This document shows positions 1-64,000 of a stretch of DNA of 64,000 nucleotides, piece after piece. This DNA is from an uncultured Rhodospirillaceae bacterium (GTDB lineage Bacteria; Pseudomonadota; Alphaproteobacteria; Rhodospirillales; Casp-alpha2). Each line of letters opens with the position of its first letter. Position 1 is the first letter of the stretch. The DNA is taken from contig CAXGUG010000003.1 of NCBI GenBank assembly GCA_964012715.1, positions 5,163 through 69,162 of the forward strand, read 5' to 3'. The notes beneath the pieces are model-generated. The model ran no database searches. It was not told where the DNA came from and was given only the letters and a program-made list of their open reading frames with translations. A program made the position numbers and the translations under genes.

Positions 1-1
1 G

Positions 2-649
2 GGCGTGTTCGTCGACCTATGTTCCGAGGACGAGGCGATCAAAGCCTTCGACGAAGTGCGCGACCAGACAGACCACGTCATCGGCGAAGAATTCGTTCAG
101 GGGCGGGACTTGCGCATCATCGTGATCGGGGACGAGGTCGCCGCCGCCGCCGTGCGCCGCCCGCCGCGCATTACCGGCGACGGCCAGCACAGCATTCAGG
201 AACTTATTCAGCGCCTGAGCCGCCGCCGAGCCGCCGCCACGGGCGGCGAAAGCCGTATCCCGATCGACGACGAAACGCGGCGCTGCATTCAGGCGCAGGG
301 TTACGGCATGGGGTCGATCCTCGCCGACGGTGTGGTCTTGGAGGTTCGCAAGACCGCGAACCTGCACACCGGTGGGACGATCCACGACGTGACCGAAGAC
401 CTGCATCCGGTCCTGCGCGAAGCCGCTTTGGCGGGCCGCCAGGTTCTGGGAATTCCCGTCGTCGGTTTCGATTTCATGGTTCCCCAGGTGGACGGAGCCG
501 ACTACCGTATCATTGAAGCAAACGAGCGCCCCGGTCTGGCCAACCACGAGCCACAGCCGACGGCGCAGAAATTCGTCGATTTCCTGTTCCCCGAGACCCG
601 CAAGGAAATGGTCGAACAACCGGCAAAAAGCCGAGGAGATATCGCGTGA
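2..649 (+). CDS. ngg: N-acetylglutaminylglutamine synthetase-type ligase (Ngg), C-terminal ATP-grasp part; 5' end lies outside the window
   Basis: The frame is open from the window edge. Motifs RIIVIGDEV..RRPPRITGDG, VRKTANLHTGGTIHDVTEDLHP and IIEANERPGLANHEPQP fit a cyanophycin-synthetase/RimK-like ATP-grasp fold. The stop overlaps the GTG start of the NAGGN-type M42 peptidase, which is the usual neighbour of ngg. Confidence 0.7.
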   Translation, partial: GVFVDLCSEDEAIKAFDEVRDQTDHVIGEEFVQGRDLRIIVIGDEVAAAAVRRPPRITGDGQHSIQELIQRLSRRRAAATGGESRIPIDDETRRCIQAQGYGMGSILADGVVLEVRKTANLHTGGTIHDVTEDLHPVLREAALAGRQVLGIPVVGFDFMVPQVDGADYRIIEANERPGLANHEPQPTAQKFVDFLFPETRKEMVEQPAKSRGDIA

Positions 650-1785
650 AGTACGACCTTTTCATCGACCGGGATTATTTGGTCGAGATTCTGGCCAAAC
701 TCCTGGCCACCCCCAGCCCCACCGGCATGACGGACGAGATCGTCGGCTTGGTTTGCGATGAATTGAAGGAACTGGGCATACCGTTCGAATTGACCCGCCG
801 GGGCGCGATCCGCGCCGATTTGAAGGGCGAGGCCGCATCGCCCGACCGGGCCATCGCGTCGCACCTGGACACCCTGGGCGCCATGGTCAAAAGCTTCCGT
901 CTGGGAGGGCGCTTGGAAGTGGTGCCGATCGGCCATTGGTCGTCGCGCTTTGCCGAGGGCGCGCGCTGCACCGTGCATTCCGACGGCGGCCGCACCTTCC
1001 GCGGCACGATCCTGCCGGCCAAGGCCTCGGGTCATACCTATAACGAAGCGATCGACACCCAACCCACGGATTGGAGCGAGGTCGAACTGCGCCTGGATGA
1101 GCGCGTCGCCTACGAACACGAAGTCCGGGCGCTCGGCATCAATGTCGGCGATACCATTTCCATCGACCCGATGACCGAGTTCATGAAGAACGGTTTCGTG
1201 TTTTCCCGCCACCTGGATGACAAGGCGGGTGTCGCGGCGATGCTGACGGCGGCGCGGGCGATCATCCGCTCCGACGTCAACCTGCCGATCGACTGCCACC
1301 TGTTGTTCACGATCTCGGAAGAGGTCGGGGTCGGCGCATCGCACGTACTGCATGGCGATGTGGCGGAACTGGTCTCCATCGACAACGGCACCATCGCGCC
1401 GGGGCAGCATACCTCGGAATACGGCGTGACCATTGCCATGCAGGATTCGTCCGGTCCGTTCGACTGGCACCTGTCGCGATCGCTGATCGACATGTGCGTG
1501 CATCATGGGGTCGAGTATTCGCGCGATGTGTTCCGCTATTACCGGTCCGATGCCGCCGCGGCGTTGGAAGCGGGGAACGACATTCGGACGGCGCTGCTTT
1601 GCTTCGCCCTGGATGCGTCGCACGGGTACGAGCGTACGCATCTGGATTCCGTCATGGCGCTGACGCGGTTGCTGACGCTTTATGTGCAGTCCAAACCGAT
1701 GTTCATGCGCGACAAGGATGCGTTGGGTCCGCTTGGCGATTTGCCGGCGACGGAGCGCGATAAACAGCCGAAAGCCGCCGAGTAG
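646..1785 (+). CDS. M42 family peptidase, NAGGN osmoprotectant-system type
   Basis: 379-aa ORF whose GTG start overlaps the upstream stop (GTGA). LLATPSPTGMTDEIV, RRGAIRADLKG, SHLDTLGAMV, HLDDKAG and ISEEVG fit the M42 aminopeptidase family. The position after ngg supports the NAGGN-associated subtype. Confidence 0.75.
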   Translation: MKYDLFIDRDYLVEILAKLLATPSPTGMTDEIVGLVCDELKELGIPFELTRRGAIRADLKGEAASPDRAIASHLDTLGAMVKSFRLGGRLEVVPIGHWSSRFAEGARCTVHSDGGRTFRGTILPAKASGHTYNEAIDTQPTDWSEVELRLDERVAYEHEVRALGINVGDTISIDPMTEFMKNGFVFSRHLDDKAGVAAMLTAARAIIRSDVNLPIDCHLLFTISEEVGVGASHVLHGDVAELVSIDNGTIAPGQHTSEYGVTIAMQDSSGPFDWHLSRSLIDMCVHHGVEYSRDVFRYYRSDAAAALEAGNDIRTALLCFALDASHGYERTHLDSVMALTRLLTLYVQSKPMFMRDKDALGPLGDLPATERDKQPKAAE

Positions 1786-1882
1786 GGCTTGCCCCGCCCC
1801 GCCTGCCCGGGTGACACTGTTCCCGTAATCCTTTCTTCGCCTCTTAAATCCTAGAGGCCTCTAATCCTACGGGGACTGCTTG

Positions 1883-3490
1883 ATGAAAAACGGCATGGTC
1901 GTGGCCGCCCAACCTGAACCGGTTGAGGTTGGTGCTGAAATCCTTCGTGCTGGTGGCAACGCGGTCGATGCCGCCGTCGCCACCGCCTTCGCGCAGACGG
2001 TGGTCGACCCGTTCATGTGCGGGATTGCCGGGTTCGGCTCCATGCATATGTATCTGCCGTCCGTGGGCCAGCACCTGTGCCTGGATTTCCACGCCCGCGC
2101 CCCCGGCGCCGTCACCGACGATATGTGGCTCGATTTGTTGGAGCGCGAGACCGAGGACGGCTTCGGCTTCGTCCTCAAAGGGGCCGTCAACGAGGTCGGC
2201 TATCAGGCCATCGCCACGCCGGAAACGCTGCGCGCCCTGGATGCGGCGCTGTCGCGGTTCGGCACGCTGAGCCTGGCCGAGGTTTTGGCCCCGTCCATCG
2301 CCTTGGCCCGCGACGGCTATATGGTCCGCCCGCATATGCATCGTTTCTGGACGCAGGTCGAACCCCATGGTCGGGTGCCGCATTCCGCCTATCTGCATGG
2401 ATCGCCCGCGACCGGTAAGATTTATCTGAACGCCGACGGCAGTCTGAAGACCCCGGGCGAGATCATCAAGAACCCGGACATGGCCCAGACCTACGAGCGC
2501 ATCGCCCAGGGCGGCGCCGACGAGTTCTATTCCGGGGCCGTCGCCGACGCGATTACCGCCGATATGGCCGCCAACGGCGGCTTGATCAGCGCCGAGGATC
2601 TGGCTGGGTGCCAGCCGGAACAGACGGAACCCTTGTGGACCGAGTATCGCGGCCTGCGCATTTCGTCCTGCCCCCCGCCGGGCGGCGGCATCATGGTTTT
2701 GCAGATGCTGAACATCCTGGAGAATTTCGATCTGGCCGCGATGGGCCATAACTCGCCCGACTACATCCGCACCGTGGCAGAGGCGATGAAGATCGCGACC
2801 GTCGACAAGGACCGCCATGTTGGCGACCCCCGGTTCGTCGACGTGCCGGTCGCCCATCTGCTGGACAAGGGCTATGCCGCCGAATGCGCGGCCAGGATCA
2901 AGGCGGGCGAGATCACCCATGTCCCGCGCCTGGGCCAGGACAAGGAAAGCAAGGACACGACCCACCTTTGCGTGGTCGACAAGGCCGGGGATTGCGTCAG
3001 CCTGACCCATTCGCTGGGCATGCCGTCGGGCGTGACGACCGAGGGGCTAGGCTTCATCTACAACGGTTGCATGGGGGTGTTCGATCCGCGCCCTGGACAC
3101 GTCGGCTCGCTCGCCCCGGGCAAGTCGCGCTTTACTTCGATGGCGCCGTCAATCGTGTTCGATGGCGATACGCCGCGCTTCGTCGTCGGCGCGCCAGGCG
3201 GGACCTATATCGCCATGGGCGTGGTGCAGGCGATCCTGAACCACATCGATTTCGGCATGGACGCGCAACAGGCGGTCTCCGCCCCGCGGTTCTCGGCGAC
3301 CAGCGATATCGTCGAGATCGTCAACCGGATACCCCGCGCGGTCGAGGCGGAATTGAACGCGCGCGGATATCCGACCCGCCGCTATCCCATCAATTTCCAT
3401 TTCGCGGGCGTGCATGCGATCCGGATCGTCGATGGCGTACCCGACGGCGGGGCAGATCCGGGCCGTGACGGCATGGCGATGGCCGTCTGA
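1883..3490 (+). CDS. ggt: gamma-glutamyltransferase family protein
   Basis: About 535 aa. N-terminal AAQPEPVEVGAEILRAGGNAVDAAVA, the autoprocessing-site region DTTHLCVVDKAGDCVSLTHSLG and GGADPGRDG near the C-terminus are typical of GGT. The ATG at 1883 follows an in-frame TTG at 1880. Confidence 0.85.
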   Translation: MKNGMVVAAQPEPVEVGAEILRAGGNAVDAAVATAFAQTVVDPFMCGIAGFGSMHMYLPSVGQHLCLDFHARAPGAVTDDMWLDLLERETEDGFGFVLKGAVNEVGYQAIATPETLRALDAALSRFGTLSLAEVLAPSIALARDGYMVRPHMHRFWTQVEPHGRVPHSAYLHGSPATGKIYLNADGSLKTPGEIIKNPDMAQTYERIAQGGADEFYSGAVADAITADMAANGGLISAEDLAGCQPEQTEPLWTEYRGLRISSCPPPGGGIMVLQMLNILENFDLAAMGHNSPDYIRTVAEAMKIATVDKDRHVGDPRFVDVPVAHLLDKGYAAECAARIKAGEITHVPRLGQDKESKDTTHLCVVDKAGDCVSLTHSLGMPSGVTTEGLGFIYNGCMGVFDPRPGHVGSLAPGKSRFTSMAPSIVFDGDTPRFVVGAPGGTYIAMGVVQAILNHIDFGMDAQQAVSAPRFSATSDIVEIVNRIPRAVEAELNARGYPTRRYPINFHFAGVHAIRIVDGVPDGGADPGRDGMAMAV

Positions 3491-3690
3491 CCGGACATCT
3501 ATTTCACATCATCTGACGGGTAATTCGCCCTGCCCGATCTTCACAAAAGGTTGATCGAGCGAGCTGGGCCCGGATTTGTGCGGTTTATAAAAAACAAAAA
3601 AATAGTGTATTAAAAATAATATCTACAAAACAATTGACGAAAATAGAATCCTGAACCACATTACGAGTGTGAAAAACATAAAATTTTCAC

Positions 3691-5160
3691 ATGGTATTTG
3701 TGTTTAATCGACAAACGGCAAGGCTTCAGGACGCGATGCGACAGCTCCCCATATTCTTCACGGTTCAGGACCGCGATGTGCTGGTCGTCGGCGGCGGCGA
3801 GGCGGCAACGGCGAAGTTGCGCCTGCTGCTCAAGGCCGGGGCCCGTCCCATCGTGGTTGCTCCGGATGCGGGTGACGAGATCAGGCAACTTGCCGCGTCC
3901 GGCGACCTGACCTGGCTGGCCCGTTCGTTTGTCCCCGCGGATATGGACGGCGTGGCGCTGGCCTATGGCGCCACCGGAAACGGTGCCGTGGACCACGCGG
4001 TGTCCGAAGCCGCGCGCGCGGCGGGCGTGCCGGTCAACGTGGTCGATCGTCCCGAACTGTCCGATTTCATCACCCCCGCGATCATTGAACGCGACCCGAT
4101 CACTGTCGCTGTTTCTTCGGGCGGGGCCGCGCCGATCCTGGCGCGGGGCGTCAAGGCGTCCATCGAGCGCTTGCTGCATCCCAACACCGGTCGTCTGGCC
4201 TTGTTCGCCGAACGGTTCCGAGGCGCGGTCAAGGCCGTGGTTCCGGCGGGCCGGGCGCGGCTGCGGTTTTGGGACCGGTTCTTCGACGGACCCATTGCCG
4301 CCCAGGTTCTGGCCGGGGACGAGACGGGTGCGACCGAAGCCATGCTCTCTTACGTCAACCGCAAGGGGAGCGAAGAACAAGGGGTCGTCCATATCGTCGG
4401 CGCCGGGCCGGGTGCGGCCGACCTGTTGACCCTGCGGGCGCAGCGCCTGCTGCAACAGGCTGACGTGATCGTTCATGATCGCCTGATCGGCGACGGTGTG
4501 CTCGACATGGCGCGGCGCGACGCCGAACGCATCGATGTTGGCAAGACGCCGGGCAATCATCCCGTGCCGCAGGGCCGGATCAACGAAATCCTGATCGAAC
4601 AGGCTCAGGCCGGTAAGCGGGTTGTCCGCCTGAAGGGCGGCGATCCCTTTATCTTCGGGCGCGGCGGCGAAGAACTGCAGGCCCTGGCCGATGAAGGCAT
4701 CCGCGCCGAAGTGGTGCCGGGCATCACCGCCGCCACCGCCTGCGCGGCAGCGTCGGGCATCCCCCTGACCCACCGGGGCCATGCCTCGGCGGTGACCTTC
4801 GTTACCGGCCACAAGGGCGACGGCGACGCGCGCGATGTTGACTGGTCTGCGTTGGCCCGCTCGGGCGCGACCCTGGCCGTCTACATGGGTGTCGGCGGGG
4901 CCGGGCGCATCGCGTCGGATTTGTCGAGCCATGGACTGGCCGATCGCCCGGTGGCGGTGATCGAAAACGGATCGCGCCCGGATCAACGGGTTCTGACCGG
5001 ACGCCTCGGCGATCTGGATGCCATCGTGCGGGCCGGCGGCGTGGCTGGACCGGCTCTCATTATTATCGGCGACGTTGCGTCCCTGGCCCAAATGGGCGGG
5101 ACGGGTGTCGCTTCCTCCCCCGCGGAAGCACAGGCCGCGCGCCTGGCCGCCGCGGTCTAA
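3691..5160 (+). CDS. cysG: siroheme synthase (precorrin-2 dehydrogenase / sirohydrochlorin ferrochelatase / uroporphyrinogen-III C-methyltransferase)
   Basis: An N-terminal Rossmann segment VLVVGGGEAATAKLRLLLKAGA is followed by the SUMT domain (VHIVGAGPGAADLLTLRA, RLKGGDPFIFGRGGEE, TFVTGH). An alternative start at 3736 (MRQLPIFF) is equally plausible. Confidence 0.9.
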   Translation: MVFVFNRQTARLQDAMRQLPIFFTVQDRDVLVVGGGEAATAKLRLLLKAGARPIVVAPDAGDEIRQLAASGDLTWLARSFVPADMDGVALAYGATGNGAVDHAVSEAARAAGVPVNVVDRPELSDFITPAIIERDPITVAVSSGGAAPILARGVKASIERLLHPNTGRLALFAERFRGAVKAVVPAGRARLRFWDRFFDGPIAAQVLAGDETGATEAMLSYVNRKGSEEQGVVHIVGAGPGAADLLTLRAQRLLQQADVIVHDRLIGDGVLDMARRDAERIDVGKTPGNHPVPQGRINEILIEQAQAGKRVVRLKGGDPFIFGRGGEELQALADEGIRAEVVPGITAATACAAASGIPLTHRGHASAVTFVTGHKGDGDARDVDWSALARSGATLAVYMGVGGAGRIASDLSSHGLADRPVAVIENGSRPDQRVLTGRLGDLDAIVRAGGVAGPALIIIGDVASLAQMGGTGVASSPAEAQAARLAAAV

Positions 5161-5207
5161 CAAACCAAGACTGTGCAATAACGATTGGCCAAACAAGGAT
5201 TAATGCC

Positions 5208-5561
5208 ATGGTTCAAAAAGTAGTCACCGGAAACCGCCTTTCCGACGGCGCCGTCATCTTCATGGGCGAAGACGGTGGTTGGACCTGCAAGATCGAGCTG
5301 GCCCGCATCGCCGAAACCGATGAAGAGGCGCAATTGCTGGAAGACCTGGCCCGCGCCGCCGAGCGCGCACGCTTGGTCGTCGGCCCCTATCTGATCGAAG
5401 TGACCGTCGGTGGGCGGGCGATCAAACCCGTGCGTTACCGCGAACGGCTGCGTGCCTACGGCCCGTCGATCCATCCGGATTTCGGCCGTCCCGACGTGCC
5501 GGGACACTTCCGCATGGGCGTCGAGGCCAACCACGTGCATTTGAACGGCGTCGCCGGGTAA
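5208..5561 (+). CDS. DUF2849 domain protein (sulfite-reductase-associated)
   Basis: 117-aa ORF with an AAGGA RBS. VVTGNRLSDGAVIFMGEDGGW resembles the DUF2849 family, which sits between cysG and cysI in alphaproteobacteria. Confidence 0.7.
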   Translation: MVQKVVTGNRLSDGAVIFMGEDGGWTCKIELARIAETDEEAQLLEDLARAAERARLVVGPYLIEVTVGGRAIKPVRYRERLRAYGPSIHPDFGRPDVPGHFRMGVEANHVHLNGVAG

Positions 5562-5605
5562 GCCCGTTCCGCCCCCCGCAAACACAGGCAAAAAGAAACG
5601 ACGAG

Positions 5606-7267
5606 ATGTACCGTTACGACGAATTCGACCACACCATGGTGCGCGAGAGGATTGACCAATTCCGAGGTCAGATCGCCCGCCGCATGGCCGGTGAGATTAC
5701 CGAAGATCAGTTCAAGCCCCTGCGCCTGCAGAATGGCCTGTACCTGCAACTGCATGCCTATATGCTGCGGGTCGCCATTCCCTATGGGCAGTTCAATTCC
5801 AAGCAGATGCACATGCTGGCCCATATCGCCCGCAAGTACGACAAGGGCTATGGCCATTTCACGACCCGCCAGAACATCCAGTACAACTGGCCGAAGCTGA
5901 GCGAGGTTGCGGATATTCTGGACGATCTGGCGAGCGTGGAAATGCATGCTATTCAGACCTCGGGCAACTGCATCCGCAATACCACGGCGGATCAGTACGC
6001 GGGCGTAGCGGCGGACGAGGTTGAAGACCCCCGTGTCTATGCCGAGATCATCCGTCAATGGTCGACCTTCCATCCGGAGTTCGCGTTCCTGCCGCGTAAG
6101 TTCAAGATCGCGGTCTCGGGCGCGGTCGATACGGACCGCGCCGCCGTGCGCTTCCACGACGTCGGCCTGTTCGTCGTCCGTAACGCCGAGGGCGAAGTCG
6201 GGTTTCAGGTTTGGGTCGGTGGCGGCCTGGGCCGGACGCCGATGATCGGCAAGAAAATCCGCGACTTCGTGCCCAAGGCCGACCTGTTGGCCTATCTCGA
6301 AGCCGTGCTGCGGACCTACAACATGCTGGGTCGTCGCGACAACCTCTACAAGGCGCGGATCAAGATCCTGGTCCACGAGACGGGCGTCGAGGAATTCACC
6401 CGTTTGGTCGAACACGAATTCGCGGAAATCCAGGGCGGGGATTTCACGCTGCCGGCCGATGAGGTCGCGCGCATCGCGGCCTATTTCGCGCCGCCGCAGT
6501 ACGAAAGCCTGTCCGATGATCCGCCCGCGCTGACCGCGCGCCGGTTCGAGGACAAGGCCTTCAACAGCTGGGTGCGGGTCAACACGGCCCGTCACAAGGT
6601 GCCCGGCTATGTCATCGCCAACATCACGCTGAAGCCGACGGGCCTGCCGCCGGGCGACGTATCGGCGGACCAGATGGATGCCATCGCCGATCTGGCCGAG
6701 CAGTATTCGGGCGGCAGTATTCGCGCCACGCACGAACAGAACCTGGTGCTGCCGGATGTCCGTCAGGATCAGCTGTACGATCTGTGGCTGGCACTGCGCG
6801 AACAAGGCCTGGCCGATGCCAACCTGGATCATATCGGCGACATCATCTGCTGCCCGGGGCTGGATTATTGCGCCCTGGCCAATGCCCGCTCGATCCCCGT
6901 GGCCGAGCGGATCAGCCAGCGCTTCGCCGATTTGGATCGTCAGTACGACATCGGCGAACTGCGCCTGAAAATCTCGGGCTGCATCAACGCCTGCGGCCAT
7001 CACCATGTCGGCCACATCGGCATTCTGGGCGTCGACCGCAAGGACGAAGAGTACTACCAAATCACCCTGGGCGGTGCGCCGGGCGAAGACGCGGCGATCG
7101 GAACCAAGGTTGGCGCCGCGTTCTCGGCGACCGAAATCGTCGATGCCGTCGAGACCGTGGTGAATACCTATCTGGCCCTGCGTCGCGACGGTGAGCGCTT
7201 TATCGATACCTTCCGCCGTGTCGGCGACGGACCGTTCAAGGAGAACCTTTATGACAAAGCTGCTTAA
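5606..7267 (+). CDS. cysI: assimilatory sulfite reductase hemoprotein (nitrite/sulfite reductase family)
   Basis: 553 aa. The protein has duplicated NiR/SiR ferredoxin-like halves (TTRQNIQYNW, THEQNLVLPDV) and the siroheme/4Fe-4S Cys cluster CCPGLDYC...SGCINACGHHHVGHIG. Confidence 0.9.
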   Translation: MYRYDEFDHTMVRERIDQFRGQIARRMAGEITEDQFKPLRLQNGLYLQLHAYMLRVAIPYGQFNSKQMHMLAHIARKYDKGYGHFTTRQNIQYNWPKLSEVADILDDLASVEMHAIQTSGNCIRNTTADQYAGVAADEVEDPRVYAEIIRQWSTFHPEFAFLPRKFKIAVSGAVDTDRAAVRFHDVGLFVVRNAEGEVGFQVWVGGGLGRTPMIGKKIRDFVPKADLLAYLEAVLRTYNMLGRRDNLYKARIKILVHETGVEEFTRLVEHEFAEIQGGDFTLPADEVARIAAYFAPPQYESLSDDPPALTARRFEDKAFNSWVRVNTARHKVPGYVIANITLKPTGLPPGDVSADQMDAIADLAEQYSGGSIRATHEQNLVLPDVRQDQLYDLWLALREQGLADANLDHIGDIICCPGLDYCALANARSIPVAERISQRFADLDRQYDIGELRLKISGCINACGHHHVGHIGILGVDRKDEEYYQITLGGAPGEDAAIGTKVGAAFSATEIVDAVETVVNTYLALRRDGERFIDTFRRVGDGPFKENLYDKAA

Positions 7268-7763
7268 AGGCGGAAAGATCGCGGACAACCCGTGGCGTCA
7301 TGTCGCCGACGGTGACGACCTGCCGGAAAGCGGGCCGGTCATCGTTTCCCTGGCGCGCTGGCGGGCGGAGCACAACGCCCTGGCCGGTCGGGCCGACGGG
7401 CTGGGCATTCGCTTGGAAAGCGGCCAGTCGCCGGAGGAGATCAAGGAAGACCTGGGCCAGTTCGCCGTGGTCGCGCTGGAATTTCCCAAGTTTTCCGACG
7501 GGCGGGCCTATTCCCATGCCCGGGTGCTGAAAGAACGCCTGGGATACGAAGGCGAAATCCGCGCTGTGGGCGAGGTGCTGCGCGATCAGTTCCGCGCCAT
7601 GCACCGTTGCGGCTTCGATGCCTTGGAGGTTTCGTCCGACGGGCCGGACAGCGCCTTGGAAGCGGCGTGGCAGGCGGCCCTGGGTGAACTGCAACACGCC
7701 TATCAACCGGCGTTGCGCGGGCCGGGGCCGATTTGGAAATTGCGTCAGGTTGCGGTCAACTGA
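7251..7763 (+). CDS. DUF934 protein (sulfite-reduction accessory oxidoreductase-like)
   Basis: The ATG at 7251 (MTKLLKGG) overlaps the cysI end by 17 nt. FPKFSDGRAYSHARVLKERLGYEGEIRAVGEVLRDQFRAMHRCGFDA is the DUF934 signature region. Confidence 0.8.
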   Translation: MTKLLKGGKIADNPWRHVADGDDLPESGPVIVSLARWRAEHNALAGRADGLGIRLESGQSPEEIKEDLGQFAVVALEFPKFSDGRAYSHARVLKERLGYEGEIRAVGEVLRDQFRAMHRCGFDALEVSSDGPDSALEAAWQAALGELQHAYQPALRGPGPIWKLRQVAVN

Positions 7764-7783
7764 ATGACCGAGGTGGAAGGCGG

Positions 7784-7810
7784 GATGAAGGCTACCCTGC
7801 GGCCTTCATC
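7784..7810. terminator. 9-bp inverted repeat (GATGAAGGC N9 GCCTTCATC) at a convergent gene junction
   Basis: Read directly from the sequence. It lies between the DUF934 stop and the cyclase stop, and the 3' arm is inside the cyclase coding end. There is no T-tract. Confidence 0.25.
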
Positions 7811-9729
7811 TGCGCGCCCCACATGACTTCGTAGACCGGGACCGGTTTGTCGATCCCCTTCATGTCGTAGTTCCCGGCATCGCGGAACTGAATCGAATGC
7901 CCGGTCACCAGATCGCGCACCGACTGGGTGACGAAGATCTGGTCGGCTTCGGCCTTGTCGCAGACACGGGCCGAAAGCTGCACCGTGGTGCCGAAGAAAT
8001 CGTCTTCTTCCTCGACCGCGGCGCCCGCGTTCAATCCGATCCGAACCTTGACCGGCAGGCTGCCCTGCGTTCCGTTGTGCTTGGCCAGTTCCTGCTGCAT
8101 CACCATGGTCGATGCCACCGCGTTGGCGGCGTTGGAGAACACGGCCATGATGCCGTCGCCGGTGTGTTTGACCTCGCGCCCATGGTAGGCGGCCAGGGCA
8201 TTGCGGACGATGGCGTTGTGCGTGCGGACAACCTGTTGCGCGCCGACGTCGCCCAATTCCTGGGTCATCGCGGTCGATCCGACCAAGTCGGTGAACATCA
8301 CGATCACCACGCCTTGGGCCGATGCCTTGGCTGCCTTATTGGACGTAAAGCCCTCAAGTATCGACGGCAGGTCCGCGAACGCCCGTTCATCGCCATCGAT
8401 GAACCGCTGCATGGCGGACCGTCCGGCATCGATCATGGCGCGGCTTTTGCTGTCCTTTTCATAATCGGCAAACTTGTCGCAGAACGGCCCCGCCATGGCT
8501 TTCTTGGTGCCGATGGCGACGATCGCTTCCGTGATCATGCCGTTGCGTTTGGCGCCGTCCAGGCCGCTGTGTTTTGCCAGGGTGTCGCCGGCCCCGGCGA
8601 GATAAAGATTCAAACCGAACTTGCCCAGCTTGTCCAATTTCGACAATTGACCCCGGATTGCCGATAAGGCGTGTTCCAGGAACTTGAGCATCTGTTTGCG
8701 GGGCTCCGCCGGAACGCTGTCGGGCGGGTAGTCCATGCCCGACGCGGTCGAGGCGGGCTTGCCGGAATTGCTTTCGTCGGCCTCGCTTTCGGCGACCTCT
8801 TCCTCGAGGGCTCCCATCGGATCGCTGCCGATAGCGTCATCGCGCCAGTCGCCCAATCCGGAATCATAGGCGTCGTCGTCGTCATCGTCGTCGCCTTTCT
8901 TCTGAGAGTCCTGAAGGAACTGGGTCAGGACGTCCAGGTCGCCTTCTTTGAGGATGATTTTGGCGGTGATCAGCCCGGCCAGAATGAATGACAGCAGGTA
9001 GCCGGCCGGAATAATGCCGGCCATTAGGAATTGGGGGATTTCGACGCCCGATTTAGCCATGGCCTTCATGGCGATTTCCACCGGGAAGCGCGAAATAAAG
9101 GACACCGCGGCGGCAATGATGAAAACCGTCAACAGGCGCGTGACCACCGCCGCCATGGGGGTGGTCGGCTTTTCGGCATCGGCCTCGCGGGCGGCGGCTT
9201 CTTGCGCCGCCTTCTTGATCGATTGGGCCCCGCCGATTGCGCCTGCCGCTTCCAAATGGCGTTTGGCTAATTTCTTATACGCAGCGCTGGCGCCTTCCGT
9301 CCCGCCTTTGCGTTTCTTTTTCCTTTTTTTCCCGGGGGGGCCGTTTCCGGCGATTGCCGTCGTGCCGCCGTCGTCGCCGCCGGAGCCTTTTGAGCCCGCA
9401 GGGGCGCCGGCCGATGGCGCCGCGCCACCGCCGAGATCCGCATCTTCGCCGCCGCCACCGCCGCCGCCACCCCGGTTAGGCACCTTGCCGCCGCGGGGAA
9501 TGCCGGTCATCCAGGCAATCGTTTCTTGAGGGGCGCGACCATCGGGATAGGTGCGCACGTTCATCAAGCGCACGGCCTGCCATTTGGCCTGATCGTCGGC
9601 TTCGTGGGCCGCACTGATGGCCTCGAACTCGTCGATTTCCGGCCATTCACCCTGGTTTACCCAGGCTCCGTTAGGCTCCCGGCAATACAGGACGAAGGTT
9701 GTTTTATATACGACCCGAGCTGCGGCCAA
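7792..9729 (-). CDS. membrane-anchored class III adenylate/guanylate cyclase with an atypical N-terminal region
   Basis: The C-terminal approximately 190 aa carry the cyclase motifs VMFTDLVGST, VKHTGDGIMAVF, RIGLNAG and FGTTVQLSARV. Upstream of these are 2-3 hydrophobic helices, a Gly8 run, KKRKKKRK and an Asp7 run. A TTG start is preceded by AGGAGCGAGG. Confidence 0.85.
   Translation of the reverse strand: MAAARVVYKTTFVLYCREPNGAWVNQGEWPEIDEFEAISAAHEADDQAKWQAVRLMNVRTYPDGRAPQETIAWMTGIPRGGKVPNRGGGGGGGGEDADLGGGAAPSAGAPAGSKGSGGDDGGTTAIAGNGPPGKKRKKKRKGGTEGASAAYKKLAKRHLEAAGAIGGAQSIKKAAQEAAAREADAEKPTTPMAAVVTRLLTVFIIAAAVSFISRFPVEIAMKAMAKSGVEIPQFLMAGIIPAGYLLSFILAGLITAKIILKEGDLDVLTQFLQDSQKKGDDDDDDDAYDSGLGDWRDDAIGSDPMGALEEEVAESEADESNSGKPASTASGMDYPPDSVPAEPRKQMLKFLEHALSAIRGQLSKLDKLGKFGLNLYLAGAGDTLAKHSGLDGAKRNGMITEAIVAIGTKKAMAGPFCDKFADYEKDSKSRAMIDAGRSAMQRFIDGDERAFADLPSILEGFTSNKAAKASAQGVVIVMFTDLVGSTAMTQELGDVGAQQVVRTHNAIVRNALAAYHGREVKHTGDGIMAVFSNAANAVASTMVMQQELAKHNGTQGSLPVKVRIGLNAGAAVEEEDDFFGTTVQLSARVCDKAEADQIFVTQSVRDLVTGHSIQFRDAGNYDMKGIDKPVPVYEVMWGAQMKAAG
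8872..8892 (-). repeat. GAC/GAT codon run encoding Asp7 inside the cyclase gene
   Basis: The plus strand reads gtcgtcgtcgtcatcgtcgtc. It is in frame and therefore a coding low-complexity run. Confidence 0.9.
9448..9471 (-). repeat. GGY codon run encoding Gly8 inside the cyclase gene
   Basis: The plus strand reads gccgccgccaccgccgccgccacc. It is in frame. Confidence 0.9.
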
Positions 9730-9891
9730 GGACCTCGCTCCTACCCCATCTGTCGTTTTTCATTTCGCCTGATACGGCAAAATAGTTGATAAAAAAGCAA
9801 TTCTCGACAAACCAATTAACGAGTATGGCACTAGTTACATGCAAATTGTACTCAATATCAGGTTTGAGCCAACCATTTCTCGGATTTTGGT

Positions 9892-9911
9892 CCGTTTATA
9901 AGAATAAACGG
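9892..9911 (+). promoter_or_regulatory. perfect 8-bp inverted repeat CCGTTTAT-AAGA-ATAAACGG immediately upstream of the S8 peptidase RBS
   Basis: Read directly from the sequence. It sits in an AT-rich divergent intergenic region, 2 nt before GGAG (9914-9917) and 13 nt before the ATG at 9925. Confidence 0.4.
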
Positions 9912-9924
9912 ATGGAGCCGCCCA

Positions 9925-11253
9925 ATGGATGTGAAGACCCTTATATTCAGAGCCGCCACAATCGTCACCCTGACCAGTGGTATAGGGAGCGGCGTTTTAG
10001 TATGGGGCGTACCGCAATCCCGGGCGGCTGACGGCCCCGATGTTCTGGGCACGATGAAAGCCTTATGCGCTCTTAAGCCGACGGATACCGATGGGCTGCG
10101 CCAAGCGCTTCCGGATGGCCGGATGCTGGAGGCGCGAATGGATGGTCCCAAGGGAAATCCAATGCGCAGCCTTCATCGTGTCTTGATGCCCAACGACGGC
10201 GAATGGGTGATCAGCCGCATTTTCCCCATGGGTCGCGTGCTCCGATTCAGTCTGGAATGGCACGAGCCTGTGGCGGGGGGCACGGCACGCCCGCAGATTG
10301 CCTTGATCGCCGGAAGGGATTGCGTTCCGACCGAAGGGCGACGCCTGTCCTATGGGGTGGATGGCCGTCCGATCAGGCTGGAGGTTCTGTCCTCCGACTT
10401 GAAATCGGTGGTGATGAGTGAAGTCATCGATCCGCCTGTGCCGGATTTGGCTGTGCCGCCTGCTGACGCGGTCCGGGTCGCCCTGATCGATACGGGCGTC
10501 AATTATACTCTTCCCCTGTATCGGGGGCGATTGGGGGTGTCGAAAGACGGGGCCTTGGCCGGATATGATTTCTGGGACATGGATGCGCGACCGTTCGATA
10601 TCGATACGACGCGCTCGCCCTTTTTCCCGCTTCATCACGGCACGGCGGTCTCGTCGATCATCCTGCGCGAAGCGCCCAAGGCCGTCGTGCTGCCCTATCG
10701 TTATCCCCGCAACGCAATGGCGCGGTTCGCGGACCTTGTCGCCCGCGCTGATGCCGACGGGGCGCTGGTCGTCAACATGGCCATGGGCTCGAACCGGCGC
10801 TCCGACTGGGCGGCGTTCGCGCAGGCGGCCAAGGACCGCCCCCATATGTTGTTCATCGTTTCCGCCGGAAACGACGGCCGCGACCTGGATCAGGTGCCTG
10901 TCTATCCGGCGGCGCTGGACCTGGAGAATATCCTGGTCGTTACGTCGTCCGATGCCGAGGGGCGGCTGGCCCGCGGCTCCAACTGGGGCGCGGTTGTCGT
11001 CGATGTCATGGCGCCAGGGGAACAGGTCGCGGTGATCGATCACCGGGGGGCCGCCGGGAAGGCGTCGGGGTCGAGCTTCGCCGTGCCCCGGGTCGCGGCC
11101 CTGGCGGCGCGGTTGCTGGCCAAGCATCCGGAATGGCGCGGGCCGGAATTGAAAGCGGCGATCGTCAAGCGCGCCCGCAAACCCTTCGGCCGCGACGTCT
11201 TGCCGTTACGCCACGGATGGATTCCCGATCCGACCGACGATTTCGAAGGCTGA
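9925..11253 (+). CDS. secreted S8 (subtilisin-like) serine peptidase with an uncharacterised approximately 170-aa N-terminal region
   Basis: The Asp/His/Ser triad contexts are VALIDTGVN, HHGTAVSSII and GSSFAVPRVAALAARLL. The N-terminus is hydrophobic and signal-like. Confidence 0.85.
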   Translation: MDVKTLIFRAATIVTLTSGIGSGVLVWGVPQSRAADGPDVLGTMKALCALKPTDTDGLRQALPDGRMLEARMDGPKGNPMRSLHRVLMPNDGEWVISRIFPMGRVLRFSLEWHEPVAGGTARPQIALIAGRDCVPTEGRRLSYGVDGRPIRLEVLSSDLKSVVMSEVIDPPVPDLAVPPADAVRVALIDTGVNYTLPLYRGRLGVSKDGALAGYDFWDMDARPFDIDTTRSPFFPLHHGTAVSSIILREAPKAVVLPYRYPRNAMARFADLVARADADGALVVNMAMGSNRRSDWAAFAQAAKDRPHMLFIVSAGNDGRDLDQVPVYPAALDLENILVVTSSDAEGRLARGSNWGAVVVDVMAPGEQVAVIDHRGAAGKASGSSFAVPRVAALAARLLAKHPEWRGPELKAAIVKRARKPFGRDVLPLRHGWIPDPTDDFEG

Positions 11254-11255
11254 GG

Positions 11256-12404
11256 TTACTTCGGCGCGCCGCCGCGACGCGGGGGCGGGGGTTGACGCAT
11301 GAACCGTTCGGCCACGGGCTTCAATTGCGGGTGGTGCTCAAGCAGCAAGGCATAGGCCTTTTGCGCCATCACGTCATTGCCGCTCCACCGACCGGCCTGA
11401 ATGGCGAGGCGCAGCACCTGCGGATCGCTGGGCAGGGCCGCCATCAATTTTTCCAGATGCGGGATTTCGTCTTCGTAACGCTGTGCCACGTGTAGCGTCA
11501 CGGCAAGGGACAGGCGGGTGTTCAGGGCGTTGGGGTCCTGGTCGATGGATCGGTTGAACAAATCCAGGGCGGGTTCCAGGAACTGTTGCCGCCCCAGGAC
11601 CTGTCCCGCGTCGTCGAATAATTGTCGGTTCCCCGTGGCCAAACATTGCTTGTAGAGGAAATCCACGTTCGATGGCGCCATCCTCTGGCTGGTGGCGTGG
11701 GTCGCGTCCAAGGCTTCGGCGCATTTGCGATACGTCAGCCCGATACGCCCGCTTTCCAACGCCTGCTCCGGTCCGGACTGGGTTTTCAGCTTGGCGATCT
11801 CGGACACGGGGATGGCTTCGTTCCGGCCTTCGCCGCCGGACGCGATGATCGCCACCAATTCGCCTGCGCGGTCGAACAGGCCCCCGCCCGAATTTCCGGG
11901 TTGGCTGCGCGCCGAATGATGAACGCGGGCCAGCGGCTTGTCCTCCGGTGGTATGGCCACGACCCGGCCGGGAAGATAGGCGCGGATCGCGCCCCGCCCG
12001 ACGTCGGCGCCAACCGTATAAACCTGTTGATCGACCGCCGCCGTTCCCAGGATCAGTTGGTGGGGCACGACCAAGCCGTCGACCCGAAGCAGGATCAGGT
12101 CGCCCGGGTACGAGGTCGGCACGACCTCGGCGATGCGTTGGCTGCCGTCGTCCATGAACAGTTGGGCGCGGGGGTTGTCGGCGACGACATGTCGGTTCGT
12201 GACCAGCAGGCCCGGTTCGATCAGCACGGCGCTGCCGACAGGGTCGAACGACGAGATGGCGAACACTCGGGCGGAAGATTGGCAAACCGCCGTCGGCGCC
12301 TTGCAGCCGGGCGCGGGGTGTTGCGCCTTGGCCGGTGCGCCAAGTAGTGCCGCCAAAATCAGAAGAATCAGCGGAAGGCGGATCATCTGAAAGCCCTGAA
12401 ACAT
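11256..12404 (-). CDS. secreted trypsin-like (S1/S1C) serine protease fused to TPR-like repeats
   Basis: A signal peptide (LILLILAALLGAPAKAQ) is followed by LVTNRHVV (His), DLILLRV (Asp) and GNSGGGLFD (Ser). The helical C-terminal half is TPR-like. An alternative start lies at 12386. Confidence 0.8.
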   Translation of the reverse strand: MFQGFQMIRLPLILLILAALLGAPAKAQHPAPGCKAPTAVCQSSARVFAISSFDPVGSAVLIEPGLLVTNRHVVADNPRAQLFMDDGSQRIAEVVPTSYPGDLILLRVDGLVVPHQLILGTAAVDQQVYTVGADVGRGAIRAYLPGRVVAIPPEDKPLARVHHSARSQPGNSGGGLFDRAGELVAIIASGGEGRNEAIPVSEIAKLKTQSGPEQALESGRIGLTYRKCAEALDATHATSQRMAPSNVDFLYKQCLATGNRQLFDDAGQVLGRQQFLEPALDLFNRSIDQDPNALNTRLSLAVTLHVAQRYEDEIPHLEKLMAALPSDPQVLRLAIQAGRWSGNDVMAQKAYALLLEHHPQLKPVAERFMRQPPPPRRGGAPK

Positions 12405-12604
12405 GACGATGCGATGCCGGATTCCGCCCGTCCTGTCAATCGTCCGAGGGTCATAGCCTTCAAAACATAATGCGAAATAACAAAAATCGGGACGTAATTT
12501 TCTTAATTAGTGTTGAAATGATGATTTTGTGGCGTATGATCTGCGCCAGCGGCGGTGAAAGCCCGCATTTGGGTTGGATGGCGAATGCCCGAAAGGAATT
12601 TTTG

Positions 12605-13423
12605 ATGTCTGACAACGGCACCGGGAGCGCTTTGGGAAAGGCGTTGGCTGTTCTAGAGGTCCTATTGGATGAGCCGACGGCGTTGTCCCTGGGCGATATC
12701 GCCGCGCGCACCGATCTGCCACGCCAGACCGTCCATCGCATGGTCAAGCAGCTTGAGGAAAATGCCCTGCTGCGCCGCGACCCGGGGGGCGACAGCTATT
12801 CGGTCGGGCCGCGCATGGTCGATTTGGGGATGCAGGCCTTGACCGCCAGCACCCGCGCGGCGCCGGTTCGCCGTGTGCTGCAAAACCTGGTTACCCGCCT
12901 GGGCGAGACCTGTAACCTCGGCGTTCTGGCCCGCGACGAGGTCGTATACATCGAACGCGTCGAATGCGATTGGCCGCTGCGGATTCAATATCGGGTTGGC
13001 TCGCGCGTGCCGCTGCATGCGACCGGCATCGGTAAGCTATTGCTGGCGCATCTACCGGCGCGGGAACGCCGGCGGTTGCTGCGTGTGTTGCCGCTGACGA
13101 AGTTGACCGAGCGGACAATCACCGACCCCGATGGGCTGGAGGACGAGCTGTCCGCCATTCGCAAGCGTGGATATGCCGCCAACGACCAGGAAAACACCCA
13201 GGGCCTGATTGGCCTTGCCGTGCCGATCCGGAATCCGAAAGGACGCGTGATCGCCGGTTTGGCGGTGCATGCCCCGGAGGCTCGGTTCCCGATGACGCGC
13301 GCGTTGTCGCATGTCGCCGATCTGAGCGCCGCGGCGGCGGAGTTGGAAGAATTTTTTGCGGAAGACCTGGAGGGGCTGCAGAGCGCCGCCTCGGAAACAG
13401 CCGGGCTATCCGCGCAGACCTGA
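12605..13423 (+). CDS. IclR family transcriptional regulator
   Basis: LGKALAVLEVLLDEPTALSLGDIAARTDLPRQTVHRMVKQLEE is the wHTH region, and the C-terminal part is an IclR effector domain (ATGIGKLLLA, GLIGLAVPI). The ATG at 12605 is preferred over the longer ORF from 12470. Confidence 0.85.
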   Translation: MSDNGTGSALGKALAVLEVLLDEPTALSLGDIAARTDLPRQTVHRMVKQLEENALLRRDPGGDSYSVGPRMVDLGMQALTASTRAAPVRRVLQNLVTRLGETCNLGVLARDEVVYIERVECDWPLRIQYRVGSRVPLHATGIGKLLLAHLPARERRRLLRVLPLTKLTERTITDPDGLEDELSAIRKRGYAANDQENTQGLIGLAVPIRNPKGRVIAGLAVHAPEARFPMTRALSHVADLSAAAAELEEFFAEDLEGLQSAASETAGLSAQT

Positions 13424-13439
13424 TTGGGAGGAATTGGAA

Positions 13440-14333
13440 ATGACGTCTCTTGATAGCCATGTCGTCGACGGCGGCCCCGCCGGCGGTTTGCGCCTGCGGC
13501 CGGTATCCGCCGCCATCGGCGCGGAGGTGTTGGGTGTCGATCTGTCGCACGTCGATGACGTGTTGTTCGATCAAATTCACGCCGCCTGGATGGACAACTG
13601 CGTGCTGCTGTTCCGCGGCCAGAACAACATGTCGGACGAAGCCCTGGTCAACTTCTCCCGACGCGTCGGTGAATTGGATCAGGCCCCGCCGAACGAAAAC
13701 GGCAAGCGCTTCGTCGAAGGCTTTCCGGAGATCCTGGTGATTTCCAACGTCGTCGAAAACGGTGTCGCCCTGGGCTCTCTGGGGGCTGGCGAGTCCGTTT
13801 GGCATTCGGACATGAATTACATCGACGAGCCGCCGACGGCGAGCATGCTGTGGGGAATGGAAGTGCCCGCCACGGGCGGCAACACGGGCTTTTTGAACAT
13901 GTACAAAGCCCTGGACGACCTGCCCGAAGATTTGCGTGCGCGGATCGAGGGCAAGTTCATCAAACACGACAGTTCCACCAATTCGGCGGGCTATCTGCGC
14001 GAAGGGGCCGAGGAAGTGAGCGACGTCTCGACCTGCCCGGGCGCGGTTCACCCGATTATCCGCACCCATCCGGCGACCGGGCGTAAGGCGCTGTACCTGG
14101 GCCGTCGCCGCAATGCCTATGTGATGGGTCTGCCGGTCGCGGAGTCCGAGGAATTGTTGGACGCCCTTTGGGCCCATACCTCGCAGGAAAAATACTACTG
14201 GCACCATCAGTGGCAGGTCGGCGACGTGTTGATGTGGGACAATCGATGCTGCATGCATCGCCGCGACCCGTTCGACCCCGAATCCCGCCGCGTCATGCAT
14301 CGCACCCAGATCAAAGGCAGCAAGCCCGTTTGA
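13440..14333 (+). CDS. TauD/TfdA family Fe(II)/2-oxoglutarate dioxygenase
   Basis: A GGGAGG RBS precedes the start. WHSDMNYIDEPPTASMLWGMEVPATGGNTGF carries the HxD iron ligands, and a distal His lies in VHPIIRTHP. The C-terminal RVMHRTQIKG also fits the family. Confidence 0.85.
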   Translation: MTSLDSHVVDGGPAGGLRLRPVSAAIGAEVLGVDLSHVDDVLFDQIHAAWMDNCVLLFRGQNNMSDEALVNFSRRVGELDQAPPNENGKRFVEGFPEILVISNVVENGVALGSLGAGESVWHSDMNYIDEPPTASMLWGMEVPATGGNTGFLNMYKALDDLPEDLRARIEGKFIKHDSSTNSAGYLREGAEEVSDVSTCPGAVHPIIRTHPATGRKALYLGRRRNAYVMGLPVAESEELLDALWAHTSQEKYYWHHQWQVGDVLMWDNRCCMHRRDPFDPESRRVMHRTQIKGSKPV

Positions 14334-14378
14334 TCGGCGCACTCATTCAACCCATTCCATCCTTGGGAGTATTACAAC

Positions 14379-15809
14379 ATGTCAATGCCGCAACCGGTGG
14401 CCAACGCCACTGACGCCAAAGAAGTCGTTGCCGGGCTGGTCGAACGCGCCCGCGCCGCGATGGCCGAATTCGCCGAAGCCGATCAGGCGCGCGTCGATGA
14501 AGCCGTGACCGCGCTGGCCTGGTCGATCTACGAGCCCGCCCGGGCCGAGGAGCTGGCCAAGCTTGCCGTGGAAGACACGGGCCTGGGCAATGTGCCGTCG
14601 AAGATCATCAAGAACACGCGCAAGACCTTCGGCTGCCTGCGCGACCTGATGCGGGTCAAAACCGTCGGCGTGATCGAAGAAGACAAGGCCAAGGGCTTGG
14701 TCAAATACGCCAAGCCGGTCGGCGTGGTCGGCGCGGTGAGCCCGTCCACCAACCCGGCGGCGACCCCGGTCAACAAAGCGATGTTCGCGATCAAGGGCCG
14801 CAACGCGGTGATCGTGGCCCCGTCCCCGGCGGGTCAGAAGACGACGGAAAAGACCGTCGACTACATGCGCGCCGAGTTGAAGAAAATCGGCTTGCCCGAA
14901 GATCTGGTGCAGGTTCTGCCCGCCCCGGTGAACAAGGAGCTGACCCAGCGCCTGATGGAAGCGGTCGATCTGGTGATTATCACCGGCTCGCAGAACAACG
15001 TGCGTCGGGGCTATTCCTCGGGCACGCCCTGCATCGGCGTCGGTGCGGGTAACGTGCCGGTCATCATCGACGAGACGGCGGACTTCATGGACGCGGCGGA
15101 GAAAATCCGCATGTCCAAGATTTTCGACAACTCGACCTCGTGCTCGTCGGAAAACTCGGTGACGATCCTGGGCTCGGTCTACGACCAGGCGATGGACGCG
15201 CTGAAGAAAGTCGGCGGCTATCTGTGCACGCCGGAAGAAAAGGAAAAGGTCTTCCAGGCCCTGTGGCAGGACGGCAAGCTGAACCGCCGCCTGATCGCCA
15301 AGGACGCGGCGGTCTTCGCCCGCGAGGTCGGCCTGTCGGATGAAGCGCAAACCGCCGACTTCTTCATGGTCGAAGAGCCGCTGGGCGCGGTCGGCAAAGA
15401 GCATCCGTTCTCGGACGAAAAATTGTCGCTGGTCCTGACCGTCTACAAGGCCCCTGATTTCCAGGCCGCCAAGAAGCAGGTGCACGACATCCTCAGCTTC
15501 GTCGGCATGGGGCATTCGGTCGGCATCCACACCAAGGATCAGGCCCATGCCACGGAATTGGCCGAGGATCTGGACGTCGTGCGCGTGTTGGTCAATCAGG
15601 CCCATACCTTCGGCAACGGCGGCAGCTTCACCAACGGCTTGAACTTCACCCTGTCCATGGGCTGCGGCACCTGGGCCGGGAACTCCATCTCGGAGAACCT
15701 GAACTACAAGCACTTCATCAATATCACCCATCTGGTTCGGGAAATTCCCGAAGACAAGCCGTCGGAAGATGATCTCTTCGGCGCCTACTGGACGAAGTAC
15801 GGCAAATGA
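14379..15809 (+). CDS. CoA-acylating aldehyde dehydrogenase (EutE/SucD/SauS-like)
   Basis: 476 aa. SPSTNPAATPVNKA, ITGSQNNVRRGYSSGTPCIGVGAGNVP and the catalytic-Cys region FDNSTSCSSENS are typical of acylating ALDHs. The stop overlaps the next start (ATGA). Confidence 0.8.
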   Translation: MSMPQPVANATDAKEVVAGLVERARAAMAEFAEADQARVDEAVTALAWSIYEPARAEELAKLAVEDTGLGNVPSKIIKNTRKTFGCLRDLMRVKTVGVIEEDKAKGLVKYAKPVGVVGAVSPSTNPAATPVNKAMFAIKGRNAVIVAPSPAGQKTTEKTVDYMRAELKKIGLPEDLVQVLPAPVNKELTQRLMEAVDLVIITGSQNNVRRGYSSGTPCIGVGAGNVPVIIDETADFMDAAEKIRMSKIFDNSTSCSSENSVTILGSVYDQAMDALKKVGGYLCTPEEKEKVFQALWQDGKLNRRLIAKDAAVFAREVGLSDEAQTADFFMVEEPLGAVGKEHPFSDEKLSLVLTVYKAPDFQAAKKQVHDILSFVGMGHSVGIHTKDQAHATELAEDLDVVRVLVNQAHTFGNGGSFTNGLNFTLSMGCGTWAGNSISENLNYKHFINITHLVREIPEDKPSEDDLFGAYWTKYGK

Positions 15810-16957
15810 ATTTCGAGGAACATGCAGGTAAGCCGCTCCTGAAAGCGGCGGGAATCCCCGTGCCCGAAGGGGCCACGGTCACCACGGCGGACGCAGCAGC
15901 GGACGTCGCCCAAAAGCTGATCGGCGCGCATGGCGGCAAGGTCGTCGTCAAGGCGCAGGTCCCGACGGGCAAGCGCGGCAAGGCGGGCGGCATCAAGCTG
16001 GCCGGCTCCGCCGATGAAGCCAAGGGCGTCGCCGCGGCGATCCTGGGCATGACCATCGGCGAACACACGGTCGAAAAGGTGCTGGTCGAACAGGCCACGC
16101 CGTTCACCCGTGAATTCTATGCCGCCGTGATCAACGACCCGGAAACCAAGGGGCCGAAGATTCTGTTCTCGACCCTAGGCGGCATGGACGTGGAAGAAGC
16201 GGCCGAGCAGGATCCCAACGCCATGCGCGGTCTCGCGGTCGATATCCGCAAAGGCCCCGACGCCGCCGCCGTGCGGGCGATGCTCGACAACGCCGGGCTG
16301 GACGGCCTGGAGGACGCTATCGCCGACGTGCTGATGAAGCTCTACACGGCCTACAGCACCAACGATGCGGAGCTTATGGAAATCAACCCGCTGGCGGTGT
16401 TGGAAGCGGGCGGTATCTGCGCCCTGGACTGCAAGTTCACCATGGATGACAGCGCCGTGCCCCGGCACGAAGAGCTGGCCAAGACCGGCACGCCGGACAA
16501 GCTGACCGGCCTGGAAGCCAAGGGCAAGGAACTGGACCTCAAGTACATCGAGCTTGAAGGCGACGTCGGCGTCCTGGCCAACGGGGCGGGCCTGACCATG
16601 ACGACCATGGACGTGGTTCGTCATCACGGCGGGACCCCGGCAAACTTCCTGGAAATCGGGGGCGAGGCCTATACCAAGGGCACGGACGCCCTGCGCCTGG
16701 TCCTGGACAATCCCAAGGTCAAATCCCTGGTCATCAACTTCTGCGGGGCCTTCGCCCGCACCGACGTCATGACCCAGGGCATCCTCAATGCCTGGGACGA
16801 ACTGAAGCCGACCCTGCCGACGTTTTGGTCCGTGCACGGCACGGGCGACGTCGAAGCCGTGGCCATGTTGAAAGAACGGTTGGGGGTTGATCCCCTGCCG
16901 GATATGAGCGCGGCCTGCAAGGCTGCGGTCGAAGCTGCGAAAGGGGGTGCGAAATGA
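15806..16957 (+). CDS. succinate/malate-CoA ligase beta-subunit-like (ADP-forming, ATP-grasp)
   Basis: MNFEEHAGKPLLKAAGIPVPEG, VVVKAQVPTGKRGKAGGIKL, EINPL and the GNVGVLANGAGLTMTTMD-like block (DVGVLANGAGLTMTTMD) fit the family. Confidence 0.85.
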   Translation: MNFEEHAGKPLLKAAGIPVPEGATVTTADAAADVAQKLIGAHGGKVVVKAQVPTGKRGKAGGIKLAGSADEAKGVAAAILGMTIGEHTVEKVLVEQATPFTREFYAAVINDPETKGPKILFSTLGGMDVEEAAEQDPNAMRGLAVDIRKGPDAAAVRAMLDNAGLDGLEDAIADVLMKLYTAYSTNDAELMEINPLAVLEAGGICALDCKFTMDDSAVPRHEELAKTGTPDKLTGLEAKGKELDLKYIELEGDVGVLANGAGLTMTTMDVVRHHGGTPANFLEIGGEAYTKGTDALRLVLDNPKVKSLVINFCGAFARTDVMTQGILNAWDELKPTLPTFWSVHGTGDVEAVAMLKERLGVDPLPDMSAACKAAVEAAKGGAK

Positions 16958-17829
16958 TCATCCGTGGCAGTCACAAGGTGATCGTTCAGGGCATCACCGG
17001 TAAGCAAGGTACGTTCTGGGCTGAACGGATGATGGAATACGGCACCCAGATCGTCGGTGGCGTGAACCCGAAAAAAGCCGGGACGGAACACATCGGCGTG
17101 CCGGTGTTCGGCTCGGCCGTCGATGCGCAGAAGGGCCTGGAAGACGGCTTCGACGTGTCGATCCTGTTCATCCCGCCGATGGGGGCGAAGGCGGCGGCGT
17201 TGGACGCCATCGAAGCCAACGCCAAGGCCGTCGTGATCCTGACCGAGCACATCCCCGTGCAGGACGTGATGTACATCATGTCCGCCGCCAAGGAACGCGG
17301 CGTCAAGATCATCGGCCCCAACACGGCGGGCGGCGTGACGCCGGGCGAATGTTTCACGGGCTTCATGCCGGCCTTCAACGACAAGATCTTCAAGCCGGGC
17401 AATGTCGGCGTGATCTCGCGGTCCGGCTCGCTCGGCACGCTGATGTGCCTGAACGTGGTGCAGGCCGGGTTCGGTATTTCGGCCTTTGTCGGGATCGGGG
17501 GCGACCCGATCATCGGCACCACCACCCGCGATGCGCTGGAAGCTCTCGACGCGTTCGAGAAAACCGACGCCGTGGTGATGGTCGGTGAAATCGGCGGCGC
17601 GATGGAAGAGCACGCCGCCGAATACGCCGCGACCATGAACAAGCCGATGGCCGCATTCATTGCCGGTGGGGCTGCGCCCGCGGGTAAGAAAATGGGCCAT
17701 GCCGGTGCGATCGTCATGGGTGACAAGGGAACCTACAAGTCCAAGGCCGACGCGTTGTCGGCGGCGGGTGTGGCGATCCTGGACACGCCCATGGACGTCG
17801 GCCCCGTGTTGAAGGAACGGATGGGCTAA
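16954..17829 (+). CDS. succinate/malate-CoA ligase alpha-subunit-like
   Basis: [34 protein letters not shown] and the phosphohistidine loop MGHAGAIV are present. The start has a 4-nt overlap with the beta gene. Confidence 0.85.
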
Positions 17830-17864
17830 GCGCTCCCATTCCTGCATACGATCTCAACCATTGT

Positions 17865-17910
17865 CTCGCCGTCACATGAATCGGATAATCCGGTCAACAG
17901 TGACGGCGAG
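17865..17910 (+). terminator. 11-bp perfect inverted repeat (CTCGCCGTCAC N24 GTGACGGCGAG) after the ligase alpha gene
   Basis: Read directly from the sequence. The loop is large and contains a small inner palindrome, CGGATAATCCG. No T-tract follows. Confidence 0.3.
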
Positions 17911-17969
17911 GCCCGGTTGAACAGGCGGGTGCCTCACGTCCATTTTTGGAACGATTAGAGGAATTTCCC

Positions 17970-18752
17970 ATGACTCCGCCCGATGGCCACGGCCACGACA
18001 ACGACCATTTGACCGATTCCGACACCATCCGCACCCTGCATGGCCGTCGGTCGATTCGCGCCTATTCCGACAAACCGGTGACCGACGAACAAGTCACGGC
18101 GATCGTCGAAGCAGCGCGCCGCGCTCCGACCTCGGCCAACCTGCAGGCCTATTCGGTGGTTGTCGTGCGCGATGCCGAAACCAAGGCCAAGCTGGCCAAG
18201 CTGGCCGGCGGTCAGAAGCACATCATCGATTGCCCGGTCTATCTTGCCTTCGTCGCCGACCTGACGCGGATCGAAGCCGCGTTCCAGCGCAACGGCAACA
18301 ATCTGGACGACAACAACCTGGAAATGGGGTTGATGGCCTCGGTCGATGCCACCCTGGTCGGCATGTCCGCCTACTTGGTTGCGGAAAGCCTGGGCATTCA
18401 AGGCGTGATGATCGGCGCCATGCGCAACGACCCCGAGGCCGTGGCCGAAATTCTGAACCTGCCGTACCGTGCTTACGTGGTGTTTGGCCTGTGCCTGGGC
18501 TATCCGGCGGAAGCGCCGAAGCAAAAGCCGCGCATGCCCGCCGAAGGGATCATCCACTACGAGCGCTACGACGCCGATAAGGCGTTGGGCATCGTCGATA
18601 CCTATAACGACCAGCTCCGCGAACACTACGAATCCATCGGCAAGACCACGGATAAGGAATCCTGGTCCGCCGATGTCGATAAGAAGTACGCCCAGCGTCC
18701 GCGCGATCATCTGCGCGATGCGCTGAAAAAGCGGGGGTTCGACTTCCGCTGA
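17970..18752 (+). CDS. NfsA/FRP-like NADPH-dependent FMN (nitro)reductase
   Basis: RSIRAYSDKPVTDEQVTAIVEAARRAPTSANLQAYSVVVVRD is typical of the nitroreductase superfamily, NfsA group. An ATG follows an AGAGGA RBS. Confidence 0.8.
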   Translation: MTPPDGHGHDNDHLTDSDTIRTLHGRRSIRAYSDKPVTDEQVTAIVEAARRAPTSANLQAYSVVVVRDAETKAKLAKLAGGQKHIIDCPVYLAFVADLTRIEAAFQRNGNNLDDNNLEMGLMASVDATLVGMSAYLVAESLGIQGVMIGAMRNDPEAVAEILNLPYRAYVVFGLCLGYPAEAPKQKPRMPAEGIIHYERYDADKALGIVDTYNDQLREHYESIGKTTDKESWSADVDKKYAQRPRDHLRDALKKRGFDFR

Positions 18753-18782
18753 TGCCGTGACACCCCGCCGGGGAGGCGCCCG

Positions 18783-19184
18783 ATGCCGTTTACAATTCAC
18801 GACGAAGGCGATGGCCTGCATGTCGTTCTGACCGGATTCGCGGCTCCGTACGAATTTATGGAGATCGCCCGGGAAACGGCGGCCCACCCCGGCCGGGACC
18901 GGCATAAATATGACCTGTTCGATTTCACCGATATCGACAGCGACAGCCTGTTCGCGCTGACCGAAACGATCGGCGCGGGCCATGCGGAAAAATCACGCGA
19001 AATATTCGGCGACCGGAACAACCCGATGTTTACCGGTCTGATCTCGCCCCACGCCAAGATGCAGGACGTGTTCGCGGCCTTCATCTCCGGCAAACCGCGC
19101 CCGGAAGGCCATGAAATCGAAGCCTTTACGTCCCTCAACGCGGCGCGCGCATGGCTTGCCGGATGTCTGGCGGATGAGGGATGA
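18783..19184 (+). CDS. hypothetical protein (133 aa)
   Basis: The ORF has plausible amino-acid composition. No family was recognised by eye. Confidence 0.5.
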   Translation: MPFTIHDEGDGLHVVLTGFAAPYEFMEIARETAAHPGRDRHKYDLFDFTDIDSDSLFALTETIGAGHAEKSREIFGDRNNPMFTGLISPHAKMQDVFAAFISGKPRPEGHEIEAFTSLNAARAWLAGCLADEG

Positions 19185-19255
19185 GAATACGTCTCGTTCC
19201 CAACGCAAATGCAAATGACTTTCAAAATTATATAGGAAAATCAATGCTCTTGTGG

Positions 19256-19276
19256 CCTCTCTAGAATTATGAGAGG
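19256..19276. promoter_or_regulatory. inverted repeat CCTCTC-N9-GAGAGG upstream of the bacterioferritin operon
   Basis: Read directly from the sequence. It lies in the AT-rich leader about 50 nt upstream of the bfr ATG. It is a possible iron-responsive operator, but it matches no consensus that I can verify. Confidence 0.25.
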
Positions 19277-19324
19277 GTGTCCCCAATTCCCGACTACCCG
19301 TGAATCAATCCAAGGAGCCGGATC

Positions 19325-19789
19325 ATGAAGGGGGACCGTGAGGTCATCAGGAACCTGAACCTGATTCTCAAAAACGAACTTACCGCCATCAACCAGTACT
19401 TCCTGCATTCCCGTATCTTCAACGATTGGGGAATGGATGACATTGGCGAGCATGAATACAAAAAGTCGATCAAGGACATGAAGCAGGCGGACAAGCTGAT
19501 CGCCCGCATTCTGTTTCTCGAAGGCCTGCCCAACCTGCAGGACCTGGGCAAGCTGCGGATCGGCGAGAACACCGAGGAAATCCTGAAGTGCGACACCGCG
19601 CTTGAGGAAGAGGGCATTGCCGCCCTGCGCGCCGCCATCGCGCTGTGCGAGAGCAAGGGCGACTACGTGTCGCGTGACCTGCTCGACGACATTCTCGAGG
19701 ACGAAGAAGAATACCTGGATTGGCTGGAAACGCAGGTCAGCCTGATCGGCAACATCGGCCTGCAGAACTACATCCAGTCCCAAGCGTAA
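19325..19789 (+). CDS. bfr: bacterioferritin subunit, haem-ligand type (Met52 present, ferroxidase residues 51 and 54 substituted)
   Basis: 154 aa with an AAGGAG RBS. Counting from Met1 gives E18, D51, M52 and Q54. Confidence 0.9.
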
Positions 19790-19802
19790 GGAGCGCCGCG
19801 TC

Positions 19803-20273
19803 ATGAAAGGCAAGAAGACAGTCATCACCGCTTTGAACAAGCTGCTGACCCACGAAATGTCCGCGGCCGACCAGTACTTCATCCATTCGCGGATGTATCA
19901 GGACTTCGGTCTTGAAGAACTGTACGAGCGGATCAACCACGAGCACGAAGAAGAATTGGAGCACGCCGCCAAGATCATTGAGCGTGTCCTGTTCCTGGAA
20001 GGGACGCCCGACGTCGCCTCCCGCGACAAGCTGAAGATCGGCAAAGACGTGCCGTCGATGATCAAGAACGATCTGGCCTATGAGGTCTTCGTTCGTAACG
20101 AATTGGTCAAGGTCATCGCCCTTTGCGAAAAGGAAGGCGACTACGTCACCCGTCAGATGCTTCTGGGCCTGCTGGAAGACACCGAGGAAGACCACCTGTA
20201 TTGGTGCGAAAAGCAGCTCGGCTTGATCGAGAAAATGGGCCTGCACAACTACATTCAATCCAAGATGTCCTGA
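19803..20273 (+). CDS. bfr: bacterioferritin subunit, ferroxidase type (E18/E51/H54 present, Leu at haem-ligand position 52)
   Basis: 156 aa, starting 13 nt after the first bfr gene, with an AAGGAG RBS. Counting from Met1 gives E18, E51, L52 and H54. Confidence 0.9.
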   Translation: MKGKKTVITALNKLLTHEMSAADQYFIHSRMYQDFGLEELYERINHEHEEELEHAAKIIERVLFLEGTPDVASRDKLKIGKDVPSMIKNDLAYEVFVRNELVKVIALCEKEGDYVTRQMLLGLLEDTEEDHLYWCEKQLGLIEKMGLHNYIQSKMS

Positions 20274-20299
20274 TTTCAGGTCATCGGACCGGGGTTGGA

Positions 20300-20330
20300 A
20301 GGGGCGCCGTCGGGCGCCCCTTTTTATTTT
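20300..20330 (+). terminator. rho-independent terminator (GGGGCGCC-GTCG-GGCGCCCC followed by TTTTTATTTTT)
   Basis: Perfect 8-bp GC stem, 4-nt loop and a T-run directly after bfr2. It overlaps the stop of the convergent peroxidase gene and may act on both strands. Confidence 0.85.
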
Positions 20331-21484
20331 TCCAACAAATGCTCGTAGCGCTTGTCGGTCAGCGTTTTCAGGAACGCGACCAGGGCGTTGATCCGCTTGT
20401 TGTCCAAGGCGGGGCCATGGGTCAGTTCCTTCATCGACAGGTTCTCCGCCACTTCGGGGGCGCGGAACGGCTTGCCGGTTTCCGGATTGATCAGGCGGTT
20501 CGGATCCTTGGTGTTGTATTTGTTGTAGAACAGGATCGTCGTCCGAAGGTCCTTGAAGACGCCGTTGTGCATGTAGGGGCCAGTCACCGCGACGTTGCGC
20601 AGGCTCGGGACTTTGAACTTGCCGGACTGCGCCCGGTCTTTCACTGCCGCGTTGTCCAACAAGCCATGATCGACGAAATCCGGTTTGGAGCCGTTGGCCT
20701 TGCGGACCGCCTCGTTCACCGGAATGCCGATGTTGTGAAACTGGTAGTTGGTGAAGGTCTCGCCCTTCGCCGGCTGCATGGTATGCAACTGGTGGCATAG
20801 ATTGCAGTTGGTGAATTGCTGGGAAAAGAACAGCAGCCGGCCCAGGTCTTCCTGATCCGTCAATTTTGCTTCGCCGCGCAGATATCGGTCGTACTTCGAA
20901 TCAAATGGCGCGAATTCCTGCGTCTGCTCGAATGCCGCAATGGCCTGGGTCATCGCCGCATAGGCGGCATTCGTGTCTTCCCGGACCTTGGGGCCGAACA
21001 GCTTGGCGAAGGCCGTGACGTAATCCGCATTTTCCCACAGCCGCGCCACGACCGAGGCCTTGTCCGGCATCCCCATTTCGATGGGGTTGAGCGGCGGGCC
21101 CCCGGCCTGTCCGGCAAGATCGGGTTCGCGTCCATCCAGGAACTGGCCCCCGACGTATTGCCCGGTCTTCACTTTGTGGAAGCGGGGAGAGAATTTGGCA
21201 TAGGCGGCGGTCGGCGCGTTTCGGTCACCCAAGCTGGTGCCGTCGTCGCCCAAGGAGACGGCCTTGCCGACCTCGGTTTCGCGCGGATCGGTAAAGGCGA
21301 AATCGGGATTGTGACAGGTGGCGCAGGCTTGGCTGCGGTTCTTCGAGAGGTTGGTATCGAAGAACAAGGCCTTGCCCAGGTCTTCCTTGGTGGCGATGTC
21401 TCCGGCGCTGGTTGCGTGAGAGGGCGCCAGTACAGCGGCCGCCAACAACAAGGCGCCCGCGAAAGCGGAATAAGGTCGGGTCAC
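20324..21484 (-). CDS. di-haem cytochrome c peroxidase (CCP/MauG family)
   Basis: There are two CxxCH motifs (CATCHNPDF and CNLCHQLH), a signal peptide, and the distal Met region PYMHNGVF. The start codon is GTG. Confidence 0.85.
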   Translation of the reverse strand: MTRPYSAFAGALLLAAAVLAPSHATSAGDIATKEDLGKALFFDTNLSKNRSQACATCHNPDFAFTDPRETEVGKAVSLGDDGTSLGDRNAPTAAYAKFSPRFHKVKTGQYVGGQFLDGREPDLAGQAGGPPLNPIEMGMPDKASVVARLWENADYVTAFAKLFGPKVREDTNAAYAAMTQAIAAFEQTQEFAPFDSKYDRYLRGEAKLTDQEDLGRLLFFSQQFTNCNLCHQLHTMQPAKGETFTNYQFHNIGIPVNEAVRKANGSKPDFVDHGLLDNAAVKDRAQSGKFKVPSLRNVAVTGPYMHNGVFKDLRTTILFYNKYNTKDPNRLINPETGKPFRAPEVAENLSMKELTHGPALDNKRINALVAFLKTLTDKRYEHLLEK

Positions 21485-21574
21485 AATGAAGCTCGTGGAA
21501 TTGAGTTAAATGCTAATGCGTCTTGTTATCACTTTTCGGCGAAAAGATGTTGATCTAAATCACCCCAGCCCGGA

Positions 21575-22903
21575 TTACAGGCCTTTGATCAGGACCCAGG
21601 CGACCGCCGCCGGGGCGACGAACCGGCAGATGAACACCCAGACCCGGACCAGGGGAAACGGGTGCGTGCCGTCGGATTGGGCTTCTTCAATGGCGCGGGC
21701 AGTGATCGACCAGCCGACGAACAAGGCGATCAATACCCCGCCCAGCGGCAGCATGATGTTCGAGGCCAGATAATCCATGGCATCCAGGAACCCCTTGCCC
21801 CCGACCTTGAGGTCGGACCATGGACCCAGTGACAGGGCAGACGGAATGCCGAGCGCCCAAATGACGGCCCCCGCGATAACGACGCCCCAGCGCCGCGAGA
21901 TGCCGCGTTCGTCGATCAGATAGGCGACGACAGGCTCCAGGATCGACACGGCGGAGGTCAGGGCGGCGATCGCCAACAATGCAAAGAACATAAAGGCGAA
22001 GGCCTGACCCAGGGGCATCTGCGCGAACACGGCGGGCAGGGTGATGAAGGTCAGTCCGGGCCCGGACGCCGGGTCGAAGCCGAATGCGAAGACAGCAGGC
22101 AGGATCATGAACCCGGCGATCACGGCGAACGCCGTATCCAAAAAGGTCACTTGTGCCGCGGTGCGCGGCAGGTTGACCTGTTTGTCCAGGTAGCTGGCGT
22201 AGGTCAGCATCGCGCCCATGCCCAGGGACAGGGAAAAGAAAGCCTGCCCCAGGGCGGCGTTGACCGTGTCCCAGGTGACCTTGGAAAAGTCGGGGGTCAG
22301 GAAAAAGGCGATCCCTTTCTCTGCGCCGTCCAAGGTGACCGCGCGCACTGCCAGAACAACAACGAGAACCGCCAGAATGGGCATAAGGATGCGCGACGCC
22401 CGCTCGATCCCGCCGCGCACGCCGCCGGCGATGACGCCAGCGGTCAGCACCATGAACAGAGTGTGGAAACCGATCACGCCCCAGGGCTCGGAAATGAACC
22501 CGCCGAACGTTGCGCCCAGGGCTTTCGGATCGCTATGCGCCAACGCGCCGGTCGCGGCCTTGACCGCATAGGCGATGGTCCAGCCGCCGACCACGGAATA
22601 AAAGGACAGGATCACGAAACCGGCCAGAACGCCCAGGCCCCCGGCGGCGGCCCAGGGCCCGCCCTTCAGGGCGCGGAACGAGCCGACGGGGTTGCGTTGC
22701 CCGGCGCGGCCGATGGCGAACTCGGCCAGCATCACCGAAAAGCCGATGGAAAAGACGAAGGCCAGGTAAATCAGCAGGAACGCCCCGCCGCCGCTTTGCC
22801 CGGTCATGTAGGGAAATTTCCAGATGTTGCCCAGCCCCACGGCGGAGCCGGCGGCAGCCAGAACGAAGCCCAACCGGGTGGCGAAATGGTCGCGAGACTG
22901 CAT
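21575..22903 (-). CDS. sodium-dependent transporter, SNF (neurotransmitter:sodium symporter) family
   Basis: RLGFVLAAAGSAVGLGNIWKFPYMTGQSGGGAFLLIYL is the NSS signature. The protein has about 11-12 hydrophobic segments. Confidence 0.85.
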   Translation of the reverse strand: MQSRDHFATRLGFVLAAAGSAVGLGNIWKFPYMTGQSGGGAFLLIYLAFVFSIGFSVMLAEFAIGRAGQRNPVGSFRALKGGPWAAAGGLGVLAGFVILSFYSVVGGWTIAYAVKAATGALAHSDPKALGATFGGFISEPWGVIGFHTLFMVLTAGVIAGGVRGGIERASRILMPILAVLVVVLAVRAVTLDGAEKGIAFFLTPDFSKVTWDTVNAALGQAFFSLSLGMGAMLTYASYLDKQVNLPRTAAQVTFLDTAFAVIAGFMILPAVFAFGFDPASGPGLTFITLPAVFAQMPLGQAFAFMFFALLAIAALTSAVSILEPVVAYLIDERGISRRWGVVIAGAVIWALGIPSALSLGPWSDLKVGGKGFLDAMDYLASNIMLPLGGVLIALFVGWSITARAIEEAQSDGTHPFPLVRVWVFICRFVAPAAVAWVLIKGL

Positions 22904-23036
22904 GGCGTTCCCCTAGTTCCCCAACATTAGACAATGCCGAGACTTAGACCAGGAACAAGGCGGTCTCAAGTTCGATAGGCGATCGTGTCTGGGAGAAGGT
23001 CTCCCCGCCCGGCGTTGCGCGGGGAGCCGGAAAGCG

Positions 23037-25052
23037 TTATGCGGCGCGGACGTTGCTCAGGAAGTCGCGCACCAGACCGTTCAGAACTTCGGCCTGGGTG
23101 GACAATTCCCTCGATGCGTTGAGGACCTCATGTGCTGCCCCGCCCGTGGCATCCACGGCGTCCGAGACACCCTGAATGTTGGAAGTCATCTCCCGCGTGC
23201 CTTCGGACGTTTGTTCGATGTTACGGGCGATTTCCTGGGTCGCGGCTTGTTGTTCCTCGACGGCGGCGGAAATGCTGCTGCCGACATGATTGATGTCGCG
23301 GATCGTATTGGCGATCAGCTCGATGGCCGCCGCGGCTTCCTTCGTCGCGTTTTGCACGCTGCCGATCTGCGAGCTGATTTCCTCGGTCGCGCGGGCGGTC
23401 TGGCTGGCCAGATTCTTGACCTCGCTGGCCACGACGGCAAATCCCTTGCCGGCGTCACCGGCACGGGCCGCCTCGATCGTGGCGTTCAACGCAAGCAGAT
23501 TGGTCTGCTCGGCGATGTCGGTGATCATGTCGACCACCGTGCCGATCCGTTCCGCCGTTTCGACCAGGCTTTGGACCTGTTGCGTGGTCTGCGCGGCCTG
23601 GGTTTCGGCATCGCCCGCCATGCGGCTGGACTCGACGACCTGACGGCCGATCTCGTTGATCGAGCTAGACAACTCTTCGGTCGCCGAGGCGACGTTCTGA
23701 ACGTTCTGCGACGCCTGGTTGGAGGCGGCGGCGACCGCACCGGCGCGATCATTGGCATCGGACGCCGTGCCGGTCAGCGTTTCGGCCGAGGCCTGCATTT
23801 CCGTCGCGGCGGATGACACGGTGTTGACCACGCCGCCGACGCTGGCGTCGAAGTCGTCGGCCAGCTTCAACATCGCGGCCTTGCGGTCCGCTGCGGCACG
23901 GCGCTCTGCTTCGGCTTGTTCGGCCTCCAGGCGCTTGACCTCAATGACGTTGCTTTTGAACACCTGCACCGCGGCGGCCATCTTGCCGATCTCATCGCCA
24001 TGGTCCTGGCCGGGAATGTCGGTTTCGAGATCGCCGTCGGCAAGGCGCCCCATGGCGCCGGTGATGGCTTTGACCGGGCCGGATAGGCCGGTGCCGATCA
24101 GCCAAGCCGCCAGAATGCCGAAGATCAAAGCCGCACCCGACACAATACCGGCAACCTGCACGGATTTGTCGATCGCGGCGGTTGCGGCGGGGCCAAGGGT
24201 GTCCTGCTCTTTCTTGACGGCCAGCTTCAGCTCTTCCATGTGCTTGGCGACGTTCGGTCCGATCACGGAAAGCGTTCCGTTGAAGATCGCGTTCTGGGCG
24301 TTGATCGTCTCGTTGACGGCCATGAAGTCCATTTCGTATTTGGCGTGAAGCATCTTCGCTTCGCTGGCGTACTTTCGCAGGGGATTGTCTTCCAACGCGT
24401 CCATCAACTCGCTCATGGTCTCCTTCACGGCGGCGGAATCCGCCATCGCCTGTTCGAAGGATTTCTTGTCGTTGTTGACCAGGAACATGGCCACGGACAA
24501 CCGCATCAGCAGCAGAGAACGCAGGGTCGCGCCAGCGCGGAAGGCGGCGGCGGCATCGTTGCTTTCATAGGCGTTACGCATGACCAGGGTCAGGTCGCGT
24601 TCCGCTTTGGGGCCGGTCATGCTGAGCGAATTCTTGACCAGATCGTCGCGCTTCACCTGAAGCTTGGTGATCTCTTCGAAGCCGTTCAGGTATTCCTGCA
24701 TCTGGGCGCTGGTTTGCGTCGCGATTTCCTTCAGATCGGGGCGGTGCACCATCTTTGCCAAATCGGTCGAAAACGCCAATGCGGCGTTCGCGCGTGTTTC
24801 AGCAGCCTTTTTGTAATCGTCCGACGGTTGGCGCATGTAGTTGAAGACAGCGAGACGCGCCTCCAAAAGGTTTGCCTGTACGCGACCGGCTTCGTTGGTT
24901 TGACGAGCGATGTCTCGGTAGTTGTGGAAATTGTCCTTGGCGGAAAACAGCCCCTTTCCACTGAACCCGGCGACGGCGATCAGCAGCACCAGGACGATGC
25001 CGAACCCGCCGAAGACCTTGGCGGAAATGTTGATATTTTTAAGCGCTCCCAT
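23037..25052 (-). CDS. methyl-accepting chemotaxis protein
   Basis: Two TM segments flank a periplasmic helical domain, followed by HAMP and the highly conserved signalling hairpin [35 protein letters not shown]. The start at MGALKNI (25052) is preferred over 25115. Confidence 0.9.
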
Positions 25053-25394
25053 GACGCGTGGCCCCTTGTCGTATTCCAGTCGTTTAGTTTTCTGGTTGCG
25101 GCAAGCAATGCCCACGCCAACGCCGCGTGGGCGTAGGTTGAAACTGCTTAGCCGTTCGGATTTTTATCGGCGGGTATATCCGCCTATGCGAATCTCATCC
25201 GTATGCCCCCTGAATTCACCTGTCCAAGAATCCCCCCCACAGGATTCAGCATTGTGCGATCAGTCTTAAAAATGGGTACATGCATATTCGGTGATGCGCA
25301 ATACACCTTAAGTATTGGGTAATTCAGGGATTTCTCAATACAGAGAAGGGGCGCGGATATGCTCGGTCAGCGATCTTCGTTTGTACCTACGCGG

Positions 25395-26324
25395 TCAAAA
25401 AAGGCTGCGTGCGATTACAAGTGTTATCGGAACGGTGATCAAGCTGAGCAGCGTCTGCAGCGTAATCATGCCGGCGACGAGGGGGGCGTCACCACCCATT
25501 TCCCGAGCGATGGTGAACGAGGACGATGCCGTCGGCATGGCCGCGAAGATGGCGATGATGTAGGCAGGCACGCCGGTGATGCCGAGGGTCCAGCACATGG
25601 CAAGGGCCGCCGAGGGAAAGACCAGGAATTTGACCGTCGTGGCGATGGCGATGGGGCCGACGGCGGCGCGCATTTCCCGCACGCGGATGTTCGCGCCGAC
25701 CGCCAGCAGAACGATGGGCAGTGCGGCCCGGCCCAGCATCTCGGCGGTTTCGTGAACCACGGGGATGACACCAATGTTCAGGATGTTGACCCCGACCCCC
25801 AAGATGACCGACAGGATCAACGGATTGCGCGCCAGATCCTTGGCCACCGGCCGCCACAATCCGCCGGGACCGCCATGGCGGAGCATGACGTTCATCAGGC
25901 TGATGACCAAAATGTTGGTCGGCGGGATCAAAGTCGCCGTCATCGCCGCAGCCAGGGCCAGGCCTTCCAGGCCGAACAGGCGTTCGGCGATGGCCAGCGC
26001 GATGAAGGTATTGTGGCGCGCCGCGCCCTGCAGAATGCTGGTGCCTTGCGCCCCTTTGAAGCCGAATAGCCGCCCGACGATCAACGAGGTCGCGACCGCC
26101 GCCACCAACCCGGTCAGGATCGAGGCCGCGAAGGGCCCCAACAGGTCTCCCGACAGGTCCGAGGTCGAGGTCTTGTAGAAAAGCAAACTCGGGAACAGCA
26201 CCCAGTAAACCAGCTTGTCGTTCAGGTTCCAGAACTTGACCGAGGGAATGCCGTTGCGGCGCAGCAGGTTGCCCAGCACGATCAGGACGAAAATGGGCAG
26301 GATCGACCACAGAATGTGAAGCAT
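25395..26324 (-). CDS. AEC (auxin efflux carrier) family transporter
   Basis: 309 aa with about 10 TM segments. The N-terminus ILPIFVLIVLGNLLRR and the overall layout are typical of the AEC family. Confidence 0.75.
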   Translation of the reverse strand: MLHILWSILPIFVLIVLGNLLRRNGIPSVKFWNLNDKLVYWVLFPSLLFYKTSTSDLSGDLLGPFAASILTGLVAAVATSLIVGRLFGFKGAQGTSILQGAARHNTFIALAIAERLFGLEGLALAAAMTATLIPPTNILVISLMNVMLRHGGPGGLWRPVAKDLARNPLILSVILGVGVNILNIGVIPVVHETAEMLGRAALPIVLLAVGANIRVREMRAAVGPIAIATTVKFLVFPSAALAMCWTLGITGVPAYIIAIFAAMPTASSSFTIAREMGGDAPLVAGMITLQTLLSLITVPITLVIARSLF

Positions 26325-26432
26325 GGTGGCGCTCGCTTTTTTCTACCTGTTCAGGGCGCGGTTCCGACGCCGACGGTTTTGCGCCGCCGGGTCCAAAACT
26401 TCCACCAAAATCGAAAAGGCGAAGGCGAACGA

Positions 26433-27209
26433 TCAGGTCAGGGCGCGTCTGATCAGATTGAGTCCGACCAGAAACAACAATACCAGCATCGCCTTGCGAA
26501 AGGCTTCTTCATTGATCCATTTGCGGATCTGTTCACCGACCAGGATACCGATCATCCCGGGCAGGCAGGCCGCCGCCGACAGCCAGACGTTGGATGGATT
26601 GAGCACGCCGTTCGACCAGTAGAACATGGTCAGGGGAATGGCCCCGGCGGTCCAGATCAAGGCGACGGTGCGGACCCATTCGTCCTTGGGCAGTTTCAAC
26701 AGCACCAGATAGATCATCAAGGGCGGGCCCCAGATGGTGGTCAGGCCGCCCAATAGGCCGCCCATGGTGCCGGCGACCGGCCCGGCCCAACGTTCGGTTC
26801 CTGGCTTCAACGGTTCGGGCCGGGGCTTCCACAGGCTGGTTCCGGCGAAGATCGCGACGCAGGTGCCCAGGACGATGAACAGAACCTTGGTGTCGAAGGC
26901 CGCCAGCATCAGCGACCCCAGCCAAAGGAACAACAGGAACGGGATCAGTAGGGGGGCGTGGCGCTTAATAGGGGCGAACAAGCTGCCTGCACGGGAGACT
27001 TGCCACAAGTTGGTGATCAGGATGGGGACGACCAACAGGGCGATGGCTTCGCGTGGTTCCAGCAGGTTGGCGGTAACGACGATCGAGACGGTGACGATCG
27101 GCAGGCCGACGCCCGAAATACCCTTGGTCATGCCACCGCCGAATACGGCCAAGGCGATCAGCGCGAGCAATTCAGGCGGGTGGCCCAGCAGATCGGTCAG
27201 AAAGGCCAT
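26433..27209 (-). CDS. TauE/SafE family sulfite/anion exporter
   Basis: 258 aa with 7-8 TM segments. GGGMTKGISGVGLPIV and the second-half repeat GGLLGGLTTIWGPPLMIYL are characteristic. The start is 4 nt after the upstream enolase-superfamily gene stop. Confidence 0.75.
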   Translation of the reverse strand: MAFLTDLLGHPPELLALIALAVFGGGMTKGISGVGLPIVTVSIVVTANLLEPREAIALLVVPILITNLWQVSRAGSLFAPIKRHAPLLIPFLLFLWLGSLMLAAFDTKVLFIVLGTCVAIFAGTSLWKPRPEPLKPGTERWAGPVAGTMGGLLGGLTTIWGPPLMIYLVLLKLPKDEWVRTVALIWTAGAIPLTMFYWSNGVLNPSNVWLSAAACLPGMIGILVGEQIRKWINEEAFRKAMLVLLFLVGLNLIRRALT

Positions 27210-27213
27210 GGGT

Positions 27214-28299
27214 TTATGCCGCGATCCGTTGGGTTTCTTGGGCCAGCGCGTCCAGCGCCGCGTCGTCGATCAACTGGGGCGCGCCCGGGGTCAGGATCAT
27301 GGCCCCGCCATCGACCCCGATCGGATCGACGAACAGTCCTTGGTGCGGCTTAAGGAATCCGTTCATTTCACCCGCGTTGTCGATATGCGTGCGGGCGATA
27401 CAGGCCTCCATCCAGCAACCCGGGTCGGCGGCGACGCCGTTGCCCAGCACCGGCTCCATCCCCAATTCGCGGATGTGCGTCAGCTGCGCGGCCAGATTGG
27501 CGAGCGATCCCGCCTTCATCAGTTTCAGTTTCACGAACCGCGCCGCGCCGCTTTCCGCCGCCCGTTCGATCTCCGCCGGGCCGTAGATGCTTTCGTCCAA
27601 CATCATCGCCACGGGTGAGATGTCGGACACGGCCTTTGCCGCGTCCCAGTCGTCCATGTGGCAGGGTTGTTCGAACAGTTCGATATGGTCCGGAGCCAGG
27701 CGCCGGGTAAACGCCAGGGCGTCGGCCTGGCTGTACCCCTGGTTGCCGTCGATGCGCAGTTTCAAGGGGGCGCCCGCCATCCGTTCGACCCGATCCTGGA
27801 TGAACTTCAGGCGCGTGGCGTCGGCTTCCCAATCGAAGCCGACCTTGACCTTGATCGTGCCGTATCCGGCCTGGCGGTGGCGCTCCAACTCCTCGGCGAT
27901 GCCTGCGTCATCCATGGCGTTGAGGATCGCCAGCAACGGCACGCGGGTTTCCTCGGTGATGGTCAGGAAGGAACTGCCCTCGGCCATCTCGATGGCGGTG
28001 ACCATGGCCGATACGGTGAAAGGCGCCGCTTTGTGGCGGGTCAGGGCGTGGTTCTTGGCGCTCTCGCTATCCAGGCCGCGCAGCGTATCGGCCAGGGATT
28101 GCGCTTCGGCCCAGGCCCCATCGACCGTTTCCGGGGTGTAACCGGTGAGGATCGTCGCTTCGCCGAAACCTTGCTCGCCCCCGTCGCCCGATACGGACAC
28201 CAGGATCGTGTCGAATGCCGTAACCGGGCCAAACGACAGCTTGTAGGGAACCTTCAAGGGAAGGGACAGGCGGCGCAGGGTGATCTGGGAAAGTTTCAT
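27214..28299 (-). CDS. enolase-superfamily enzyme, muconate-lactonizing/dipeptide-epimerase subgroup
   Basis: The KxK motif (IKVKVG), metal ligands in LRIDGNQG, LFEQP and MLDES, and the second Lys region VKLKLMKAG are present. Confidence 0.8.
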   Translation of the reverse strand: MKLSQITLRRLSLPLKVPYKLSFGPVTAFDTILVSVSGDGGEQGFGEATILTGYTPETVDGAWAEAQSLADTLRGLDSESAKNHALTRHKAAPFTVSAMVTAIEMAEGSSFLTITEETRVPLLAILNAMDDAGIAEELERHRQAGYGTIKVKVGFDWEADATRLKFIQDRVERMAGAPLKLRIDGNQGYSQADALAFTRRLAPDHIELFEQPCHMDDWDAAKAVSDISPVAMMLDESIYGPAEIERAAESGAARFVKLKLMKAGSLANLAAQLTHIRELGMEPVLGNGVAADPGCWMEACIARTHIDNAGEMNGFLKPHQGLFVDPIGVDGGAMILTPGAPQLIDDAALDALAQETQRIAA

Positions 28300-28516
28300 G
28301 ATTTTGGGCGGGTCCCGGCATTGGGTTGGTATATTCGCTTTATATCATAACGTGTTCGGCCCAGGTCGCCAGTTATCTTGCGGGTGATCGGGGCGGTATT
28401 CTGGTCGGCAATTTAGACCTGGGGATGCTTGGCCCTGGTTCTCCGGCGGGCCTGGTTTATAATGCCCTGGGGCTGGGTCGGAGAGGCCTTCACATCCACT
28501 GCGAGGACCGAAATCG

Positions 28517-29194
28517 ATGAGTGAACAGAACGACAAGAACACGACGGCGAAACCGGCCGCAGCCAAGGCGGCAGATAAGCCGGCCGATAAGCCTGCGGCG
28601 AAACCGGCCGATAAGGCGACCGACAAGCCCGCAGCCGAGGCAAAGGCCGCGCCGAAGGAAGCCAACAGCGCCGCGACCCTGTGGAAGCGCGTTGCCTTGG
28701 CCCTGTTCGTTGTTGCCGGTCTGGCTGCCGTCGCGGCGGTCGATTTCGCATCGGACGCTTCGAAATTGCGCGGTGACATGACGGCCCTGCGCGCCGAAGT
28801 CGCTGGCGAACGCGCGGCCTTGAAGGCCGAACAGGACAAGTTCATGAAGGAGTCGGCGGACATCGCCGATGCCGTGGCCAAGGCCAAGGAAGAACTGGCG
28901 GCGACCCAGTCGGAGATCGACAAGCGCCGGGCCGAGGTGCAGGAACTGGAAACCAAGCTGTCCGGCTTGTACACCGAGACCAAGGCGGCCTTGGAAGCGG
29001 CCTCTGAAGCGGCGCAGAAACAGGCCGATACCCAGGCGGCGCTGGATAAGCTGGTGGCGGAACGGGACAAGCTGACCGCCAAGATCAAGGCCGGTCAGGA
29101 AAACCTGGCGGCGTTGGAAAAAGACGCCGATTCCATGATGCAGGGCCTGAAGGAAACGATTTCTCGGATCAAGGGCGCGCTCGACAAGCTCTAG
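28517..29194 (+). CDS. membrane-anchored coiled-coil protein with an N-terminal Ala/Lys/Pro repeat
   Basis: An (A/D)KPA-type low-complexity N-terminus is followed by one TM segment (VALALFVVAGLAAVAAV) and about 150 aa with a heptad-like Ala/Glu/Lys pattern. Confidence 0.7.
   Translation: MSEQNDKNTTAKPAAAKAADKPADKPAAKPADKATDKPAAEAKAAPKEANSAATLWKRVALALFVVAGLAAVAAVDFASDASKLRGDMTALRAEVAGERAALKAEQDKFMKESADIADAVAKAKEELAATQSEIDKRRAEVQELETKLSGLYTETKAALEAASEAAQKQADTQAALDKLVAERDKLTAKIKAGQENLAALEKDADSMMQGLKETISRIKGALDKL
28571..28635 (+). repeat. imperfect short tandem repeats (GCCGATAAG-type units) encoding ADKP(A) repeats
   Basis: Read directly from the sequence. The repeats are in frame and coding. 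Confidence 0.7.
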
Positions 29195-29285
29195 GAACCG
29201 GATACCTCCTGCCTATATGCTGGGAATGTGAATAAAAGAACGGCCGTCGGCATCTGTCGGCGGCCGTGAAGCTTGGGGTTAGGAA

Positions 29286-31529
29286 ATGCCGCTTTCGACT
29301 TATCTGCCGGAGGAAATGGGTTCCGTTTCCGTTGCCCCCTTGGGCCCGGTCGAAGCCGGCAGCCTGCAGTCGTTCTTCATCATCTATACGGCGGGCAAGT
29401 TCGGGATCGACGATTCCGGCAGCCTGAAGATCGTGCATCGTTTCGCCTCGGACCTGGGGCGGTTGCAGATGGACGACCCGGAAGGCCCCAATTACGTCTC
29501 GGCCCAGGCCTCGAACGGTGCCGTCCTGCACCTGGAATACGATATCAAGCGGAACTTCCGCCCCTGGGACAAGACGCTCTATATCAAGGTCGTGCGCGGC
29601 TTCCTGTCCGAAGGCGACCGCATCGTCATCCGCATCGGCGACCGCCGGTTCGGCGGGCCCGGTGTGCGGATGCAGACGTTCCAGGAAAAGGAATTTCAAT
29701 TCCGCGTCCTGGTCGATGCCTTCGCCACCTATGACTACATTGAATTGCCGCGCCAGCCGTCGATCGAGATCGAACCCGGCCCGCCGACTTTGTACAAAGC
29801 CGTCCTGCCGACCCTGAAGCGTGTTGGCGAGACCTTTCGCCTGGGCCTCAAGGGCGAGGATATCTGGGGCAACCCGTCGACCAAATGCGAGGATACCTTC
29901 CGCGTGGTGGCGACCCGCCCGGTCGAAAACCTGCCTGATGAAATCTCGTTCTATCCCGGTCAGGCCTCGGTTCAGATCGACGGCCTGCGCGCCGAGGCCG
30001 AGGGCGATTTGCGGATCGACCTGATCGACTTGCATGGCAACGTCGCGGCCCGCTCGAACCCGTTGCGCATCGTGCCCCAGGGGGCGGGCGTGTCGTTCTG
30101 GGCGGACCTGCATGGCCAGTCCCAGGAAACCATCGGCACCAACAACGCGCGATCCTATTTCGCCTTTGCCCGCGACCGGGCGTTCCTGGACGCGACCGTT
30201 CATCAAGGCAACGATTTCCAGATCACGTCCGAATTCTGGGCCGAGCTGAACATGCTGTCGCGCGAGTTTACCCAGGACAACCGCTTCATCGTCATTCCCG
30301 GCTACGAATGGTCGGGCAATACCTGCCTGGGCGGCGACCGCAACGTGCTCTATTCCGAGGAAGGGCGACCGATCTATCGCTCGTCCCACGCCCTGGTCGA
30401 AGATCAATCGGACATGGTGCAGGACGCCAATAGCGTCGAGGAACTGTTCGACAAGCTGTCAGACGAGGACTGTGTCGTGTTCGCCCATGTCGGCGGGCGT
30501 TATGCGGATATCCGACGGGGGCATGACCGCGCGATCGAACGCTCGGTCGAGGTCCATTCCGCCTGGGGCACCTTTGAGTGGTTGGTCGAGGATGCCTTCG
30601 AAATGGGCTATCGCACGGGCATTCTGGCGACCTCGGACGGGCATAAGGGGCGGCCCGGGGCGAGCCATCCGGGGGCGACCCGGTTCGGGGCCTATGGCGG
30701 GCTGACCTGTCTGTTCGGCGAGGCGCTGACCCGCCAGGACCTGATGAAAGCCCTGCGCCGCCGACACCATTATTGCACCACCGGCTGCCGCGCCGTGCTG
30801 TCGACCAAGGTGACCCTGGACGCCCCGGCGGAACGGTATGACGACGACCCGGCCCTGGGCGGGCCCGCCGACGAAATGGTCACCCAAGCCGTGATGGGCG
30901 ACATTCTGCGCACCGACGCCGCCGAGGCGACGTTCGAGATCGACCTGCATGCCGGGGCGGCCATTGACCGGATCGAAATCCGCGACGGCCTGCGCTTGTT
31001 GGAAACCTGGCGTCCGTCGGAAAAAGAAGACATGGGGCGGCGCGTCCGGATCGTCTGGGAAGGTTCCGAATACCGGGGCCGGGGGCGCGAAACCATCTGG
31101 GACGGCTTCGCGGAACTGTCGGGCAATGCCTTTACCCGAGTCGAGCCGATCAATTGGTACAACGTCGAAAAGAAGCTCGATCTGGTCACGCCGCAGCGGG
31201 TCGAATGGTCGTCGCTGACCACCGGCGGCTTCATCGGGTTTGATGCCTGGTTGGACGACATGGTCATGGGCTGGCTGCGGATCGACACGCCCTTGGTCAA
31301 AAAAACGGTCGCCGTGCAGGACATCGGCCGCGAGGATATCTGCCTGGAAGCGGGTGGTCTGGGGCGCCGGGTGCGCATTTACCGCCTGCCGGAAAGCAAC
31401 CCGCACACGCGGCTCAAGCTGGAACGCCGCATCCCCCTGAGCCCTGATCGCGACAATGCCCTGTACGTTCGGATTACCCTGGAAGACGGCCAAGTCATCT
31501 GGTCGTCGCCGATCTATCTGGTGCCGTGA
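29286..31529 (+). CDS. large PHP/DUF3604-like metal-dependent hydrolase-fold protein (function unknown)
   Basis: 747 aa. The central region ADLHGQSQET..., IPGYEWSG, VFAHVGG, VHSAWG and ATSDGHKG resembles the His/Asp metal-ligand series of PHP/DUF3604 proteins. The assignment is from memory only. Confidence 0.6.
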   Translation: MPLSTYLPEEMGSVSVAPLGPVEAGSLQSFFIIYTAGKFGIDDSGSLKIVHRFASDLGRLQMDDPEGPNYVSAQASNGAVLHLEYDIKRNFRPWDKTLYIKVVRGFLSEGDRIVIRIGDRRFGGPGVRMQTFQEKEFQFRVLVDAFATYDYIELPRQPSIEIEPGPPTLYKAVLPTLKRVGETFRLGLKGEDIWGNPSTKCEDTFRVVATRPVENLPDEISFYPGQASVQIDGLRAEAEGDLRIDLIDLHGNVAARSNPLRIVPQGAGVSFWADLHGQSQETIGTNNARSYFAFARDRAFLDATVHQGNDFQITSEFWAELNMLSREFTQDNRFIVIPGYEWSGNTCLGGDRNVLYSEEGRPIYRSSHALVEDQSDMVQDANSVEELFDKLSDEDCVVFAHVGGRYADIRRGHDRAIERSVEVHSAWGTFEWLVEDAFEMGYRTGILATSDGHKGRPGASHPGATRFGAYGGLTCLFGEALTRQDLMKALRRRHHYCTTGCRAVLSTKVTLDAPAERYDDDPALGGPADEMVTQAVMGDILRTDAAEATFEIDLHAGAAIDRIEIRDGLRLLETWRPSEKEDMGRRVRIVWEGSEYRGRGRETIWDGFAELSGNAFTRVEPINWYNVEKKLDLVTPQRVEWSSLTTGGFIGFDAWLDDMVMGWLRIDTPLVKKTVAVQDIGREDICLEAGGLGRRVRIYRLPESNPHTRLKLERRIPLSPDRDNALYVRITLEDGQVIWSSPIYLVP

Positions 31530-32404
31530 TGGTCGGGATGCGCGGCGTCGATCATGCCGTTCTGGCGGCCCGCGATCTGACGGCGCTAGCGGCGTTTTAC
31601 GAGCGCTTGGGCTTTACCGTCACGCCGCAGGCCCAACACCCGTTCGGCACCGGCAACCGATTGGTTCAGGTTCAGGGATCGTTCCTGGAACTGCTGTCCG
31701 TGACCCAACCGCAAGACGTGCCGGAAGCCGCCGAGGGAGATTTCTCCTTCGGCGCGTTCAATCGCGATTTCCTGGCTGGTGACGAAGGTATGTCGATGCT
31801 GGCCCTGACCTCGGACGGCTGGGAGCAGGACCGCACCCGGTTCGAGGCCGATGGGCTAACGGTGTTCGCCCCCTTCGCCTTCGGGCGCAGTGCGCGTCAA
31901 CCGGACGGGACCGAGGTTAAATTCGATTTCCGCCTGACCTTCGTCGATGCGCCGAGCATGCCGCGGGCATCGTTCTTTACCTGCAATCATTGCCACCCGG
32001 CCGAGATTTTTTGGAAACCGGCGTATCAGACCCATGCCAATGGCGCGCAGCGCCTGGCCGAGATCACATTGGTGTCGGAAAGCCCTGAAGCTCATTGGGA
32101 ATTCCTGTCCCGGATGTTCGGCGCGGTGGTGCCGGTCAACGGGGGAATCTGCGTCGGCCTGATCGGAGCGGGGCTGTGCATCTTGGAGCCCGAAGCCTTC
32201 GCCGAGACCTTCCCGGGCGCGCGTCCGCCGGAACTGGTCGGGGAAGAAGCGCGCTTCGCCGCTGTTCGGTTGCTGGTTTCGGATCTGGCCGAGGCCGAAG
32301 CCCTGTGGCGCGACCGCGAAGTGCCGTTCCGGCGCGCCGGGCGGCGCATCTATGTCCCGGGCGACCACGCCTTCGGCGCCCTGATCTGCCTGTCCGACGG
32401 TTAA
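31529..32404 (+). CDS. VOC (glyoxalase/bleomycin-resistance/dioxygenase) family protein
   Basis: GVDHAVLAARDLTALAAFYERLGFTV is a VOC-type beta-alpha-beta-beta-beta start. The ATG at 31529 overlaps the upstream TGA (TGATG), and a GTG at 31526 is also possible. Confidence 0.75.
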   Translation: MVGMRGVDHAVLAARDLTALAAFYERLGFTVTPQAQHPFGTGNRLVQVQGSFLELLSVTQPQDVPEAAEGDFSFGAFNRDFLAGDEGMSMLALTSDGWEQDRTRFEADGLTVFAPFAFGRSARQPDGTEVKFDFRLTFVDAPSMPRASFFTCNHCHPAEIFWKPAYQTHANGAQRLAEITLVSESPEAHWEFLSRMFGAVVPVNGGICVGLIGAGLCILEPEAFAETFPGARPPELVGEEARFAAVRLLVSDLAEAEALWRDREVPFRRAGRRIYVPGDHAFGALICLSDG

Positions 32405-32445
32405 GCAAGTCCCGCTGAATCGGGTCCGGGCAGTCATTTCTTATA

Positions 32446-32463
32446 CCTATATAGCTATATAGG
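32446..32463. promoter_or_regulatory. perfect 18-bp palindrome CCTATATAGCTATATAGG, a candidate GntR operator
   Basis: Read directly from the sequence. It lies about 80 bp upstream of the GntR/HutC-type regulator start and of the downstream SDH/FRD-like operon. Confidence 0.5.
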
Positions 32464-32541
32464 ACTTGCGAAATCTAATGTATCAGGCGTAGCATTTCCG
32501 CAAAGGGCCGAACCAAACAGGCTCAACGAGGAAATACATTC

Positions 32542-33309
32542 ATGGTGGTCTCCGCCCTGGCAACGGTGCTTGAGGACGGTCCCGAGGGGGACTCCCCGCG
32601 CCTGCCGAAATATTTGCAACTGTCCGACGCCATCGCGCGCGCCATCGTGCGTGGGGAATTGCAGTGCGGCGAGAAACTGCCGCCGGAAAGCGAACTGGCG
32701 CGCATTCTTCCGGCCAGCCTCGGCACCATCCAGCGCGCCTTGAACAATCTGGCCGACCGGGGCCTGCTGATCCGTCGCCACGGGCACGGCACCTTCGTGG
32801 CCGAGCCGTCGATGGCGCCGCAGGACCTGTGGCATTTTCGTTTCCTGGCCGCCGACGGGCGCTCGCTGCTGCCGGTCTATACCCAGGTCGGGGCGATTGA
32901 AAAGGGCCGCAAGGCGGGGGTGTGGAGCGACTTCCTGGGCACCCGCGACGTCATCAAGGTCACGCGCCGGATCGATATCGATCACACCCATATGGGGATC
33001 AGCGAGTTGTACTTGCCCCAGGCACGGGCGCCGGGTCTGTTGGACCTGCGCCCCAAGGCGCTGGAAAACGTCAACATCCGCGCCTTGATGGCGCAGCGCT
33101 TCGGAATCGTTACCGAACGGGTGCGCGAACTGGTCGATTGCCAGCCGCTGCCGCCGATGGTGACCGAAGCCCTGGGCCAGTCGCGCGGGGCCGTGGGCCT
33201 GGCCTATCACATGGAAGGGTTCGAGCCCCGCGACCGCCCGATCAGCTACCAGGTCGCCTGGTTCCCGCCCGGCGGGCCGCGCCTGGTTCTTGGCGAAAAG
33301 CACGAATAG
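32542..33309 (+). CDS. GntR family transcriptional regulator (HutC/UTRA subfamily)
   Basis: LPKYLQLSDAIARAIVRGELQCGEKLPPESELARILPASLGTIQRALNNLADRGLLIRRHGHGTFV is the GntR wHTH region. The C-terminal half is UTRA-like. Confidence 0.85.
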   Translation: MVVSALATVLEDGPEGDSPRLPKYLQLSDAIARAIVRGELQCGEKLPPESELARILPASLGTIQRALNNLADRGLLIRRHGHGTFVAEPSMAPQDLWHFRFLAADGRSLLPVYTQVGAIEKGRKAGVWSDFLGTRDVIKVTRRIDIDHTHMGISELYLPQARAPGLLDLRPKALENVNIRALMAQRFGIVTERVRELVDCQPLPPMVTEALGQSRGAVGLAYHMEGFEPRDRPISYQVAWFPPGGPRLVLGEKHE

Positions 33310-33332
33310 GACATCCACCGAACGGAACGAAT

Positions 33333-34052
33333 ATGAGCAACGACACCCTTACCGTCGAAATTTGGCGCGGACAGGAAGAAGGCCGCTTCGATACCTTCCA
33401 GGTTCCGCGCATGGCCAGCCAGACCGTGCTGGACATCGTCACCTATGTTCAACGCAACCTGGACCCGGGTTTGTCTTATCGCTTCGCCTGTCGCGTCGGG
33501 GTTTGCGGGTCCTGCGCCATGACCGTCAACGGCAAGCCGCGCTGGACCTGCCGCACCCATGTCGACAAGGTCGCCGATGAAGGGGTGCTGCGTATCCAGC
33601 CGCTCAAGAACCTGCCGGTGATCCGCGACCTGGCCGTGGACATGACAGACTTTTTCGAGAAATGGACCAAGGCCAAGGCCCATTTCGTGCCGACCGAAAC
33701 GCGTCACGACGAATTCGCCCAGGTCTCGCCCGACGACGCCAAGCGCAAGGAAGCCAGCGCCGGGATCGAATGCATCAACTGCGGCGTCTGCTATTCGGCC
33801 TGCGACACGGTGGCTTGGCTTGGCGACTATCTGGGCCCGGCGGCGCTCAACCGGTCCTGGACCCTGGTCAATGACGCCCGCGACGGCGGACAGACCGAAC
33901 GGTTGAAGGCCGTGGCCGGGGTCGGCGGGTGCCAATCCTGCCATTCGCATCAAAGCTGTTTCGAGCTTTGTCCCAAGCACCTGAACCCGACCGCGTCGAT
34001 CGCCGGGTTGAAGCGCGCGACGGTGAAGGCCGCGTTGAAGGGGGATATCTGA
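33333..34052 (+). CDS. succinate dehydrogenase/fumarate reductase iron-sulfur subunit-like
   Basis: The ATG at 33333 begins MSNDTLTVEIWRG. The 2Fe-2S motif is CRVGVCGSCAMTVNG..C, and the cubane motifs are CINCGVCYSAC and CQSCHSHQSCFELCP. Confidence 0.85.
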   Translation: MSNDTLTVEIWRGQEEGRFDTFQVPRMASQTVLDIVTYVQRNLDPGLSYRFACRVGVCGSCAMTVNGKPRWTCRTHVDKVADEGVLRIQPLKNLPVIRDLAVDMTDFFEKWTKAKAHFVPTETRHDEFAQVSPDDAKRKEASAGIECINCGVCYSACDTVAWLGDYLGPAALNRSWTLVNDARDGGQTERLKAVAGVGGCQSCHSHQSCFELCPKHLNPTASIAGLKRATVKAALKGDI

Positions 34053-34054
34053 TC

Positions 34055-34405
34055 ATGACCCCACAACGCGCCGAAACCCTGGAATGGCTGGTTCAGCGGG
34101 CCAGCGCCGCCGTGCTGGCGATTTGCGTGATCGTTCATCTGGCCGTGATCGTCCTGGCCGTGCAGGGCGGAGTGACGGCCAAGGAAATCGCCGGCCGCGT
34201 CGGCGGCAGCATCCCCTGGCTGATGTTCTATTCGGTCTTCATCATCGCGGTCGCCCTGCATGCCCCGGCGGGCCTGCGCAATATCCTGCGCGAATACACG
34301 CCGCTGGGCCGCCGCGCGACCCATTGGGTGATGGCCGCGGTTTGCGCGCTGATCCTGGTCATGGGGTTCCGCGCCGTGATCGGCCTCTATGGATTGGGGG
34401 CCTGA
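34055..34405 (+). CDS. SDH/FRD-like small hydrophobic membrane-anchor subunit
   Basis: 116 aa with three hydrophobic helices and conserved His residues (VIVHLAV, VALHAPAG). It starts 2 nt after the Fe-S gene. Confidence 0.7.
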   Translation: MTPQRAETLEWLVQRASAAVLAICVIVHLAVIVLAVQGGVTAKEIAGRVGGSIPWLMFYSVFIIAVALHAPAGLRNILREYTPLGRRATHWVMAAVCALILVMGFRAVIGLYGLGA

Positions 34406-34409
34406 GATC

Positions 34410-34748
34410 ATGAAGACGCATCGCAACCACGCCAATTATTGGGCCTTCGTCCTGCATCGCCTGTCGGGCGTCGCCCTGCTGTTGTTCCTGCCCGCGCATT
34501 TCTATGTGCTGGGTCTGGCGGTCGAGCGCTCGGCGGATATGGACGCCTTCCTGTCCTGGACCGAGGCCCCGGTGGTCAAGCTGTTGGAAACGGGGCTGGT
34601 GATCCTGCTTGCCGCGCATATGACCGGCGGCCTGCGCATCCTGGCCATCGAATTCCTGGCTTGGCGGGACTGGCAGAAATCGGTGGTCGCCGTGACCGGC
34701 GGCCTGTCCGTGGCGGCGGGGCTGTTGTTCCTGCTGAACGCGGGCTGA
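34410..34748 (+). CDS. SDH/FRD-like cytochrome b-type membrane-anchor subunit
   Basis: 112 aa. YWAFVLHRLSGVALLLFLPAHF is typical of the SdhC/FrdC family. The protein has three helices. Confidence 0.7.
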   Translation: MKTHRNHANYWAFVLHRLSGVALLLFLPAHFYVLGLAVERSADMDAFLSWTEAPVVKLLETGLVILLAAHMTGGLRILAIEFLAWRDWQKSVVAVTGGLSVAAGLLFLLNAG

Positions 34749-34772
34749 GACACGTTTGAGGGAGAAGAAACG

Positions 34773-35648
34773 ATGAAGCTCGATCTTCAAGCCGTCGAGG
34801 AAGCGGCCAAGCATCTATATATCCAGGCGCTGAAGGTCCTGCCGCCGGATATCAAGGAAGGCTTCAAGCGCCTGGACGCGACGGAAACCGACCCGACCGC
34901 CAAGTCGATCCTGGCGACGATGATCCAAAACATCGACGTCGCGGAAGATACGACCAACCTGCTGTGCCAGGACACGGGCATTCCGATCTACAATGTCGAG
35001 ATCGGCAGCAACGTCGAATTCGACGGCCACGCCATGAAGCAGGCGATCCGCAAGGGCTGCGAGCGGGCGACCACGGAACACCCCCTGCGCTCGTCGGTCG
35101 TCCATCCGATCACCCGTATCAACGAGCAGACGTCCTGCGGCATCCGCGTGCCGGTCATCAACATCGACTTCACCGACAAAGACGAAGTGTTCGAGATGGA
35201 AATGATCCCCAAGGGATCGGGCTCGGAGAACGGCAGCTTTTTGAAGATGTGCATCCCCGCCGACGGTGTGGCCGGGATCAAGACCTTCGTCATCGACAAG
35301 GTGATGGAAGCAGGGGGCAAGGTCTGCCCGCCGACCATCGTCGGCGTCGGCGTTGGCGGGACTTCGGACCTATGCACCAAGCTGGCCAAGAAAGCCGGGG
35401 CGCGGCCCCTGGGCAGCACCTGCCCCGATCCCGAGGGGGCCAAGCTGGAAAAGGAACTGAGCGACGCGGTCAATATGCTGGGTATCGGGCCGCAGGGCCT
35501 GGGCGGGGACTCAACCGCCTTCGCCGTGCATGTCGAGACGGCGGCGACCCACATCACCATGAACCCGGTCGCGGTCAACATCATGTGCCATTCGGCCCGC
35601 CGCGCGCGGGCGACCTTCACGCCCAAGGGCGTCGAGATCGGTTTCTGA
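34773..35648 (+). CDS. class I (Fe-S) hydro-lyase alpha subunit (fumarate hydratase / L(+)-tartrate dehydratase TtdA-like)
   Basis: 291 aa. LLCQDTGIPIYNVEIG, PKGSGSENGS and VGVGVGGTSD are characteristic of the family. Confidence 0.85.
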   Translation: MKLDLQAVEEAAKHLYIQALKVLPPDIKEGFKRLDATETDPTAKSILATMIQNIDVAEDTTNLLCQDTGIPIYNVEIGSNVEFDGHAMKQAIRKGCERATTEHPLRSSVVHPITRINEQTSCGIRVPVINIDFTDKDEVFEMEMIPKGSGSENGSFLKMCIPADGVAGIKTFVIDKVMEAGGKVCPPTIVGVGVGGTSDLCTKLAKKAGARPLGSTCPDPEGAKLEKELSDAVNMLGIGPQGLGGDSTAFAVHVETAATHITMNPVAVNIMCHSARRARATFTPKGVEIGF

Positions 35649-35665
35649 GGAAGGGAGCGAAGACC

Positions 35666-36277
35666 ATGACCGAACACGTCATCCACATGCCCTGCACCGA
35701 GGAACAGATCCGCGAACTGAAGGCGGGCGATACGGTGATCTTGGAAGATTGGCTGTACGGCATCCGCGATGCGACGCAGATTCATATGTTCGACAAGGGC
35801 CGCAAGACGCGGTTCGATTTGAACGGCCATGCGGTGATCCATACCGCGCCCAACGTGAAGAAGGTGCCGAAGTCGAACTTCTGTCCGGCGGGGTACGAGT
35901 CCGTCTGTATCGGGACCACGACCAGTCAGCGGATGGAGCGGTTCTCCCGCCCGCTGATGCAGGAATACGGCGTGCGCATGATCATCGGCAAGGGCGGCCT
36001 GGGCGAAGAGAGTCGTAAGGCATTCCAGGAATTCGGCGGCGTATACCTGGCGATCATCGGCGGCACGGCGGCGCTGGAGACGACCTGGATCGAACAGATC
36101 ACGGATGTCGATCTGGAAGACCTGAACCCCGAATGCCTATGGGAATTCAAGATCAAGCATTTCGGCCCGTTGCTGGTGGCCATGGATGCCCATGGCGGAT
36201 CGCTCTACGACGGGGTCAAGAAAACGGCAGAAGAACGCCGCGCCGAAGCGCTGGCCAGTATGGGGGTTAATCCGTGA
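35666..36277 (+). CDS. class I hydro-lyase beta subunit (fumarate hydratase C-terminal domain / TtdB-like)
   Basis: 203 aa. YGIRDATQIHMF, IIGKGGLGEES and YLAIIGGTAAL are characteristic. The stop overlaps the next start (GTGA). Confidence 0.85.
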   Translation: MTEHVIHMPCTEEQIRELKAGDTVILEDWLYGIRDATQIHMFDKGRKTRFDLNGHAVIHTAPNVKKVPKSNFCPAGYESVCIGTTTSQRMERFSRPLMQEYGVRMIIGKGGLGEESRKAFQEFGGVYLAIIGGTAALETTWIEQITDVDLEDLNPECLWEFKIKHFGPLLVAMDAHGGSLYDGVKKTAEERRAEALASMGVNP

Positions 36278-38010
36278 AGCCCGAAATCGATAAACAGCAG
36301 ACCGACGTTCTGATCCTGGGCTCCGGCGGCGCCGGGCTGTTCGCGGCCCTGCACGCCAAGGACTTGGCGCCGCACTTGAAGGTCACCGTCGCGGTCAAGG
36401 GCCTGCTGGGCAAGACCGGCTGCACCCGTATGGTGCAGGGTGGCTACAACGTCGCACTGGCCTCCGGCGACAGCGCCGAACGCCATTTCATGGATACGGT
36501 CGAGGGCGGCAAGTGGCTCAACAACCAGGAACTCGCCTGGACCCTGGTGACCGAGGCGCAGGTCCGCATCCGCGAGCTTGAGAACGAGCTGGGCTGCTAT
36601 TTCGACCGCAACCCGGACGGCACGGTCCACCAGAAAGCCTTCGCCGGGCAGACCTTCGATCGTACCGTGCACAAGGGCGACCTGACCGGGATCGAGATCA
36701 TCAATCGTCTGATGGAACAGACCTGGGCCCGCGACGTCGACAAGCTGGAAGATCACCGCGCCATTGAATTGGTCCGCTCCGACGACGGCTCGCGCATTTC
36801 CGGTGTGCTGTTCATCGATATGCGGACCGGGCAGTTCCGCTTTGTTCAGGCCAAGGCCGTGCTGCTGGCGACCGGCGGCGGGCCGACCATGTACAAATAC
36901 CACACGCCGTCGGGCGACAAGTCCTGCGACGGCATGGCCATGGCCTTGCGCCTGGGTCTGCCGCTGCGCGACATGGAGATGGTGCAGTTCCACCCGACCG
37001 GCCTGATCGCCGGGTCGGACACCCGCATGACCGGCACGATCATCGAGGAAGGCCTGCGCGGTTTCGGCGGCTACCTTCTGGGCGGCGACGAAGAACGCTT
37101 CATGCATAAGTATGACGAGCGCAACGAGCGCGCGACCCGCGACATCGTGTCCCGCGCCATGTTCACCGAAATGCGCGCGGGCAACATCGCCCCCAACGGT
37201 GGCCTGTACATCACCATGCGCCATCTGGACACGCCCCAGGTGCGCAAGAACTTCAAGGGCATGGTCGAACGCTGCGCCGATTGCGGCTTCGATCTGGCCG
37301 AGGGCCTGGTCGAGGTTGTTCCCACGGCCCACTACATGATGGGCGGGGTCGAATTCAACGTCGATTGCTCGACGGCCCTGACCGGCCTGTTTGCGGCGGG
37401 CGAGGATACGGGTGGGGTGCACGGGGCCAACCGTCTGGGCGGTAACGGCGTCGCCAATTCGACCGTGTTCGGCGGCATCGCCGGGGACACCATCGCCGAA
37501 TGGACGCCAGATCATGGCCGCTTCGTCGAGCCGGACCCGACGGTTCTGGAGGATGCGGTGATGCGCGCCGGGCGGCCGCTTACCCAATCGGTGGAAAGCA
37601 CCGGGGGCGGGATCGACGGCGTGCGCAAGCGCCTGTACGACCTGATGTGGGAAGACGCCGGCATCATCCGCGACGCCGCCAGCCTGAAACGGGCCGAGGC
37701 GGGATTGGAAATTCTCGATCACGACTTGGACCGCTGCGGCGTCACCGGCACGGACCTGGCCTATAACCTGACCTGGCACGACTGGCTGAACCTGAAGAAC
37801 CTGATCCTGGTGTCGAAAGCCGTGACCGCCGCTGCCGTGGCGCGCGACGATTCCCGCGGGGCGCATTACCGGGCCGATTATCCGGACGTGCGCGACGTGG
37901 CAAATTCCCGCTTCACCCGCGTCACCCTGGACGGCCACGGCGTGATCCAGATGTCGACCGAGCCGGTCGCCTTCACCCGGGTCAAGCCGGGCGAAACCTT
38001 GTTGACCTAG
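36274..38010 (+). CDS. SDH/FRD-like flavoprotein subunit lacking the covalent-FAD histidine
   Basis: The protein has the FAD fold DVLILGSGGAGLFAALHA, the active-site contexts QFHPTG, EGLRGFGGYL, HYMMGGV and GANRLGGNG, and ESRGAHYR-like DSRGAHYR. In a by-eye alignment to E. coli SdhA (RSHTVSAQGG), the window sequence reads GCTRMVQGG, which places Cys at the His position. Confidence 0.85.
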   Translation: MKPEIDKQQTDVLILGSGGAGLFAALHAKDLAPHLKVTVAVKGLLGKTGCTRMVQGGYNVALASGDSAERHFMDTVEGGKWLNNQELAWTLVTEAQVRIRELENELGCYFDRNPDGTVHQKAFAGQTFDRTVHKGDLTGIEIINRLMEQTWARDVDKLEDHRAIELVRSDDGSRISGVLFIDMRTGQFRFVQAKAVLLATGGGPTMYKYHTPSGDKSCDGMAMALRLGLPLRDMEMVQFHPTGLIAGSDTRMTGTIIEEGLRGFGGYLLGGDEERFMHKYDERNERATRDIVSRAMFTEMRAGNIAPNGGLYITMRHLDTPQVRKNFKGMVERCADCGFDLAEGLVEVVPTAHYMMGGVEFNVDCSTALTGLFAAGEDTGGVHGANRLGGNGVANSTVFGGIAGDTIAEWTPDHGRFVEPDPTVLEDAVMRAGRPLTQSVESTGGGIDGVRKRLYDLMWEDAGIIRDAASLKRAEAGLEILDHDLDRCGVTGTDLAYNLTWHDWLNLKNLILVSKAVTAAAVARDDSRGAHYRADYPDVRDVANSRFTRVTLDGHGVIQMSTEPVAFTRVKPGETLLT

Positions 38011-38074
38011 GGGGCGGCGGAGTAGGGCGAATGGGGGCCGTGACAAGGTCCCCGTAACCCCTTAGCATCGCGGC

Positions 38075-38872
38075 ATGTTTTGGATGCGCACCCTTGGCGT
38101 GCCGGTTGTGGCCGCCCTGTTGCTCGCCGGTTGCCTGCAACTGTCGACGGCGCGGCGCGTGTCCGATCCGCCGAACAAGCCGCCCGCCGATCCGCTGGAC
38201 GTCTATACCTTCCAGATCGACAAAGCGCGGGAGACCGGAGCCTGGATCGAGGGCGAGCAATGGATCGGCAAGGTTCCGGCCAAGCTGATCGACGATTACC
38301 GCCGCTGGTTCGAACCTCAGGCCCAGCATTTCCCGCCGCTGTGGATTTATGCCTCGGCCCGAAAGTTCCAGGACGGCGGCGATTATCTGAAAGCCGCCTA
38401 TTGGTATATCGCCGCCCGTGAGCGGCAAATCCGCCAATTGCGCCGCTGCCGCGACGACAGCGCCAAGGAACAATTGATCTGGGCCGATGGGGCGTTTGCC
38501 ACTTTGCGGGCTGAAATGGGGCGCAATCCCGATCTGACGCGCTACGCCGCCAAGCACTCGTTTACCTGGCTGGATCTGCATCAGGATACGGATGCGGGGC
38601 TATTGGCGGCCTGCCTGCGCGGCGCGGCGGGGGCGGAGCGCTCGGCGAAAAAGGCGCGGCTGGTGCCCATCGACGGCGGCGGCGAAGGCAAGCGCAAGGC
38701 CTTTCGTCTGATCACCCCGCCGGTCGACAACCCGGCTGACTGGGTCGTCCCGGTCACGGAGATTTATGAAATTCGCACCTGGTCGCGTATCCTGATGAAG
38801 CAGGATGTCGCGAAGATTTTGGGCGAACCGGAACAGGAACCGCCCACGCCGACGGTCACGCCTCTGCGCTGA
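38075..38872 (+). CDS. hypothetical lipoprotein
   Basis: A signal peptide with the lipobox LLAGC is present. The remainder has no recognised family. Confidence 0.65.
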   Translation: MFWMRTLGVPVVAALLLAGCLQLSTARRVSDPPNKPPADPLDVYTFQIDKARETGAWIEGEQWIGKVPAKLIDDYRRWFEPQAQHFPPLWIYASARKFQDGGDYLKAAYWYIAARERQIRQLRRCRDDSAKEQLIWADGAFATLRAEMGRNPDLTRYAAKHSFTWLDLHQDTDAGLLAACLRGAAGAERSAKKARLVPIDGGGEGKRKAFRLITPPVDNPADWVVPVTEIYEIRTWSRILMKQDVAKILGEPEQEPPTPTVTPLR

Positions 38873-38975
38873 CAAATCGTGCGGGGAGGACTTTTTTAGC
38901 GGATTTCGAATACCCACGTGTGGTCCTGTGACCAAGCGCACTGCGGCTGCTTTGACGAGGGTTCAAGGATCAGGA

Positions 38976-40130
38976 ATGAGCAAACCGGCCTTTCCACAAA
39001 CACCCGACGGCGTTACCGATTGGGACCGGGTGTTCGAGCACCCCGAAGACGGTTTGATCGCCGTCATCGCCAGCGCCCCAAATGCGGCGGCGTTGCGCAA
39101 TTGTTTGTTGGTGGTGATCCGGCAGCTCTACACCCGCAAGAACGATGAGCTGGAAATCGCCCAGTTGACCAATCAGATCGAAAGCCTGTTCGATGGCGCG
39201 GACGGTTTGCCGACCGAAGCCGCGGTCGGTTTGCTGCGCTCGATCAAGGAGCAGCGTATCGCCAAGGCCGAGGCCTTTCTGGAGCGCAAGCGAGCCGGGA
39301 AGTCCGAACGGCGGAGCAAGGAACGCGGCCGGGGTGTGAAACGGGGGGCGTATCTCCTGTTCAAGAACCCGAAGTATCTGGCCATTACCACGGCGCTGGT
39401 GGCGGTCTTGGCGCTGGGCATGTTCATCCCATTGGAATTGTTCATGGGCGACGACGCATCGCCGCCCGCCGATGGTGCGCCGACGACGGCGCCTGCGGCC
39501 ATCCCGCCGGGTGAGAGTCCCCAGGCGGCAGGACAGCAGCCGGGATTGGGGCCGCTTCCTCCCGGACAATCCGGCAATGTTCAACCGGGCGCGGCGCAAC
39601 CGGGCATGACGCAGCCCGGAATGACGCAGCCGGGAATGGCGCAGCCACCCGCTGCCGCGCCCGCGGGCGAACCCGTTCAGCCGCGGGCACCCGTCGTCAT
39701 GCCGTTGCCGCCGTTCGACCCAAAGAAAGACGGCCCCGATGCGGAAGAGTATCCGCCGGTCGTTTTCTTCCGGCATGTCCCGATCCCGCGCAATTTCGGC
39801 GAACAACGTGCCGTCACGCCGATGGTTCTACCCGCGATCGTTTTGGCGGACCGAAAGGACATCGGAAAGATCTGCGCCCAATCGCCGCTGATCTACAGCA
39901 TGATGAACGTGGCGTTTTCGGATGCCCTGGCGGCCAAGTCCGAATTCAAGAAATGGGACTTGGACCGCATCGGTCGGGACCTGGGCGGGCGGCTGAACCA
40001 GGAATTGGGCGAGCCGTTGGTGACGCGGTTCCTGCTGATCAGGGGCGCCAATCGCAAGATCAGCGCCGGGACGAAGTGCTCCTTCGCCCCGAACTCCATG
40101 CTGCGTATGCTGGATGAATTTAAGAAGTAA
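38976..40130 (+). CDS. hypothetical single-pass membrane protein with a Pro/Gly/Gln-rich repeat linker
   Basis: The ATG at 38976 begins MSKPAFPQ. There is one TM segment (LAITTALVAVLALGMFIPL) and a QPG(A/M)(A/T) x4 repeat, followed by a C-terminal globular part of unknown family. Confidence 0.65.
   Translation: MSKPAFPQTPDGVTDWDRVFEHPEDGLIAVIASAPNAAALRNCLLVVIRQLYTRKNDELEIAQLTNQIESLFDGADGLPTEAAVGLLRSIKEQRIAKAEAFLERKRAGKSERRSKERGRGVKRGAYLLFKNPKYLAITTALVAVLALGMFIPLELFMGDDASPPADGAPTTAPAAIPPGESPQAAGQQPGLGPLPPGQSGNVQPGAAQPGMTQPGMTQPGMAQPPAAAPAGEPVQPRAPVVMPLPPFDPKKDGPDAEEYPPVVFFRHVPIPRNFGEQRAVTPMVLPAIVLADRKDIGKICAQSPLIYSMMNVAFSDALAAKSEFKKWDLDRIGRDLGGRLNQELGEPLVTRFLLIRGANRKISAGTKCSFAPNSMLRMLDEFKK
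39583..39645 (+). repeat. four tandem 15-bp units (CARCCGGGNATGRCG-like) encoding QPGAA/QPGMT/QPGMT/QPGMA
   Basis: Read directly from the sequence. The units are in frame. Confidence 0.85.
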
Positions 40131-40136
40131 CGGGAA

Positions 40137-41069
40137 CTAGGCGTCGGGTTCCGACGCCTTGATCGCGGCGATCGCCGTGGCGGCGAAGCGGGCTTCGGGC
40201 GGATCGGCGCGCGAGGTCAGGACGATCGGGACCTTGGCGCCCAGGACGATGCCTGCCGCCAGGCCGCTGTTGAAATAGACCAGCATTTTGAACAGGCCGT
40301 TGCCCATTTCGATATTGGGCACGACCAGAATGTCGGCATGTCCAGCGACGGGGCTGTCGATGCCTTTCAGTTCGGCGGCGGCCGGGGAAATGGCATTGTC
40401 GAAGGCGAACGGACCGTCGACAATTGCCCCGGTGATTTCTCCGGCGCGGGCGCGGTCGACGATGGCTTTGGCCTGAATGCTCGACGGCATCGCCGGGATC
40501 GGGCTTTCCGTGCCGGAGAGCATGGCGACCTTGGGTTCCGGATTGCCCAACGCATGGGCCAGGTCGACCGCGTTGCGGACAATGTCCATCAGGGTGTTTT
40601 CATTGGGGTGTACGTTGACCGCGCCGTCGGTGATCATCAGCACCCGGTCGCTGCCCGGCACGGTCATATGAAAGACGTGGGACAGGCGACGGCCGACACG
40701 CAGGCCGCCGTCACGGGCGACCACTGCGGCCATCAAGGCGTCGGTATGGATATGCCCCTTCATCAGGGCCCGGACCTCGCCGTCGCGGGCCAGGGCCACG
40801 GCGGCGCGGGCGGCGGCGCCCTCGTCCTCTTCCGTCACGTTGACGACGCGGTAATCCGAAATGTCCCAACCCATGGTCTGGGCCAGGCTTTCGATCTCGT
40901 CCTGATCGCCGACCAGAACCGGATCGATCAAGCCCGCCTCGGTCGCCTGACGGGCGCTTTCCATGACCACCATGTTATCGGCCCCGGCCACGGCCATGGG
41001 CACGCGGTCCCGGCCTTTGGCCAGATCGAGAAGATATTGGGGGACTTCGAAGGGGACGGTGCTGAGCAT
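40137..41069 (-). CDS. pta: phosphate acetyltransferase (short Pta/Ptb-type)
   Basis: 310 aa of the phosphate acetyl/butyryl transferase family (MAVAGADNMVVMESARQA, PVAGHADILVVPNIEMGN, TSRADP). It lies near xsc, as in known sulfoacetaldehyde clusters. Confidence 0.8.
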   Translation of the reverse strand: MLSTVPFEVPQYLLDLAKGRDRVPMAVAGADNMVVMESARQATEAGLIDPVLVGDQDEIESLAQTMGWDISDYRVVNVTEEDEGAAARAAVALARDGEVRALMKGHIHTDALMAAVVARDGGLRVGRRLSHVFHMTVPGSDRVLMITDGAVNVHPNENTLMDIVRNAVDLAHALGNPEPKVAMLSGTESPIPAMPSSIQAKAIVDRARAGEITGAIVDGPFAFDNAISPAAAELKGIDSPVAGHADILVVPNIEMGNGLFKMLVYFNSGLAAGIVLGAKVPIVLTSRADPPEARFAATAIAAIKASEPDA

Positions 41070-41119
41070 TCCGATAACCTATCCTAATTCGTTCGGTCTC
41101 TTGAGGAAAAATTCGGGCT

Positions 41120-41749
41120 TCACGCGGACTTGGCCTGGGCCAGAAGCACGGACTGTTGATGGCATTCCGGGTCTTCGAACGTGAAGCGGACAATGCCGAT
41201 GCCTAGGCCTGCGAGGACCTGTCTGTATTCGTCAGGCGCCAAGCTGGAATGATAGACGGGATCGTCGCCGACGGTGCCGGCGACTTCTCCTGCTTGCGGG
41301 CCCACGGTCAGCATCAACGCGCCGCCGGGTCTAAGGTGTGCCGCAAGCTTGGGTAGGACGGCGCGTTGTTCGTCCTGGCGCAGGTGGAAAAAACTGTTCC
41401 AGCCGATGATCCCATCGAACGTTTCCGGCAGGGAAAGCGTCCGCATGTCGGCCAGGCGCCAATCGCCTGAGGGAAACCGCTCCCGCGCGATGTCGAGCAT
41501 CGCCGTCGAAGCATCGACACCGACAACGTCGAAGCCTTGCGCGGTCATGTAGCGGGCGACGGGATCGCCGCTGCCGCAACCCAGATCCAGAACATTCCCC
41601 TCTGGCGGTAGCAGGCTCAGAAAACGGTCCAGCCACACCCGTTCGTGCAGCCCCTTCGCGCGTTCTGTGTCGAACCGTCGGGCGTTGCGTTCGTAGACGG
41701 TTTGCGTCGTCGCCGCCATAGCTGTGAGATCAGGATCAGGATCGGGCAA
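41120..41749 (-). CDS. class I SAM-dependent methyltransferase
   Basis: Motif I is VLDLGCGSGDPV. The post-I motif is VVGVDAS. LRPGGALML is also present. Confidence 0.8.
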   Translation of the reverse strand: MPDPDPDLTAMAATTQTVYERNARRFDTERAKGLHERVWLDRFLSLLPPEGNVLDLGCGSGDPVARYMTAQGFDVVGVDASTAMLDIARERFPSGDWRLADMRTLSLPETFDGIIGWNSFFHLRQDEQRAVLPKLAAHLRPGGALMLTVGPQAGEVAGTVGDDPVYHSSLAPDEYRQVLAGLGIGIVRFTFEDPECHQQSVLLAQAKSA

Positions 41750-41807
41750 GGTAGGACTATCGCTTCGATCAGGGGTGTTCGGCTTGGCTGTCCGGGATGT
41801 CCGCAGT

Positions 41808-41853
41808 ATCCGGAAATAAAGACGCCGGGGAAAGGTTCACCCTTTCCCCGGCG
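41808..41853 (-). terminator. strong rho-independent terminator downstream of xsc
   Basis: The plus strand reads CGCCGGGGAAAGG-TTCAC-CCTTTCCCCGGCG, a 13-bp perfect stem. On the minus strand it is followed by TCTTTATTTCC. Confidence 0.75.
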
Positions 41854-41888
41854 ATCTTATGCGTAGGCGGTAGGCTTTCGCTCAGGGC

Positions 41889-43673
41889 TTAGACGGCACC
41901 CTTCTGCGGGCGCATGTCGGCGGCGCTGATGCCGGCGACTTCGACCGGGGCCTTCATGGCGTCGCGGCGGAACGGCTCGCCCAGTTCCTGGTTCAGGATC
42001 ACTTCGATGAAGGTCGTGACCTTGTTTTCCATCTGATCCTTCACGGCCGCGTCCAGGGCTTCGGTCAGTTCCTGCATGGTCGTGACCTGCACGCCCTTGA
42101 GGCCACAGGCTTCGGCGATCTTGGCGTACTGAACGTCGAGGTCCAGTTCGGTGCCGACGAAGTTGTCCTGGTACCACAGGGTCGTGTTGCGCTTTTCAGC
42201 ACCCCACTGGTAGTTGCGGAAGATGATCATCGTGATCGCCGGCCATTCGTCACGGCCGCAGGCGGTCATTTCGTTCATCGAGATGCCGAAGGCGCCGTCA
42301 CCGGCAAAGCCCACGACCGGGGTGTCCGGATTGGCGATCTTGGCGCCCGTGATCGACGGGAAGCCGTAACCGCAGGGGCCGAACAGGCCCGGGGCCAGAT
42401 ACTTGCGGCCCTGCTCAAAGGTCGGATAGGCGTTGCCGATGGCGCAGTTGTTGCCGATGTCCGACGAGATGATGGCTTCGCGCGGCAGGGCGGCCTGAAT
42501 GGCGCGCCAGGCTTTGCGGGGCGACATCCGCTCCGGGTGCTTGTTGCGCGCACGCTCGTTCCAGGTGGTGCCCGGATCGTCGTCTTCGTGGTCCATGGAG
42601 GTCAGTTCCTGGGCCCAGCGCGATTTGGTGGTCGAGATCAGGTCTTCGCGTTCCTTGCGGCCCGCGTTGCCCGCTTCGGCGGACAGGCTGGCCAGGATCT
42701 GTTCGGCGACCTGCTTGGCATCGCCCTGGATGGCGACGTCGACCTTTTTGGTCAGGCCGATACGGCTGGCGTTGATGTCGACCTGGATGATCTTGGCGTT
42801 CTTCGGCCAGTAATCGATGCCGTAGCCCGGCAGGGTCGAGAACGGGTTGAGGCGCGTGCCCAGGGCCAGAACGACGTCGGCCTTGGCGATCAGTTCCATG
42901 CCCGCCTTGGAGCCGTTGTAGCCCAGCGGACCGGCGAACAGCGGGTGCGAGCCCGGGAAGGCGTCGTTGTGCTGATAGCCGCAGCAGACCGGAGCGGACA
43001 GACGCTCGGCAAGGGCCTTGGAGGCGTCGATGCCGCCCGCCAGAACCACGCCGGCGCCGTTCAGGATGACCGGGAACTTGGCCGAGGACAGCAGCTTGGC
43101 GGCGTCGGCGATGGCGCTCTTGCCGCCCGAGGGGCGTTCGATTTCGATGACCTGCGGCAGTTCGATGTCGACGATCTGGGTCCAGAAATCACGCGGCACG
43201 TTGATCTGCGCCGGGGCGGAACCACGCCAAGCTTCGGTGATCACGCGGTTCAGAACCTCGGCGATGCGGGTCGGGTCGCGGACTTCTTCCTGATAGCAGA
43301 CCATGTCTTCGAACAACTTCATCTGCGGGATTTCCTGGAAGCCGCCCTGACCGATGGTCTTGTTGGCGGCCTGCGGGGTGACCAGCAGCATCGGGGTGTG
43401 GTTCCAATAGGCGGTCTTGACCGGGGTCACGAAGTTGGTGATGCCGGGGCCGTTCTGGGCGACGCACATCGCCATCTTGCCCGACGAACGGGTGAAGCCG
43501 TCGGCCATCATCCCGGCGTTGCATTCATGGGCGCAGTCCCAGAAGGTGATGCCCGCCTTGGGGAACAGGTCCGAGATCGGCATCATGGCCGACCCGATGA
43601 TGCCGAAGGCATGCTCGATGCCGTGCATCTGAAGAACCTTAACGAAGGCCTCTTCGGTGTTCATTTTCGTCAT
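41889..43673 (-). CDS. xsc: sulfoacetaldehyde acetyltransferase (ThDP-dependent)
   Basis: MTKMNTEEAFVKVLQMHGIEHAFGIIGSAMMPISDLFPKAGITFWDCAHECNAGMMADG...TPQAANKTIGQGGFQE closely matches remembered Xsc N-termini. A GGGAGG RBS precedes this start, and the longer ORF to 43901 is rejected. Confidence 0.9.
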   Translation of the reverse strand: MTKMNTEEAFVKVLQMHGIEHAFGIIGSAMMPISDLFPKAGITFWDCAHECNAGMMADGFTRSSGKMAMCVAQNGPGITNFVTPVKTAYWNHTPMLLVTPQAANKTIGQGGFQEIPQMKLFEDMVCYQEEVRDPTRIAEVLNRVITEAWRGSAPAQINVPRDFWTQIVDIELPQVIEIERPSGGKSAIADAAKLLSSAKFPVILNGAGVVLAGGIDASKALAERLSAPVCCGYQHNDAFPGSHPLFAGPLGYNGSKAGMELIAKADVVLALGTRLNPFSTLPGYGIDYWPKNAKIIQVDINASRIGLTKKVDVAIQGDAKQVAEQILASLSAEAGNAGRKEREDLISTTKSRWAQELTSMDHEDDDPGTTWNERARNKHPERMSPRKAWRAIQAALPREAIISSDIGNNCAIGNAYPTFEQGRKYLAPGLFGPCGYGFPSITGAKIANPDTPVVGFAGDGAFGISMNEMTACGRDEWPAITMIIFRNYQWGAEKRNTTLWYQDNFVGTELDLDVQYAKIAEACGLKGVQVTTMQELTEALDAAVKDQMENKVTTFIEVILNQELGEPFRRDAMKAPVEVAGISAADMRPQKGAV

Positions 43674-43848
43674 TGCTTGGGATCCTCCCGTAAGCGTTTC
43701 GCCGGGCACGGCATTCGCCGCAGTGCGCCCGGCATTGGTTGTTGTTGCCAGAGTTATAGCATTCATCGCGCTGGCTTGCCCCGGTCGCGTAACGTCTCGA
43801 AACGTAAAGACGCGCAGGGCCCGGGAGCCTGCAATCCATAGGTCTTTG

Positions 43849-43879
43849 GTAGGGCCTGATGGGACTATGCAGTAGGGCC
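43849..43879. promoter_or_regulatory. direct repeat GTAGGGCC x2 (23-bp spacing) in the tauR-xsc intergenic region
   Basis: Read directly from the sequence: copies at 43849-43856 and 43872-43879, about 180-200 bp upstream of the xsc start. Confidence 0.3.
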
Positions 43880-43921
43880 AGTTTCGGGCAATTCGACGCA
43901 CCAGAACGCGGTAATGAGCTT

Positions 43922-43945
43922 AAATTGTCTCATTTATGACAATTT
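43922..43945. promoter_or_regulatory. inverted repeat AAATTGTC-N8-GACAATTT just downstream of the tauR stop
   Basis: Read directly from the sequence. The element is AT-rich, has perfect 8-bp arms and is not followed by a T-tract. Confidence 0.3.
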
Positions 43946-43974
43946 TGCATCATTTTGGGACCAATGGGCGGTGG

Positions 43975-45456
43975 TCAGGTTCCGCGTTTGACGATATCGG
44001 CCAACAGGCGGATGCCCGGCTCGATCCGTTCAGTCGCGATCGAGGAGAAACCCAGCCGGAAATGGTTCTTGGGCGCGTTCTTGCGGGCGAAGTTGACGCG
44101 GCCCGGCTCGATGATCAGGCCGTCGTCCAAGGCGCGGTCGGCCAGCCGTCCGGCATCGAAGCCGTCAGGCCCGCTGACCCAATAGCTGGTTCCGCCGAAG
44201 GTCGGGGCCTGGGACCAGCCGGGCAGGTGCTCGGCCAGGGCGTCGCCCATGATCTTCCACCGTTCCCGGTAGGCCTTCTGAAGCTTATGGACCAGGCTGT
44301 CGTGATGGCCGAGCGCCAGGAACAGGGCCGCCGTGCGCTGGTTGTTGTTGGGCGCGTGGCGCAGCATCAGGCGGCGCAGGGCGCGGGCTTCGCGGATCAG
44401 CGGCGCCGGACCGACCAGATAGCCCAGGCGCAGGCCCGGAAACAGCGTCTTGGAGAGGGAGCCGACATAGATCACGCGTCCCGCCGCATCCATGGATTTC
44501 AGCGCGGGGGTCGGTTCCGACACATAATTGGTTTCCCATTCGTAATCGTCTTCGATGATCACGAAGTCCTGATCCTCGGCGCGGGCCAGAAGTTCCTGCC
44601 GTCGGGATTTGGGCATGGTCACCGTGGTCGGGGCTTGGTGCGAGGGCGTGACGAAGGCCAGATCGCAGCCGTTCAGCCGCTCGTCGGCGGGCAGGCCGTG
44701 CTGATCGACGGGAATCGGTTCCACATGATCGGTCTTCAGGCCGAAGATGTTGCGCACGTCGGGATAACCCGGGTCCTCGATGGCGACGCGGGTGTCCGGC
44801 GCGACCAACAAGGCGGCCAGGATATAAAGCGCGTTCTGCGCCCCCAGGGTGACCAGGACTTCGTCCTCGCGGGCCAGGATGCCCCGGCGCGGCAGCAGGC
44901 GCGTTTGAATTTGTTCGATCAGCATCGGATCGTCGGCGGCCAAGGCGTCGCCGGTCCAGGCATCCATGCCCTTGCGGCCCAAAGCCTGGCGCGAACAATC
45001 GCGCCATTGCGCGATCGGGAACAGGGATTGATCGACCTGCCCATAGATGAAGGGGTAGGGGTAGGTCAGCCAGTTGCCCGGCTTTTCCACGTTCGATTGG
45101 TGCGACGGATGCACCCGGAACCGGTTGTTCCAGTCGGGCCCGGCGTCGGGTCGTGCGTCGCTGGGTTGAACCGGTGGGGCGGCGGGTTCGTCGGCGCGCC
45201 CGTCCAGAATATCGTCGGCGACGTAGAAGCCCGATCGTTCGCGCGATTCAAGGTAGCCGTCGTCGACCAACCCCTGATAGGCCAGGACCACGGTATTGCG
45301 CGAAACGCCCAGGCTTTTGGCCAGTTTTCGTGACGACGGCAGTGGGTCGCCCGGCGGCAATTGGCGGCCGAGAATGGCCGAAACCAGCATTTCCCGTATC
45401 TGCCCCTGGATCGAAATATTGGGCCGTCGGTCCAGATGAAATATGCCGTCGCGCAT
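43975..45456 (-). CDS. tauR: MocR-type GntR/PLP-dependent transcriptional regulator (TauR-like)
   Basis: An N-terminal GntR wHTH (QIREMLVSAILGRQLPPGDPLPSSRKLAKSLGVSRNTVVLAYQGLVDDGYL) is joined to a fold-type I aminotransferase-like domain (YVGSLSKTLFPGLRLGYLV carries the PLP Lys). The position upstream of xsc and divergent from the aminotransferase supports the call. Confidence 0.75.
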   Translation of the reverse strand: MRDGIFHLDRRPNISIQGQIREMLVSAILGRQLPPGDPLPSSRKLAKSLGVSRNTVVLAYQGLVDDGYLESRERSGFYVADDILDGRADEPAAPPVQPSDARPDAGPDWNNRFRVHPSHQSNVEKPGNWLTYPYPFIYGQVDQSLFPIAQWRDCSRQALGRKGMDAWTGDALAADDPMLIEQIQTRLLPRRGILAREDEVLVTLGAQNALYILAALLVAPDTRVAIEDPGYPDVRNIFGLKTDHVEPIPVDQHGLPADERLNGCDLAFVTPSHQAPTTVTMPKSRRQELLARAEDQDFVIIEDDYEWETNYVSEPTPALKSMDAAGRVIYVGSLSKTLFPGLRLGYLVGPAPLIREARALRRLMLRHAPNNNQRTAALFLALGHHDSLVHKLQKAYRERWKIMGDALAEHLPGWSQAPTFGGTSYWVSGPDGFDAGRLADRALDDGLIIEPGRVNFARKNAPKNHFRLGFSSIATERIEPGIRLLADIVKRGT

Positions 45457-45520
45457 GTCCGCCTATTCGTCTGCAATTTAGCGAAAAGTGGTCCAAGAAA
45501 TCGCCCGCGCTGGCTCTAAC

Positions 45521-45554
45521 ATGGTGCCAAGGGCCAAGATTACGATGGTGCCAA
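45521..45554. promoter_or_regulatory. direct repeat ATGGTGCCAA x2 (24-bp spacing) in the tauR/aminotransferase divergent region
   Basis: Read directly from the sequence: copies at 45521-45530 and 45545-45554. A degenerate third copy, GTGGTCCAAG, lies at 45488-45497. Confidence 0.4.
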
Positions 45555-45673
45555 TCACCTGACAACCCTGACGGCATCGATGCTTGGGGGGGATCGCCTG
45601 CGAGATCGATCGATTTCCCCGGCCGGGGAGGATTTTGCCGTGCCTTTCGGCCACGCCTTTTGGAGGAACGACC

Positions 45674-46984
45674 ATGGAATACAACACCAATTCCCTTGAA
45701 GAGAACTGGATGCCCTTCACCGGCAACCGGGACTTCAAGAAAAGCCCCCGTCTCGTCGTGCGTGGCGAAGGCATCCATTATTACGATCACAAGGGCGGCA
45801 AGATCCTCGACGGCTCGTCGGGTCTGTTCTGCTGCCCGCTGGGGCATGGCCGCAAGGAAATCGCCGAAGCCGTTTACGAACAGCTTCTGGAAAACGATTA
45901 CACCCCGCCGTTCCAGATGGGCCACCCCGGCGCCTTCGATCTGGCGCAGCGCGTCGCCCGGATCACGCCGGAGCCGATGAACCATATCTTCTTCGCTAAC
46001 TCCGGCTCGGAAGCCATCGACTCGGCGCTGAAGATCGCCATGGCCTATCACCGCGCCAAGGGTCAGGGGCAGCGCACCCGCTTCGTCAGCCGCGAGCGCG
46101 CCTACCACGGCGTCAACATTGGCGGCACCTCGCTGGCCGGGATGGTCAAGAATCGCGAAACCTTCTCGGGCGTGATGCCGGGTGTCGTTCACATGCGCCA
46201 CACCTGGGACCCGTCGGCCCCCTTCACCCAGGGCCAGCCGGAAAAGGGCGCGGAGTTGGCCGACGACCTGCAGCGCATTTGCGAGAACCTGGGCGGATCG
46301 ACCATCGCCGCCTGCTTCGTCGAGCCGATCGCCGGGTCGACCGGCTGTCTGGTTCCGCCCAAGGGTTATCTGGAACGCCTGCGCGAAATCTGCGATGCCC
46401 ATGGCATCCTGCTGGTGTTCGATGAAGTCATCACCGGCTTCGGCCGCACGGGCGCGCCGTTCGCGGCCCAGGCCTTCGGCGTGACGCCGGACCTGATGAC
46501 CATGGCCAAGGCCATCACCAACGGCTGTCAGCCGATGGGCGCCATCGCGGTCAAGGACGAGATCTACGAAACGATCATCAACGCCGCCCCGGAAAACGCC
46601 ATCGAGCTGTTCCACGGCTATACCTATTCGTCGCACCCGGCGGCTTGTGCCGCGGGCGTCGCGGTTCAGAAGATCTATGAAGAAGACAACACCTTCGAAA
46701 AGGCGGCCGGTCTGGTCGATCACTTCCAGAAGGCGTTGTATTCCCTCGAAGGGATGGATTGCCTGGCCGACATTCGCGGCTACGGCATGATCGGCGCGAT
46801 CGAGCTGAAGGCCAAGGGTGCGCCCGGCGCGCTGGGCACCCAGTTCCAGAAAGACCTGTTCTGGCGGGGCCTGCACGTGAAGTTCACGGGCGACAGCGGC
46901 ATCGTCGCCCCGGCCTTCGTCGCCACCCCGGCGGACATCGACGCCATGATCGGCACCCTGCGCGAGGCCTTGGAAGAGATCTAA
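45674..46984 (+). CDS. class III omega-amino acid/taurine--pyruvate aminotransferase (Tpa candidate)
   Basis: WMPFTGNRDFKKSPRLVV, FANSGSEAIDSALK, LVFDEVITGFGRTG and the PLP Lys in TMAKAITNG show strong resemblance to omega-amino acid:pyruvate aminotransferases. A GGAGGA RBS precedes the ATG at 45674. Confidence 0.85.
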   Translation: MEYNTNSLEENWMPFTGNRDFKKSPRLVVRGEGIHYYDHKGGKILDGSSGLFCCPLGHGRKEIAEAVYEQLLENDYTPPFQMGHPGAFDLAQRVARITPEPMNHIFFANSGSEAIDSALKIAMAYHRAKGQGQRTRFVSRERAYHGVNIGGTSLAGMVKNRETFSGVMPGVVHMRHTWDPSAPFTQGQPEKGAELADDLQRICENLGGSTIAACFVEPIAGSTGCLVPPKGYLERLREICDAHGILLVFDEVITGFGRTGAPFAAQAFGVTPDLMTMAKAITNGCQPMGAIAVKDEIYETIINAAPENAIELFHGYTYSSHPAACAAGVAVQKIYEEDNTFEKAAGLVDHFQKALYSLEGMDCLADIRGYGMIGAIELKAKGAPGALGTQFQKDLFWRGLHVKFTGDSGIVAPAFVATPADIDAMIGTLREALEEI

Positions 46985-47011
46985 GGCCGGGCATCAGCCG
47001 GACGAAATAAA

Positions 47012-47042
47012 AGCCGGGGCCGCTGAGCGGTCCCGGCTTTTT
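47012..47042. terminator. bidirectional rho-independent terminator (AGCCGGGGCCGC-TGA-GCGGTCCCGGCT flanked by an A-run and a T-run)
   Basis: 12-bp stem with one G-T pair. TTTTT follows on the plus strand and TTTTATTT on the minus strand. It lies between the convergent aminotransferase and SBP genes. Confidence 0.8.
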
Positions 47043-47086
47043 CATGTCTGAAGGCAAGCGCGAATCAGGCGCGGGTCAGGCTTGGA

Positions 47087-48286
47087 TCAGGCGGCCAGAT
47101 AGCGATCGCGATAGGCGTTGCGCAGACCGGCGAACCACACCGGCTCGTCCGGCCACCACCACAGCTTGTCGAGCGACCCTTCGGGAAAGGCGGCGGCGAC
47201 GGCCTGTTTGGTTTTCTTCGTCAGGTAGGCTTCCGTGCCCTGAACGGCGGAACTGTATCCCGACTCGTTGATCAGACGGGCCCCCTCGCGCGCGGTATAC
47301 AGCGCATTGACGAAGGCATGGGCCTCGTCGATGTGCTTGGACGCGGCGGTCAGCGCCAGCCCGTCCATCCAGGCGAAGGCGCCTTCCTTGGGCGGCAGGT
47401 AGGCGACCGGATGGTCGTCCTTGGCCAGGTCGATCACGGGACCGTCCCAGCATTGGCCGATGACCACGCCGTTGCGGGTGAAGTTGGTTTTCTGGCTTTC
47501 GTGATCGTGCCAATAGGCGCGCAGCCAGGATTTATGCTCCACCGCGAACTTCATGATGTCGTTCCAGATGCCGCGCATGGTGCTTTCGTCTTTATAGGCG
47601 TCTTCGAACGCCGGCAGGTCGCCCTTGGCGGCCAGCATGCGGCCGATCCCGGACATCAGCGAATGCGGGCGTCCTTGAACCAGGCCCTTCATTTCGGGGC
47701 GCCACAGATCGGCCAGGGACAATTCGCCATAGACGCCGTTAAACCGGTCGGTCCGCCAGGCGATCCCTTCCGTGCCCCAGACATGGGGCAGGTGATGTTG
47801 GCCTTTGTTCCACGACCAGGTTTCGGACATGGCCATGAACTTCGGCTCGATGTTCGACAGGTTGGGGATTTTCTTCAAATCCCAGGCCTGGGTCATGTTC
47901 AGGGCGTGCCATTGGCTCATCCGGTGAACCGAGGGCGAAATCACATCCCAGGCGCGGCCGTGGGTCGCGGTAACCTGGCTGAGCATTTCTTCGTTGGAGC
48001 CGACCGTGGTGATGTTGGCGGTAATCCCGGTCTTCTTACGGAACGTCTTGGCGAACCGTTTGGGGATGTAGCCGGTCCAGGTCAGGACGTTCAGCGTCGG
48101 GCCCGCGGCCTGCGCCGGACGGATCAGCATCGGCGCGATGGCCATGCCCAGCCCGCCCGCGGTCAACGCGGCGCCATGGCAAAGTAATGTTCGGCGGGAA
48201 AAAAGGCGCGCTTGGCGCGCGGTTTCGCCGGCTTCTTGTCCGGCGGACGGTGAGGATGTCTTTTGTTGTTGGGGCTTCCTGCCCAT
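47087..48286 (-). CDS. periplasmic solute-binding protein (PotD/PotF-like ABC family), orphan
   Basis: A Tat-like leader (SRRTLLCHGAALTAGGLGMA...PAQA) is followed by LNVLTWTGYIP and an overall type II SBP pattern. There are no adjacent permease or ATPase genes. Confidence 0.7.
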   Translation of the reverse strand: MGRKPQQQKTSSPSAGQEAGETARQARLFSRRTLLCHGAALTAGGLGMAIAPMLIRPAQAAGPTLNVLTWTGYIPKRFAKTFRKKTGITANITTVGSNEEMLSQVTATHGRAWDVISPSVHRMSQWHALNMTQAWDLKKIPNLSNIEPKFMAMSETWSWNKGQHHLPHVWGTEGIAWRTDRFNGVYGELSLADLWRPEMKGLVQGRPHSLMSGIGRMLAAKGDLPAFEDAYKDESTMRGIWNDIMKFAVEHKSWLRAYWHDHESQKTNFTRNGVVIGQCWDGPVIDLAKDDHPVAYLPPKEGAFAWMDGLALTAASKHIDEAHAFVNALYTAREGARLINESGYSSAVQGTEAYLTKKTKQAVAAAFPEGSLDKLWWWPDEPVWFAGLRNAYRDRYLAA

Positions 48287-48468
48287 GGACGTCGTTCTCG
48301 ATTCCGGTTGTTGGATTAATTGCCCATTATGACTGACGAAAATAGGGAAACCAGCACCAGATTTTTCTTTTTACGGGTCCAGCGCAGGGGGGAGCGGTTG
48401 CATTAATGAGAAATCAGACCTAAATAACGCGAGTTCCGAACAGCCCCCCAAACAAAAGGCTTCTTGTC

Positions 48469-49008
48469 GTGTCAAAGCCGACCAAGGTTCCGGGGTTCGA
48501 CTGCGCCGTTGTCGCCGTCGAACACGTGACCACTCCCCGGACCGTTGCATTCGTCGCGCATTGCCGAAAACTTCAGGGTGACCGAGTTTTGCCGCGTTGG
48601 GCGGACCTTCGGTTGCATGAGCTCGATCCGGAAATGATCCCCTATGTCGCGGTGGCGGACGTCGCCGCCGAACCGCGATCTTTCACTTATCGTTTCTGGG
48701 GTACGGGCCATACCCGCCTGAAGGGTGTCGACTTGACCAGGCAACAGGTATCGGAAATTCCCGCGACGGCCTTGGCCGAAATCGGGCATCGCCAATACGA
48801 GATGGTGTTGGAACAGCGCAAGCCGCTGGTGTTCGTTCACAAGCTCAGCCACTACGAACAGTGGAAGCCCTATATCCAGGTCACCGCCCGCGTGCCGTTC
48901 AGCGAAAACGGATCGACCGTGGACAAGATCGTGTCTTATTCGAACTTCGACGAAGATCGCGAAAAATGGACCAAGGTCTACGACGAGGTCGTCGTCGGCA
49001 ACGCCTGA
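48469..49008 (+). CDS. small PAS-like (DUF1457-type) domain protein
   Basis: GTG start. LPRWADLRLHELDPEMIPYVAVADV...FTYRFWGTGHTRLKGVDLT resembles the stand-alone PAS/DUF1457 family of alphaproteobacteria. The assignment is from memory. Confidence 0.6.
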   Translation: MSKPTKVPGFDCAVVAVEHVTTPRTVAFVAHCRKLQGDRVLPRWADLRLHELDPEMIPYVAVADVAAEPRSFTYRFWGTGHTRLKGVDLTRQQVSEIPATALAEIGHRQYEMVLEQRKPLVFVHKLSHYEQWKPYIQVTARVPFSENGSTVDKIVSYSNFDEDREKWTKVYDEVVVGNA

Positions 49009-49026
49009 CCAGTCGGCAGAAAACGC

Positions 49027-49680
49027 TTACAGGATCGACTGACCCGTCTTTTCCCAATCTTTCAGGAACGCTTCCAGGCCTTTGTCGGTCAGGGGGTGCT
49101 TGAACAACTGCCAGATCACGCCCGGCGGTACGGTGCACACGTCGGCGCCAATCCGCGCCGCGTCGACGATGTGCTGCGGCGAGCGCACGGAAGCGACCAG
49201 GATTTCCGTGTGGAATTCGTAATTGCCGTAGATCTCGGCGATTTCGGCGATCAGGTTCATGCCGTCCTGGCCGATGTCGTCCAACCGGCCGACGAAGGGC
49301 GAGATGAAGGCCGCGCCGGCCTTGGCCGCCAACAGCGCCTGGGCGGCCGAGAAGCACAAGGTGACGTTGACCGGGGTGCCTTCGCCCGACAGGGTCTTGC
49401 AGGCGACCAGCCCGGCTTCGGTCAGGGGAACCTTGACCGCGACGTTGCCGGCGACTTTCGCCAGCTTGCGGCCTTCCTCGATCATGCCGGCGGCGTCGGT
49501 CGCCGTGACTTCGGCGGACACGGGGCCGTTGACCAGATCGCAGATTTCCTTGATCACGTCGATGAAATCGCGTCCCGATTTGGCGACCAGGGACGGGTTG
49601 GTAGTCACGCCGTCGACCAGACCGGTGTCGTTGAGACGCTTGATTTCGGCCACATCGGCCGTATCGACGAAGAATTTCAT
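49027..49680 (-). CDS. transaldolase / fructose-6-phosphate aldolase (short Tal type 3B)
   Basis: [31 protein letters not shown] and the Schiff-base Lys context VAVKVP are present, with a GGGAG RBS. The longer ORF to 49719 is rejected. Confidence 0.9.
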
Positions 49681-49834
49681 GGGTCGGCTCCCAACCGATT
49701 GTGTATTTGTGCGGCTCAATTAACCCCGAGGCCGCGGGGAAATCAACCGCCCGCGAAATGAAATTCTCATGGCTTGTTCCCCGGGGCGGCCCCACGCATA
49801 GTCCGGTCCTTGGATTGAGACAGGGGAATTCACC

Positions 49835-50290
49835 ATGCGGGCATTGTTGCAACGTGTCACCGAGGCGTCGGTCGCGGTGGTCGAAGACGCAGGGGATGCC
49901 GAAACGGTCGGGGCCATCGGCCCTGGATTGGTCGTGCTGGTCTGCGCCGAGCCCGGGGACACGGAAGATACCGTTGCCTACTTCGCGCGCAAGGTCGCGG
50001 CGATGCGGATTTTCGAAGACGCCGAAGGCAAGGTGAACCTGTCCGTCCGCGATGTCGGCGGTAGCGCCTTGGTGGTCAGTCAGTTCACCCTGGCCGCCGA
50101 TTGGAAAAAGGGCAACCGGCCGGGATTTTCCGGCGCCGCCGATCCGCAAACGGCGGAGCGCCTTTATCTGATGTTCGCGGACCGCTTGCGGGACGAAGGC
50201 CTGAGCGTCGAGACCGGCCGCTTCCGCGCCCATATGCGGGTCAGCCTGATCAACGATGGCCCATTCACGATCTGGATGGACTCCGACTGA
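49835..50290 (+). CDS. dtd: D-aminoacyl-tRNA deacylase
   Basis: MRALLQRVTEASVAV, VVSQFTL, KGNRPGFS and INDGPFT are classic Dtd motifs. Confidence 0.9.
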   Translation: MRALLQRVTEASVAVVEDAGDAETVGAIGPGLVVLVCAEPGDTEDTVAYFARKVAAMRIFEDAEGKVNLSVRDVGGSALVVSQFTLAADWKKGNRPGFSGAADPQTAERLYLMFADRLRDEGLSVETGRFRAHMRVSLINDGPFTIWMDSD

Positions 50291-50311
50291 ACCCGCGACA
50301 TCGAACCGGAC

Positions 50312-50350
50312 AAAAGAAAACGCCGTGACCGGGGCAGGTCACGGCGTTTC
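50312..50350 (-). terminator. rho-independent terminator for the EF-hand gene (ACGCCGTGACC-GGGGCA-GGTCACGGCGT)
   Basis: Perfect 11-bp stem. On the minus strand it is followed by TTTCTTTTG. It may also stop dtd transcription. Confidence 0.8.
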
Positions 50351-50398
50351 CATGGTCACCGCCGACGGGGCTTGTCGGCGGTGGCGGGGAGGGAGAAG

Positions 50399-50908
50399 TT
50401 AACGGCGCGGGCCGCATTCTTCGCGGTCGTGGCGCTCATGGCCCTTGCCGGGACCGTCACCGCGCATGCCGTGGTGCGGCCGGCCTTCGCCGCGTTCGAT
50501 CTCGCCGTCGTCATTGCGGTCCATGCGGGCCATCATGCGGTCGGTTTTCTTGGCGATTTCGCCTTCGGTGACCTGGGCGTCGCCGTCGCTGTCGAGCCGC
50601 TGGAACATGCGGACCATGCGCTGATGCATGATCTCGTTGAACAGGCCCTGGAACTCGTCGAGCGACAGTTGGCCGTCCTTGTTCTTGTCGTAGTCGGTGA
50701 TCGACTTCTTGGTCGCCGAGGCGATTTCGTCCTTGGTGATCTTGCCGTCTTTGTTGGCGTCGAAGCGTTCGAACAACATTTCGCCGTGGCCGCCGCCGCG
50801 TTTGCCGTAGTCGGCGTGGACGGCGAAGGCCGTGGTGCCGAGCATGACGGCGGTCAGGGCGCCCAAGACGATTTTGCTGCGGGTGGTGATGCGGGATTTA
50901 CGTGCCAT
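50399..50908 (-). CDS. secreted EF-hand calcium-binding protein (four EF loops)
   Basis: A signal peptide is followed by the loops DANKDGKITKDE, DKNKDGQLSLDE, DSDGDAQVTEGE and DRNDDGEIERGE. The C-terminal tail is His-rich. AAGGAG RBS. Confidence 0.85.
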   Translation of the reverse strand: MARKSRITTRSKIVLGALTAVMLGTTAFAVHADYGKRGGGHGEMLFERFDANKDGKITKDEIASATKKSITDYDKNKDGQLSLDEFQGLFNEIMHQRMVRMFQRLDSDGDAQVTEGEIAKKTDRMMARMDRNDDGEIERGEGRPHHGMRGDGPGKGHERHDREECGPRR

Positions 50909-50920
50909 GAGAAGGCTCCT

Positions 50921-50945
50921 TGTTTCAGTGCAATGTTTCGGTGCA
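50921..50945. promoter_or_regulatory. adjacent direct repeat TGTTTCAGTGCA / TGTTTCGGTGCA (13-bp period) upstream of the EF-hand gene
   Basis: Read directly from the sequence. The units match at 11 of 12 positions. The repeat lies 13-37 nt upstream of the EF-hand ATG, in the region shared with the divergent response-regulator gene. Confidence 0.4.
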
Positions 50946-51121
50946 TTTGCGATGCCCTGATAAAAGCCTTCAAACGTCGCTAAAATATGTCGAGAAAGCA
51001 GGAGTTTGTCGCAACTCGTGCCGCCGGGCGGGATTGATACAATCGGTTACAAATTTTTGTCCGCCTGGGTTTCCGGCTCCGGCATATTGAGGATCAGGAA
51101 TACTGACGAGACCGGCTGAAG

Positions 51122-51850
51122 ATGACTGACAGCGAACATATTCTGGTCGTCGACGACCACCCGGACATCCGCGATGCCCTGGCCCGCTATTTGAAAGAAC
51201 ACGGCTACCGGGTGACCACCGCCGACCGCGCCCAATCGGCGCGCCAGACGTTGGAGACCAGTGCTATCGATCTTGTCGTCCTGGACATCATGATGCCGGG
51301 CGAGGACGGCTTGTCGCTGTGCCGGGACCTGCGGGCGACGACGTCGCTTCCGGTCATTCTGCTGACGGCCATGGCCGAGGACACGGACCGCATCATCGGT
51401 CTGGAAATGGGCGCCGACGATTATGTGACCAAGCCGTTCAATCCGCGCGAACTGCTGGCCCGGGTCAAGGCCGTCCTGCGCCGCACCGGGGCCATGCCCA
51501 AGGCCGGCGGCAGCGAGCCGGCGGGCACCCTTTATCGTTTCGCCGGATGGACCTTCGATCCCGGCGCGCAATCCCTGACCGGCCCCGACGGCGTGGCGAC
51601 GCAGTTGTCGACCGGCGAGAGTTTGTTGCTGGGCGTATTCGTGCGCCATCCGGGCCGGGTTCTCAACCGCGATCAGTTGTTGGATCTGACGCGGGGCCGG
51701 TCGGCGCAGCTGTTCGACCGCGCCATCGACAATCAGGTCAGCCGCCTGCGCAAGAAGATCGAACAGGACGCGCGCAATCCGGAATTCATCAAGACCCATT
51801 GGGGCGGCGGCTACAGCTTCGCCGTCGCGGTCGAGGTTGCCGAGCCATGA
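51122..51850 (+). CDS. OmpR family response regulator
   Basis: The REC domain has ILVVDDH, DLVVLDIMMPGEDG and YVTKPF. The winged-helix output has LLLGVFVRHPGRVLNRDQLL and WGGGYSF. Confidence 0.9.
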   Translation: MTDSEHILVVDDHPDIRDALARYLKEHGYRVTTADRAQSARQTLETSAIDLVVLDIMMPGEDGLSLCRDLRATTSLPVILLTAMAEDTDRIIGLEMGADDYVTKPFNPRELLARVKAVLRRTGAMPKAGGSEPAGTLYRFAGWTFDPGAQSLTGPDGVATQLSTGESLLLGVFVRHPGRVLNRDQLLDLTRGRSAQLFDRAIDNQVSRLRKKIEQDARNPEFIKTHWGGGYSFAVAVEVAEP

Positions 51851-53310
51851 TGAAGTATCTGTGGCCGCGATCGCTGGCGGGGCAATTGGTCCTGTCGCTG
51901 TTGGCTGCCATCCTGGCGGCGCAACTCGCGGGCTTTCTTATCTTCGCGCAGGACCGGCGCGACGCGATCATCGGCGCCCGGCATGAATTGGTGTTGCTGC
52001 GCGCGGCCTCGTTGGTTCAGACGCTGAACCACCTGCCGAAGCGTCGGGACGACGCCTTGGTCCAGACGGTGTTGACCGCCGCGACCTCGGGCTTGGTGCG
52101 GTTTCGGATTGCGCCGGACAGCCCGCTGCCCGCCGATGCGCCGGAATACCGGGACAACGACCTCGCCCGGTCGCTGGCGTCCCGCCTGGGCGATGCCGGA
52201 GACCGGCCGGTTCTGGTCAAGGTCGCGGAAGACGGTGGATACGGCATTCTTCGTCCCCTGGACTTTTTCCATCGAAAAATGGACGAGCGCCGCCGCGACG
52301 ATCACGAGCGCCACGGCGATCATGATGACGATAAGCACGAGGACAAACATGGTGCGTCCCGCTATCGCTTCCCGATCGGCCTGACCCTGGCCGTGGCCCT
52401 GAACGACGGCGGCTGGCTGGTCGGCGAACTGGCGGCCCCGGTGCCGCGCGGTTGGGGGACACGGACGCTGACCGGTGTGTTGCTGCTGGTGTTCGCCGTT
52501 TCCGTGGTTGGGGTGTTGGTGGTCCGTCGCCTGACCCGGCCCCTGGGCGACCTGGCCGACGCCGCCGATACATTGGGCCGGGGCGGCGTGCCGCCCAAGC
52601 TGGCGCCCTCCGGTCCCGGCGAAATCCGCCGTACCATCGCCGCCTTCAACACCATGAGCGAACGGTTGCATCGATTCGTCGCTGACCGAACCCGGATGCT
52701 GGCCGCGATCAGTCACGATTTGCGTTCGCCGCTGACCTCCCTGCGTTTGCGCGCGGAGTTCATCACCGACGATGCCGACAACAAGCAGAAGATTCTGAAT
52801 ATCCTGGACGAGATGGAACGCATCACCGAAGCCACGCTGGCGTTCGCCAGGGACGACATGGCCGGTGGGGCGCTCGAAGACGCGGATGTCGCACAGCTAT
52901 GCAGCGACGTCGTCGAGGAATTGAGTGATCAAGGATTCGACGCCAGCTGCGAGACAAGCGGGGCGGCGATATTGAACTGTCAGCCGACGGCGCTGAAACG
53001 GGCAATCCGGAACCTGGCCGAGAACGCGGCCAAATACGGCGGGCAGGCGCGGCTTGGCGTTCTCAAATCTGCGGATGCATTGACGATCACGGTCGAGGAC
53101 GATGGCCCCGGTATCCCCGAAGCGGACTTCGATCAGGTGTTCGAGCCGTTCACCCGCCTGGAAACCTCGCGCAGTCAGGAAACGGGGGGCGTCGGCCTGG
53201 GTATGGCGATCGCCCGCAATATCGTGCGCGCCCATGGGGGCGATATCAGCCTTCAGAACCTGACGCCGCGCGGATTGCGGGTGCAGGTCACACTGCCGTT
53301 GCCGCATTAG
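51847..53310 (+). CDS. sensor histidine kinase (2 TM, HAMP, HisKA, HATPase_c) with a His/Asp-rich periplasmic loop
   Basis: The ATG overlaps the regulator stop (ATGA). The H-box is ISHDLRSPL, the N-box is NLAENAAKYG, and the G-boxes are DDGPGIP and GGVGLGMAI. The loop segment DERRRDDHERHGDHDDDKHEDKHG is encoded at about 52270-52353. Confidence 0.9.
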   Translation: MMKYLWPRSLAGQLVLSLLAAILAAQLAGFLIFAQDRRDAIIGARHELVLLRAASLVQTLNHLPKRRDDALVQTVLTAATSGLVRFRIAPDSPLPADAPEYRDNDLARSLASRLGDAGDRPVLVKVAEDGGYGILRPLDFFHRKMDERRRDDHERHGDHDDDKHEDKHGASRYRFPIGLTLAVALNDGGWLVGELAAPVPRGWGTRTLTGVLLLVFAVSVVGVLVVRRLTRPLGDLADAADTLGRGGVPPKLAPSGPGEIRRTIAAFNTMSERLHRFVADRTRMLAAISHDLRSPLTSLRLRAEFITDDADNKQKILNILDEMERITEATLAFARDDMAGGALEDADVAQLCSDVVEELSDQGFDASCETSGAAILNCQPTALKRAIRNLAENAAKYGGQARLGVLKSADALTITVEDDGPGIPEADFDQVFEPFTRLETSRSQETGGVGLGMAIARNIVRAHGGDISLQNLTPRGLRVQVTLPLPH

Positions 53311-53326
53311 CAACAGGCTTATAACT

Positions 53327-53355
53327 AAAGCCTTGTTGGCGAAGGCTTTTATTTT
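53327..53355 (+). terminator. weak intrinsic terminator (AAAGCCTT-GTTGGCG-AAGGCTTT followed by TATTTT) overlapping an alternative upstream hairpin
   Basis: Read directly from the sequence. The 5' arm is shared with the 3' arm of a 10-bp hairpin at 53311-53338 (CAACAGGCTT...AAGCCTTGTTG). Confidence 0.4.
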
Positions 53356-53445
53356 AAGGTTATACTTCTCTCGTGCTTTTAACGCCGGATAGGGGCCGGC
53401 GAGGGAATGGGTGTCCGAAACGGCCACCCGCAGAGGAGGTAGCCC

Positions 53446-54666
53446 GTGGACAACCTGGACCCGGACGGGAGCGGCGATCCCGGCGGCGAAATCGGTACGA
53501 TTCACGACCTGATGGAGACGCTCAACCATTGGGTGCCGGGGGAATCCGACTTCAATCATCTGCTGCTGGTGTCGTTCACCACGCTGGGCGAGGCCGATCA
53601 GCGGGAAGGGGCCCTGCAGGCGCTGGAAGGCGCTTTTCTCAGCTTCGCCCATAACCGCGGCGGTCATGTCTTCCAACTGTCGGACCTGGACGCGGCGATT
53701 CTGATCAAGCTGGCCGACTTCAACCGCATGGAAACCATGATGGACCTGAAGGTCGATATCATGCGGGTGATCCAGCACCATCTGCCGGAACATTTCTCCA
53801 AGATCGATCAGGCCCGCCTGATCCGCCCGATCGATCTGGCAACGCGTCTGGACACAGCCAAGCGGTTTTTGGAAGCCTATGGCGATCGCCGCCGTGAAAC
53901 CGGCGTCAACGAGGAAGGCGAACGGCCGCTCAGCCTGCAGGACATTCAAAAGCTGCGTGCCGCCCTGCAAAAGCTGGGGCCGCGCGAATTCGGCCGCCGC
54001 TATATCCGCTCGCAGACGGCGGCGCGCATTTTGCCGGGTCAGGCCGCGAAACCGGCGATGACGGAGTATTACGTCGGCGTCGCTCAGTTGAAGCAATCGA
54101 TCCTGCGTGGCGTCAACATCAGCGGCGCTGGGAACGTGTTCAACCAACTGACCCTGACCTTCGATCGGGCGTTGTTGTATTGCATCGGCGCCGTTGCCGG
54201 GGATCGGTCAAAGACGTCGCTGAACATGAACGTCGAAACCGTCTTCACCAATGCCTTCGAACACTATGTGCGGGACGGCGGCGAGGCCGGCCTGAACGGT
54301 GTGGTCATCGAATTCCGCCAGGACAACATGTTCCAGCAGTTCGGCAATTTTCAGACGGCTTGCGACCTGATCAAGAAGCGCGGCGGGATGGTCGCGGTCG
54401 ACAACGTCCCGCCCGAAAGCCTGGGGGTGGTCAATTTGCACCGCCTGAATGTGCGCATGGCCAAATTGATGTGGCGCGCCGACGCGGAAGAAATTTTCCT
54501 GAACGCCAAGGATGACATCAAGATGATGCAGGACAGCGGGACGGTGATGGTTATGGCCCATGTCGATGACCAACAGGCGATCGATATCGGCCAGAGCCTG
54601 GGTATTACCCTGTTCCAGGGATATCACGTGGACAAACTACTTTCCGGCGGCAAGACCGCAACCTGA
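53446..54666 (+). CDS. degenerate GGDEF-like / EAL-like protein, paralog 1
   Basis: GTG start after a GAGGAGG RBS. The C-terminal half follows the EAL motif order with substitutions (EYYVGV, LNMNVE, VIEFRQ, VAVDNVPPESLG, AKLMW, MAHVDD, FQGYHV). The N-terminal half has a GGDEF-like layout (HLLLVSFTTLG ... GGHVFQLSDLDAAILI) without the GGDEF motif itself. Confidence 0.8.
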   Translation: MDNLDPDGSGDPGGEIGTIHDLMETLNHWVPGESDFNHLLLVSFTTLGEADQREGALQALEGAFLSFAHNRGGHVFQLSDLDAAILIKLADFNRMETMMDLKVDIMRVIQHHLPEHFSKIDQARLIRPIDLATRLDTAKRFLEAYGDRRRETGVNEEGERPLSLQDIQKLRAALQKLGPREFGRRYIRSQTAARILPGQAAKPAMTEYYVGVAQLKQSILRGVNISGAGNVFNQLTLTFDRALLYCIGAVAGDRSKTSLNMNVETVFTNAFEHYVRDGGEAGLNGVVIEFRQDNMFQQFGNFQTACDLIKKRGGMVAVDNVPPESLGVVNLHRLNVRMAKLMWRADAEEIFLNAKDDIKMMQDSGTVMVMAHVDDQQAIDIGQSLGITLFQGYHVDKLLSGGKTAT

Positions 54667-54709
54667 CGGCATCCCGGTTGGGCCGGGCGGAGAATCTGGG
54701 GAACGGACG

Positions 54710-55897
54710 ATGGCATTCGGGTCTTCACCTATGGCGGGCGACGCCGCCGACCTGCTGCGTAAATTGCGCGCCATGGGCGGGCGGAAAGCGGATGTGAACA
54801 GCTTGTTGCTGGTCGATCTGTCGGATTTGGGGCTGCCCGAAGACGACGACTATTTGTGGAACGAGATCGAGGAAATCCACGCCCGCATCGCCCGGGTGCG
54901 CGGTGGCGAGGCCTATCGCCTGTCGCCGACGAATATCGCGCTGATCGCCAATCTGACCGAAATGAACAGGATGGAAGTTCCCCAGGAACTGAAGATGCAT
55001 CTGTTCAAAATTCTGCGCGAGGAAGCGCCGGACAAGGTGACGGAGGTCGATCAATCCAAGATCGTCCGCAGCATCGATCTGACGACCCAGATGGCCGGGG
55101 CGATCCGCTTCCTGGAAGCCTTCGAGGAACGGGCCAAGGAGCAGGGCGTGATCGCCGGGGCCGATGGCCTGCGCAGCATCAACCTGTCTGATATTCAGTC
55201 CGTCCGGGCCCTTCACACCAAGGTCGGCGACAAGGCTTTCGTCGATACCTACGTTCAGGGCCAGACCATCGCCTTGATCACCGAGGGCAAACCGCCGGTG
55301 CCGATCGCCCGGGAATACTATGTCCGCATGGATTTGTTGCGGAGCGATGCGCTGCAAGATGTGGCGATCCATGAATCCGATCCCCTGTTCCCGCAGTTGA
55401 CCATGGTGTTGGACAGTCTGGTCCTGGGGGCCTATCGCCTGTTCAATCCGAAAGGCTCCAAATGTGCGGTCAATCTGACCTTGGAGACGGTCGGCAACAC
55501 GGCCTATCAAAAATTCATAGCGGCGGCGGGTGAAAGCCGATTGGGGAACGTGATCGTCGAGATCCGGCTGGCCGATATCATACGCGACCTGCGTAAATAC
55601 GAGGCGGCCCAGGCCGCCGTTCGATCCCTTGGCGGAACGGTCGCGATCGATATCATCGATCCGGCGGCGCTAGGGGTGCTCAACCTGGCGGGCTTCAAGG
55701 CCAATATCGCCAAAGTTTTGTGGCGCGATTCCGGTGCGGAAACTCTGGCGCGCTACCGCTCGGTGATCAAACAGGCCCAGGATGCAGGCTGTATCGTGGT
55801 ATTGTGCCGCGTCGATTCAGAGCTCGGTTTGCGAGTCGGGCGCGAGGTTGGCATCACCGCATTCCAGGGCTTGCATGTCGAAGGCATGATGTTGTGA
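54710..55897 (+). CDS. degenerate GGDEF-like / EAL-like protein, paralog 2
   Basis: The ATG at 54710 begins MAFGSS. The same block order appears as in paralog 1 (SLLLVDLSDLG, EAYRLSPTNIALI, REYYVRM, VNLTLE, VIVEIRL, VAIDIIDPAALG, AKVLW, LCRVDS, FQGLHV). Confidence 0.8.
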   Translation: MAFGSSPMAGDAADLLRKLRAMGGRKADVNSLLLVDLSDLGLPEDDDYLWNEIEEIHARIARVRGGEAYRLSPTNIALIANLTEMNRMEVPQELKMHLFKILREEAPDKVTEVDQSKIVRSIDLTTQMAGAIRFLEAFEERAKEQGVIAGADGLRSINLSDIQSVRALHTKVGDKAFVDTYVQGQTIALITEGKPPVPIAREYYVRMDLLRSDALQDVAIHESDPLFPQLTMVLDSLVLGAYRLFNPKGSKCAVNLTLETVGNTAYQKFIAAAGESRLGNVIVEIRLADIIRDLRKYEAAQAAVRSLGGTVAIDIIDPAALGVLNLAGFKANIAKVLWRDSGAETLARYRSVIKQAQDAGCIVVLCRVDSELGLRVGREVGITAFQGLHVEGMML

Positions 55898-56024
55898 TGC
55901 CTTGGTAAATTAACTCTGTATTATCAACTCGTTGATTAGGGTGAGCAAAATACGGGAATGGCTCTTGCCGTGTCCGGGGCCGAAGGGTCAAAATCCAGAC
56001 TATTAACAGCGGATAGTTAGAAGC

Positions 56025-57203
56025 ATGGCGGAAACAAGCTCCGGTGGTGGCGATCATCTCAAGCTGCTGACGCGCCTGAAGCATTGGAAGGGTGGCGCGG
56101 AAGAGCCTAACCACCTGATTTTGGTTAGTTTTTCTACCCTCGGCATGACCGAGGAAGAAGACAAGCTGCTGCGTAAGAAGACGGATGAATCCTACGAACG
56201 TTCGCACGAGCGGCGTGGCGCGGAAGTCTATCGTCTGACCAACACAGACACCGCCTTGTTGATGAAATTGAATGACTACAACCAGATGGAGTGGACCTCG
56301 GAGCTTAAGGTCGACCTGATTCGCGTCATTCAGCAGAATTTCCCCGAATATTTCGGCCAAATCGACCAGTCGCGGATGCTGCGGATCATCAATCTGCAAG
56401 GGCGTCTGCAGAACGCGATCAAGTTTTTGGAAGCCTTCGATGATCGCGCCAAGGAAGCCGGTGTCGGCACCGGCGATTCCCGGCCGCTGCGCGAAAGCGA
56501 TATCCAGGTCGTGCGCGACGGCATGCGCAAGATGGGCAAGAAGACGTTCACCGACAACTTCATCCGCTCCCAGGCGACGGTGCTGATCACGCCGGGCAAG
56601 CCGCCCATGCCGGTGATGCGGGAGTACTTCATCTCGGTCGAAATGATCCGCCAACACATTCTGACCAATGTCGATTTCCGCGGCGCGGGGCTGGTGTTCC
56701 AGCATCTGACGCGGTCGCTCGATCAGATGCTGATCGAATGTTTCGACGAGGTAAATCCGGACCGGGCCAAGGCCTCCCTGAACCTCAACGTCGAAACCGT
56801 GTTTACCCATTCGTTCCAAAACCTGTTGGAGCGGGGCGAAAAGTCGCTCGGCAATCTGGTTTTGGAATTCCGCGCCGAAAACATCTTGCAGAACTTCGAC
56901 CAGTTTCTGACGGCGTCGGAACTGATCCGCTCGCGCGGCGGCACCATCGCGATCGACGCGATCATCCCGGAAAGCTTGGGCGTGATCGATCTGCCGCGTC
57001 TGGGGGCCAAGCTGGCCAAGGTATTCTGGCGCCCGGGAACGGAAGCGGTTCTCCCGCAGTTCAAGGAAGCCATTCAAAGCCTGCAGCAACGGGGCACGGT
57101 CCTGGTTCTGGCCCGCGTCGATGACGAACTGGGCATCAAGACGGGTCATGCTTGCGGCATCACCATGTTCCAGGGCTTTTACATCGACGACATGGTGTCT
57201 TGA
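56025..57203 (+). CDS. degenerate GGDEF-like / EAL-like protein, paralog 3
   Basis: The same block order appears as in paralog 1 (HLILVSFSTLG, AEVYRLTNTDTALL, REYFISV, LNLNVE, LVLEFRA, IAIDAIIPESLG, AKVFW, LARVDD, FQGFYI). Confidence 0.8.
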   Translation: MAETSSGGGDHLKLLTRLKHWKGGAEEPNHLILVSFSTLGMTEEEDKLLRKKTDESYERSHERRGAEVYRLTNTDTALLMKLNDYNQMEWTSELKVDLIRVIQQNFPEYFGQIDQSRMLRIINLQGRLQNAIKFLEAFDDRAKEAGVGTGDSRPLRESDIQVVRDGMRKMGKKTFTDNFIRSQATVLITPGKPPMPVMREYFISVEMIRQHILTNVDFRGAGLVFQHLTRSLDQMLIECFDEVNPDRAKASLNLNVETVFTHSFQNLLERGEKSLGNLVLEFRAENILQNFDQFLTASELIRSRGGTIAIDAIIPESLGVIDLPRLGAKLAKVFWRPGTEAVLPQFKEAIQSLQQRGTVLVLARVDDELGIKTGHACGITMFQGFYIDDMVS

Positions 57204-57229
57204 TCGCGCCTTTCTGATACGGTCGCAGG

Positions 57230-58042
57230 ATGCGTATCTGGACCCGAGTTTTCCCGCTTTTCGTCTGTGTCCTGTTTGTCGGTCTGGCTGCCGGTCCGAC
57301 CGCGCGGGCGCAGGATGTTTCCAACGTCGATTTGTTGAAGGCCTTCGCCGGGGTCGCCCTTGGCTCCGAATACGAAAAGCGCGAACCACGTATCCTGAAA
57401 TGGGAAAAGCCGGTCAATGCCGCGATCATCGGCAAGGGTTATCCGCCTTTGTTCGAGCAATTGGTGGTCAAGCAGTTGGCCGATCTCGCCAAGGAAACGA
57501 ACCATCCGGTGCAACTGGTCTATTCCGAGACCATGCGCCGGGAAAAACGCCTGCCCGCCAACGTTTCGAAAATTCCCATCAACATGCTGATCTTCTACGC
57601 GCCGAAGGCGGACCTTCCGGCCATGGTCGAGAAGCATACCAAGGGCGCGTTCAAGGCTCCTGACGTGGCGCGGATGAGCAACCTGGGTTTCTGTCACGGC
57701 CGGTTGCAGATCTTCAAATCCGGCGCGTTGAAGTTCGTTTACGCCGCCGTCCCGGCCGAAATCACGACCCAGGTCGTCTACGGCAATACCCGCGTAGATC
57801 CCAAGATTTTCCTGCGCGCCTGCGTGACCGAGGAAATCACCCAGCTGATGGGCCTGATCAACGACGTCAAAGGGCTGAAGATCTCGATCTTTTCCGACGA
57901 CAGCGCGCATGTCGATCTGACCGAGGCCGATCGTTGGATGCTACGCCTGCTGTACGACCCCAGGGTCAAGGCCGGCATGAAGCCGGACGAAGTCCTGCCC
58001 CTGGTGGCACGCATGCTGCTCGAAAAACGCCCCGGCAAATAG
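57230..58042 (+). CDS. secreted DUF2927-like protein
   Basis: A signal peptide (LFVCVLFVGLAAGPTARAQD) is present. The C-terminal blocks CVTEEITQLMGLINDV and LTEADRWMLRLLYDPRVKAGM resemble DUF2927, an assignment from memory. The gene starts 26 nt after paralog 3. Confidence 0.7.
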   Translation: MRIWTRVFPLFVCVLFVGLAAGPTARAQDVSNVDLLKAFAGVALGSEYEKREPRILKWEKPVNAAIIGKGYPPLFEQLVVKQLADLAKETNHPVQLVYSETMRREKRLPANVSKIPINMLIFYAPKADLPAMVEKHTKGAFKAPDVARMSNLGFCHGRLQIFKSGALKFVYAAVPAEITTQVVYGNTRVDPKIFLRACVTEEITQLMGLINDVKGLKISIFSDDSAHVDLTEADRWMLRLLYDPRVKAGMKPDEVLPLVARMLLEKRPGK

Positions 58043-58068
58043 CCCCGCCGGGCGGCGTCAGGTTGCCC

Positions 58069-58182
58069 CTAGAACGACCAGGGTAGTTCCCGCATATCGA
58101 ACATCGCCTCGGCGATCAGGACCGTTATGGTCAACGGTACCGCCACAAGAAGGGCGAACAACGGGGCTTTCAAGGTTTCCAT
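58069..58182 (-). CDS. putative 37-aa hydrophobic small protein
   Basis: METLKAPLFALLVAVPLTITVLIAEAMFDMRELPWSF contains one TM helix. A strong AAGGAGA RBS sits 6 nt upstream of the ATG. No family was recognised. Confidence 0.35.
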   Translation of the reverse strand: METLKAPLFALLVAVPLTITVLIAEAMFDMRELPWSF

Positions 58183-58260
58183 GGTGGTCTCCTTTCTCCG
58201 TCCAAGCGGAGAGAAGAAAAGCACCGAACCTGGGCCGCCCGAGGGCTGGAATGGGGCAAT

Positions 58261-58293
58261 CCAGGGGCAGGAAACCGCGGTTTCTCGCCCCTG
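58261..58293. repeat. 33-nt near-perfect palindrome CCAGGGG-CAG-GAAACCG|CGGTTTC-TCG-CCCCTGG
   Basis: Read directly from the sequence. It lies between the FAH-family gene stop and the small ORF. Confidence 0.6.
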
Positions 58294-58304
58294 GTTTAAG
58301 CAGA

Positions 58305-58991
58305 TTAGACGACCTTGATGGTCAGTTCGTCCACGCCATCGACGATACCCTTCAGGACGTCGCCGCGATGGACCGCGCCGACGCCGGCGGGCGTGCCGGT
58401 CAGGATCAGGTCGCCCGGGGCCAGGGTGAACAGGCCCGACAGGTATTCGATCATTTCCGGAATTTTCCAGATCATCTGGTTCAGGTCGCCGTCTTGGCGA
58501 ACCTCGCCGTTGCATTCCAGCCAGATGCGGCCCTCGGACGGATGCCCGACTTCGGACGCGGGATGGATCGCCGTGCAGGGGGCGGACAGTTCGAACGCCT
58601 TGCCGGTGTCCCAGGGGCGGCCCATTTTCTTGGCTGCGCCCTGCAGGTCACGGCGCGTCATGTCGAGCGCCACGGCATAGCCGTAGACATGGTCCAGGGC
58701 CTTGGCAGCGGGGATGTCGGTGCCGCCTTCCTTCAGGCCGACCACCAGTTCCAGTTCCCAATGCACGTCGTCGCTGGCCACCGGATAGGGCCAGTCGCCG
58801 CCGCCGACAAACAGGTTGTCGGGGCATTTCTGGAAAAAGAACGGCGGTTCGCGGTTCGGGTCGTGACCCATTTCGATCGCGTGGTCGGCGTAATTGCGCC
58901 CGACGCAGTAGACGCGACGCACGGGGAACTGATCGTCCGTACCGGCGACCGGAAGGTACGCCTGGGGCGGTTGGGGAATGACATAAGCCAT
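58305..58991 (-). CDS. fumarylacetoacetate hydrolase (FAH) family protein
   Basis: MAYVIPQPP...RRVYCVGRNYADHAIEMG, ELELVVGL, DMTRRDLQ and PGDLILTGTPAGVG are typical of the FAH/YcgM-type family. The upstream in-frame extension to 59471 is rejected. Confidence 0.85.
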   Translation of the reverse strand: MAYVIPQPPQAYLPVAGTDDQFPVRRVYCVGRNYADHAIEMGHDPNREPPFFFQKCPDNLFVGGGDWPYPVASDDVHWELELVVGLKEGGTDIPAAKALDHVYGYAVALDMTRRDLQGAAKKMGRPWDTGKAFELSAPCTAIHPASEVGHPSEGRIWLECNGEVRQDGDLNQMIWKIPEMIEYLSGLFTLAPGDLILTGTPAGVGAVHRGDVLKGIVDGVDELTIKVV

Positions 58992-59457
58992 GGATGTCCT
59001 CGAAAGTCTTGTGGTTGAGAATCCTGGGTTGGTGCGGGCGGCCAGAACGGCAACGGCACCGTTTAAGATGTTTCGGATGTACGCGAAGCCTCCGGCGGGC
59101 GCAATAGGATTCCCTGGTTGCATCCGGGGTCTAGGAACATGTTCTGGCCGTATATTTTGGCCAAGTCGTTGCCCTATCAGGGGCTTTTTGAATGGCGCGG
59201 CAAAGGGCGCGGCCCTTAATTCCCATGACGGGGGCTTGGGGGAATATTTTCGACCTAGCCGAAAGTCATAACCGGGCGTATGAGTCCCTCGGAGACCCAG
59301 CGTGGCGGCGCGCAGCGGGCCAAGGGCGGCAATCATAGTCGCCGGATTCAATAAAACACGGTGAACAGCACCCTGGGACAGGTCGGTCGATGCATGGACC
59401 GGTCGCCAGTCGTTTCGGCCTATCGCCGGCGCGGCCAAGACGAGGGGATGATAAACC

Positions 59458-59919
59458 ATGACCGAAACCATCGATGTCGATTACATCGTCCCGGAACCCC
59501 TGCCGGACGATCATTTCGATCCTCACTTACCCGGCGATTGGTTCTGCGAATTCACCCAGGACTATGGCGACGGCATCCGTGTGACCAAGCGCGGCCTGGA
59601 AGCGACCAACCTGATTATTCGGAAATACGACGTCGCGCCGGATGAAGTCCTGGCGTTTTCGACATTCTGCAGCCCGCGCCGCGCCATGACCGCGTTCCAC
59701 TTCCACCCCGATTTCGATCCGGAGCGACGCCAGCGGTACATGGAGGCCCACCGGGAAGGCTACGACGTCGCCGTCGACGTCACGGAACATCTGGCGGCGG
59801 AACGCGCCGGGCAACGGGCGGCAATCCTCCGGCGTTTGGGCCGCGCACGGCGCGCCGTATCCTTGGTTGCCCATGCGGCGGCGGTGTTCATTCTGGCCCA
59901 CTATTCCCCCGGACGCTGA
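59458..59919 (+). CDS. hypothetical protein (153 aa)
   Basis: A GAGGGGA RBS precedes the start. The acidic N-terminal half and hydrophobic C-terminal tail match no family I recognise. Confidence 0.5.
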   Translation: MTETIDVDYIVPEPLPDDHFDPHLPGDWFCEFTQDYGDGIRVTKRGLEATNLIIRKYDVAPDEVLAFSTFCSPRRAMTAFHFHPDFDPERRQRYMEAHREGYDVAVDVTEHLAAERAGQRAAILRRLGRARRAVSLVAHAAAVFILAHYSPGR

Positions 59920-59987
59920 CCCCTTTTTTCGCACCTGCAAAATGTTAGCCTCGGTTCTTGCAATGACCTTTTGCGGGAGTACCGATC

Positions 59988-60992
59988 ATGGCTCTGGCCA
60001 CCCCTTATCTGATGTTCATCGGCGATGCGCCGGATCAACTCGCGGCCAAGGTCGCCATCGGTGTCGTCCACTGGCGGCCCGAGTGGTGCGTGGGGCAGTT
60101 GCGCATGGACGGCTGCAAGGCCGACCTGGGTATTCCCGACATGACGATCGAGGAAGCCGTTGCCGCCGGCTGTAAGACCCTGGTCGTCGGCGTCGCCAAC
60201 CGGGGCGGGATCATCCCCGATAGCTGGAAGGCCGTGATCGTTCAGGCGATCGAAGCCGGGATGGACGTGGCTTCGGGCCTGCACCAGAAATTGACCAGCA
60301 TTCCCGCCGTGGCCGAGGCGGCCAAGACCCATGGCCGCACCCTGACGGATGCCCGCCACGCGACGCGCGAATTCGACGTTGCCTCGGGCCAGGCCCGCAC
60401 GGGCCGTCGTTTGCTGACGGTCGGCACGGACGTGTCCGTGGGCAAGATGTTTACCTCGCTGGCGATCGAGCGGGAAATGAAGGCCCGCGGCATGAACGCC
60501 GATTTCCGCGCCACCGGCCAAACCGGCATCTTCATCGCCGGGGATGGGGTTTCGGTCGATGCGGTGGTCGCCGACTTCATCGCCGGTGCGGCCGAATGGC
60601 TGACCCCCGCCAACAGCGCCGATCACTGGGACGTGGTCGAGGGGCAGGGCTCCTTGTTCCATGCGTCCTATTCCGGGGTTACGCTGGGCCTGATCCATGG
60701 ATCGCGGCCCAATGCCCTGGTCCTTTGCCACGACGCGGCGCGTAAGGAAATGCGCGGCACCCCCGGTGTGCCGGTGCCTGAACTGGAAAACTGCATTGCC
60801 GTCAACGAACGCATGGCGCAGATGTTCGAACCGGATGCCAAGGTCGTCGGCGTATCGGTCAACACCAGTTCCATGGACGACGTGACCGCGGCGACGTATC
60901 TTTCAGAGATCTCGCAACGCCTGGGTCTGCCCGCCGTCGATGCGGTGCGCACGGGCGTCGCACCCATTGTCGACGCGATCGAGAAGCTCTGA
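59988..60992 (+). CDS. DUF1611 family protein (DgcN-like putative N-acetyltransferase)
   Basis: 334 aa. LMFIGDAPDQLAAKVA, VGTDVSVGKMFTSLAIEREM and VVEGQGSLFHASYSGVTLGLIHG fit DUF1611. It is paired with an enolase-superfamily epimerase 2 nt downstream. Confidence 0.7.
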   Translation: MALATPYLMFIGDAPDQLAAKVAIGVVHWRPEWCVGQLRMDGCKADLGIPDMTIEEAVAAGCKTLVVGVANRGGIIPDSWKAVIVQAIEAGMDVASGLHQKLTSIPAVAEAAKTHGRTLTDARHATREFDVASGQARTGRRLLTVGTDVSVGKMFTSLAIEREMKARGMNADFRATGQTGIFIAGDGVSVDAVVADFIAGAAEWLTPANSADHWDVVEGQGSLFHASYSGVTLGLIHGSRPNALVLCHDAARKEMRGTPGVPVPELENCIAVNERMAQMFEPDAKVVGVSVNTSSMDDVTAATYLSEISQRLGLPAVDAVRTGVAPIVDAIEKL

Positions 60993-60994
60993 AC

Positions 60995-61987
60995 ATGACG
61001 CTGCCGCACCGCCTTTCCGCCGTTGACCAGGGCTGGCCCCTGGCCCGTCCCTTCGCCATTTCGCGCGGGGTCAAGACCGAGGCCCGCGTCGTCGTGGCCG
61101 AGGTCGAGGACGCGGGCGGTCTGGCGGGCCGGGGCGAATGCGTTCCCTATGCCCATTATGGCGAAACCGTCGACAGCGTGATCCATCAGATTGCCGAGGT
61201 CGCCGAGGCGATCGCCTCGGGCCTGGACCGACGCGGCCTGTTGGATGCCTTGCCCCCCGGGGCGGCTCGCAACGCGGTGGACGGTGCGCTGTGGGATTTG
61301 GAATGCAAGCAGGCGGGCAAACGCGCCTGGGAGCTTGCCGGGTTGCCGGAACCCGTTCCGGCGGTCACGGCGGAAACCATCGGCATCGGCACGCCCGAGG
61401 AGATGGGCAAGCGTGCGGCGGAACTGTCGAAGGTGCCATTGCTGAAGATCAAATTGGACGGCGAGCAGGTTCGCGACCGCTTGAGCGCGGTCCATGCCGC
61501 GGCCCCGAATGCCCGCCTGGTCGTCGATCCGAACGAAGGGTGGGATTTGCACCGCCTGGAAAACCTCTGTCCGTTCCTGGCCGAGATCGGGGTCGAGATG
61601 ATCGAGCAGCCGGTCCCCGCCCATGGCGATGAAATTCTGCGCGGCTTCAAATCTCCCGTGCCGCTTTGCGCCGATGAAAGTTGTCATACGGCGGCCGATC
61701 TGGAGCGGCTCGAAGGCCTTTACGACATGGTCAATATCAAGCTGGACAAGACAGGTGGCCTGACGGCGGCGCTTGAGCTTGCCGACGCGGCCGAGGCCAA
61801 GGGTTTTGGCCTGATGGTCGGCTGCATGGTCGGAACCTCGCTGGCCATGGCGCCGGCGACGTTGTTGATGAACCGGGCACGGGTGGTCGATCTGGATGGG
61901 CCGTTGTTGCTACGGGAAGATCGCGTGCCCGGGCTCGATTTCGCACAAGGAAAAGTGCATGCGCCCGCGTCCGGATTATGGGGCTGA
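60995..61987 (+). CDS. enolase-superfamily dipeptide epimerase / N-acyl amino acid racemase (DgcA-like)
   Basis: The KxK motif (LKIKLDG) and metal ligands in LVVDPNEGW, MIEQP and CADES are present, along with the second Lys in VNIKLDKTGG. Confidence 0.8.
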   Translation: MTLPHRLSAVDQGWPLARPFAISRGVKTEARVVVAEVEDAGGLAGRGECVPYAHYGETVDSVIHQIAEVAEAIASGLDRRGLLDALPPGAARNAVDGALWDLECKQAGKRAWELAGLPEPVPAVTAETIGIGTPEEMGKRAAELSKVPLLKIKLDGEQVRDRLSAVHAAAPNARLVVDPNEGWDLHRLENLCPFLAEIGVEMIEQPVPAHGDEILRGFKSPVPLCADESCHTAADLERLEGLYDMVNIKLDKTGGLTAALELADAAEAKGFGLMVGCMVGTSLAMAPATLLMNRARVVDLDGPLLLREDRVPGLDFAQGKVHAPASGLWG

Positions 61988-62189
61988 AAATTATCCACTA
62001 GAAGAGTTGTAGTATAAAACTCGCCTCTAAATGGTTATTTTCTAATGTATTCTCGTATTGTCCTATGTGATTTTTTCTGGTTAGGATGAAAACAACAGGC
62101 GCGCAATAACGACGCCGATGGGGTTTATCGAGGTTTTATTTTAATAGGTTGAATGGTGGTGAGAGGAGGACTCCCGCCACTATACGGTG

Positions 62190-63329
62190 ATGGGCGTATA
62201 TAACCTTGAACGATTGACCTTCCTGCTTGTCGACGACAATCGGTTCGTCGTGAAGATCCTTCAGGACGTGCTGAAGACGCTCGGCGCGGGACAGGTCATC
62301 ACCGCTGAAAACGGGGTCGAAGCCATCGAGTTTCTCGGCGGCTACCACGGGCCTTACGGCTGCCCTGTCGATGTGATCATCTCGGATCTCGTGATGGCGC
62401 CGATCGACGGACACCTGCTGTTGAAATGGGTCCGTCAGGGCAAGGATTCTCCCAACCGCTTCATGCCGTTCATCATGATGTCGGGTGCCGCCGATACCGA
62501 ACATGTAGAAAAAGCGCGCGACGGCGGGGCCAACGAATTCCTGGCAAAACCGTTTTCCGCCCAGACGGTCTGCGACCGCATTCTCGAAGTCATCGATTTT
62601 CCGCGTCAGTTCGTCGCCACGCGCGACTATTTCGGCCCGGATCGGCATCGGCGCAACGCCCCACCGGGCACGCAGAACCGTCGCCGAATTACGGAAAAGG
62701 AAGCGACCATCGTCTATTCGTCGGATCGCGTGCGAAAGCCAAAGAACCCGGGCGACGTGTACCTATTCCGCTTGCCCAACAAGCTGAAGGAAAAGGTCGG
62801 GGGGCTGGGCATGCACCCGCCGGGTGAACTGCCGACGCGCCATCTGCAGGCCGCGGACGAACAGCTTCAACGCAAGGGGTTGGAATTCCACGATTGGGCG
62901 CTTGGCTATCTTGCGACGTTGTCGAGCATTTGCGAGCGCGCCATGAAGCAATCGGAAGAACACCGTGCGCGCCACTTCAAGAACATCAACCTGCTGGCCC
63001 ACGAATTGCGCGGGCAGGGCGGCACCTTCGGGTATCCGATCATCACCAGCGTCGGGGAAATGCTCTACAAGACGACCCTGGCGCCTTGTCCGACCGAAGA
63101 TCGCGCGGTCAAGGTCATCAAGGCCCATATCGACACCATGCGCTCGGTATTCCGCGACAAGGTCAAGGGCGACGGCGGCGAAATCGGTGTCGAGTTGATG
63201 AAGGACCTGCGCAAGGCAATCCGCAAGTATATGACGGACGCTGCCCTCGACCCCGCGCCGGAAGAAATAGAGCCTGAGGTGGAGCCGAACGGCGCCGCAC
63301 GGAACTTCCGTCCCAGTCAGATCGACTAA
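62190..63329 (+). CDS. response regulator receiver fused to an Hpt-like domain
   Basis: The REC domain has LLVDDNRFV, VIISDLVMAPIDG and FLAKPF. The C-terminal four-helix-like region carries LAHELRGQGGTFGYP (HxxKG-type phosphotransfer motif, His codon at 63000-63002). A GTG at 62187 is also possible. Confidence 0.8.
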   Translation: MGVYNLERLTFLLVDDNRFVVKILQDVLKTLGAGQVITAENGVEAIEFLGGYHGPYGCPVDVIISDLVMAPIDGHLLLKWVRQGKDSPNRFMPFIMMSGAADTEHVEKARDGGANEFLAKPFSAQTVCDRILEVIDFPRQFVATRDYFGPDRHRRNAPPGTQNRRRITEKEATIVYSSDRVRKPKNPGDVYLFRLPNKLKEKVGGLGMHPPGELPTRHLQAADEQLQRKGLEFHDWALGYLATLSSICERAMKQSEEHRARHFKNINLLAHELRGQGGTFGYPIITSVGEMLYKTTLAPCPTEDRAVKVIKAHIDTMRSVFRDKVKGDGGEIGVELMKDLRKAIRKYMTDAALDPAPEEIEPEVEPNGAARNFRPSQID

Positions 63330-63350
63330 CCGTCGATGGATTGATGGGTG

Positions 63351-64000
63351 TCAGGCGCCCTCGATCTCTTCCCGCTTCATTTCCAGCAACAGCCATTCCT
63401 CTTCCATTTCGGCAAGTTGGTCTTCGGCCTTTTGCAGGGCGTCCGCCGTCTTGGAAAAGCGATCCGGATCGCGGGCGTAAAGCTGCGGATCGGCCAGTGT
63501 CTTTTTGTGGCCCGCGATTTCTTCTTCCAGCTTGCTCATCTTGCCCGGCAGGGTTTTCAGGGCATGGCTTTCGTTGAAGCTGAGCTTCTTCTTATCCTTG
63601 GGTTTGGCTTTCTGATCGCTGCCGTCGGCGGGCACCGCCTTGGGCTTTTCCTTTTTACCTGCCTGGCCCTGACGGTCCGGCATTTCGCCGCGCTGCGCCA
63701 GCATGTCCGAATAGCCTCCGGGGTATTCCCGCCACTGCCCGTCGCCTTCCCAGGCGATGACCGAGGTCACGACCCGGTCGATGAAATCGCGGTCGTGGCT
63801 GACAAGCAGGACCGCGCCCTCGTAATCGGCGAGCATTTCCTGCAACAGGTCCAGGGTCTCGAGATCCAGGTCGTTGGTCGGTTCGTCCAGCACCAACAGG
63901 TTCGACGGCCGGGCCAGGGCGCGGGCCAGCATCAGGCGGCCGCGCTCCCCACCCGACAACTCGCTGATCGGCGTCGGCGCTTGTTCCGGCGAAAACAGAA
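63351..64000 (-). CDS. ABC-F family ATPase (Uup-like), C-terminal part; 5' end lies outside the window
   Basis: The frame is open to the window edge (..ISELSGGERGRLMLARAL..LVLDEPTNDLD..LLVSHDRDFI). The C-terminus is a Lys/Glu-rich coiled-coil tail. Confidence 0.85.
   Translation of the reverse strand, partial: LFSPEQAPTPISELSGGERGRLMLARALARPSNLLVLDEPTNDLDLETLDLLQEMLADYEGAVLLVSHDRDFIDRVVTSVIAWEGDGQWREYPGGYSDMLAQRGEMPDRQGQAGKKEKPKAVPADGSDQKAKPKDKKKLSFNESHALKTLPGKMSKLEEEIAGHKKTLADPQLYARDPDRFSKTADALQKAEDQLAEMEEEWLLLEMKREEIEGA

What the first reader, a model, noticed from the sequence alone, without database searches (positions are those of the whole stretch)
12605..18752. IclR / TauD-like dioxygenase / CoA-acylating ALDH / SCS-like CoA ligase / NfsA-like reductase cluster: a possible sulfoacetate-type (Sau-like) route using an ADP-forming ligase
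The pairing of an acid-CoA ligase with a CoA-acylating aldehyde dehydrogenase gives acid to acyl-CoA to aldehyde. This is the logic established for sulfoacetate degradation in Cupriavidus necator (SauT ligase plus SauS sulfoacetaldehyde dehydrogenase, controlled by SauR). There the ligase is AMP-forming. Here the ligase is a two-subunit succinyl-/malyl-CoA-synthetase homolog, with an intact phosphohistidine loop MGHAGA and translational coupling to the ALDH through ATGA overlaps. Succinyl-CoA synthetases are known to accept sulfur analogues of succinate (3-sulfinopropionate in Advenella). The cluster also carries a TauD/TfdA dioxygenase, which in many members is a sulfonate-cleaving enzyme, and the window separately encodes Xsc/Pta, which would consume sulfoacetaldehyde. 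A non-orthologous, ADP-forming variant of the Sau pathway, or a route for another sulfonated or dicarboxylic acid, is therefore plausible but unproven.
Basis: inference. Interest (0 to 1): 0.6.

Follow-up and report, generated by a model that had tools for sequence, protein, structure and literature searches.

The report
Sulfoacetate operon with orphan dioxygenase
This marine Rhodospirillales bacterium carries a further copy of an already described gene set that turns the sulfonate sulfoacetate into sulfoacetaldehyde using an ADP-forming CoA ligase; the only unexplained part is an iron dioxygenase of unknown substrate inserted in front of it.

Summary
Six co-directional genes lie at 12605-18752, with ATGA overlaps between sauS/sauC and sauC/sauD and an MGHAGA phosphohistidine loop.

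The aldehyde dehydrogenase passes NCBI's equivalog model for acylating sulfoacetaldehyde dehydrogenase SauS (795 bits, cut-off 600). The ligase is a paralog: a canonical sucCD lies elsewhere in the genome. Its beta subunit has CGAFAR in place of the succinate loop FGGI.

The sauS-sauC-sauD trio recurs in 70 of 80 related loci across Proteobacteria. Some of these also hold a TTT importer and xsc. Xsc, Pta, a Tpa-like aminotransferase and TauE lie in this window.

SauCD/SauS was characterised in Bilophila wadsworthia in 2023, sauSCD clusters were noted in marine MAGs in 2025, and this scan met the module repeatedly on other DNA.

The TauD-like gene is a genus-specific insertion. It is catalytically intact but is not a taurine dioxygenase, and its substrate is unknown. 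The NfsA-like gene is probably a separately transcribed neighbour. No importer is adjacent. In some relatives a glutamate-mutase-like B12 trio sits beside the sau genes; this genome lacks it.

The parts
12513..12540 (+). sigma-70-type promoter-like site (TTGAAA, 16 nt spacer, TATGAT) upstream of iclR
   Evidence: scores it 10 of 12. Both hexamers are invariant in six genomes of the genus (alignment A3).
12605..13423 (+). IclR-family regulator, SauR-like by position
   Evidence: Pfam IclR_C and HTH_IclR. Homologs of 45-93% identity sit next to sauS in 22 of 80 related loci. No equivalog model is passed.
13440..14333 (+). Fe(II)/2-oxoglutarate dioxygenase of the TauD/TfdA family; substrate unknown; genus-specific insertion between iclR and sauS
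   Evidence: Pfam TauD 223 bits, but the TauD equivalog is failed at 159 bits against a 313 cut-off. Fe triad H122/D124/H273, 2-OG contacts T149/R284 and anion Arg R288 are conserved. The taurine contacts are replaced: H70 to A82, Y73 to N85, N95 to E118, S158 to N181 (A1). Nearest solved relatives are the RdpA/AAD-1 type.
14379..15809 (+). sauS, CoA-acylating sulfoacetaldehyde dehydrogenase
   Evidence: NCBIfam NF047625 equivalog, 795.1 bits against a cut-off of 600. It is the only such gene in the genome. Catalytic block FDNSTSCSSENS.
15806..16957 (+). sauC-like beta (ATP-grasp) subunit of an ADP-forming acid-CoA ligase
   Evidence: It scores 340.9 bits on the SucC equivalog, below the 370 cut-off. 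The canonical sucC on contig C52 scores 595 bits. VINFCGAFARTD replaces the NIFGGI succinate loop. ATGA overlap with sauS.
16954..17829 (+). sauD-like alpha subunit (CoA-binding, phosphohistidine loop MGHAGA)
   Evidence: It scores 322.8 bits on the SucD equivalog, below the 336 cut-off. The motif is read. ATGA overlap with sauC.
17865..17941 (+). Perfect 11-nt inverted repeat (17865-17875 and 17900-17910), then a weak terminator-like hairpin with a T-run (17927-17941); probable end of the sau transcript
17970..18752 (+). NfsA/Frp-like NADPH-flavin nitroreductase; neighbour, probably its own transcription unit
   Evidence: 204 bits on the NfsA equivalog, below the 223 cut-off. A promoter-like site lies at 17861-17889. 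In relatives L043, L044 and L046 an opposite-strand MscS gene separates it from sauD. It is found next to sauD only within the genus.
41889..43901 (-). xsc, sulfoacetaldehyde acetyltransferase; consumer of the SauS product
   Evidence: NF005713 1037 bits and TIGR03457 928 bits, both above cut-off. The HMM covers residues 76-665 of the listed ORF, so the true start is probably later. It is the only copy in the genome.
40137..41069 (-). pta, phosphate acyltransferase
   Evidence: It scores 356 bits on NF006045, above that model's 282 cut-off, and 336 bits on the phosphate acetyltransferase model NF008852, below its 413 cut-off.
26433..27209 (-). TauE/SafE-type sulfite/sulfonate exporter
   Evidence: Pfam PF01925, 102 bits.

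Best explanation
An IclR-type regulator controls an operon iclR-(tauD-like)-sauS-sauC-sauD. SauCD is a two-subunit, ADP-forming paralog of succinyl-CoA synthetase. It activates sulfoacetate to sulfoacetyl-CoA through a phosphohistidine intermediate. SauS reduces the thioester to sulfoacetaldehyde with NAD(P)H. Xsc, 24 kb downstream in the same window, cleaves sulfoacetaldehyde to acetyl phosphate and sulfite. Pta then makes acetyl-CoA, and TauE or assimilatory sulfite reductase disposes of the sulfite. What is shown here is the gene identities, the paralogy, the synteny and the presence of the downstream enzymes. What is inferred is the substrate, the direction and the regulation. The TauD-like dioxygenase is a later, genus-specific passenger or accessory with unknown substrate. 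The NfsA-like gene is an unrelated neighbour.
For: The ALDH passes the SauS equivalog at 795 bits against a cut-off of 600, and it is the only such gene in the genome.

The ligase subunits fall below the SucC and SucD equivalog cut-offs. A canonical sucCD scoring 595 bits lies on contig C52.

The beta subunit belongs to a set of representatives sharing N(F/L)CGAFAR in place of NIFGGI. These group together in a tree with support 0.89.

sauS-sauC-sauD adjacency is found in all 29 relatives' loci examined. sauS is immediately upstream of sauC in 70 of 80 species-level loci across Alpha-, Beta- and Gammaproteobacteria. Every neighbouring ALDH that was tested passes the SauS cut-off at 747-779 bits.

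Locus L183 reads TTT importer, sauS, sauCD, xsc. Its Xsc scores 953 bits, and its TTT is 72-73% identical to the TTT beside a sauS plus AMP-forming ligase pair in L058.

The biochemical precedent is Bilophila wadsworthia SauCD (ADP-forming, KM 1.07 mM for sulfoacetate) and SauS (PMC10413351).

SauR of Cupriavidus necator responds to sulfoacetate (PMC7057948). Xsc, Pta, a Tpa-like aminotransferase and TauE are all present in this window.
Against: No sulfoacetate importer is adjacent. The genome has no close homolog of the sau-linked TTT system; the best match is 34-39% identical.

I could not compare the ligase directly with the Bilophila SauC/SauD sequences, because no reference to them was reachable with the tools.

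There are no expression or enzyme data.

An uncharacterised dioxygenase inside the operon shows that the local pathway is not fully understood.

Bilophila SauCD also accepts 3-sulfopropanoate (20%) and malonate (7%), so specificity cannot be read from family membership alone.
Confidence: 0.75

Rival explanations
1. The same two enzymes run in the oxidative direction, as SqwD/SqwKL do in the sulfo-TK variant. Sulfoacetaldehyde from taurine transamination would be oxidised to sulfoacetyl-CoA and then to sulfoacetate with ATP gain, and the sulfoacetate would be excreted, for example when taurine serves as a nitrogen source.
For: The reactions are reversible, and the oxidative use is documented for homologous pairs: SqwD/SqwKL and HpfX/HpfYZ (PMC12890257; PMC10413351 section 4). 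A Tpa-like aminotransferase, a MocR-type regulator and TauE/SafE-type and AEC exporters are in the window. No importer is adjacent.
Against: Xsc and Pta in the same genome already dispose of sulfoacetaldehyde with energy conservation. In other genomes the trio sits behind a TTT importer and in front of xsc (L183), which is a catabolic arrangement. The operon has its own IclR regulator, as does the sulfoacetate-induced C. necator system.
Confidence: 0.1
2. The pair acts on a different acid: 3-sulfopropanoate (HpfX/HpfYZ-like), malonate/malonate semialdehyde, or another dicarboxylate.
For: Bilophila SauCD has side activity on 3-sulfopropanoate and malonate. [quoted passage not shown] An earlier scan note reads the SDH-like cluster at 32542-38010 of this window as a 3-sulfopropanoate module (I did not test this).
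Against: The ALDH scores far above the cut-off of the SauS equivalog model, and it scores like the SauS that sits beside a TTT importer and an AMP-forming ligase in L058, the arrangement reported for sauST clusters in marine MAGs (PMC12625764). There is direct operon linkage to xsc, a C2-specific enzyme, in L183 and proximity in L146.
Confidence: 0.07
3. The TauD-like dioxygenase is a functional first or parallel step of the local pathway. One possibility is that it makes a Sau-pathway substrate from an imported precursor such as an N-substituted taurine or another zwitterionic sulfonate. The other is that it desulfonates sulfoacetate directly to glyoxylate and sulfite.
For: It lies 16 bp after iclR and 45 bp before sauS, behind a promoter conserved across the genus. 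It is present at this position in 14 of 16 genus genomes; the two that lack it carry a B12 mutase trio beside iclR, and one has both. The Fe/2-OG site and the anion-binding Arg are intact, with a conserved Glu at the position of TauD's amine-contacting Asn95. In G247 a 54%-identical homolog follows a gene 58% identical to this window's Tpa-like aminotransferase in the same operon.
Against: No TauD-like gene lies beside sauS in any locus outside the genus; the only two further copies among the 80 sauC loci lie 4-6 kb upstream. None of the 20 homologs found in 300 other Alphaproteobacteria is next to sauS, and their neighbours vary; the most frequent is an amidase, in 5 of 17 loci. A conserved acidic residue in the pocket argues against the dianion sulfoacetate as substrate. 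The genus counts are not phylogenetically independent.
Confidence: 0.2

Closest known systems
Bilophila wadsworthia SauS-SauCD(-SauXYZ) sulfoacetate module (Liu et al. 2023, J Biol Chem, PMC10413351)
   Same: It pairs an acylating sulfoacetaldehyde dehydrogenase with a two-subunit SCS-type ADP-forming sulfoacetate-CoA ligase. The gene order is ALDH then ligase subunits, and the logic is sulfoacetate to sulfoacetyl-CoA to sulfoacetaldehyde.
   Different: Here the host is a proteobacterium with Xsc/Pta, so C-S cleavage should be by Xsc rather than through isethionate and the glycyl-radical enzyme IseG. No TTT or SauI importer is adjacent. An IclR regulator and a TauD-family gene are present. Direct sequence comparison with E5Y8P8/E5Y8P7 was not possible.
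Cupriavidus necator H16 sauRSTU (Weinitschke et al. 2010; SauR validated in PMC7057948)
   Same: It has a dedicated regulator, a SauS family enzyme and Xsc/Pta as downstream enzymes, and it is an aerobic carbon-source pathway.
   Different: SauT is a single-chain AMP-forming ligase. This genome has no ortholog (best match 30% identity). No SauU-type MFS importer is next to the genes.
sauSCD clusters in marine sponge-symbiont and seawater MAGs (PMC12625764, 2025)
   Same: They carry the same trio in marine Proteobacteria and were read as sulfoacetate dissimilation feeding the taurine/Xsc route.
   Different: Those clusters carry a TTT transporter. This one carries a TauD-like gene instead and no transporter.
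SqwD/SqwKL (sulfo-TK variant) and HpfX/HpfYZ (Enterococcus gilvus) (PMC12890257, PMC11489063)
   Same: Each pairs an acylating aldehyde dehydrogenase with an ADP-forming SCS-type ligase acting on a sulfonated acid.
   Different: Those run oxidatively in fermenting anaerobes for ATP gain, and HpfXYZ acts on the C3 compound.
TauD (E. coli), AtsK, and RdpA/AAD-1 aryloxyalkanoate dioxygenases
   Same: The window's dioxygenase shares the fold family, the 2-His-1-Asp iron site, the 2-OG arginine and the substrate-anion arginine.
   Different: It is 31% identical to TauD, with all four taurine-contact side chains replaced. It falls below every equivalog cut-off. It belongs to a large uncharacterised subfamily.

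Membership tests
SauS (acylating sulfoacetaldehyde dehydrogenase, NCBIfam NF047625) | Full-length score above the curated equivalog cut-off | tested here: met
   795.1 bits against 600, covering profile positions 1-464.
SauS (acylating sulfoacetaldehyde dehydrogenase, NCBIfam NF047625) | Catalytic cysteine block of CoA-acylating ALDHs | tested here: met
   FDNSTSCSSENS is read in the translation.
SauS (acylating sulfoacetaldehyde dehydrogenase, NCBIfam NF047625) | NADP(H)-dependent reduction of sulfoacetyl-CoA | not testable with these tools
   This needs an enzyme assay.
SauCD (ADP-forming sulfoacetate-CoA ligase) | Two-subunit SCS architecture with ATP-grasp beta, CoA-binding alpha and a phosphohistidine loop | tested here: met
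   Pfam ATP-grasp_2 and Ligase_CoA on the beta subunit; CoA_binding and Ligase_CoA on the alpha subunit. MGHAGA is present.
SauCD (ADP-forming sulfoacetate-CoA ligase) | Distinct from the housekeeping succinyl-CoA synthetase of the same genome | tested here: met
   A canonical sucC scoring 595 bits lies on C52, with sucD next to it. They are only 35% and 43% identical to the window's subunits.
SauCD (ADP-forming sulfoacetate-CoA ligase) | Genomic coupling to sauS | tested here: met
   ATGA overlap here. sauS is upstream in 70 of 80 loci of the clade.
SauCD (ADP-forming sulfoacetate-CoA ligase) | Orthology to the characterised B. wadsworthia proteins E5Y8P8/E5Y8P7 | not testable with these tools
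   No reference to those sequences could be obtained. The 80 loci returned were all Proteobacteria at 57% identity or more, and the cluster look-up gave no organism names.
SauCD (ADP-forming sulfoacetate-CoA ligase) | Sulfoacetate-dependent ADP and phosphate formation | not testable with these tools
   This needs an enzyme assay.
C. necator-type Sau pathway (sauRSTU) | AMP-forming ligase SauT | tested here: not met
   The best genome match to a sauS-linked AMP-forming ligase is 30% identical and lies elsewhere.
C. necator-type Sau pathway (sauRSTU) | Xsc and Pta downstream | tested here: met
Taurine dioxygenase TauD (NF007104) | Score above the equivalog cut-off and conserved taurine-binding residues | tested here: not met
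   159 bits against 313. H70, Y73, N95 and S158 are all replaced.
Fe(II)/2-oxoglutarate dioxygenase, TauD/TfdA superfamily (PF02668) | HxD...H iron triad and 2-OG-binding Arg/Thr | tested here: met
   H122, D124, H273, T149 and R284 are invariant in alignment A1. Pfam 223 bits.
NfsA (oxygen-insensitive NADPH nitroreductase, NF008033) | Score above the equivalog cut-off | tested here: not met
   204 bits against 223. It is a family-level member only.

The most novel reading that the evidence does not exclude
In this Rhodospirillales genus the sauSCD operon has no importer. Instead it always carries one of two accessory modules next to iclR: the TauD-like Fe/2-OG dioxygenase (13 genomes), a glutamate-mutase-like B12 enzyme (2 genomes), or both (1 genome). 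The most novel reading not excluded is that these are alternative, oxygen-dependent versus B12-dependent, feeder enzymes. Each would convert an as yet undescribed sulfonated, probably zwitterionic, metabolite into a substrate of the Sau/Xsc route. The dioxygenase would then be a new sulfonate-processing enzyme rather than a passenger.
Probability: 0.15. Interest if true: 0.6.

Novelty: new member of a known kind. Interest (0 to 1): 0.3.

Why it matters
[quoted passage not shown] This case shows that the SauS/SauCD module, first characterised in a gut anaerobe, is widespread in marine and soil Proteobacteria, where xsc lies beside it in a few genomes and elsewhere in the genome in this one. Databases still call the ligase "succinate--CoA ligase" or "acetate--CoA ligase family protein", so such genomes are mis-annotated. 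That helps in reading marine sulfonate budgets but does not change the pathway picture. The open questions are the orphan dioxygenase and, in sister genomes, the B12 mutase attached to the module.

Tried and rejected
I tried to bring in the Bilophila SauC/SauD sequences for a direct comparison, without success. The best 120 homologs and the 150 cluster representatives carry no Bilophila label. The single genome-contig scan returned only Proteobacteria at 57% identity or more. The paper has no supplementary text held.

The ESM Atlas look-up gave only "TauD/TfdA family". Literature searches found no described sulfoacetate dioxygenase or N-methyltaurine dioxygenase matching this subfamily.

I rejected the following readings:
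- The ligase is the housekeeping SCS. Rejected by the canonical sucC elsewhere in the genome.
- The dioxygenase is TauD. Rejected by the equivalog score and the replaced taurine contacts.
- NfsA belongs to the operon. Rejected by the terminator-like and promoter-like signals, and by the MscS gene inserted between sauD and nfsA in relatives.
- The cluster is a glutamate/methylaspartate route. Rejected because the mutase is absent from this genome.

I did not predict a structure for the dioxygenase, because sequence matches to solved relatives already fix the fold and the tools return no pocket geometry.

Full report
**What is there.** The ORF lists, codon-position GC and family scans confirm six co-directional genes.
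- An IclR-type regulator lies at 12605-13423.
- A TauD/TfdA-family dioxygenase most likely lies at 13440-14333. Its ATG sits behind GGGAGG, 16 bp after the iclR stop.
- A CoA-acylating aldehyde dehydrogenase lies at 14379-15809.
- The beta (15806-16957) and alpha (16954-17829) subunits of a succinyl-CoA-synthetase-type ligase follow.
- An NfsA-like nitroreductase lies at 17970-18752.

A promoter-like TTGAAA-16-TATGAT at 12513-12540 has both hexamers invariant in six genomes of the genus.

Between sauD and the nitroreductase gene lie a perfect 11-nt inverted repeat, a weak terminator-like hairpin with a T-run, and a second promoter-like site. In three congeners an opposite-strand MscS gene sits in this gap. 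I therefore treat the nitroreductase as a neighbour, not an operon member.

**What the core genes are.** The aldehyde dehydrogenase passes NCBI's equivalog model for acylating sulfoacetaldehyde dehydrogenase SauS, with 795 bits against a cut-off of 600 over the whole profile. It is the only such gene in the genome.

The ligase subunits fall just below the SucC and SucD equivalog cut-offs, at 341 against 370 and 323 against 336. The genome has a canonical sucCD elsewhere, with 595 bits for sucC on contig C52 and only 35% and 43% identity to the window's subunits.

In the beta subunit the succinate-binding loop NIFGGI(T/V)R of solved SCS structures reads NFCGAFAR. Among 123 full-length representatives from a search of 1.8 billion proteins, the eleven nearest share C-G-A/T-F/A-A/G-R. 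They group together in a tree with support 0.89, along with two odd sequences. Beyond about 42% identity the loop reverts to FGGI.

**Comparative evidence.** The organism is a marine Rhodospirillales MAG, according to the source names. SauS equivalogs occur in 36 of 61 related genomes. In all 29 relatives' loci that I examined, sauC and sauD (where the stretch reached it) follow sauS.

A scan of species-representative genomes with an alignment of the clade found 513 loci. I examined the best 80, which come from Alpha-, Beta- and Gammaproteobacteria.
- 70 have sauS immediately upstream of sauC.
- 74 have sauD downstream.
- 22 have an IclR homolog.
- About 20 have a TTT transporter upstream.
- 13 have a glutamate-mutase-like trio.
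- A close xsc homolog (81-83% identical) lies in two of them, L146 and L183, and a pta homolog in five.

All seven neighbouring ALDHs that I scanned pass the SauS cut-off at 747-779 bits, and so does one that sits beside an AMP-forming ligase, at 726 bits.

The most telling locus is L183, a Rhodomicrobiaceae MAG. It reads TTT importer, sauS, sauC, sauD, xsc, with Xsc at 953 bits. Its TTT is 72-73% identical to the TTT beside the sauS plus AMP-forming ligase pair of L058. The SCS-type and AMP-type ligases thus occupy the same slot in otherwise equivalent sulfoacetate operons.

This window also supplies the downstream enzymes:
- Xsc at 1037 bits and Pta.
- A MocR-type regulator and a class-III aminotransferase that is probably the taurine:pyruvate aminotransferase Tpa.
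- A TauE exporter.
- Assimilatory sulfite reductase with CysG.

**Mechanism.** The best-supported reading has four steps.
1. SauCD phosphorylates its active-site histidine from ATP, forms sulfoacetyl phosphate and then sulfoacetyl-CoA, and releases ADP and phosphate.
2. SauS reduces the thioester to sulfoacetaldehyde.
3. Xsc converts sulfoacetaldehyde to acetyl phosphate and sulfite.
4. Pta yields acetyl-CoA.

The gene identities and linkages are shown here. The substrate, the direction and the regulation are inferred from families, from context and from the published biochemistry.

**Comparison with what is known.** The ADP-forming solution is not new. Liu et al. (2023, PMC10413351) purified SauCD and SauS of Bilophila wadsworthia. 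They showed sulfoacetate-, CoA- and ATP-dependent phosphate release, sulfoacetyl-CoA by LC-MS, and 20% and 7% side activity with 3-sulfopropanoate and malonate.

Homologous pairs run oxidatively in the sulfo-TK variant (SqwD/SqwKL) and on the C3 compound in Enterococcus gilvus (HpfX/HpfYZ). A 2025 study described sauSCD clusters with TTT transporters in a sponge-symbiont MAG and in seawater bins (PMC12625764).

This scan has also met the module several times on other DNA, including the same four-gene tauD-like/sauSCD arrangement. Those notes agree with what I found independently.

What differs from Bilophila is the host type and the C-S cleavage step, which here is Xsc rather than isethionate plus IseG. 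What differs from Cupriavidus is the ligase class. No SauT ortholog is present; the best match is 30% identical.

**The dioxygenase.** It has the H122/D124/H273 iron triad, the 2-oxoglutarate contacts T149 and R284, and the arginine (R288) that in E. coli TauD binds the sulfonate. The side chains that contact taurine are all replaced: H70 to Ala, Y73 to Asn, N95 to Glu, S158 to Asn (the TauD residue roles come from established structural work, and I checked the numbering against the K-12 sequence fetched).

It fails the TauD equivalog at 159 bits against 313. Its nearest solved relatives are RdpA/AAD-1-type aryloxyalkanoate dioxygenases (E = 2e-43), ahead of TauD and AtsK. It belongs to a large, unnamed subfamily.

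In a sample of 300 other Alphaproteobacteria, 20 carry a homolog of 50-61% identity, and none of these is next to sauS. Their neighbourhoods vary. The most frequent neighbour is an amidase (5 of 17 loci). One locus has a gene 58% identical to this window's Tpa-like aminotransferase directly upstream, and one has the B12 mutase trio.

Within the genus the gene sits between iclR and sauS in 14 of 16 genomes. The other two have the mutase trio beside iclR, and one genome has both. This genome has no mutase.

The pattern is suggestive, but the genomes are close kin. Across the 80 wider loci most sauSCD operons have neither module. I therefore rate the dioxygenase as an accessory of unknown substrate. 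A zwitterionic sulfonate is a reasonable guess, and sulfoacetate itself a less likely one because of the conserved Glu118.

**Gaps.**
- No importer is adjacent, and none of the genome's TTT systems is close to the sau-linked type.
- Direct comparison with the Bilophila sequences was not possible.

**Verdict.** This is a new member of a known kind, of modest interest. An orphan dioxygenase, and in sister genomes a B12 mutase, is the only part that could lead somewhere new.

Noticed in passing
L043:2766-6164, L045, L046, L051:4635-7949, L053; 13 of the 80 loci: A glutamate-mutase-like trio (B12-binding MutS, MutL, MutE; Pfam 456-547 bits for MutE and MutL) is packed on the same strand directly beside iclR/sauS-sauCD in relatives. 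Its gap to sauS can be as small as about 10 bp. It is absent from this genome. No methylaspartase was seen beside it. Its role in a sulfoacetate operon is unexplained.
   Followed up: partly
L183 (Rhodomicrobiaceae MAG JBHJOB010000009.1) 5209-14005: A complete co-directional operon reads TTT importer, sauS, sauC, sauD, xsc. This is the clearest genomic statement of the ADP-forming sulfoacetate route feeding Xsc.
   Followed up: yes
window 41120-41749 (-): A SAM-dependent methyltransferase gene (Methyltransf_25, 71 bits) lies between pta and xsc. An earlier scan note describes a methyltransferase beside a sauS-sauT pair in another genome.
   Followed up: no
window 25395-28299 (-): An enolase-superfamily (MR/MLE) gene, a TauE/SafE exporter and an AEC-family transporter lie in a row. 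TauE is confirmed by Pfam (102 bits).
   Followed up: partly
window 21575-22903 (-): A sodium:neurotransmitter-symporter (SNF) family transporter lies near the sau locus. Homologs of 59-80% identity also lie within a few kb of sauSCD in G009 and G026. It may import an amine sulfonate such as taurine.
   Followed up: no
L098:3000-8413 (G247): A gene 58% identical to this window's Tpa-like aminotransferase is followed after about 15 bp by a TauD-like homolog of 54% identity, with an amidase next door. This may be a clue that the subfamily handles taurine-related compounds.
   Followed up: partly
L163 (record titled Leptospira interrogans LS0056, JBNOAI010000012.1): A locus with IclR, sauS, sauCD and an xsc-like gene that resembles alphaproteobacterial loci (61-64% identity) sits in a record labelled Leptospira interrogans. 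This may be contamination or mislabelling of the assembly.
   Followed up: no
genome contigs C49, C110, C9, C108: The genome holds five further TauD-family paralogs, 33-38% identical to the window's copy.
   Followed up: no
window 32542-38010: A GntR-controlled SDH/FRD-like complex has a split fumarase-like hydro-lyase inside it. An earlier follow-up in this scan reads it as a 3-sulfopropanoate module. Together with xsc, tpa, tauE and sauSCD, it makes this window a sulfonate island.
   Followed up: no

Follow-up and report, generated by a model that had tools for sequence, protein, structure and literature searches.

Degenerate EAL proteins represent a recognised route from enzyme to second-messenger receptor or scaffold, yet few of them have been studied (LapD, FimX, CsrD, YdiV, BluF), almost all from Gammaproteobacteria. 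LapD (PDB 3PJW, 6PWJ, 6PWK) is a membrane protein made of a periplasmic domain, a HAMP domain, an S helix and two catalytically dead domains of similar size, with the protease LapG as partner. It receives c-di-GMP through its EAL domain, the Arg of the EALxR motif being at the centre of the binding site, and GGDEF-EAL proteins degenerate in both domains count as c-di-GMP receptors (PMC3032553). FimX (PDB 3HV8, 4FOK) combines REC and PAS input domains with a GGDEF domain that can still be recognised, and its degenerate EAL domain is a high-affinity c-di-GMP receptor signalling by protein contacts, with PilZ and PilB as partners. In E. coli, CsrD (membrane-anchored and doubly degenerate), YdiV/RflP and BluF do not bind c-di-GMP and exemplify inactive EAL-type domains reused as regulators. 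The class III non-catalytic EAL domains of Romling lack the EGVE base, are degenerate in loop 6 and are therefore predicted to be PDE-inactive (PMC12900916).

Here we describe a tandem array of three proteins (P1-P3) in a window of 64 kb, the whole stretch of marine Rhodospirillales DNA analysed. All three are ancient tandem duplicates within one small and uncharacterised Rhodospirillales family, in which a family-specific N-terminal domain precedes a diverged EAL domain. Since the latter has lost its catalytic residues, the proteins probably serve as signalling sensors or adaptors, a general type already known, and probably do not belong to a new multi-gene system. The family opens no new category of system, and provides a compact, soluble and sensor-less example from abundant marine Alphaproteobacteria. 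The features of the locus are collected in Table 1.

Table 1. Features of the triplet locus (positions within the window).
Feature	Position	Strand	Description
P1 (paralog 1)	53446-54666	+	406 aa; family-specific N-terminal domain and degenerate EAL-like domain
P2 (paralog 2)	54710-55897	+	395 aa; architecture as P1/P3; most diverged copy
P3 (paralog 3)	56025-57203	+	392 aa; slowest-evolving copy, nearest to single-copy relatives
DUF2927 protein, secreted	57230-58042	+	270 aa; PF11150 at 1e-35; starts 26 bp past P3
EF-hand protein, secreted, four motifs	50399-50908	-	Pfam EF-hand_1/5/6/7
OmpR-family response regulator	51122-51850	+	REC and Trans_reg_C (Pfam, 114 and 71 bits); conserved in triplet loci
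Membrane histidine kinase	51847-53310	+	HAMP-HisKA-HATPase_c (Pfam)
Spacer element, 41 nt	53325-53365	+	8-bp hairpin AAAGCCTT/AAGGCTTT, T-run, TTATACT

P1 begins with a GTG codon preceded by a ribosome-binding site (GAGGAGG), and P2 is nested in a longer ORF starting at 54560; gene lengths are the same in independent calls on public contigs encoding an identical P3 protein. The intergenic spacers of the array measure 43, 127 and 26 bp. Upstream, the EF-hand gene is divergent from the two-component genes, lies in a clade-specific insertion 5' of the triplet, and precedes the regulator and kinase genes in loci L002-L012. The kinase presents a His/Asp-rich stretch before its HAMP domain and a TM-like segment (Kyte-Doolittle score 2.89). 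The placement of the array between a two-component cluster and a secreted DUF2927 protein, as originally predicted, is borne out.

The paralogy of the three consecutive ORFs, also part of the original prediction, extends over both protein halves, with pairwise BLASTP identities of 33% for P1/P2 (E 9e-71), 44% for P1/P3 (E 8e-119) and 38% for P2/P3 (E 9e-98). Nearly all the shared blocks quoted at the outset were recovered as written, namely NHLLLVSFTTLG, RFLEAY, P(E/A)(S/A)LGV, GIT.FQG, EYY/EYF, VDNV/IDII/IDAI, K(L/V)xW and HVDD/RVDS/RVDD; the exceptions are LN.NVETVF, which reads VNLTLETVG in P2, and the supposedly kept QGY, found in P1 only (QGL in P2, QGF in P3). The tree and the common flanking genes show that the triplet arose by in-situ tandem duplication of a gene of which most relatives have a single copy. 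P3 is 64% identical to the single-copy protein of the outgroup locus L013. Furthermore, dN/dS against orthologs amounts to 0.16-0.27 for P1, 0.11-0.25 for P2 and 0.07-0.10 for P3, and these estimates indicate that all three copies have been retained under purifying selection.

The C-terminal half of P1-P3 is a diverged EAL domain, as both profile comparisons and structural models indicate. Pfam EAL (PF00563) scores 29.6, 24.8 and 22.1 bits for P1, P2 and P3, all under the gathering score of 31.3, although the same profile matches 50/58 broad family members at E<=0.01 (best 1.4e-12). Conversely, the family profile matches E. coli EAL domains in hhalign (94% probability, E 9e-8), and a separate profile search hit BlrP1. 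The prediction of an EAL barrel also held when the structure was modelled: the AlphaFold2 model of P3 (pLDDT 89, with 92-97 over the C-terminal half) delimits an N-terminal domain (~1-145), helices (157-180) and an EAL-like barrel (~180-392). Against solved EAL structures Foldseek gives E values of 1e-7 to 7e-12, the top match of the full-length model being the GGDEF-EAL module of LapD (E 7e-12, ~420-430 aligned columns), followed among the leading ones by MorA, PA0575, RbdA, DosP, BlrP1 and FimX (EAL, E ~1e-7). No significant alignment with canonical EAL domains was obtained for the ~70 residues that open the EAL-like domain, EYF/EYY and Q183 among them. As anticipated, P1-P3 carry no TM-like segment (maximal 19-residue Kyte-Doolittle score 1.0-1.6), and the Pfam search found neither HAMP nor any other domain beyond EAL.

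Conservation was counted by residue columns over 103 family sequences. N253, E257, D311, K332, W335, Q383 and G384 are invariant, and E281, R283 and D366 (102/103 each) and R336 (97/103) nearly so. Among them, N253, E281, D311 and K332 align to the canonical Asn, the first Glu of ExxE, the first Asp of DDFG and the Lys, respectively, although HMMER and hhalign differ by three residues in the register of K332, and Q383-G384 to the QG motif; the original reading likewise had the Asn and the ExxE Glu as kept. E200, the Glu of EYF/EYY, is invariant in the family and would correspond to the Glu of EAL, an equivalence that we infer, given that the beginning of the domain aligns to canonical EAL domains without significance. 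The Arg of EALxR occurs only in the P2 clade (EYYVR, P2 being the one paralog with this residue), the position being Ser, Gly or Ala in P1, P3 and most of the family.

The catalytic positions have been replaced throughout. Glu is found in 0/103 sequences at position 363, which aligns to the EGVE base (Ala 64, Ile 16, Cys 14, Ser 7), and position 364, aligned to the Gly of EGVE, is Arg in 90 and His in 13. The replacement of EGVE by HVDD, RVDS or RVDD, as first proposed, was consequently out of register, the true alignment being A-[R/H]-V-D, with Glu changed to Ala/Cys/Ile/Ser and Gly to Arg/His. The second Asp of DDFG is absent from all 103 sequences (Ala, Gln, Asn or Ile), the Asp of KxD is Phe, His or Met in every member, the second Glu of ExxE is Gln or Ala, and the loop-6 motif DFG(T/A)GYSS reads D-A-I-(F/I)-P-E. 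EAL domains without the EGVE base fall into the PDE-inactive class (PMC12900916), and P1-P3, together with their family, are predicted to be catalytically dead. In the AlphaFold2 model the conserved residues map to successive predicted barrel strands, a topology from which the conserved Arg and Trp would sit in the pocket, with Arg283, Trp335/Arg336 and Arg364 adjoining the replaced catalytic positions. The substitution of catalytic residues by others equally conserved points to a selected change of pocket chemistry, and these columns indicate that the pocket has been remodelled and not decayed.

The N-terminal domain, in turn, is specific to the family and is modelled as a ferredoxin/palm-like fold (pLDDT 85, topology beta-alpha-beta-beta-alpha-beta). 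Its GGDEF origin, part of the original prediction, stays putative: Pfam GGDEF (PF00990) matches neither P1-P3 (E<=1) nor any of 58 family members, an hhalign comparison with 10 E. coli GGDEF domains reaches a 3% probability (P 0.014; control P 0.08-0.15), and the domain profile retrieves no canonical GGDEF protein from 1.84 billion representatives and none from PDB sequences. A Foldseek search with the domain model returned nothing at E<=0.001; its best matches (E 0.012-0.2) are mixed and comprise GGDEF domains (PA2567, SadC, LapD), Cas10, adenylyl cyclase, Thg1-like proteins and IS200 HUH transposases, GGDEF being one of several weak, non-significant candidates. The full-length model matches dual-domain LapD at 7.5e-12 and the LapD EAL domain alone at 5.9e-7, a gain of five orders; BlrP1, a BLUF-EAL protein, also gains from its N-terminal domain.

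As regards the described systems, the predicted likeness to the degenerate GGDEF-EAL module of LapD, the best structural match, stands, but LapD-type inside-out receptor features do not appear: P1-P3 have no TM segment, HAMP or LapG, and the secreted neighbour is a DUF2927 protein. Moreover, LapD has lost the Glu of EAL (KVL) and kept the following Arg, whereas the family has kept the Glu and mostly lacks the Arg; the N-lobe of LapD is a recognisable GGDEF domain (RGGEF), unlike that of the family. The same contrast holds for FimX and for CsrD, whose degenerate GGDEF a GGDEF profile can still find (E 3e-13). Compared with CsrD, YdiV/RflP or BluF, the family appears to have preserved far more of the conserved pocket positions. 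It resembles the class III domains, and differs from them in the strong conservation of its replacements (R283, W335-R336, R364) and in the fusion to a domain found in this family only.

The family is small: the N-domain profile recovers only 102 representative proteins (clusters) among the 1.84 billion, nearly all full-length members measuring ~390-430 aa and carrying the domain N-terminally. All 65 non-triplet loci are single-copy, and single gene and triplet occupy the same slot (TAL - Dtd - ... - family gene - ... - FAA hydrolase - DUF1611 - MR_MLE). Outside the triplet clade, PP2C phosphatases and STAS proteins are the signalling proteins encoded repeatedly beside the family: of the 65 single-copy loci, 16 carry a sensor PP2C phosphatase gene directly downstream of the family gene, 14 others a convergent STAS gene at a downstream distance of 3-120 bp, and one more such a STAS gene at 583 bp. 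An RsbW-like kinase domain is also found among these neighbours. This recalls the HsbA-HsbD (PMC5085249), SiaABCD (PMC8457831) and RmdB-sigma WhiG (PMC13232838) systems, which differ in that they involve active cyclases or phosphodiesterases, and provides a testable output hypothesis. Neither the 64-kb window nor the compared loci yielded a GGDEF cyclase, and the production of c-di-GMP by the organism is therefore assumed from knowledge of Rhodospirillales.

Taking sequence and analogy together, the most likely role of P1-P3 is that of non-catalytic nucleotide sensors or adaptors. The best explanation overall, which we hold with middling confidence, is that of a cytoplasmic remodelled-EAL family, triplicated in situ, of nucleotide-binding, non-hydrolysing receptors. 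Each paralog would combine the ferredoxin/palm-like domain, a helical linker and the diverged barrel, and would not hydrolyse c-di-GMP; the ligand of the conserved pocket would be c-di-GMP or a nucleotide related to it, perhaps bound with one metal ion while the arginines assume the charge role of the second. The signal would be relayed by protein-protein contacts, as in LapD and FimX, probably in homo- or heterodimers formed by the EAL domains. The triplet would be a natural case of receptor diversification after duplication, in which P3 has retained the ancestral role. The absence of the EALxR Arg from most members and the recurrence of partner-switching genes (PP2C, STAS) beside the family would rather suit nucleotide-independent adaptors, whose EAL-like domain, as in YdiV/RflP, BluF/YcgF and CsrD, would be purely a protein-interaction module acting on partners such as partner-switching components, its old active site without a ligand. 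Precedents exist for GGDEF/EAL proteins contacting sigma, anti-sigma or STAS-type partners: RmdB (PMC13232838), HsbA-HsbD (PMC5085249) and SiaC-SiaD (PMC8457831). Nonetheless, this alternative is rather doubtful, as an unused pocket would hardly explain the invariant N253, E281, D311, K332 and Q383-G384 with the conserved basic and aromatic replacements at those strand ends, and no PP2C or STAS gene lies in the window or in the triplet loci. Known EAL-like proteins without c-di-GMP binding, YdiV for instance, would retain few of these pocket residues. Very improbable, in turn, is residual phosphodiesterase activity by a one-metal mechanism, in which another residue such as D366, or a water activated by K332, would replace the EGVE base, or the hydrolysis of another nucleotide. 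The three aligned ligands of the first metal site (N253, E281, D311), with E200 as a putative fourth, the kept Lys, and the near-invariant acidic D366 three positions past the lost base would be compatible with it; against it stand the loss of the base and of the second DDFG Asp in 103/103 sequences, the replaced loop 6, the Arg in place of Gly beside the base, and the classification of such domains as PDE-inactive (PMC12900916).

A different question is whether the two-component system, the three paralogs and the DUF2927 protein constitute one dedicated, undescribed Ca/metal signalling system, as first envisaged. At least 12 species-level genomes share the gene order exactly, at a synonymous divergence of ~0.7-1.7, the spacers within the array are short, a conserved cis element lies 5' of P1, and all genes are under purifying selection (dN/dS 0.18-0.31 for the DUF2927 gene). 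However, the whole arrangement is confined to one narrow clade (P3 orthologs 84-91% identical), in which the flanking housekeeping genes are equally syntenic; no intact DUF2927 gene occurs within 8 kb at any of the 65 single-copy loci, and L013, the nearest outgroup, retains a truncated DUF2927 remnant only. Besides, more distant DUF2927 proteins lie in unrelated gene contexts, a hairpin resembling a terminator stands between the kinase gene and P1, and the DUF2927 protein is exported while the paralogs have neither membrane nor export signals. A dedicated system is accordingly unlikely, and the two-component and DUF2927 genes are clade-specific neighbours, at most co-regulated with the triplet and not obligatory partners. 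Similarly improbable is a joint reading with a new class of nucleotide receptors, in which the Arg/Trp constellation would replace the second-metal site and the catalytic base, conferring a metal-independent or altered ligand specificity, the N-terminal domain would couple to PP2C/STAS partner switching, and the triplet of this clade would act as a hetero-oligomeric hub downstream of a Ca/metal-responsive two-component system, co-expressed with the secreted DUF2927 protein.

The spacer element is near-invariant among related loci while its flanks diverge, is unique in the window and present in one copy per related locus. It has no Rfam match, resembles a terminator and has a fold z-score of only -1.2. 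It may serve to terminate the kinase transcript, as part of the P1 promoter region, or both.

The predicted assignment of the fourth gene to the secreted DUF2927 proteins is confirmed by its Pfam score (124 bits against a cut-off of 26.2), by the family signature given below and by an N-terminal hydrophobic signal ending in ARA-QD. A profile search found no relative of solved structure. The EEITQ block had been read as sitting at the place of a zincin HExxH; a locally degenerated HExxH is rejected, as EExxQ is found in all 17 aligned DUF2927 proteins, within the invariant pattern C..C..EExxQxxGxxND..LYDPR (C155, C198, E201-E202, Q205, G208, N211-D212 and LYDxR).

The three tandem paralogs P1, P2 and P3, together with their mostly single-copy relatives, form an undescribed, narrowly distributed subfamily of the well-known non-catalytic EAL-domain signalling proteins, unusual for its family-specific N-terminal domain (N-domain) and for a lineage-specific triplication. 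Confidence is high in the identity and evolutionary history of the paralogs, and moderate in the ligand binding predicted for them.

The original prediction described the sequence accurately, as the four same-strand ORFs, their paralogy, the DUF2927 gene and the upstream neighbours were all recovered. The same four ORF lengths are found in gene calls on public contigs with an identical P3 (GCA_002433335.1 and Tara scaffolds, a marine Rhodospirillales MAG). P1-P3 are paralogous over their full length (33-44% identity, E 9e-71 to 8e-119, BLASTP), with the N-terminal and C-terminal halves each significant on its own, and no TM-like segment was detected in them (19-residue hydropathy maximum 1.0-1.6). 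Downstream, the DUF2927 protein carries an N-terminal signal sequence; the genes upstream of P1 encode a regulator of the OmpR type, a kinase (HAMP-HisKA-HATPase) and, divergently, a secreted EF-hand protein (Pfam), and the His/Asp-rich stretch of the kinase suggests Ca or metal sensing. A reading as an anti-phage defence system was rejected, since PADLOC gave zero matches for P1, P2, P3 and the DUF2927 protein.

Features of the window and of related loci
Feature	Position	Strand	Description
Secreted EF-hand protein	50399-50908	-	four EF-hand motifs; divergent from the two-component genes
Histidine kinase	51847-53310	+	His/Asp-rich stretch (DERRRDDHERHGDHDDDKHEDKHG) before the HAMP domain
41-nt element, kinase-P1 spacer	53325-53365	+	8-bp hairpin AAAGCCTT-N7-AAGGCTTT, T-run, TTATACT
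P1	53446-54666	+	406 aa; GTG start, GAGGAGG ahead
P2	54710-55897	+	395 aa
Blocks of P2-P3 spacer	55880-56025		TTATCAA, GTTCTTG, ATGAACCAAAAT; conserved among relatives
P3	56025-57203	+	392 aa
DUF2927 protein	57230-58042	+	270 aa; 124 bits vs cut-off 26.2 (Pfam)
Hydrophobic ORF between DUF2927 and FAA hydrolase genes	58069-58182	-	37 aa (METLKAPLFALLVAVPLTITVLIAEAMFDMRELPWSF); also among the gene calls of public contigs; several related loci conserve it
Receiver-domain protein	62187-63329	+	380 aa; receiver domain N-terminal; ~250-aa C-terminal part without Pfam match
DUF2927 remnant, L013 (nearest single-copy outgroup)	9174-9545		first ~108 residues; conserved C-terminal half missing
Partner-switching genes after single-copy relatives	L013 10102-12312; L062-L079 around 9200-11500; L020-L051 around 9160-9650
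Tandem DUF2927 genes, L085 (one distant genome)	5001-7177		two genes

That the C-terminal half is a degenerate EAL domain, as had been proposed, is upheld by Pfam, hhalign and Foldseek. Pfam EAL matches P1, P2 and P3, all under the gathering score. The evidence beyond these three matches is stronger: 50/58 members of the wider family match EAL (best 1.4e-12), and in a search of PDB sequences the family profile matches BlrP1. With hhalign, the family C-terminal alignment finds six E. coli EAL domains (94% probability, E 9e-8) and gives no match to GGDEF controls, the reference alignments being built from 12 annotated E. coli K-12 genes; a GGDEF/EAL reference from the Rhodospirillales loci was rejected because its motif matches were false positives (GGT, DAO/GCV_T, binding proteins). 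The AlphaFold2 model of P3 (pLDDT 89) matches 98 solved structures at E<=0.001 in Foldseek, and the best 50 of these are EAL-domain proteins without exception, headed by the LapD GGDEF-EAL module (6PWK, 3PJW; E about 7e-12) and followed by MorA, PA0575, RbdA, DosP, BlrP1 and FimX, so that the expected EAL barrel is recovered in the model.

Pocket positions of canonical EAL domains and their counterparts in the family (HMMER and hhalign alignments; counts over 103 family sequences; P3 numbering)
Canonical position	Family residue	Occurrence
EAL Asn	N253	103/103
First Glu of ExxE	E281	102/103
T and E after first Glu of ExxE	R283 and Q/A	R283 102/103
First Asp of DDFG	D311	103/103
Second Asp of DDFG	A/Q/N/I
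Loop 6	D-A-I-(F/I)-P-E
Lys	K332 (HMMER register; three-residue shift in hhalign)	103/103
Asp of KxD	F/H/M, then W335 and R336	W335 103/103; R336 97/103
Catalytic base of EGVE	A/I/C/S	Glu in none of 103
Gly of EGVE	R or H	R 90; H 13
Second Glu of EGVE	D366	102/103
QG	Q383-G384	invariant

In the P3 model the conserved pocket residues lie on successive predicted barrel strands, like those of canonical EAL domains. Furthermore, the invariant E200 (EYF/EYY) and Q183 sit on two predicted N-terminal strands, at the sites expected for Glu of EAL and Gln of QP; as the first ~70 residues of the EAL-like domain, EYF/EYY included, have no significant hhalign alignment to canonical EAL sequences, we infer this equivalence from the model. 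The residue mapping also moves the EGVE register by one position from where it had been placed, giving A-[R/H]-V-D. Loss of the EGVE base puts an EAL domain among those classed as PDE-inactive (PMC12900916), and the absence of this base in 103/103 sequences leads us to predict a non-catalytic domain. At the level of sequence, P1-P3 are shown to be soluble two-domain proteins whose EAL pocket is remodelled and strongly conserved, without the catalytic base and the second-metal ligands.

As an overall explanation, we give an even chance to P1-P3 being non-catalytic nucleotide-binding signalling proteins. Hydrolysis of c-di-GMP would have been lost, and c-di-GMP or a related nucleotide would be bound in the conserved pocket, where conserved arginines could possibly make up for the lost metal. 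Output would pass through protein-protein contacts, and it is in this that the likeness to LapD and FimX would lie; the paralogs would represent diversified receptors that may heterodimerise via the usual EAL dimer interface. Of the EAL pocket positions, N253, E281, D311, K332 and QG are conserved. The Arg of EALxR, a central residue of the c-di-GMP site in LapD (PMC3032553), is present in the P2 clade only; P1, P3 and the majority of family members have S/G/A there. Set beside this mixed pattern, a nucleotide-independent adaptor of the YdiV/BluF/CsrD type is somewhat unlikely. A residual or altered hydrolase, which would have to work in a pocket that keeps these residues and lacks the EGVE base, is very improbable.

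The original prediction had also read the two-component genes, the triplet and DUF2927 as one dedicated system; its observation was confirmed and its interpretation borne out in part, and the arrangement is indeed present in the window clade, but it is not conserved as a multi-gene unit, and we hold this reading to be decidedly unlikely. Scanning a single genome of each species yielded 79 loci, nearly all of them labelled as Rhodospirillales or related MAGs; the order EF-hand - regulator - kinase - P1 - P2 - P3 - DUF2927 was found only in L001-L012 and L014, with P3 orthologs of 84-91% identity. Since one MAG (CAXAVJ01) accounts for both L001 and L014, two contigs that jointly make one locus copy, these 13 loci correspond to 12 genomes. 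The anticipated co-occurrence of triplet and DUF2927 across genomes is therefore confined to a single clade: the 65 other loci are single-copy, and within 8 kb of them no DUF2927 gene is intact. L013, the nearest outgroup (64% identity), is a complete chromosome with one family copy, followed by a DUF2927 fragment that is apparently a decayed remnant; more distant DUF2927 proteins occur in unrelated gene contexts.

Single-copy genes and triplet occupy the same chromosomal slot, flanked upstream by transaldolase and D-Tyr-tRNA deacylase and downstream by FAA hydrolase, a 153-aa ORF, DUF1611 and an MR_MLE enzyme, so the triplet is a product of in situ tandem duplication, in a lineage that also gained the two-component system and DUF2927. 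Neighbour-joining groups the P1, P2 and P3+L013 clades apart from the single-copy sequences. All copies are under purifying selection, with dN/dS of 0.16-0.27 (P1), 0.11-0.25 (P2), 0.07-0.10 (P3) and 0.18-0.31 (DUF2927) in comparisons at dS about 0.7-1.7, near saturation. As P3 is the copy under strongest constraint and the nearest to the outgroups, it has probably kept the ancestral role.

The commonest neighbour in the wider family, an upstream DAO/GCV_T-type dehydrogenase (32 loci), probably reflects plain synteny. In these single-copy loci (within L013-L065) it is a ~810-aa DAO-FAO_M-GCV_T protein encoded ~70 bp upstream on the same strand, an FAD oxidoreductase fused to an aminomethyltransferase and dimethylglycine/sarcosine dehydrogenase-like; the window clade has the EF-hand, regulator and kinase genes in its place. 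A more informative neighbour is a sensor PP2C phosphatase, which lies directly downstream in 16/65 single-copy loci (dCache-HAMP-SpoIIE in 15; GAF-SpoIIE-HATPase_c_2, then a STAS gene, in L013), and a convergent STAS gene in another 15 (3-120 bp downstream in 14, 583 bp in one). PP2C-linked and STAS-linked loci belong to different clades of the family tree, so the partner-switching link recurs; neither the window nor any triplet locus has a PP2C or STAS gene. Action by direct contact with GGDEF/EAL proteins has been described for partner-switching or sigma/anti-sigma proteins, in HsbA-HsbD (PMC5085249), SiaC-SiaD (PMC8457831) and RmdB-sigma WhiG (PMC13232838).

The N-domain modelled alone (pLDDT 85) folds as beta1-alpha1-beta2-beta3-alpha2-beta4 followed by three helices, a core predicted to be ferredoxin/palm-like. 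Foldseek gave no match to this model at E<=0.001; the weak best matches (E 0.012-0.2) comprise GGDEF domains (PA2567, SadC, LapD, PA0575), the Cas10 palm and adenylyl cyclase, as well as a Thg1-like protein and IS200-type HUH transposases. A GGDEF origin, as originally claimed, is possible and unproven. The full-length P3 model has a far better match to dual-domain LapD (7.5e-12) than to the LapD EAL domain alone (5.9e-7), which fits a GGDEF-like N-lobe, but BLUF-EAL BlrP1 gains likewise. Against it, Pfam finds GGDEF in 0/58 family members, the N-domain profile has no GGDEF match among PDB sequences, and hhalign with ten E. coli GGDEF domains reaches 3% probability (P 0.014, little better than negative controls at P 0.08-0.15), in a short alignment of the expected register, which places beta1 over the DxD strand and the LSxxDxA hairpin over RxGGDEF; the same E. 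coli-derived GGDEF profile does detect the degenerate GGDEF domains of CsrD, PdeK, DosP and CdgI. A BLUF, ACT or other named domain was rejected, as the N-terminal half of P1-P3 has no Pfam or NCBIfam match and BLUF is absent among the top 50 Foldseek matches. Searched against 1.84 billion representative proteins, the N-domain profile finds 102 at E<=0.001, nearly all full-length ones being about 390-430 aa with the domain N-terminal; the domain is family-specific and always paired with this EAL variant. Residues 143-151 of the P3 linker are disordered by AlphaFold2 prediction, and five relatives (P0053, P0056-P0059; alignment A2) carry a 20-35-residue Ala/Pro/Lys/Glu-rich insertion between N-domain and EAL-like domain.

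As for the DUF2927 protein, its EEITQ block had been placed where a zincin HExxH would sit. It is not a locally degenerated HExxH, since EExxQ is invariant family-wide, C..EExxQxxGxxND, a second Cys and LYDPR being present in 17/17 aligned members (alignment A4). The signature resembles in sequence the zincin HExxH..G..ND helix, with His replaced family-wide. A profile search gave no solved relative and a literature search no report on DUF2927. An analogy to LapD-LapG was rejected because P1-P3 have no membrane or periplasmic part.

Spacers in the window clade measure 136 bp (kinase-P1), then 43, 127 and 26 bp. The 41-nt element, flanked by TATAAC/GTTATA, is found a single time in each locus, has no second copy in the window, and is near-invariant in all related loci within an otherwise diverged spacer. 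It may be a kinase-gene terminator and/or a P1 promoter/operator, and its features and conservation argue for independent transcription of the triplet and the kinase gene. We rejected a structured RNA in the spacers: Rfam gave no match over 50000-58600 at E<=1, and the conserved hairpin is predicted to be no more stable than shuffled sequence (z -1.2). The blocks conserved in the 127-bp P2-P3 spacer may constitute a candidate internal promoter for P3-DUF2927.
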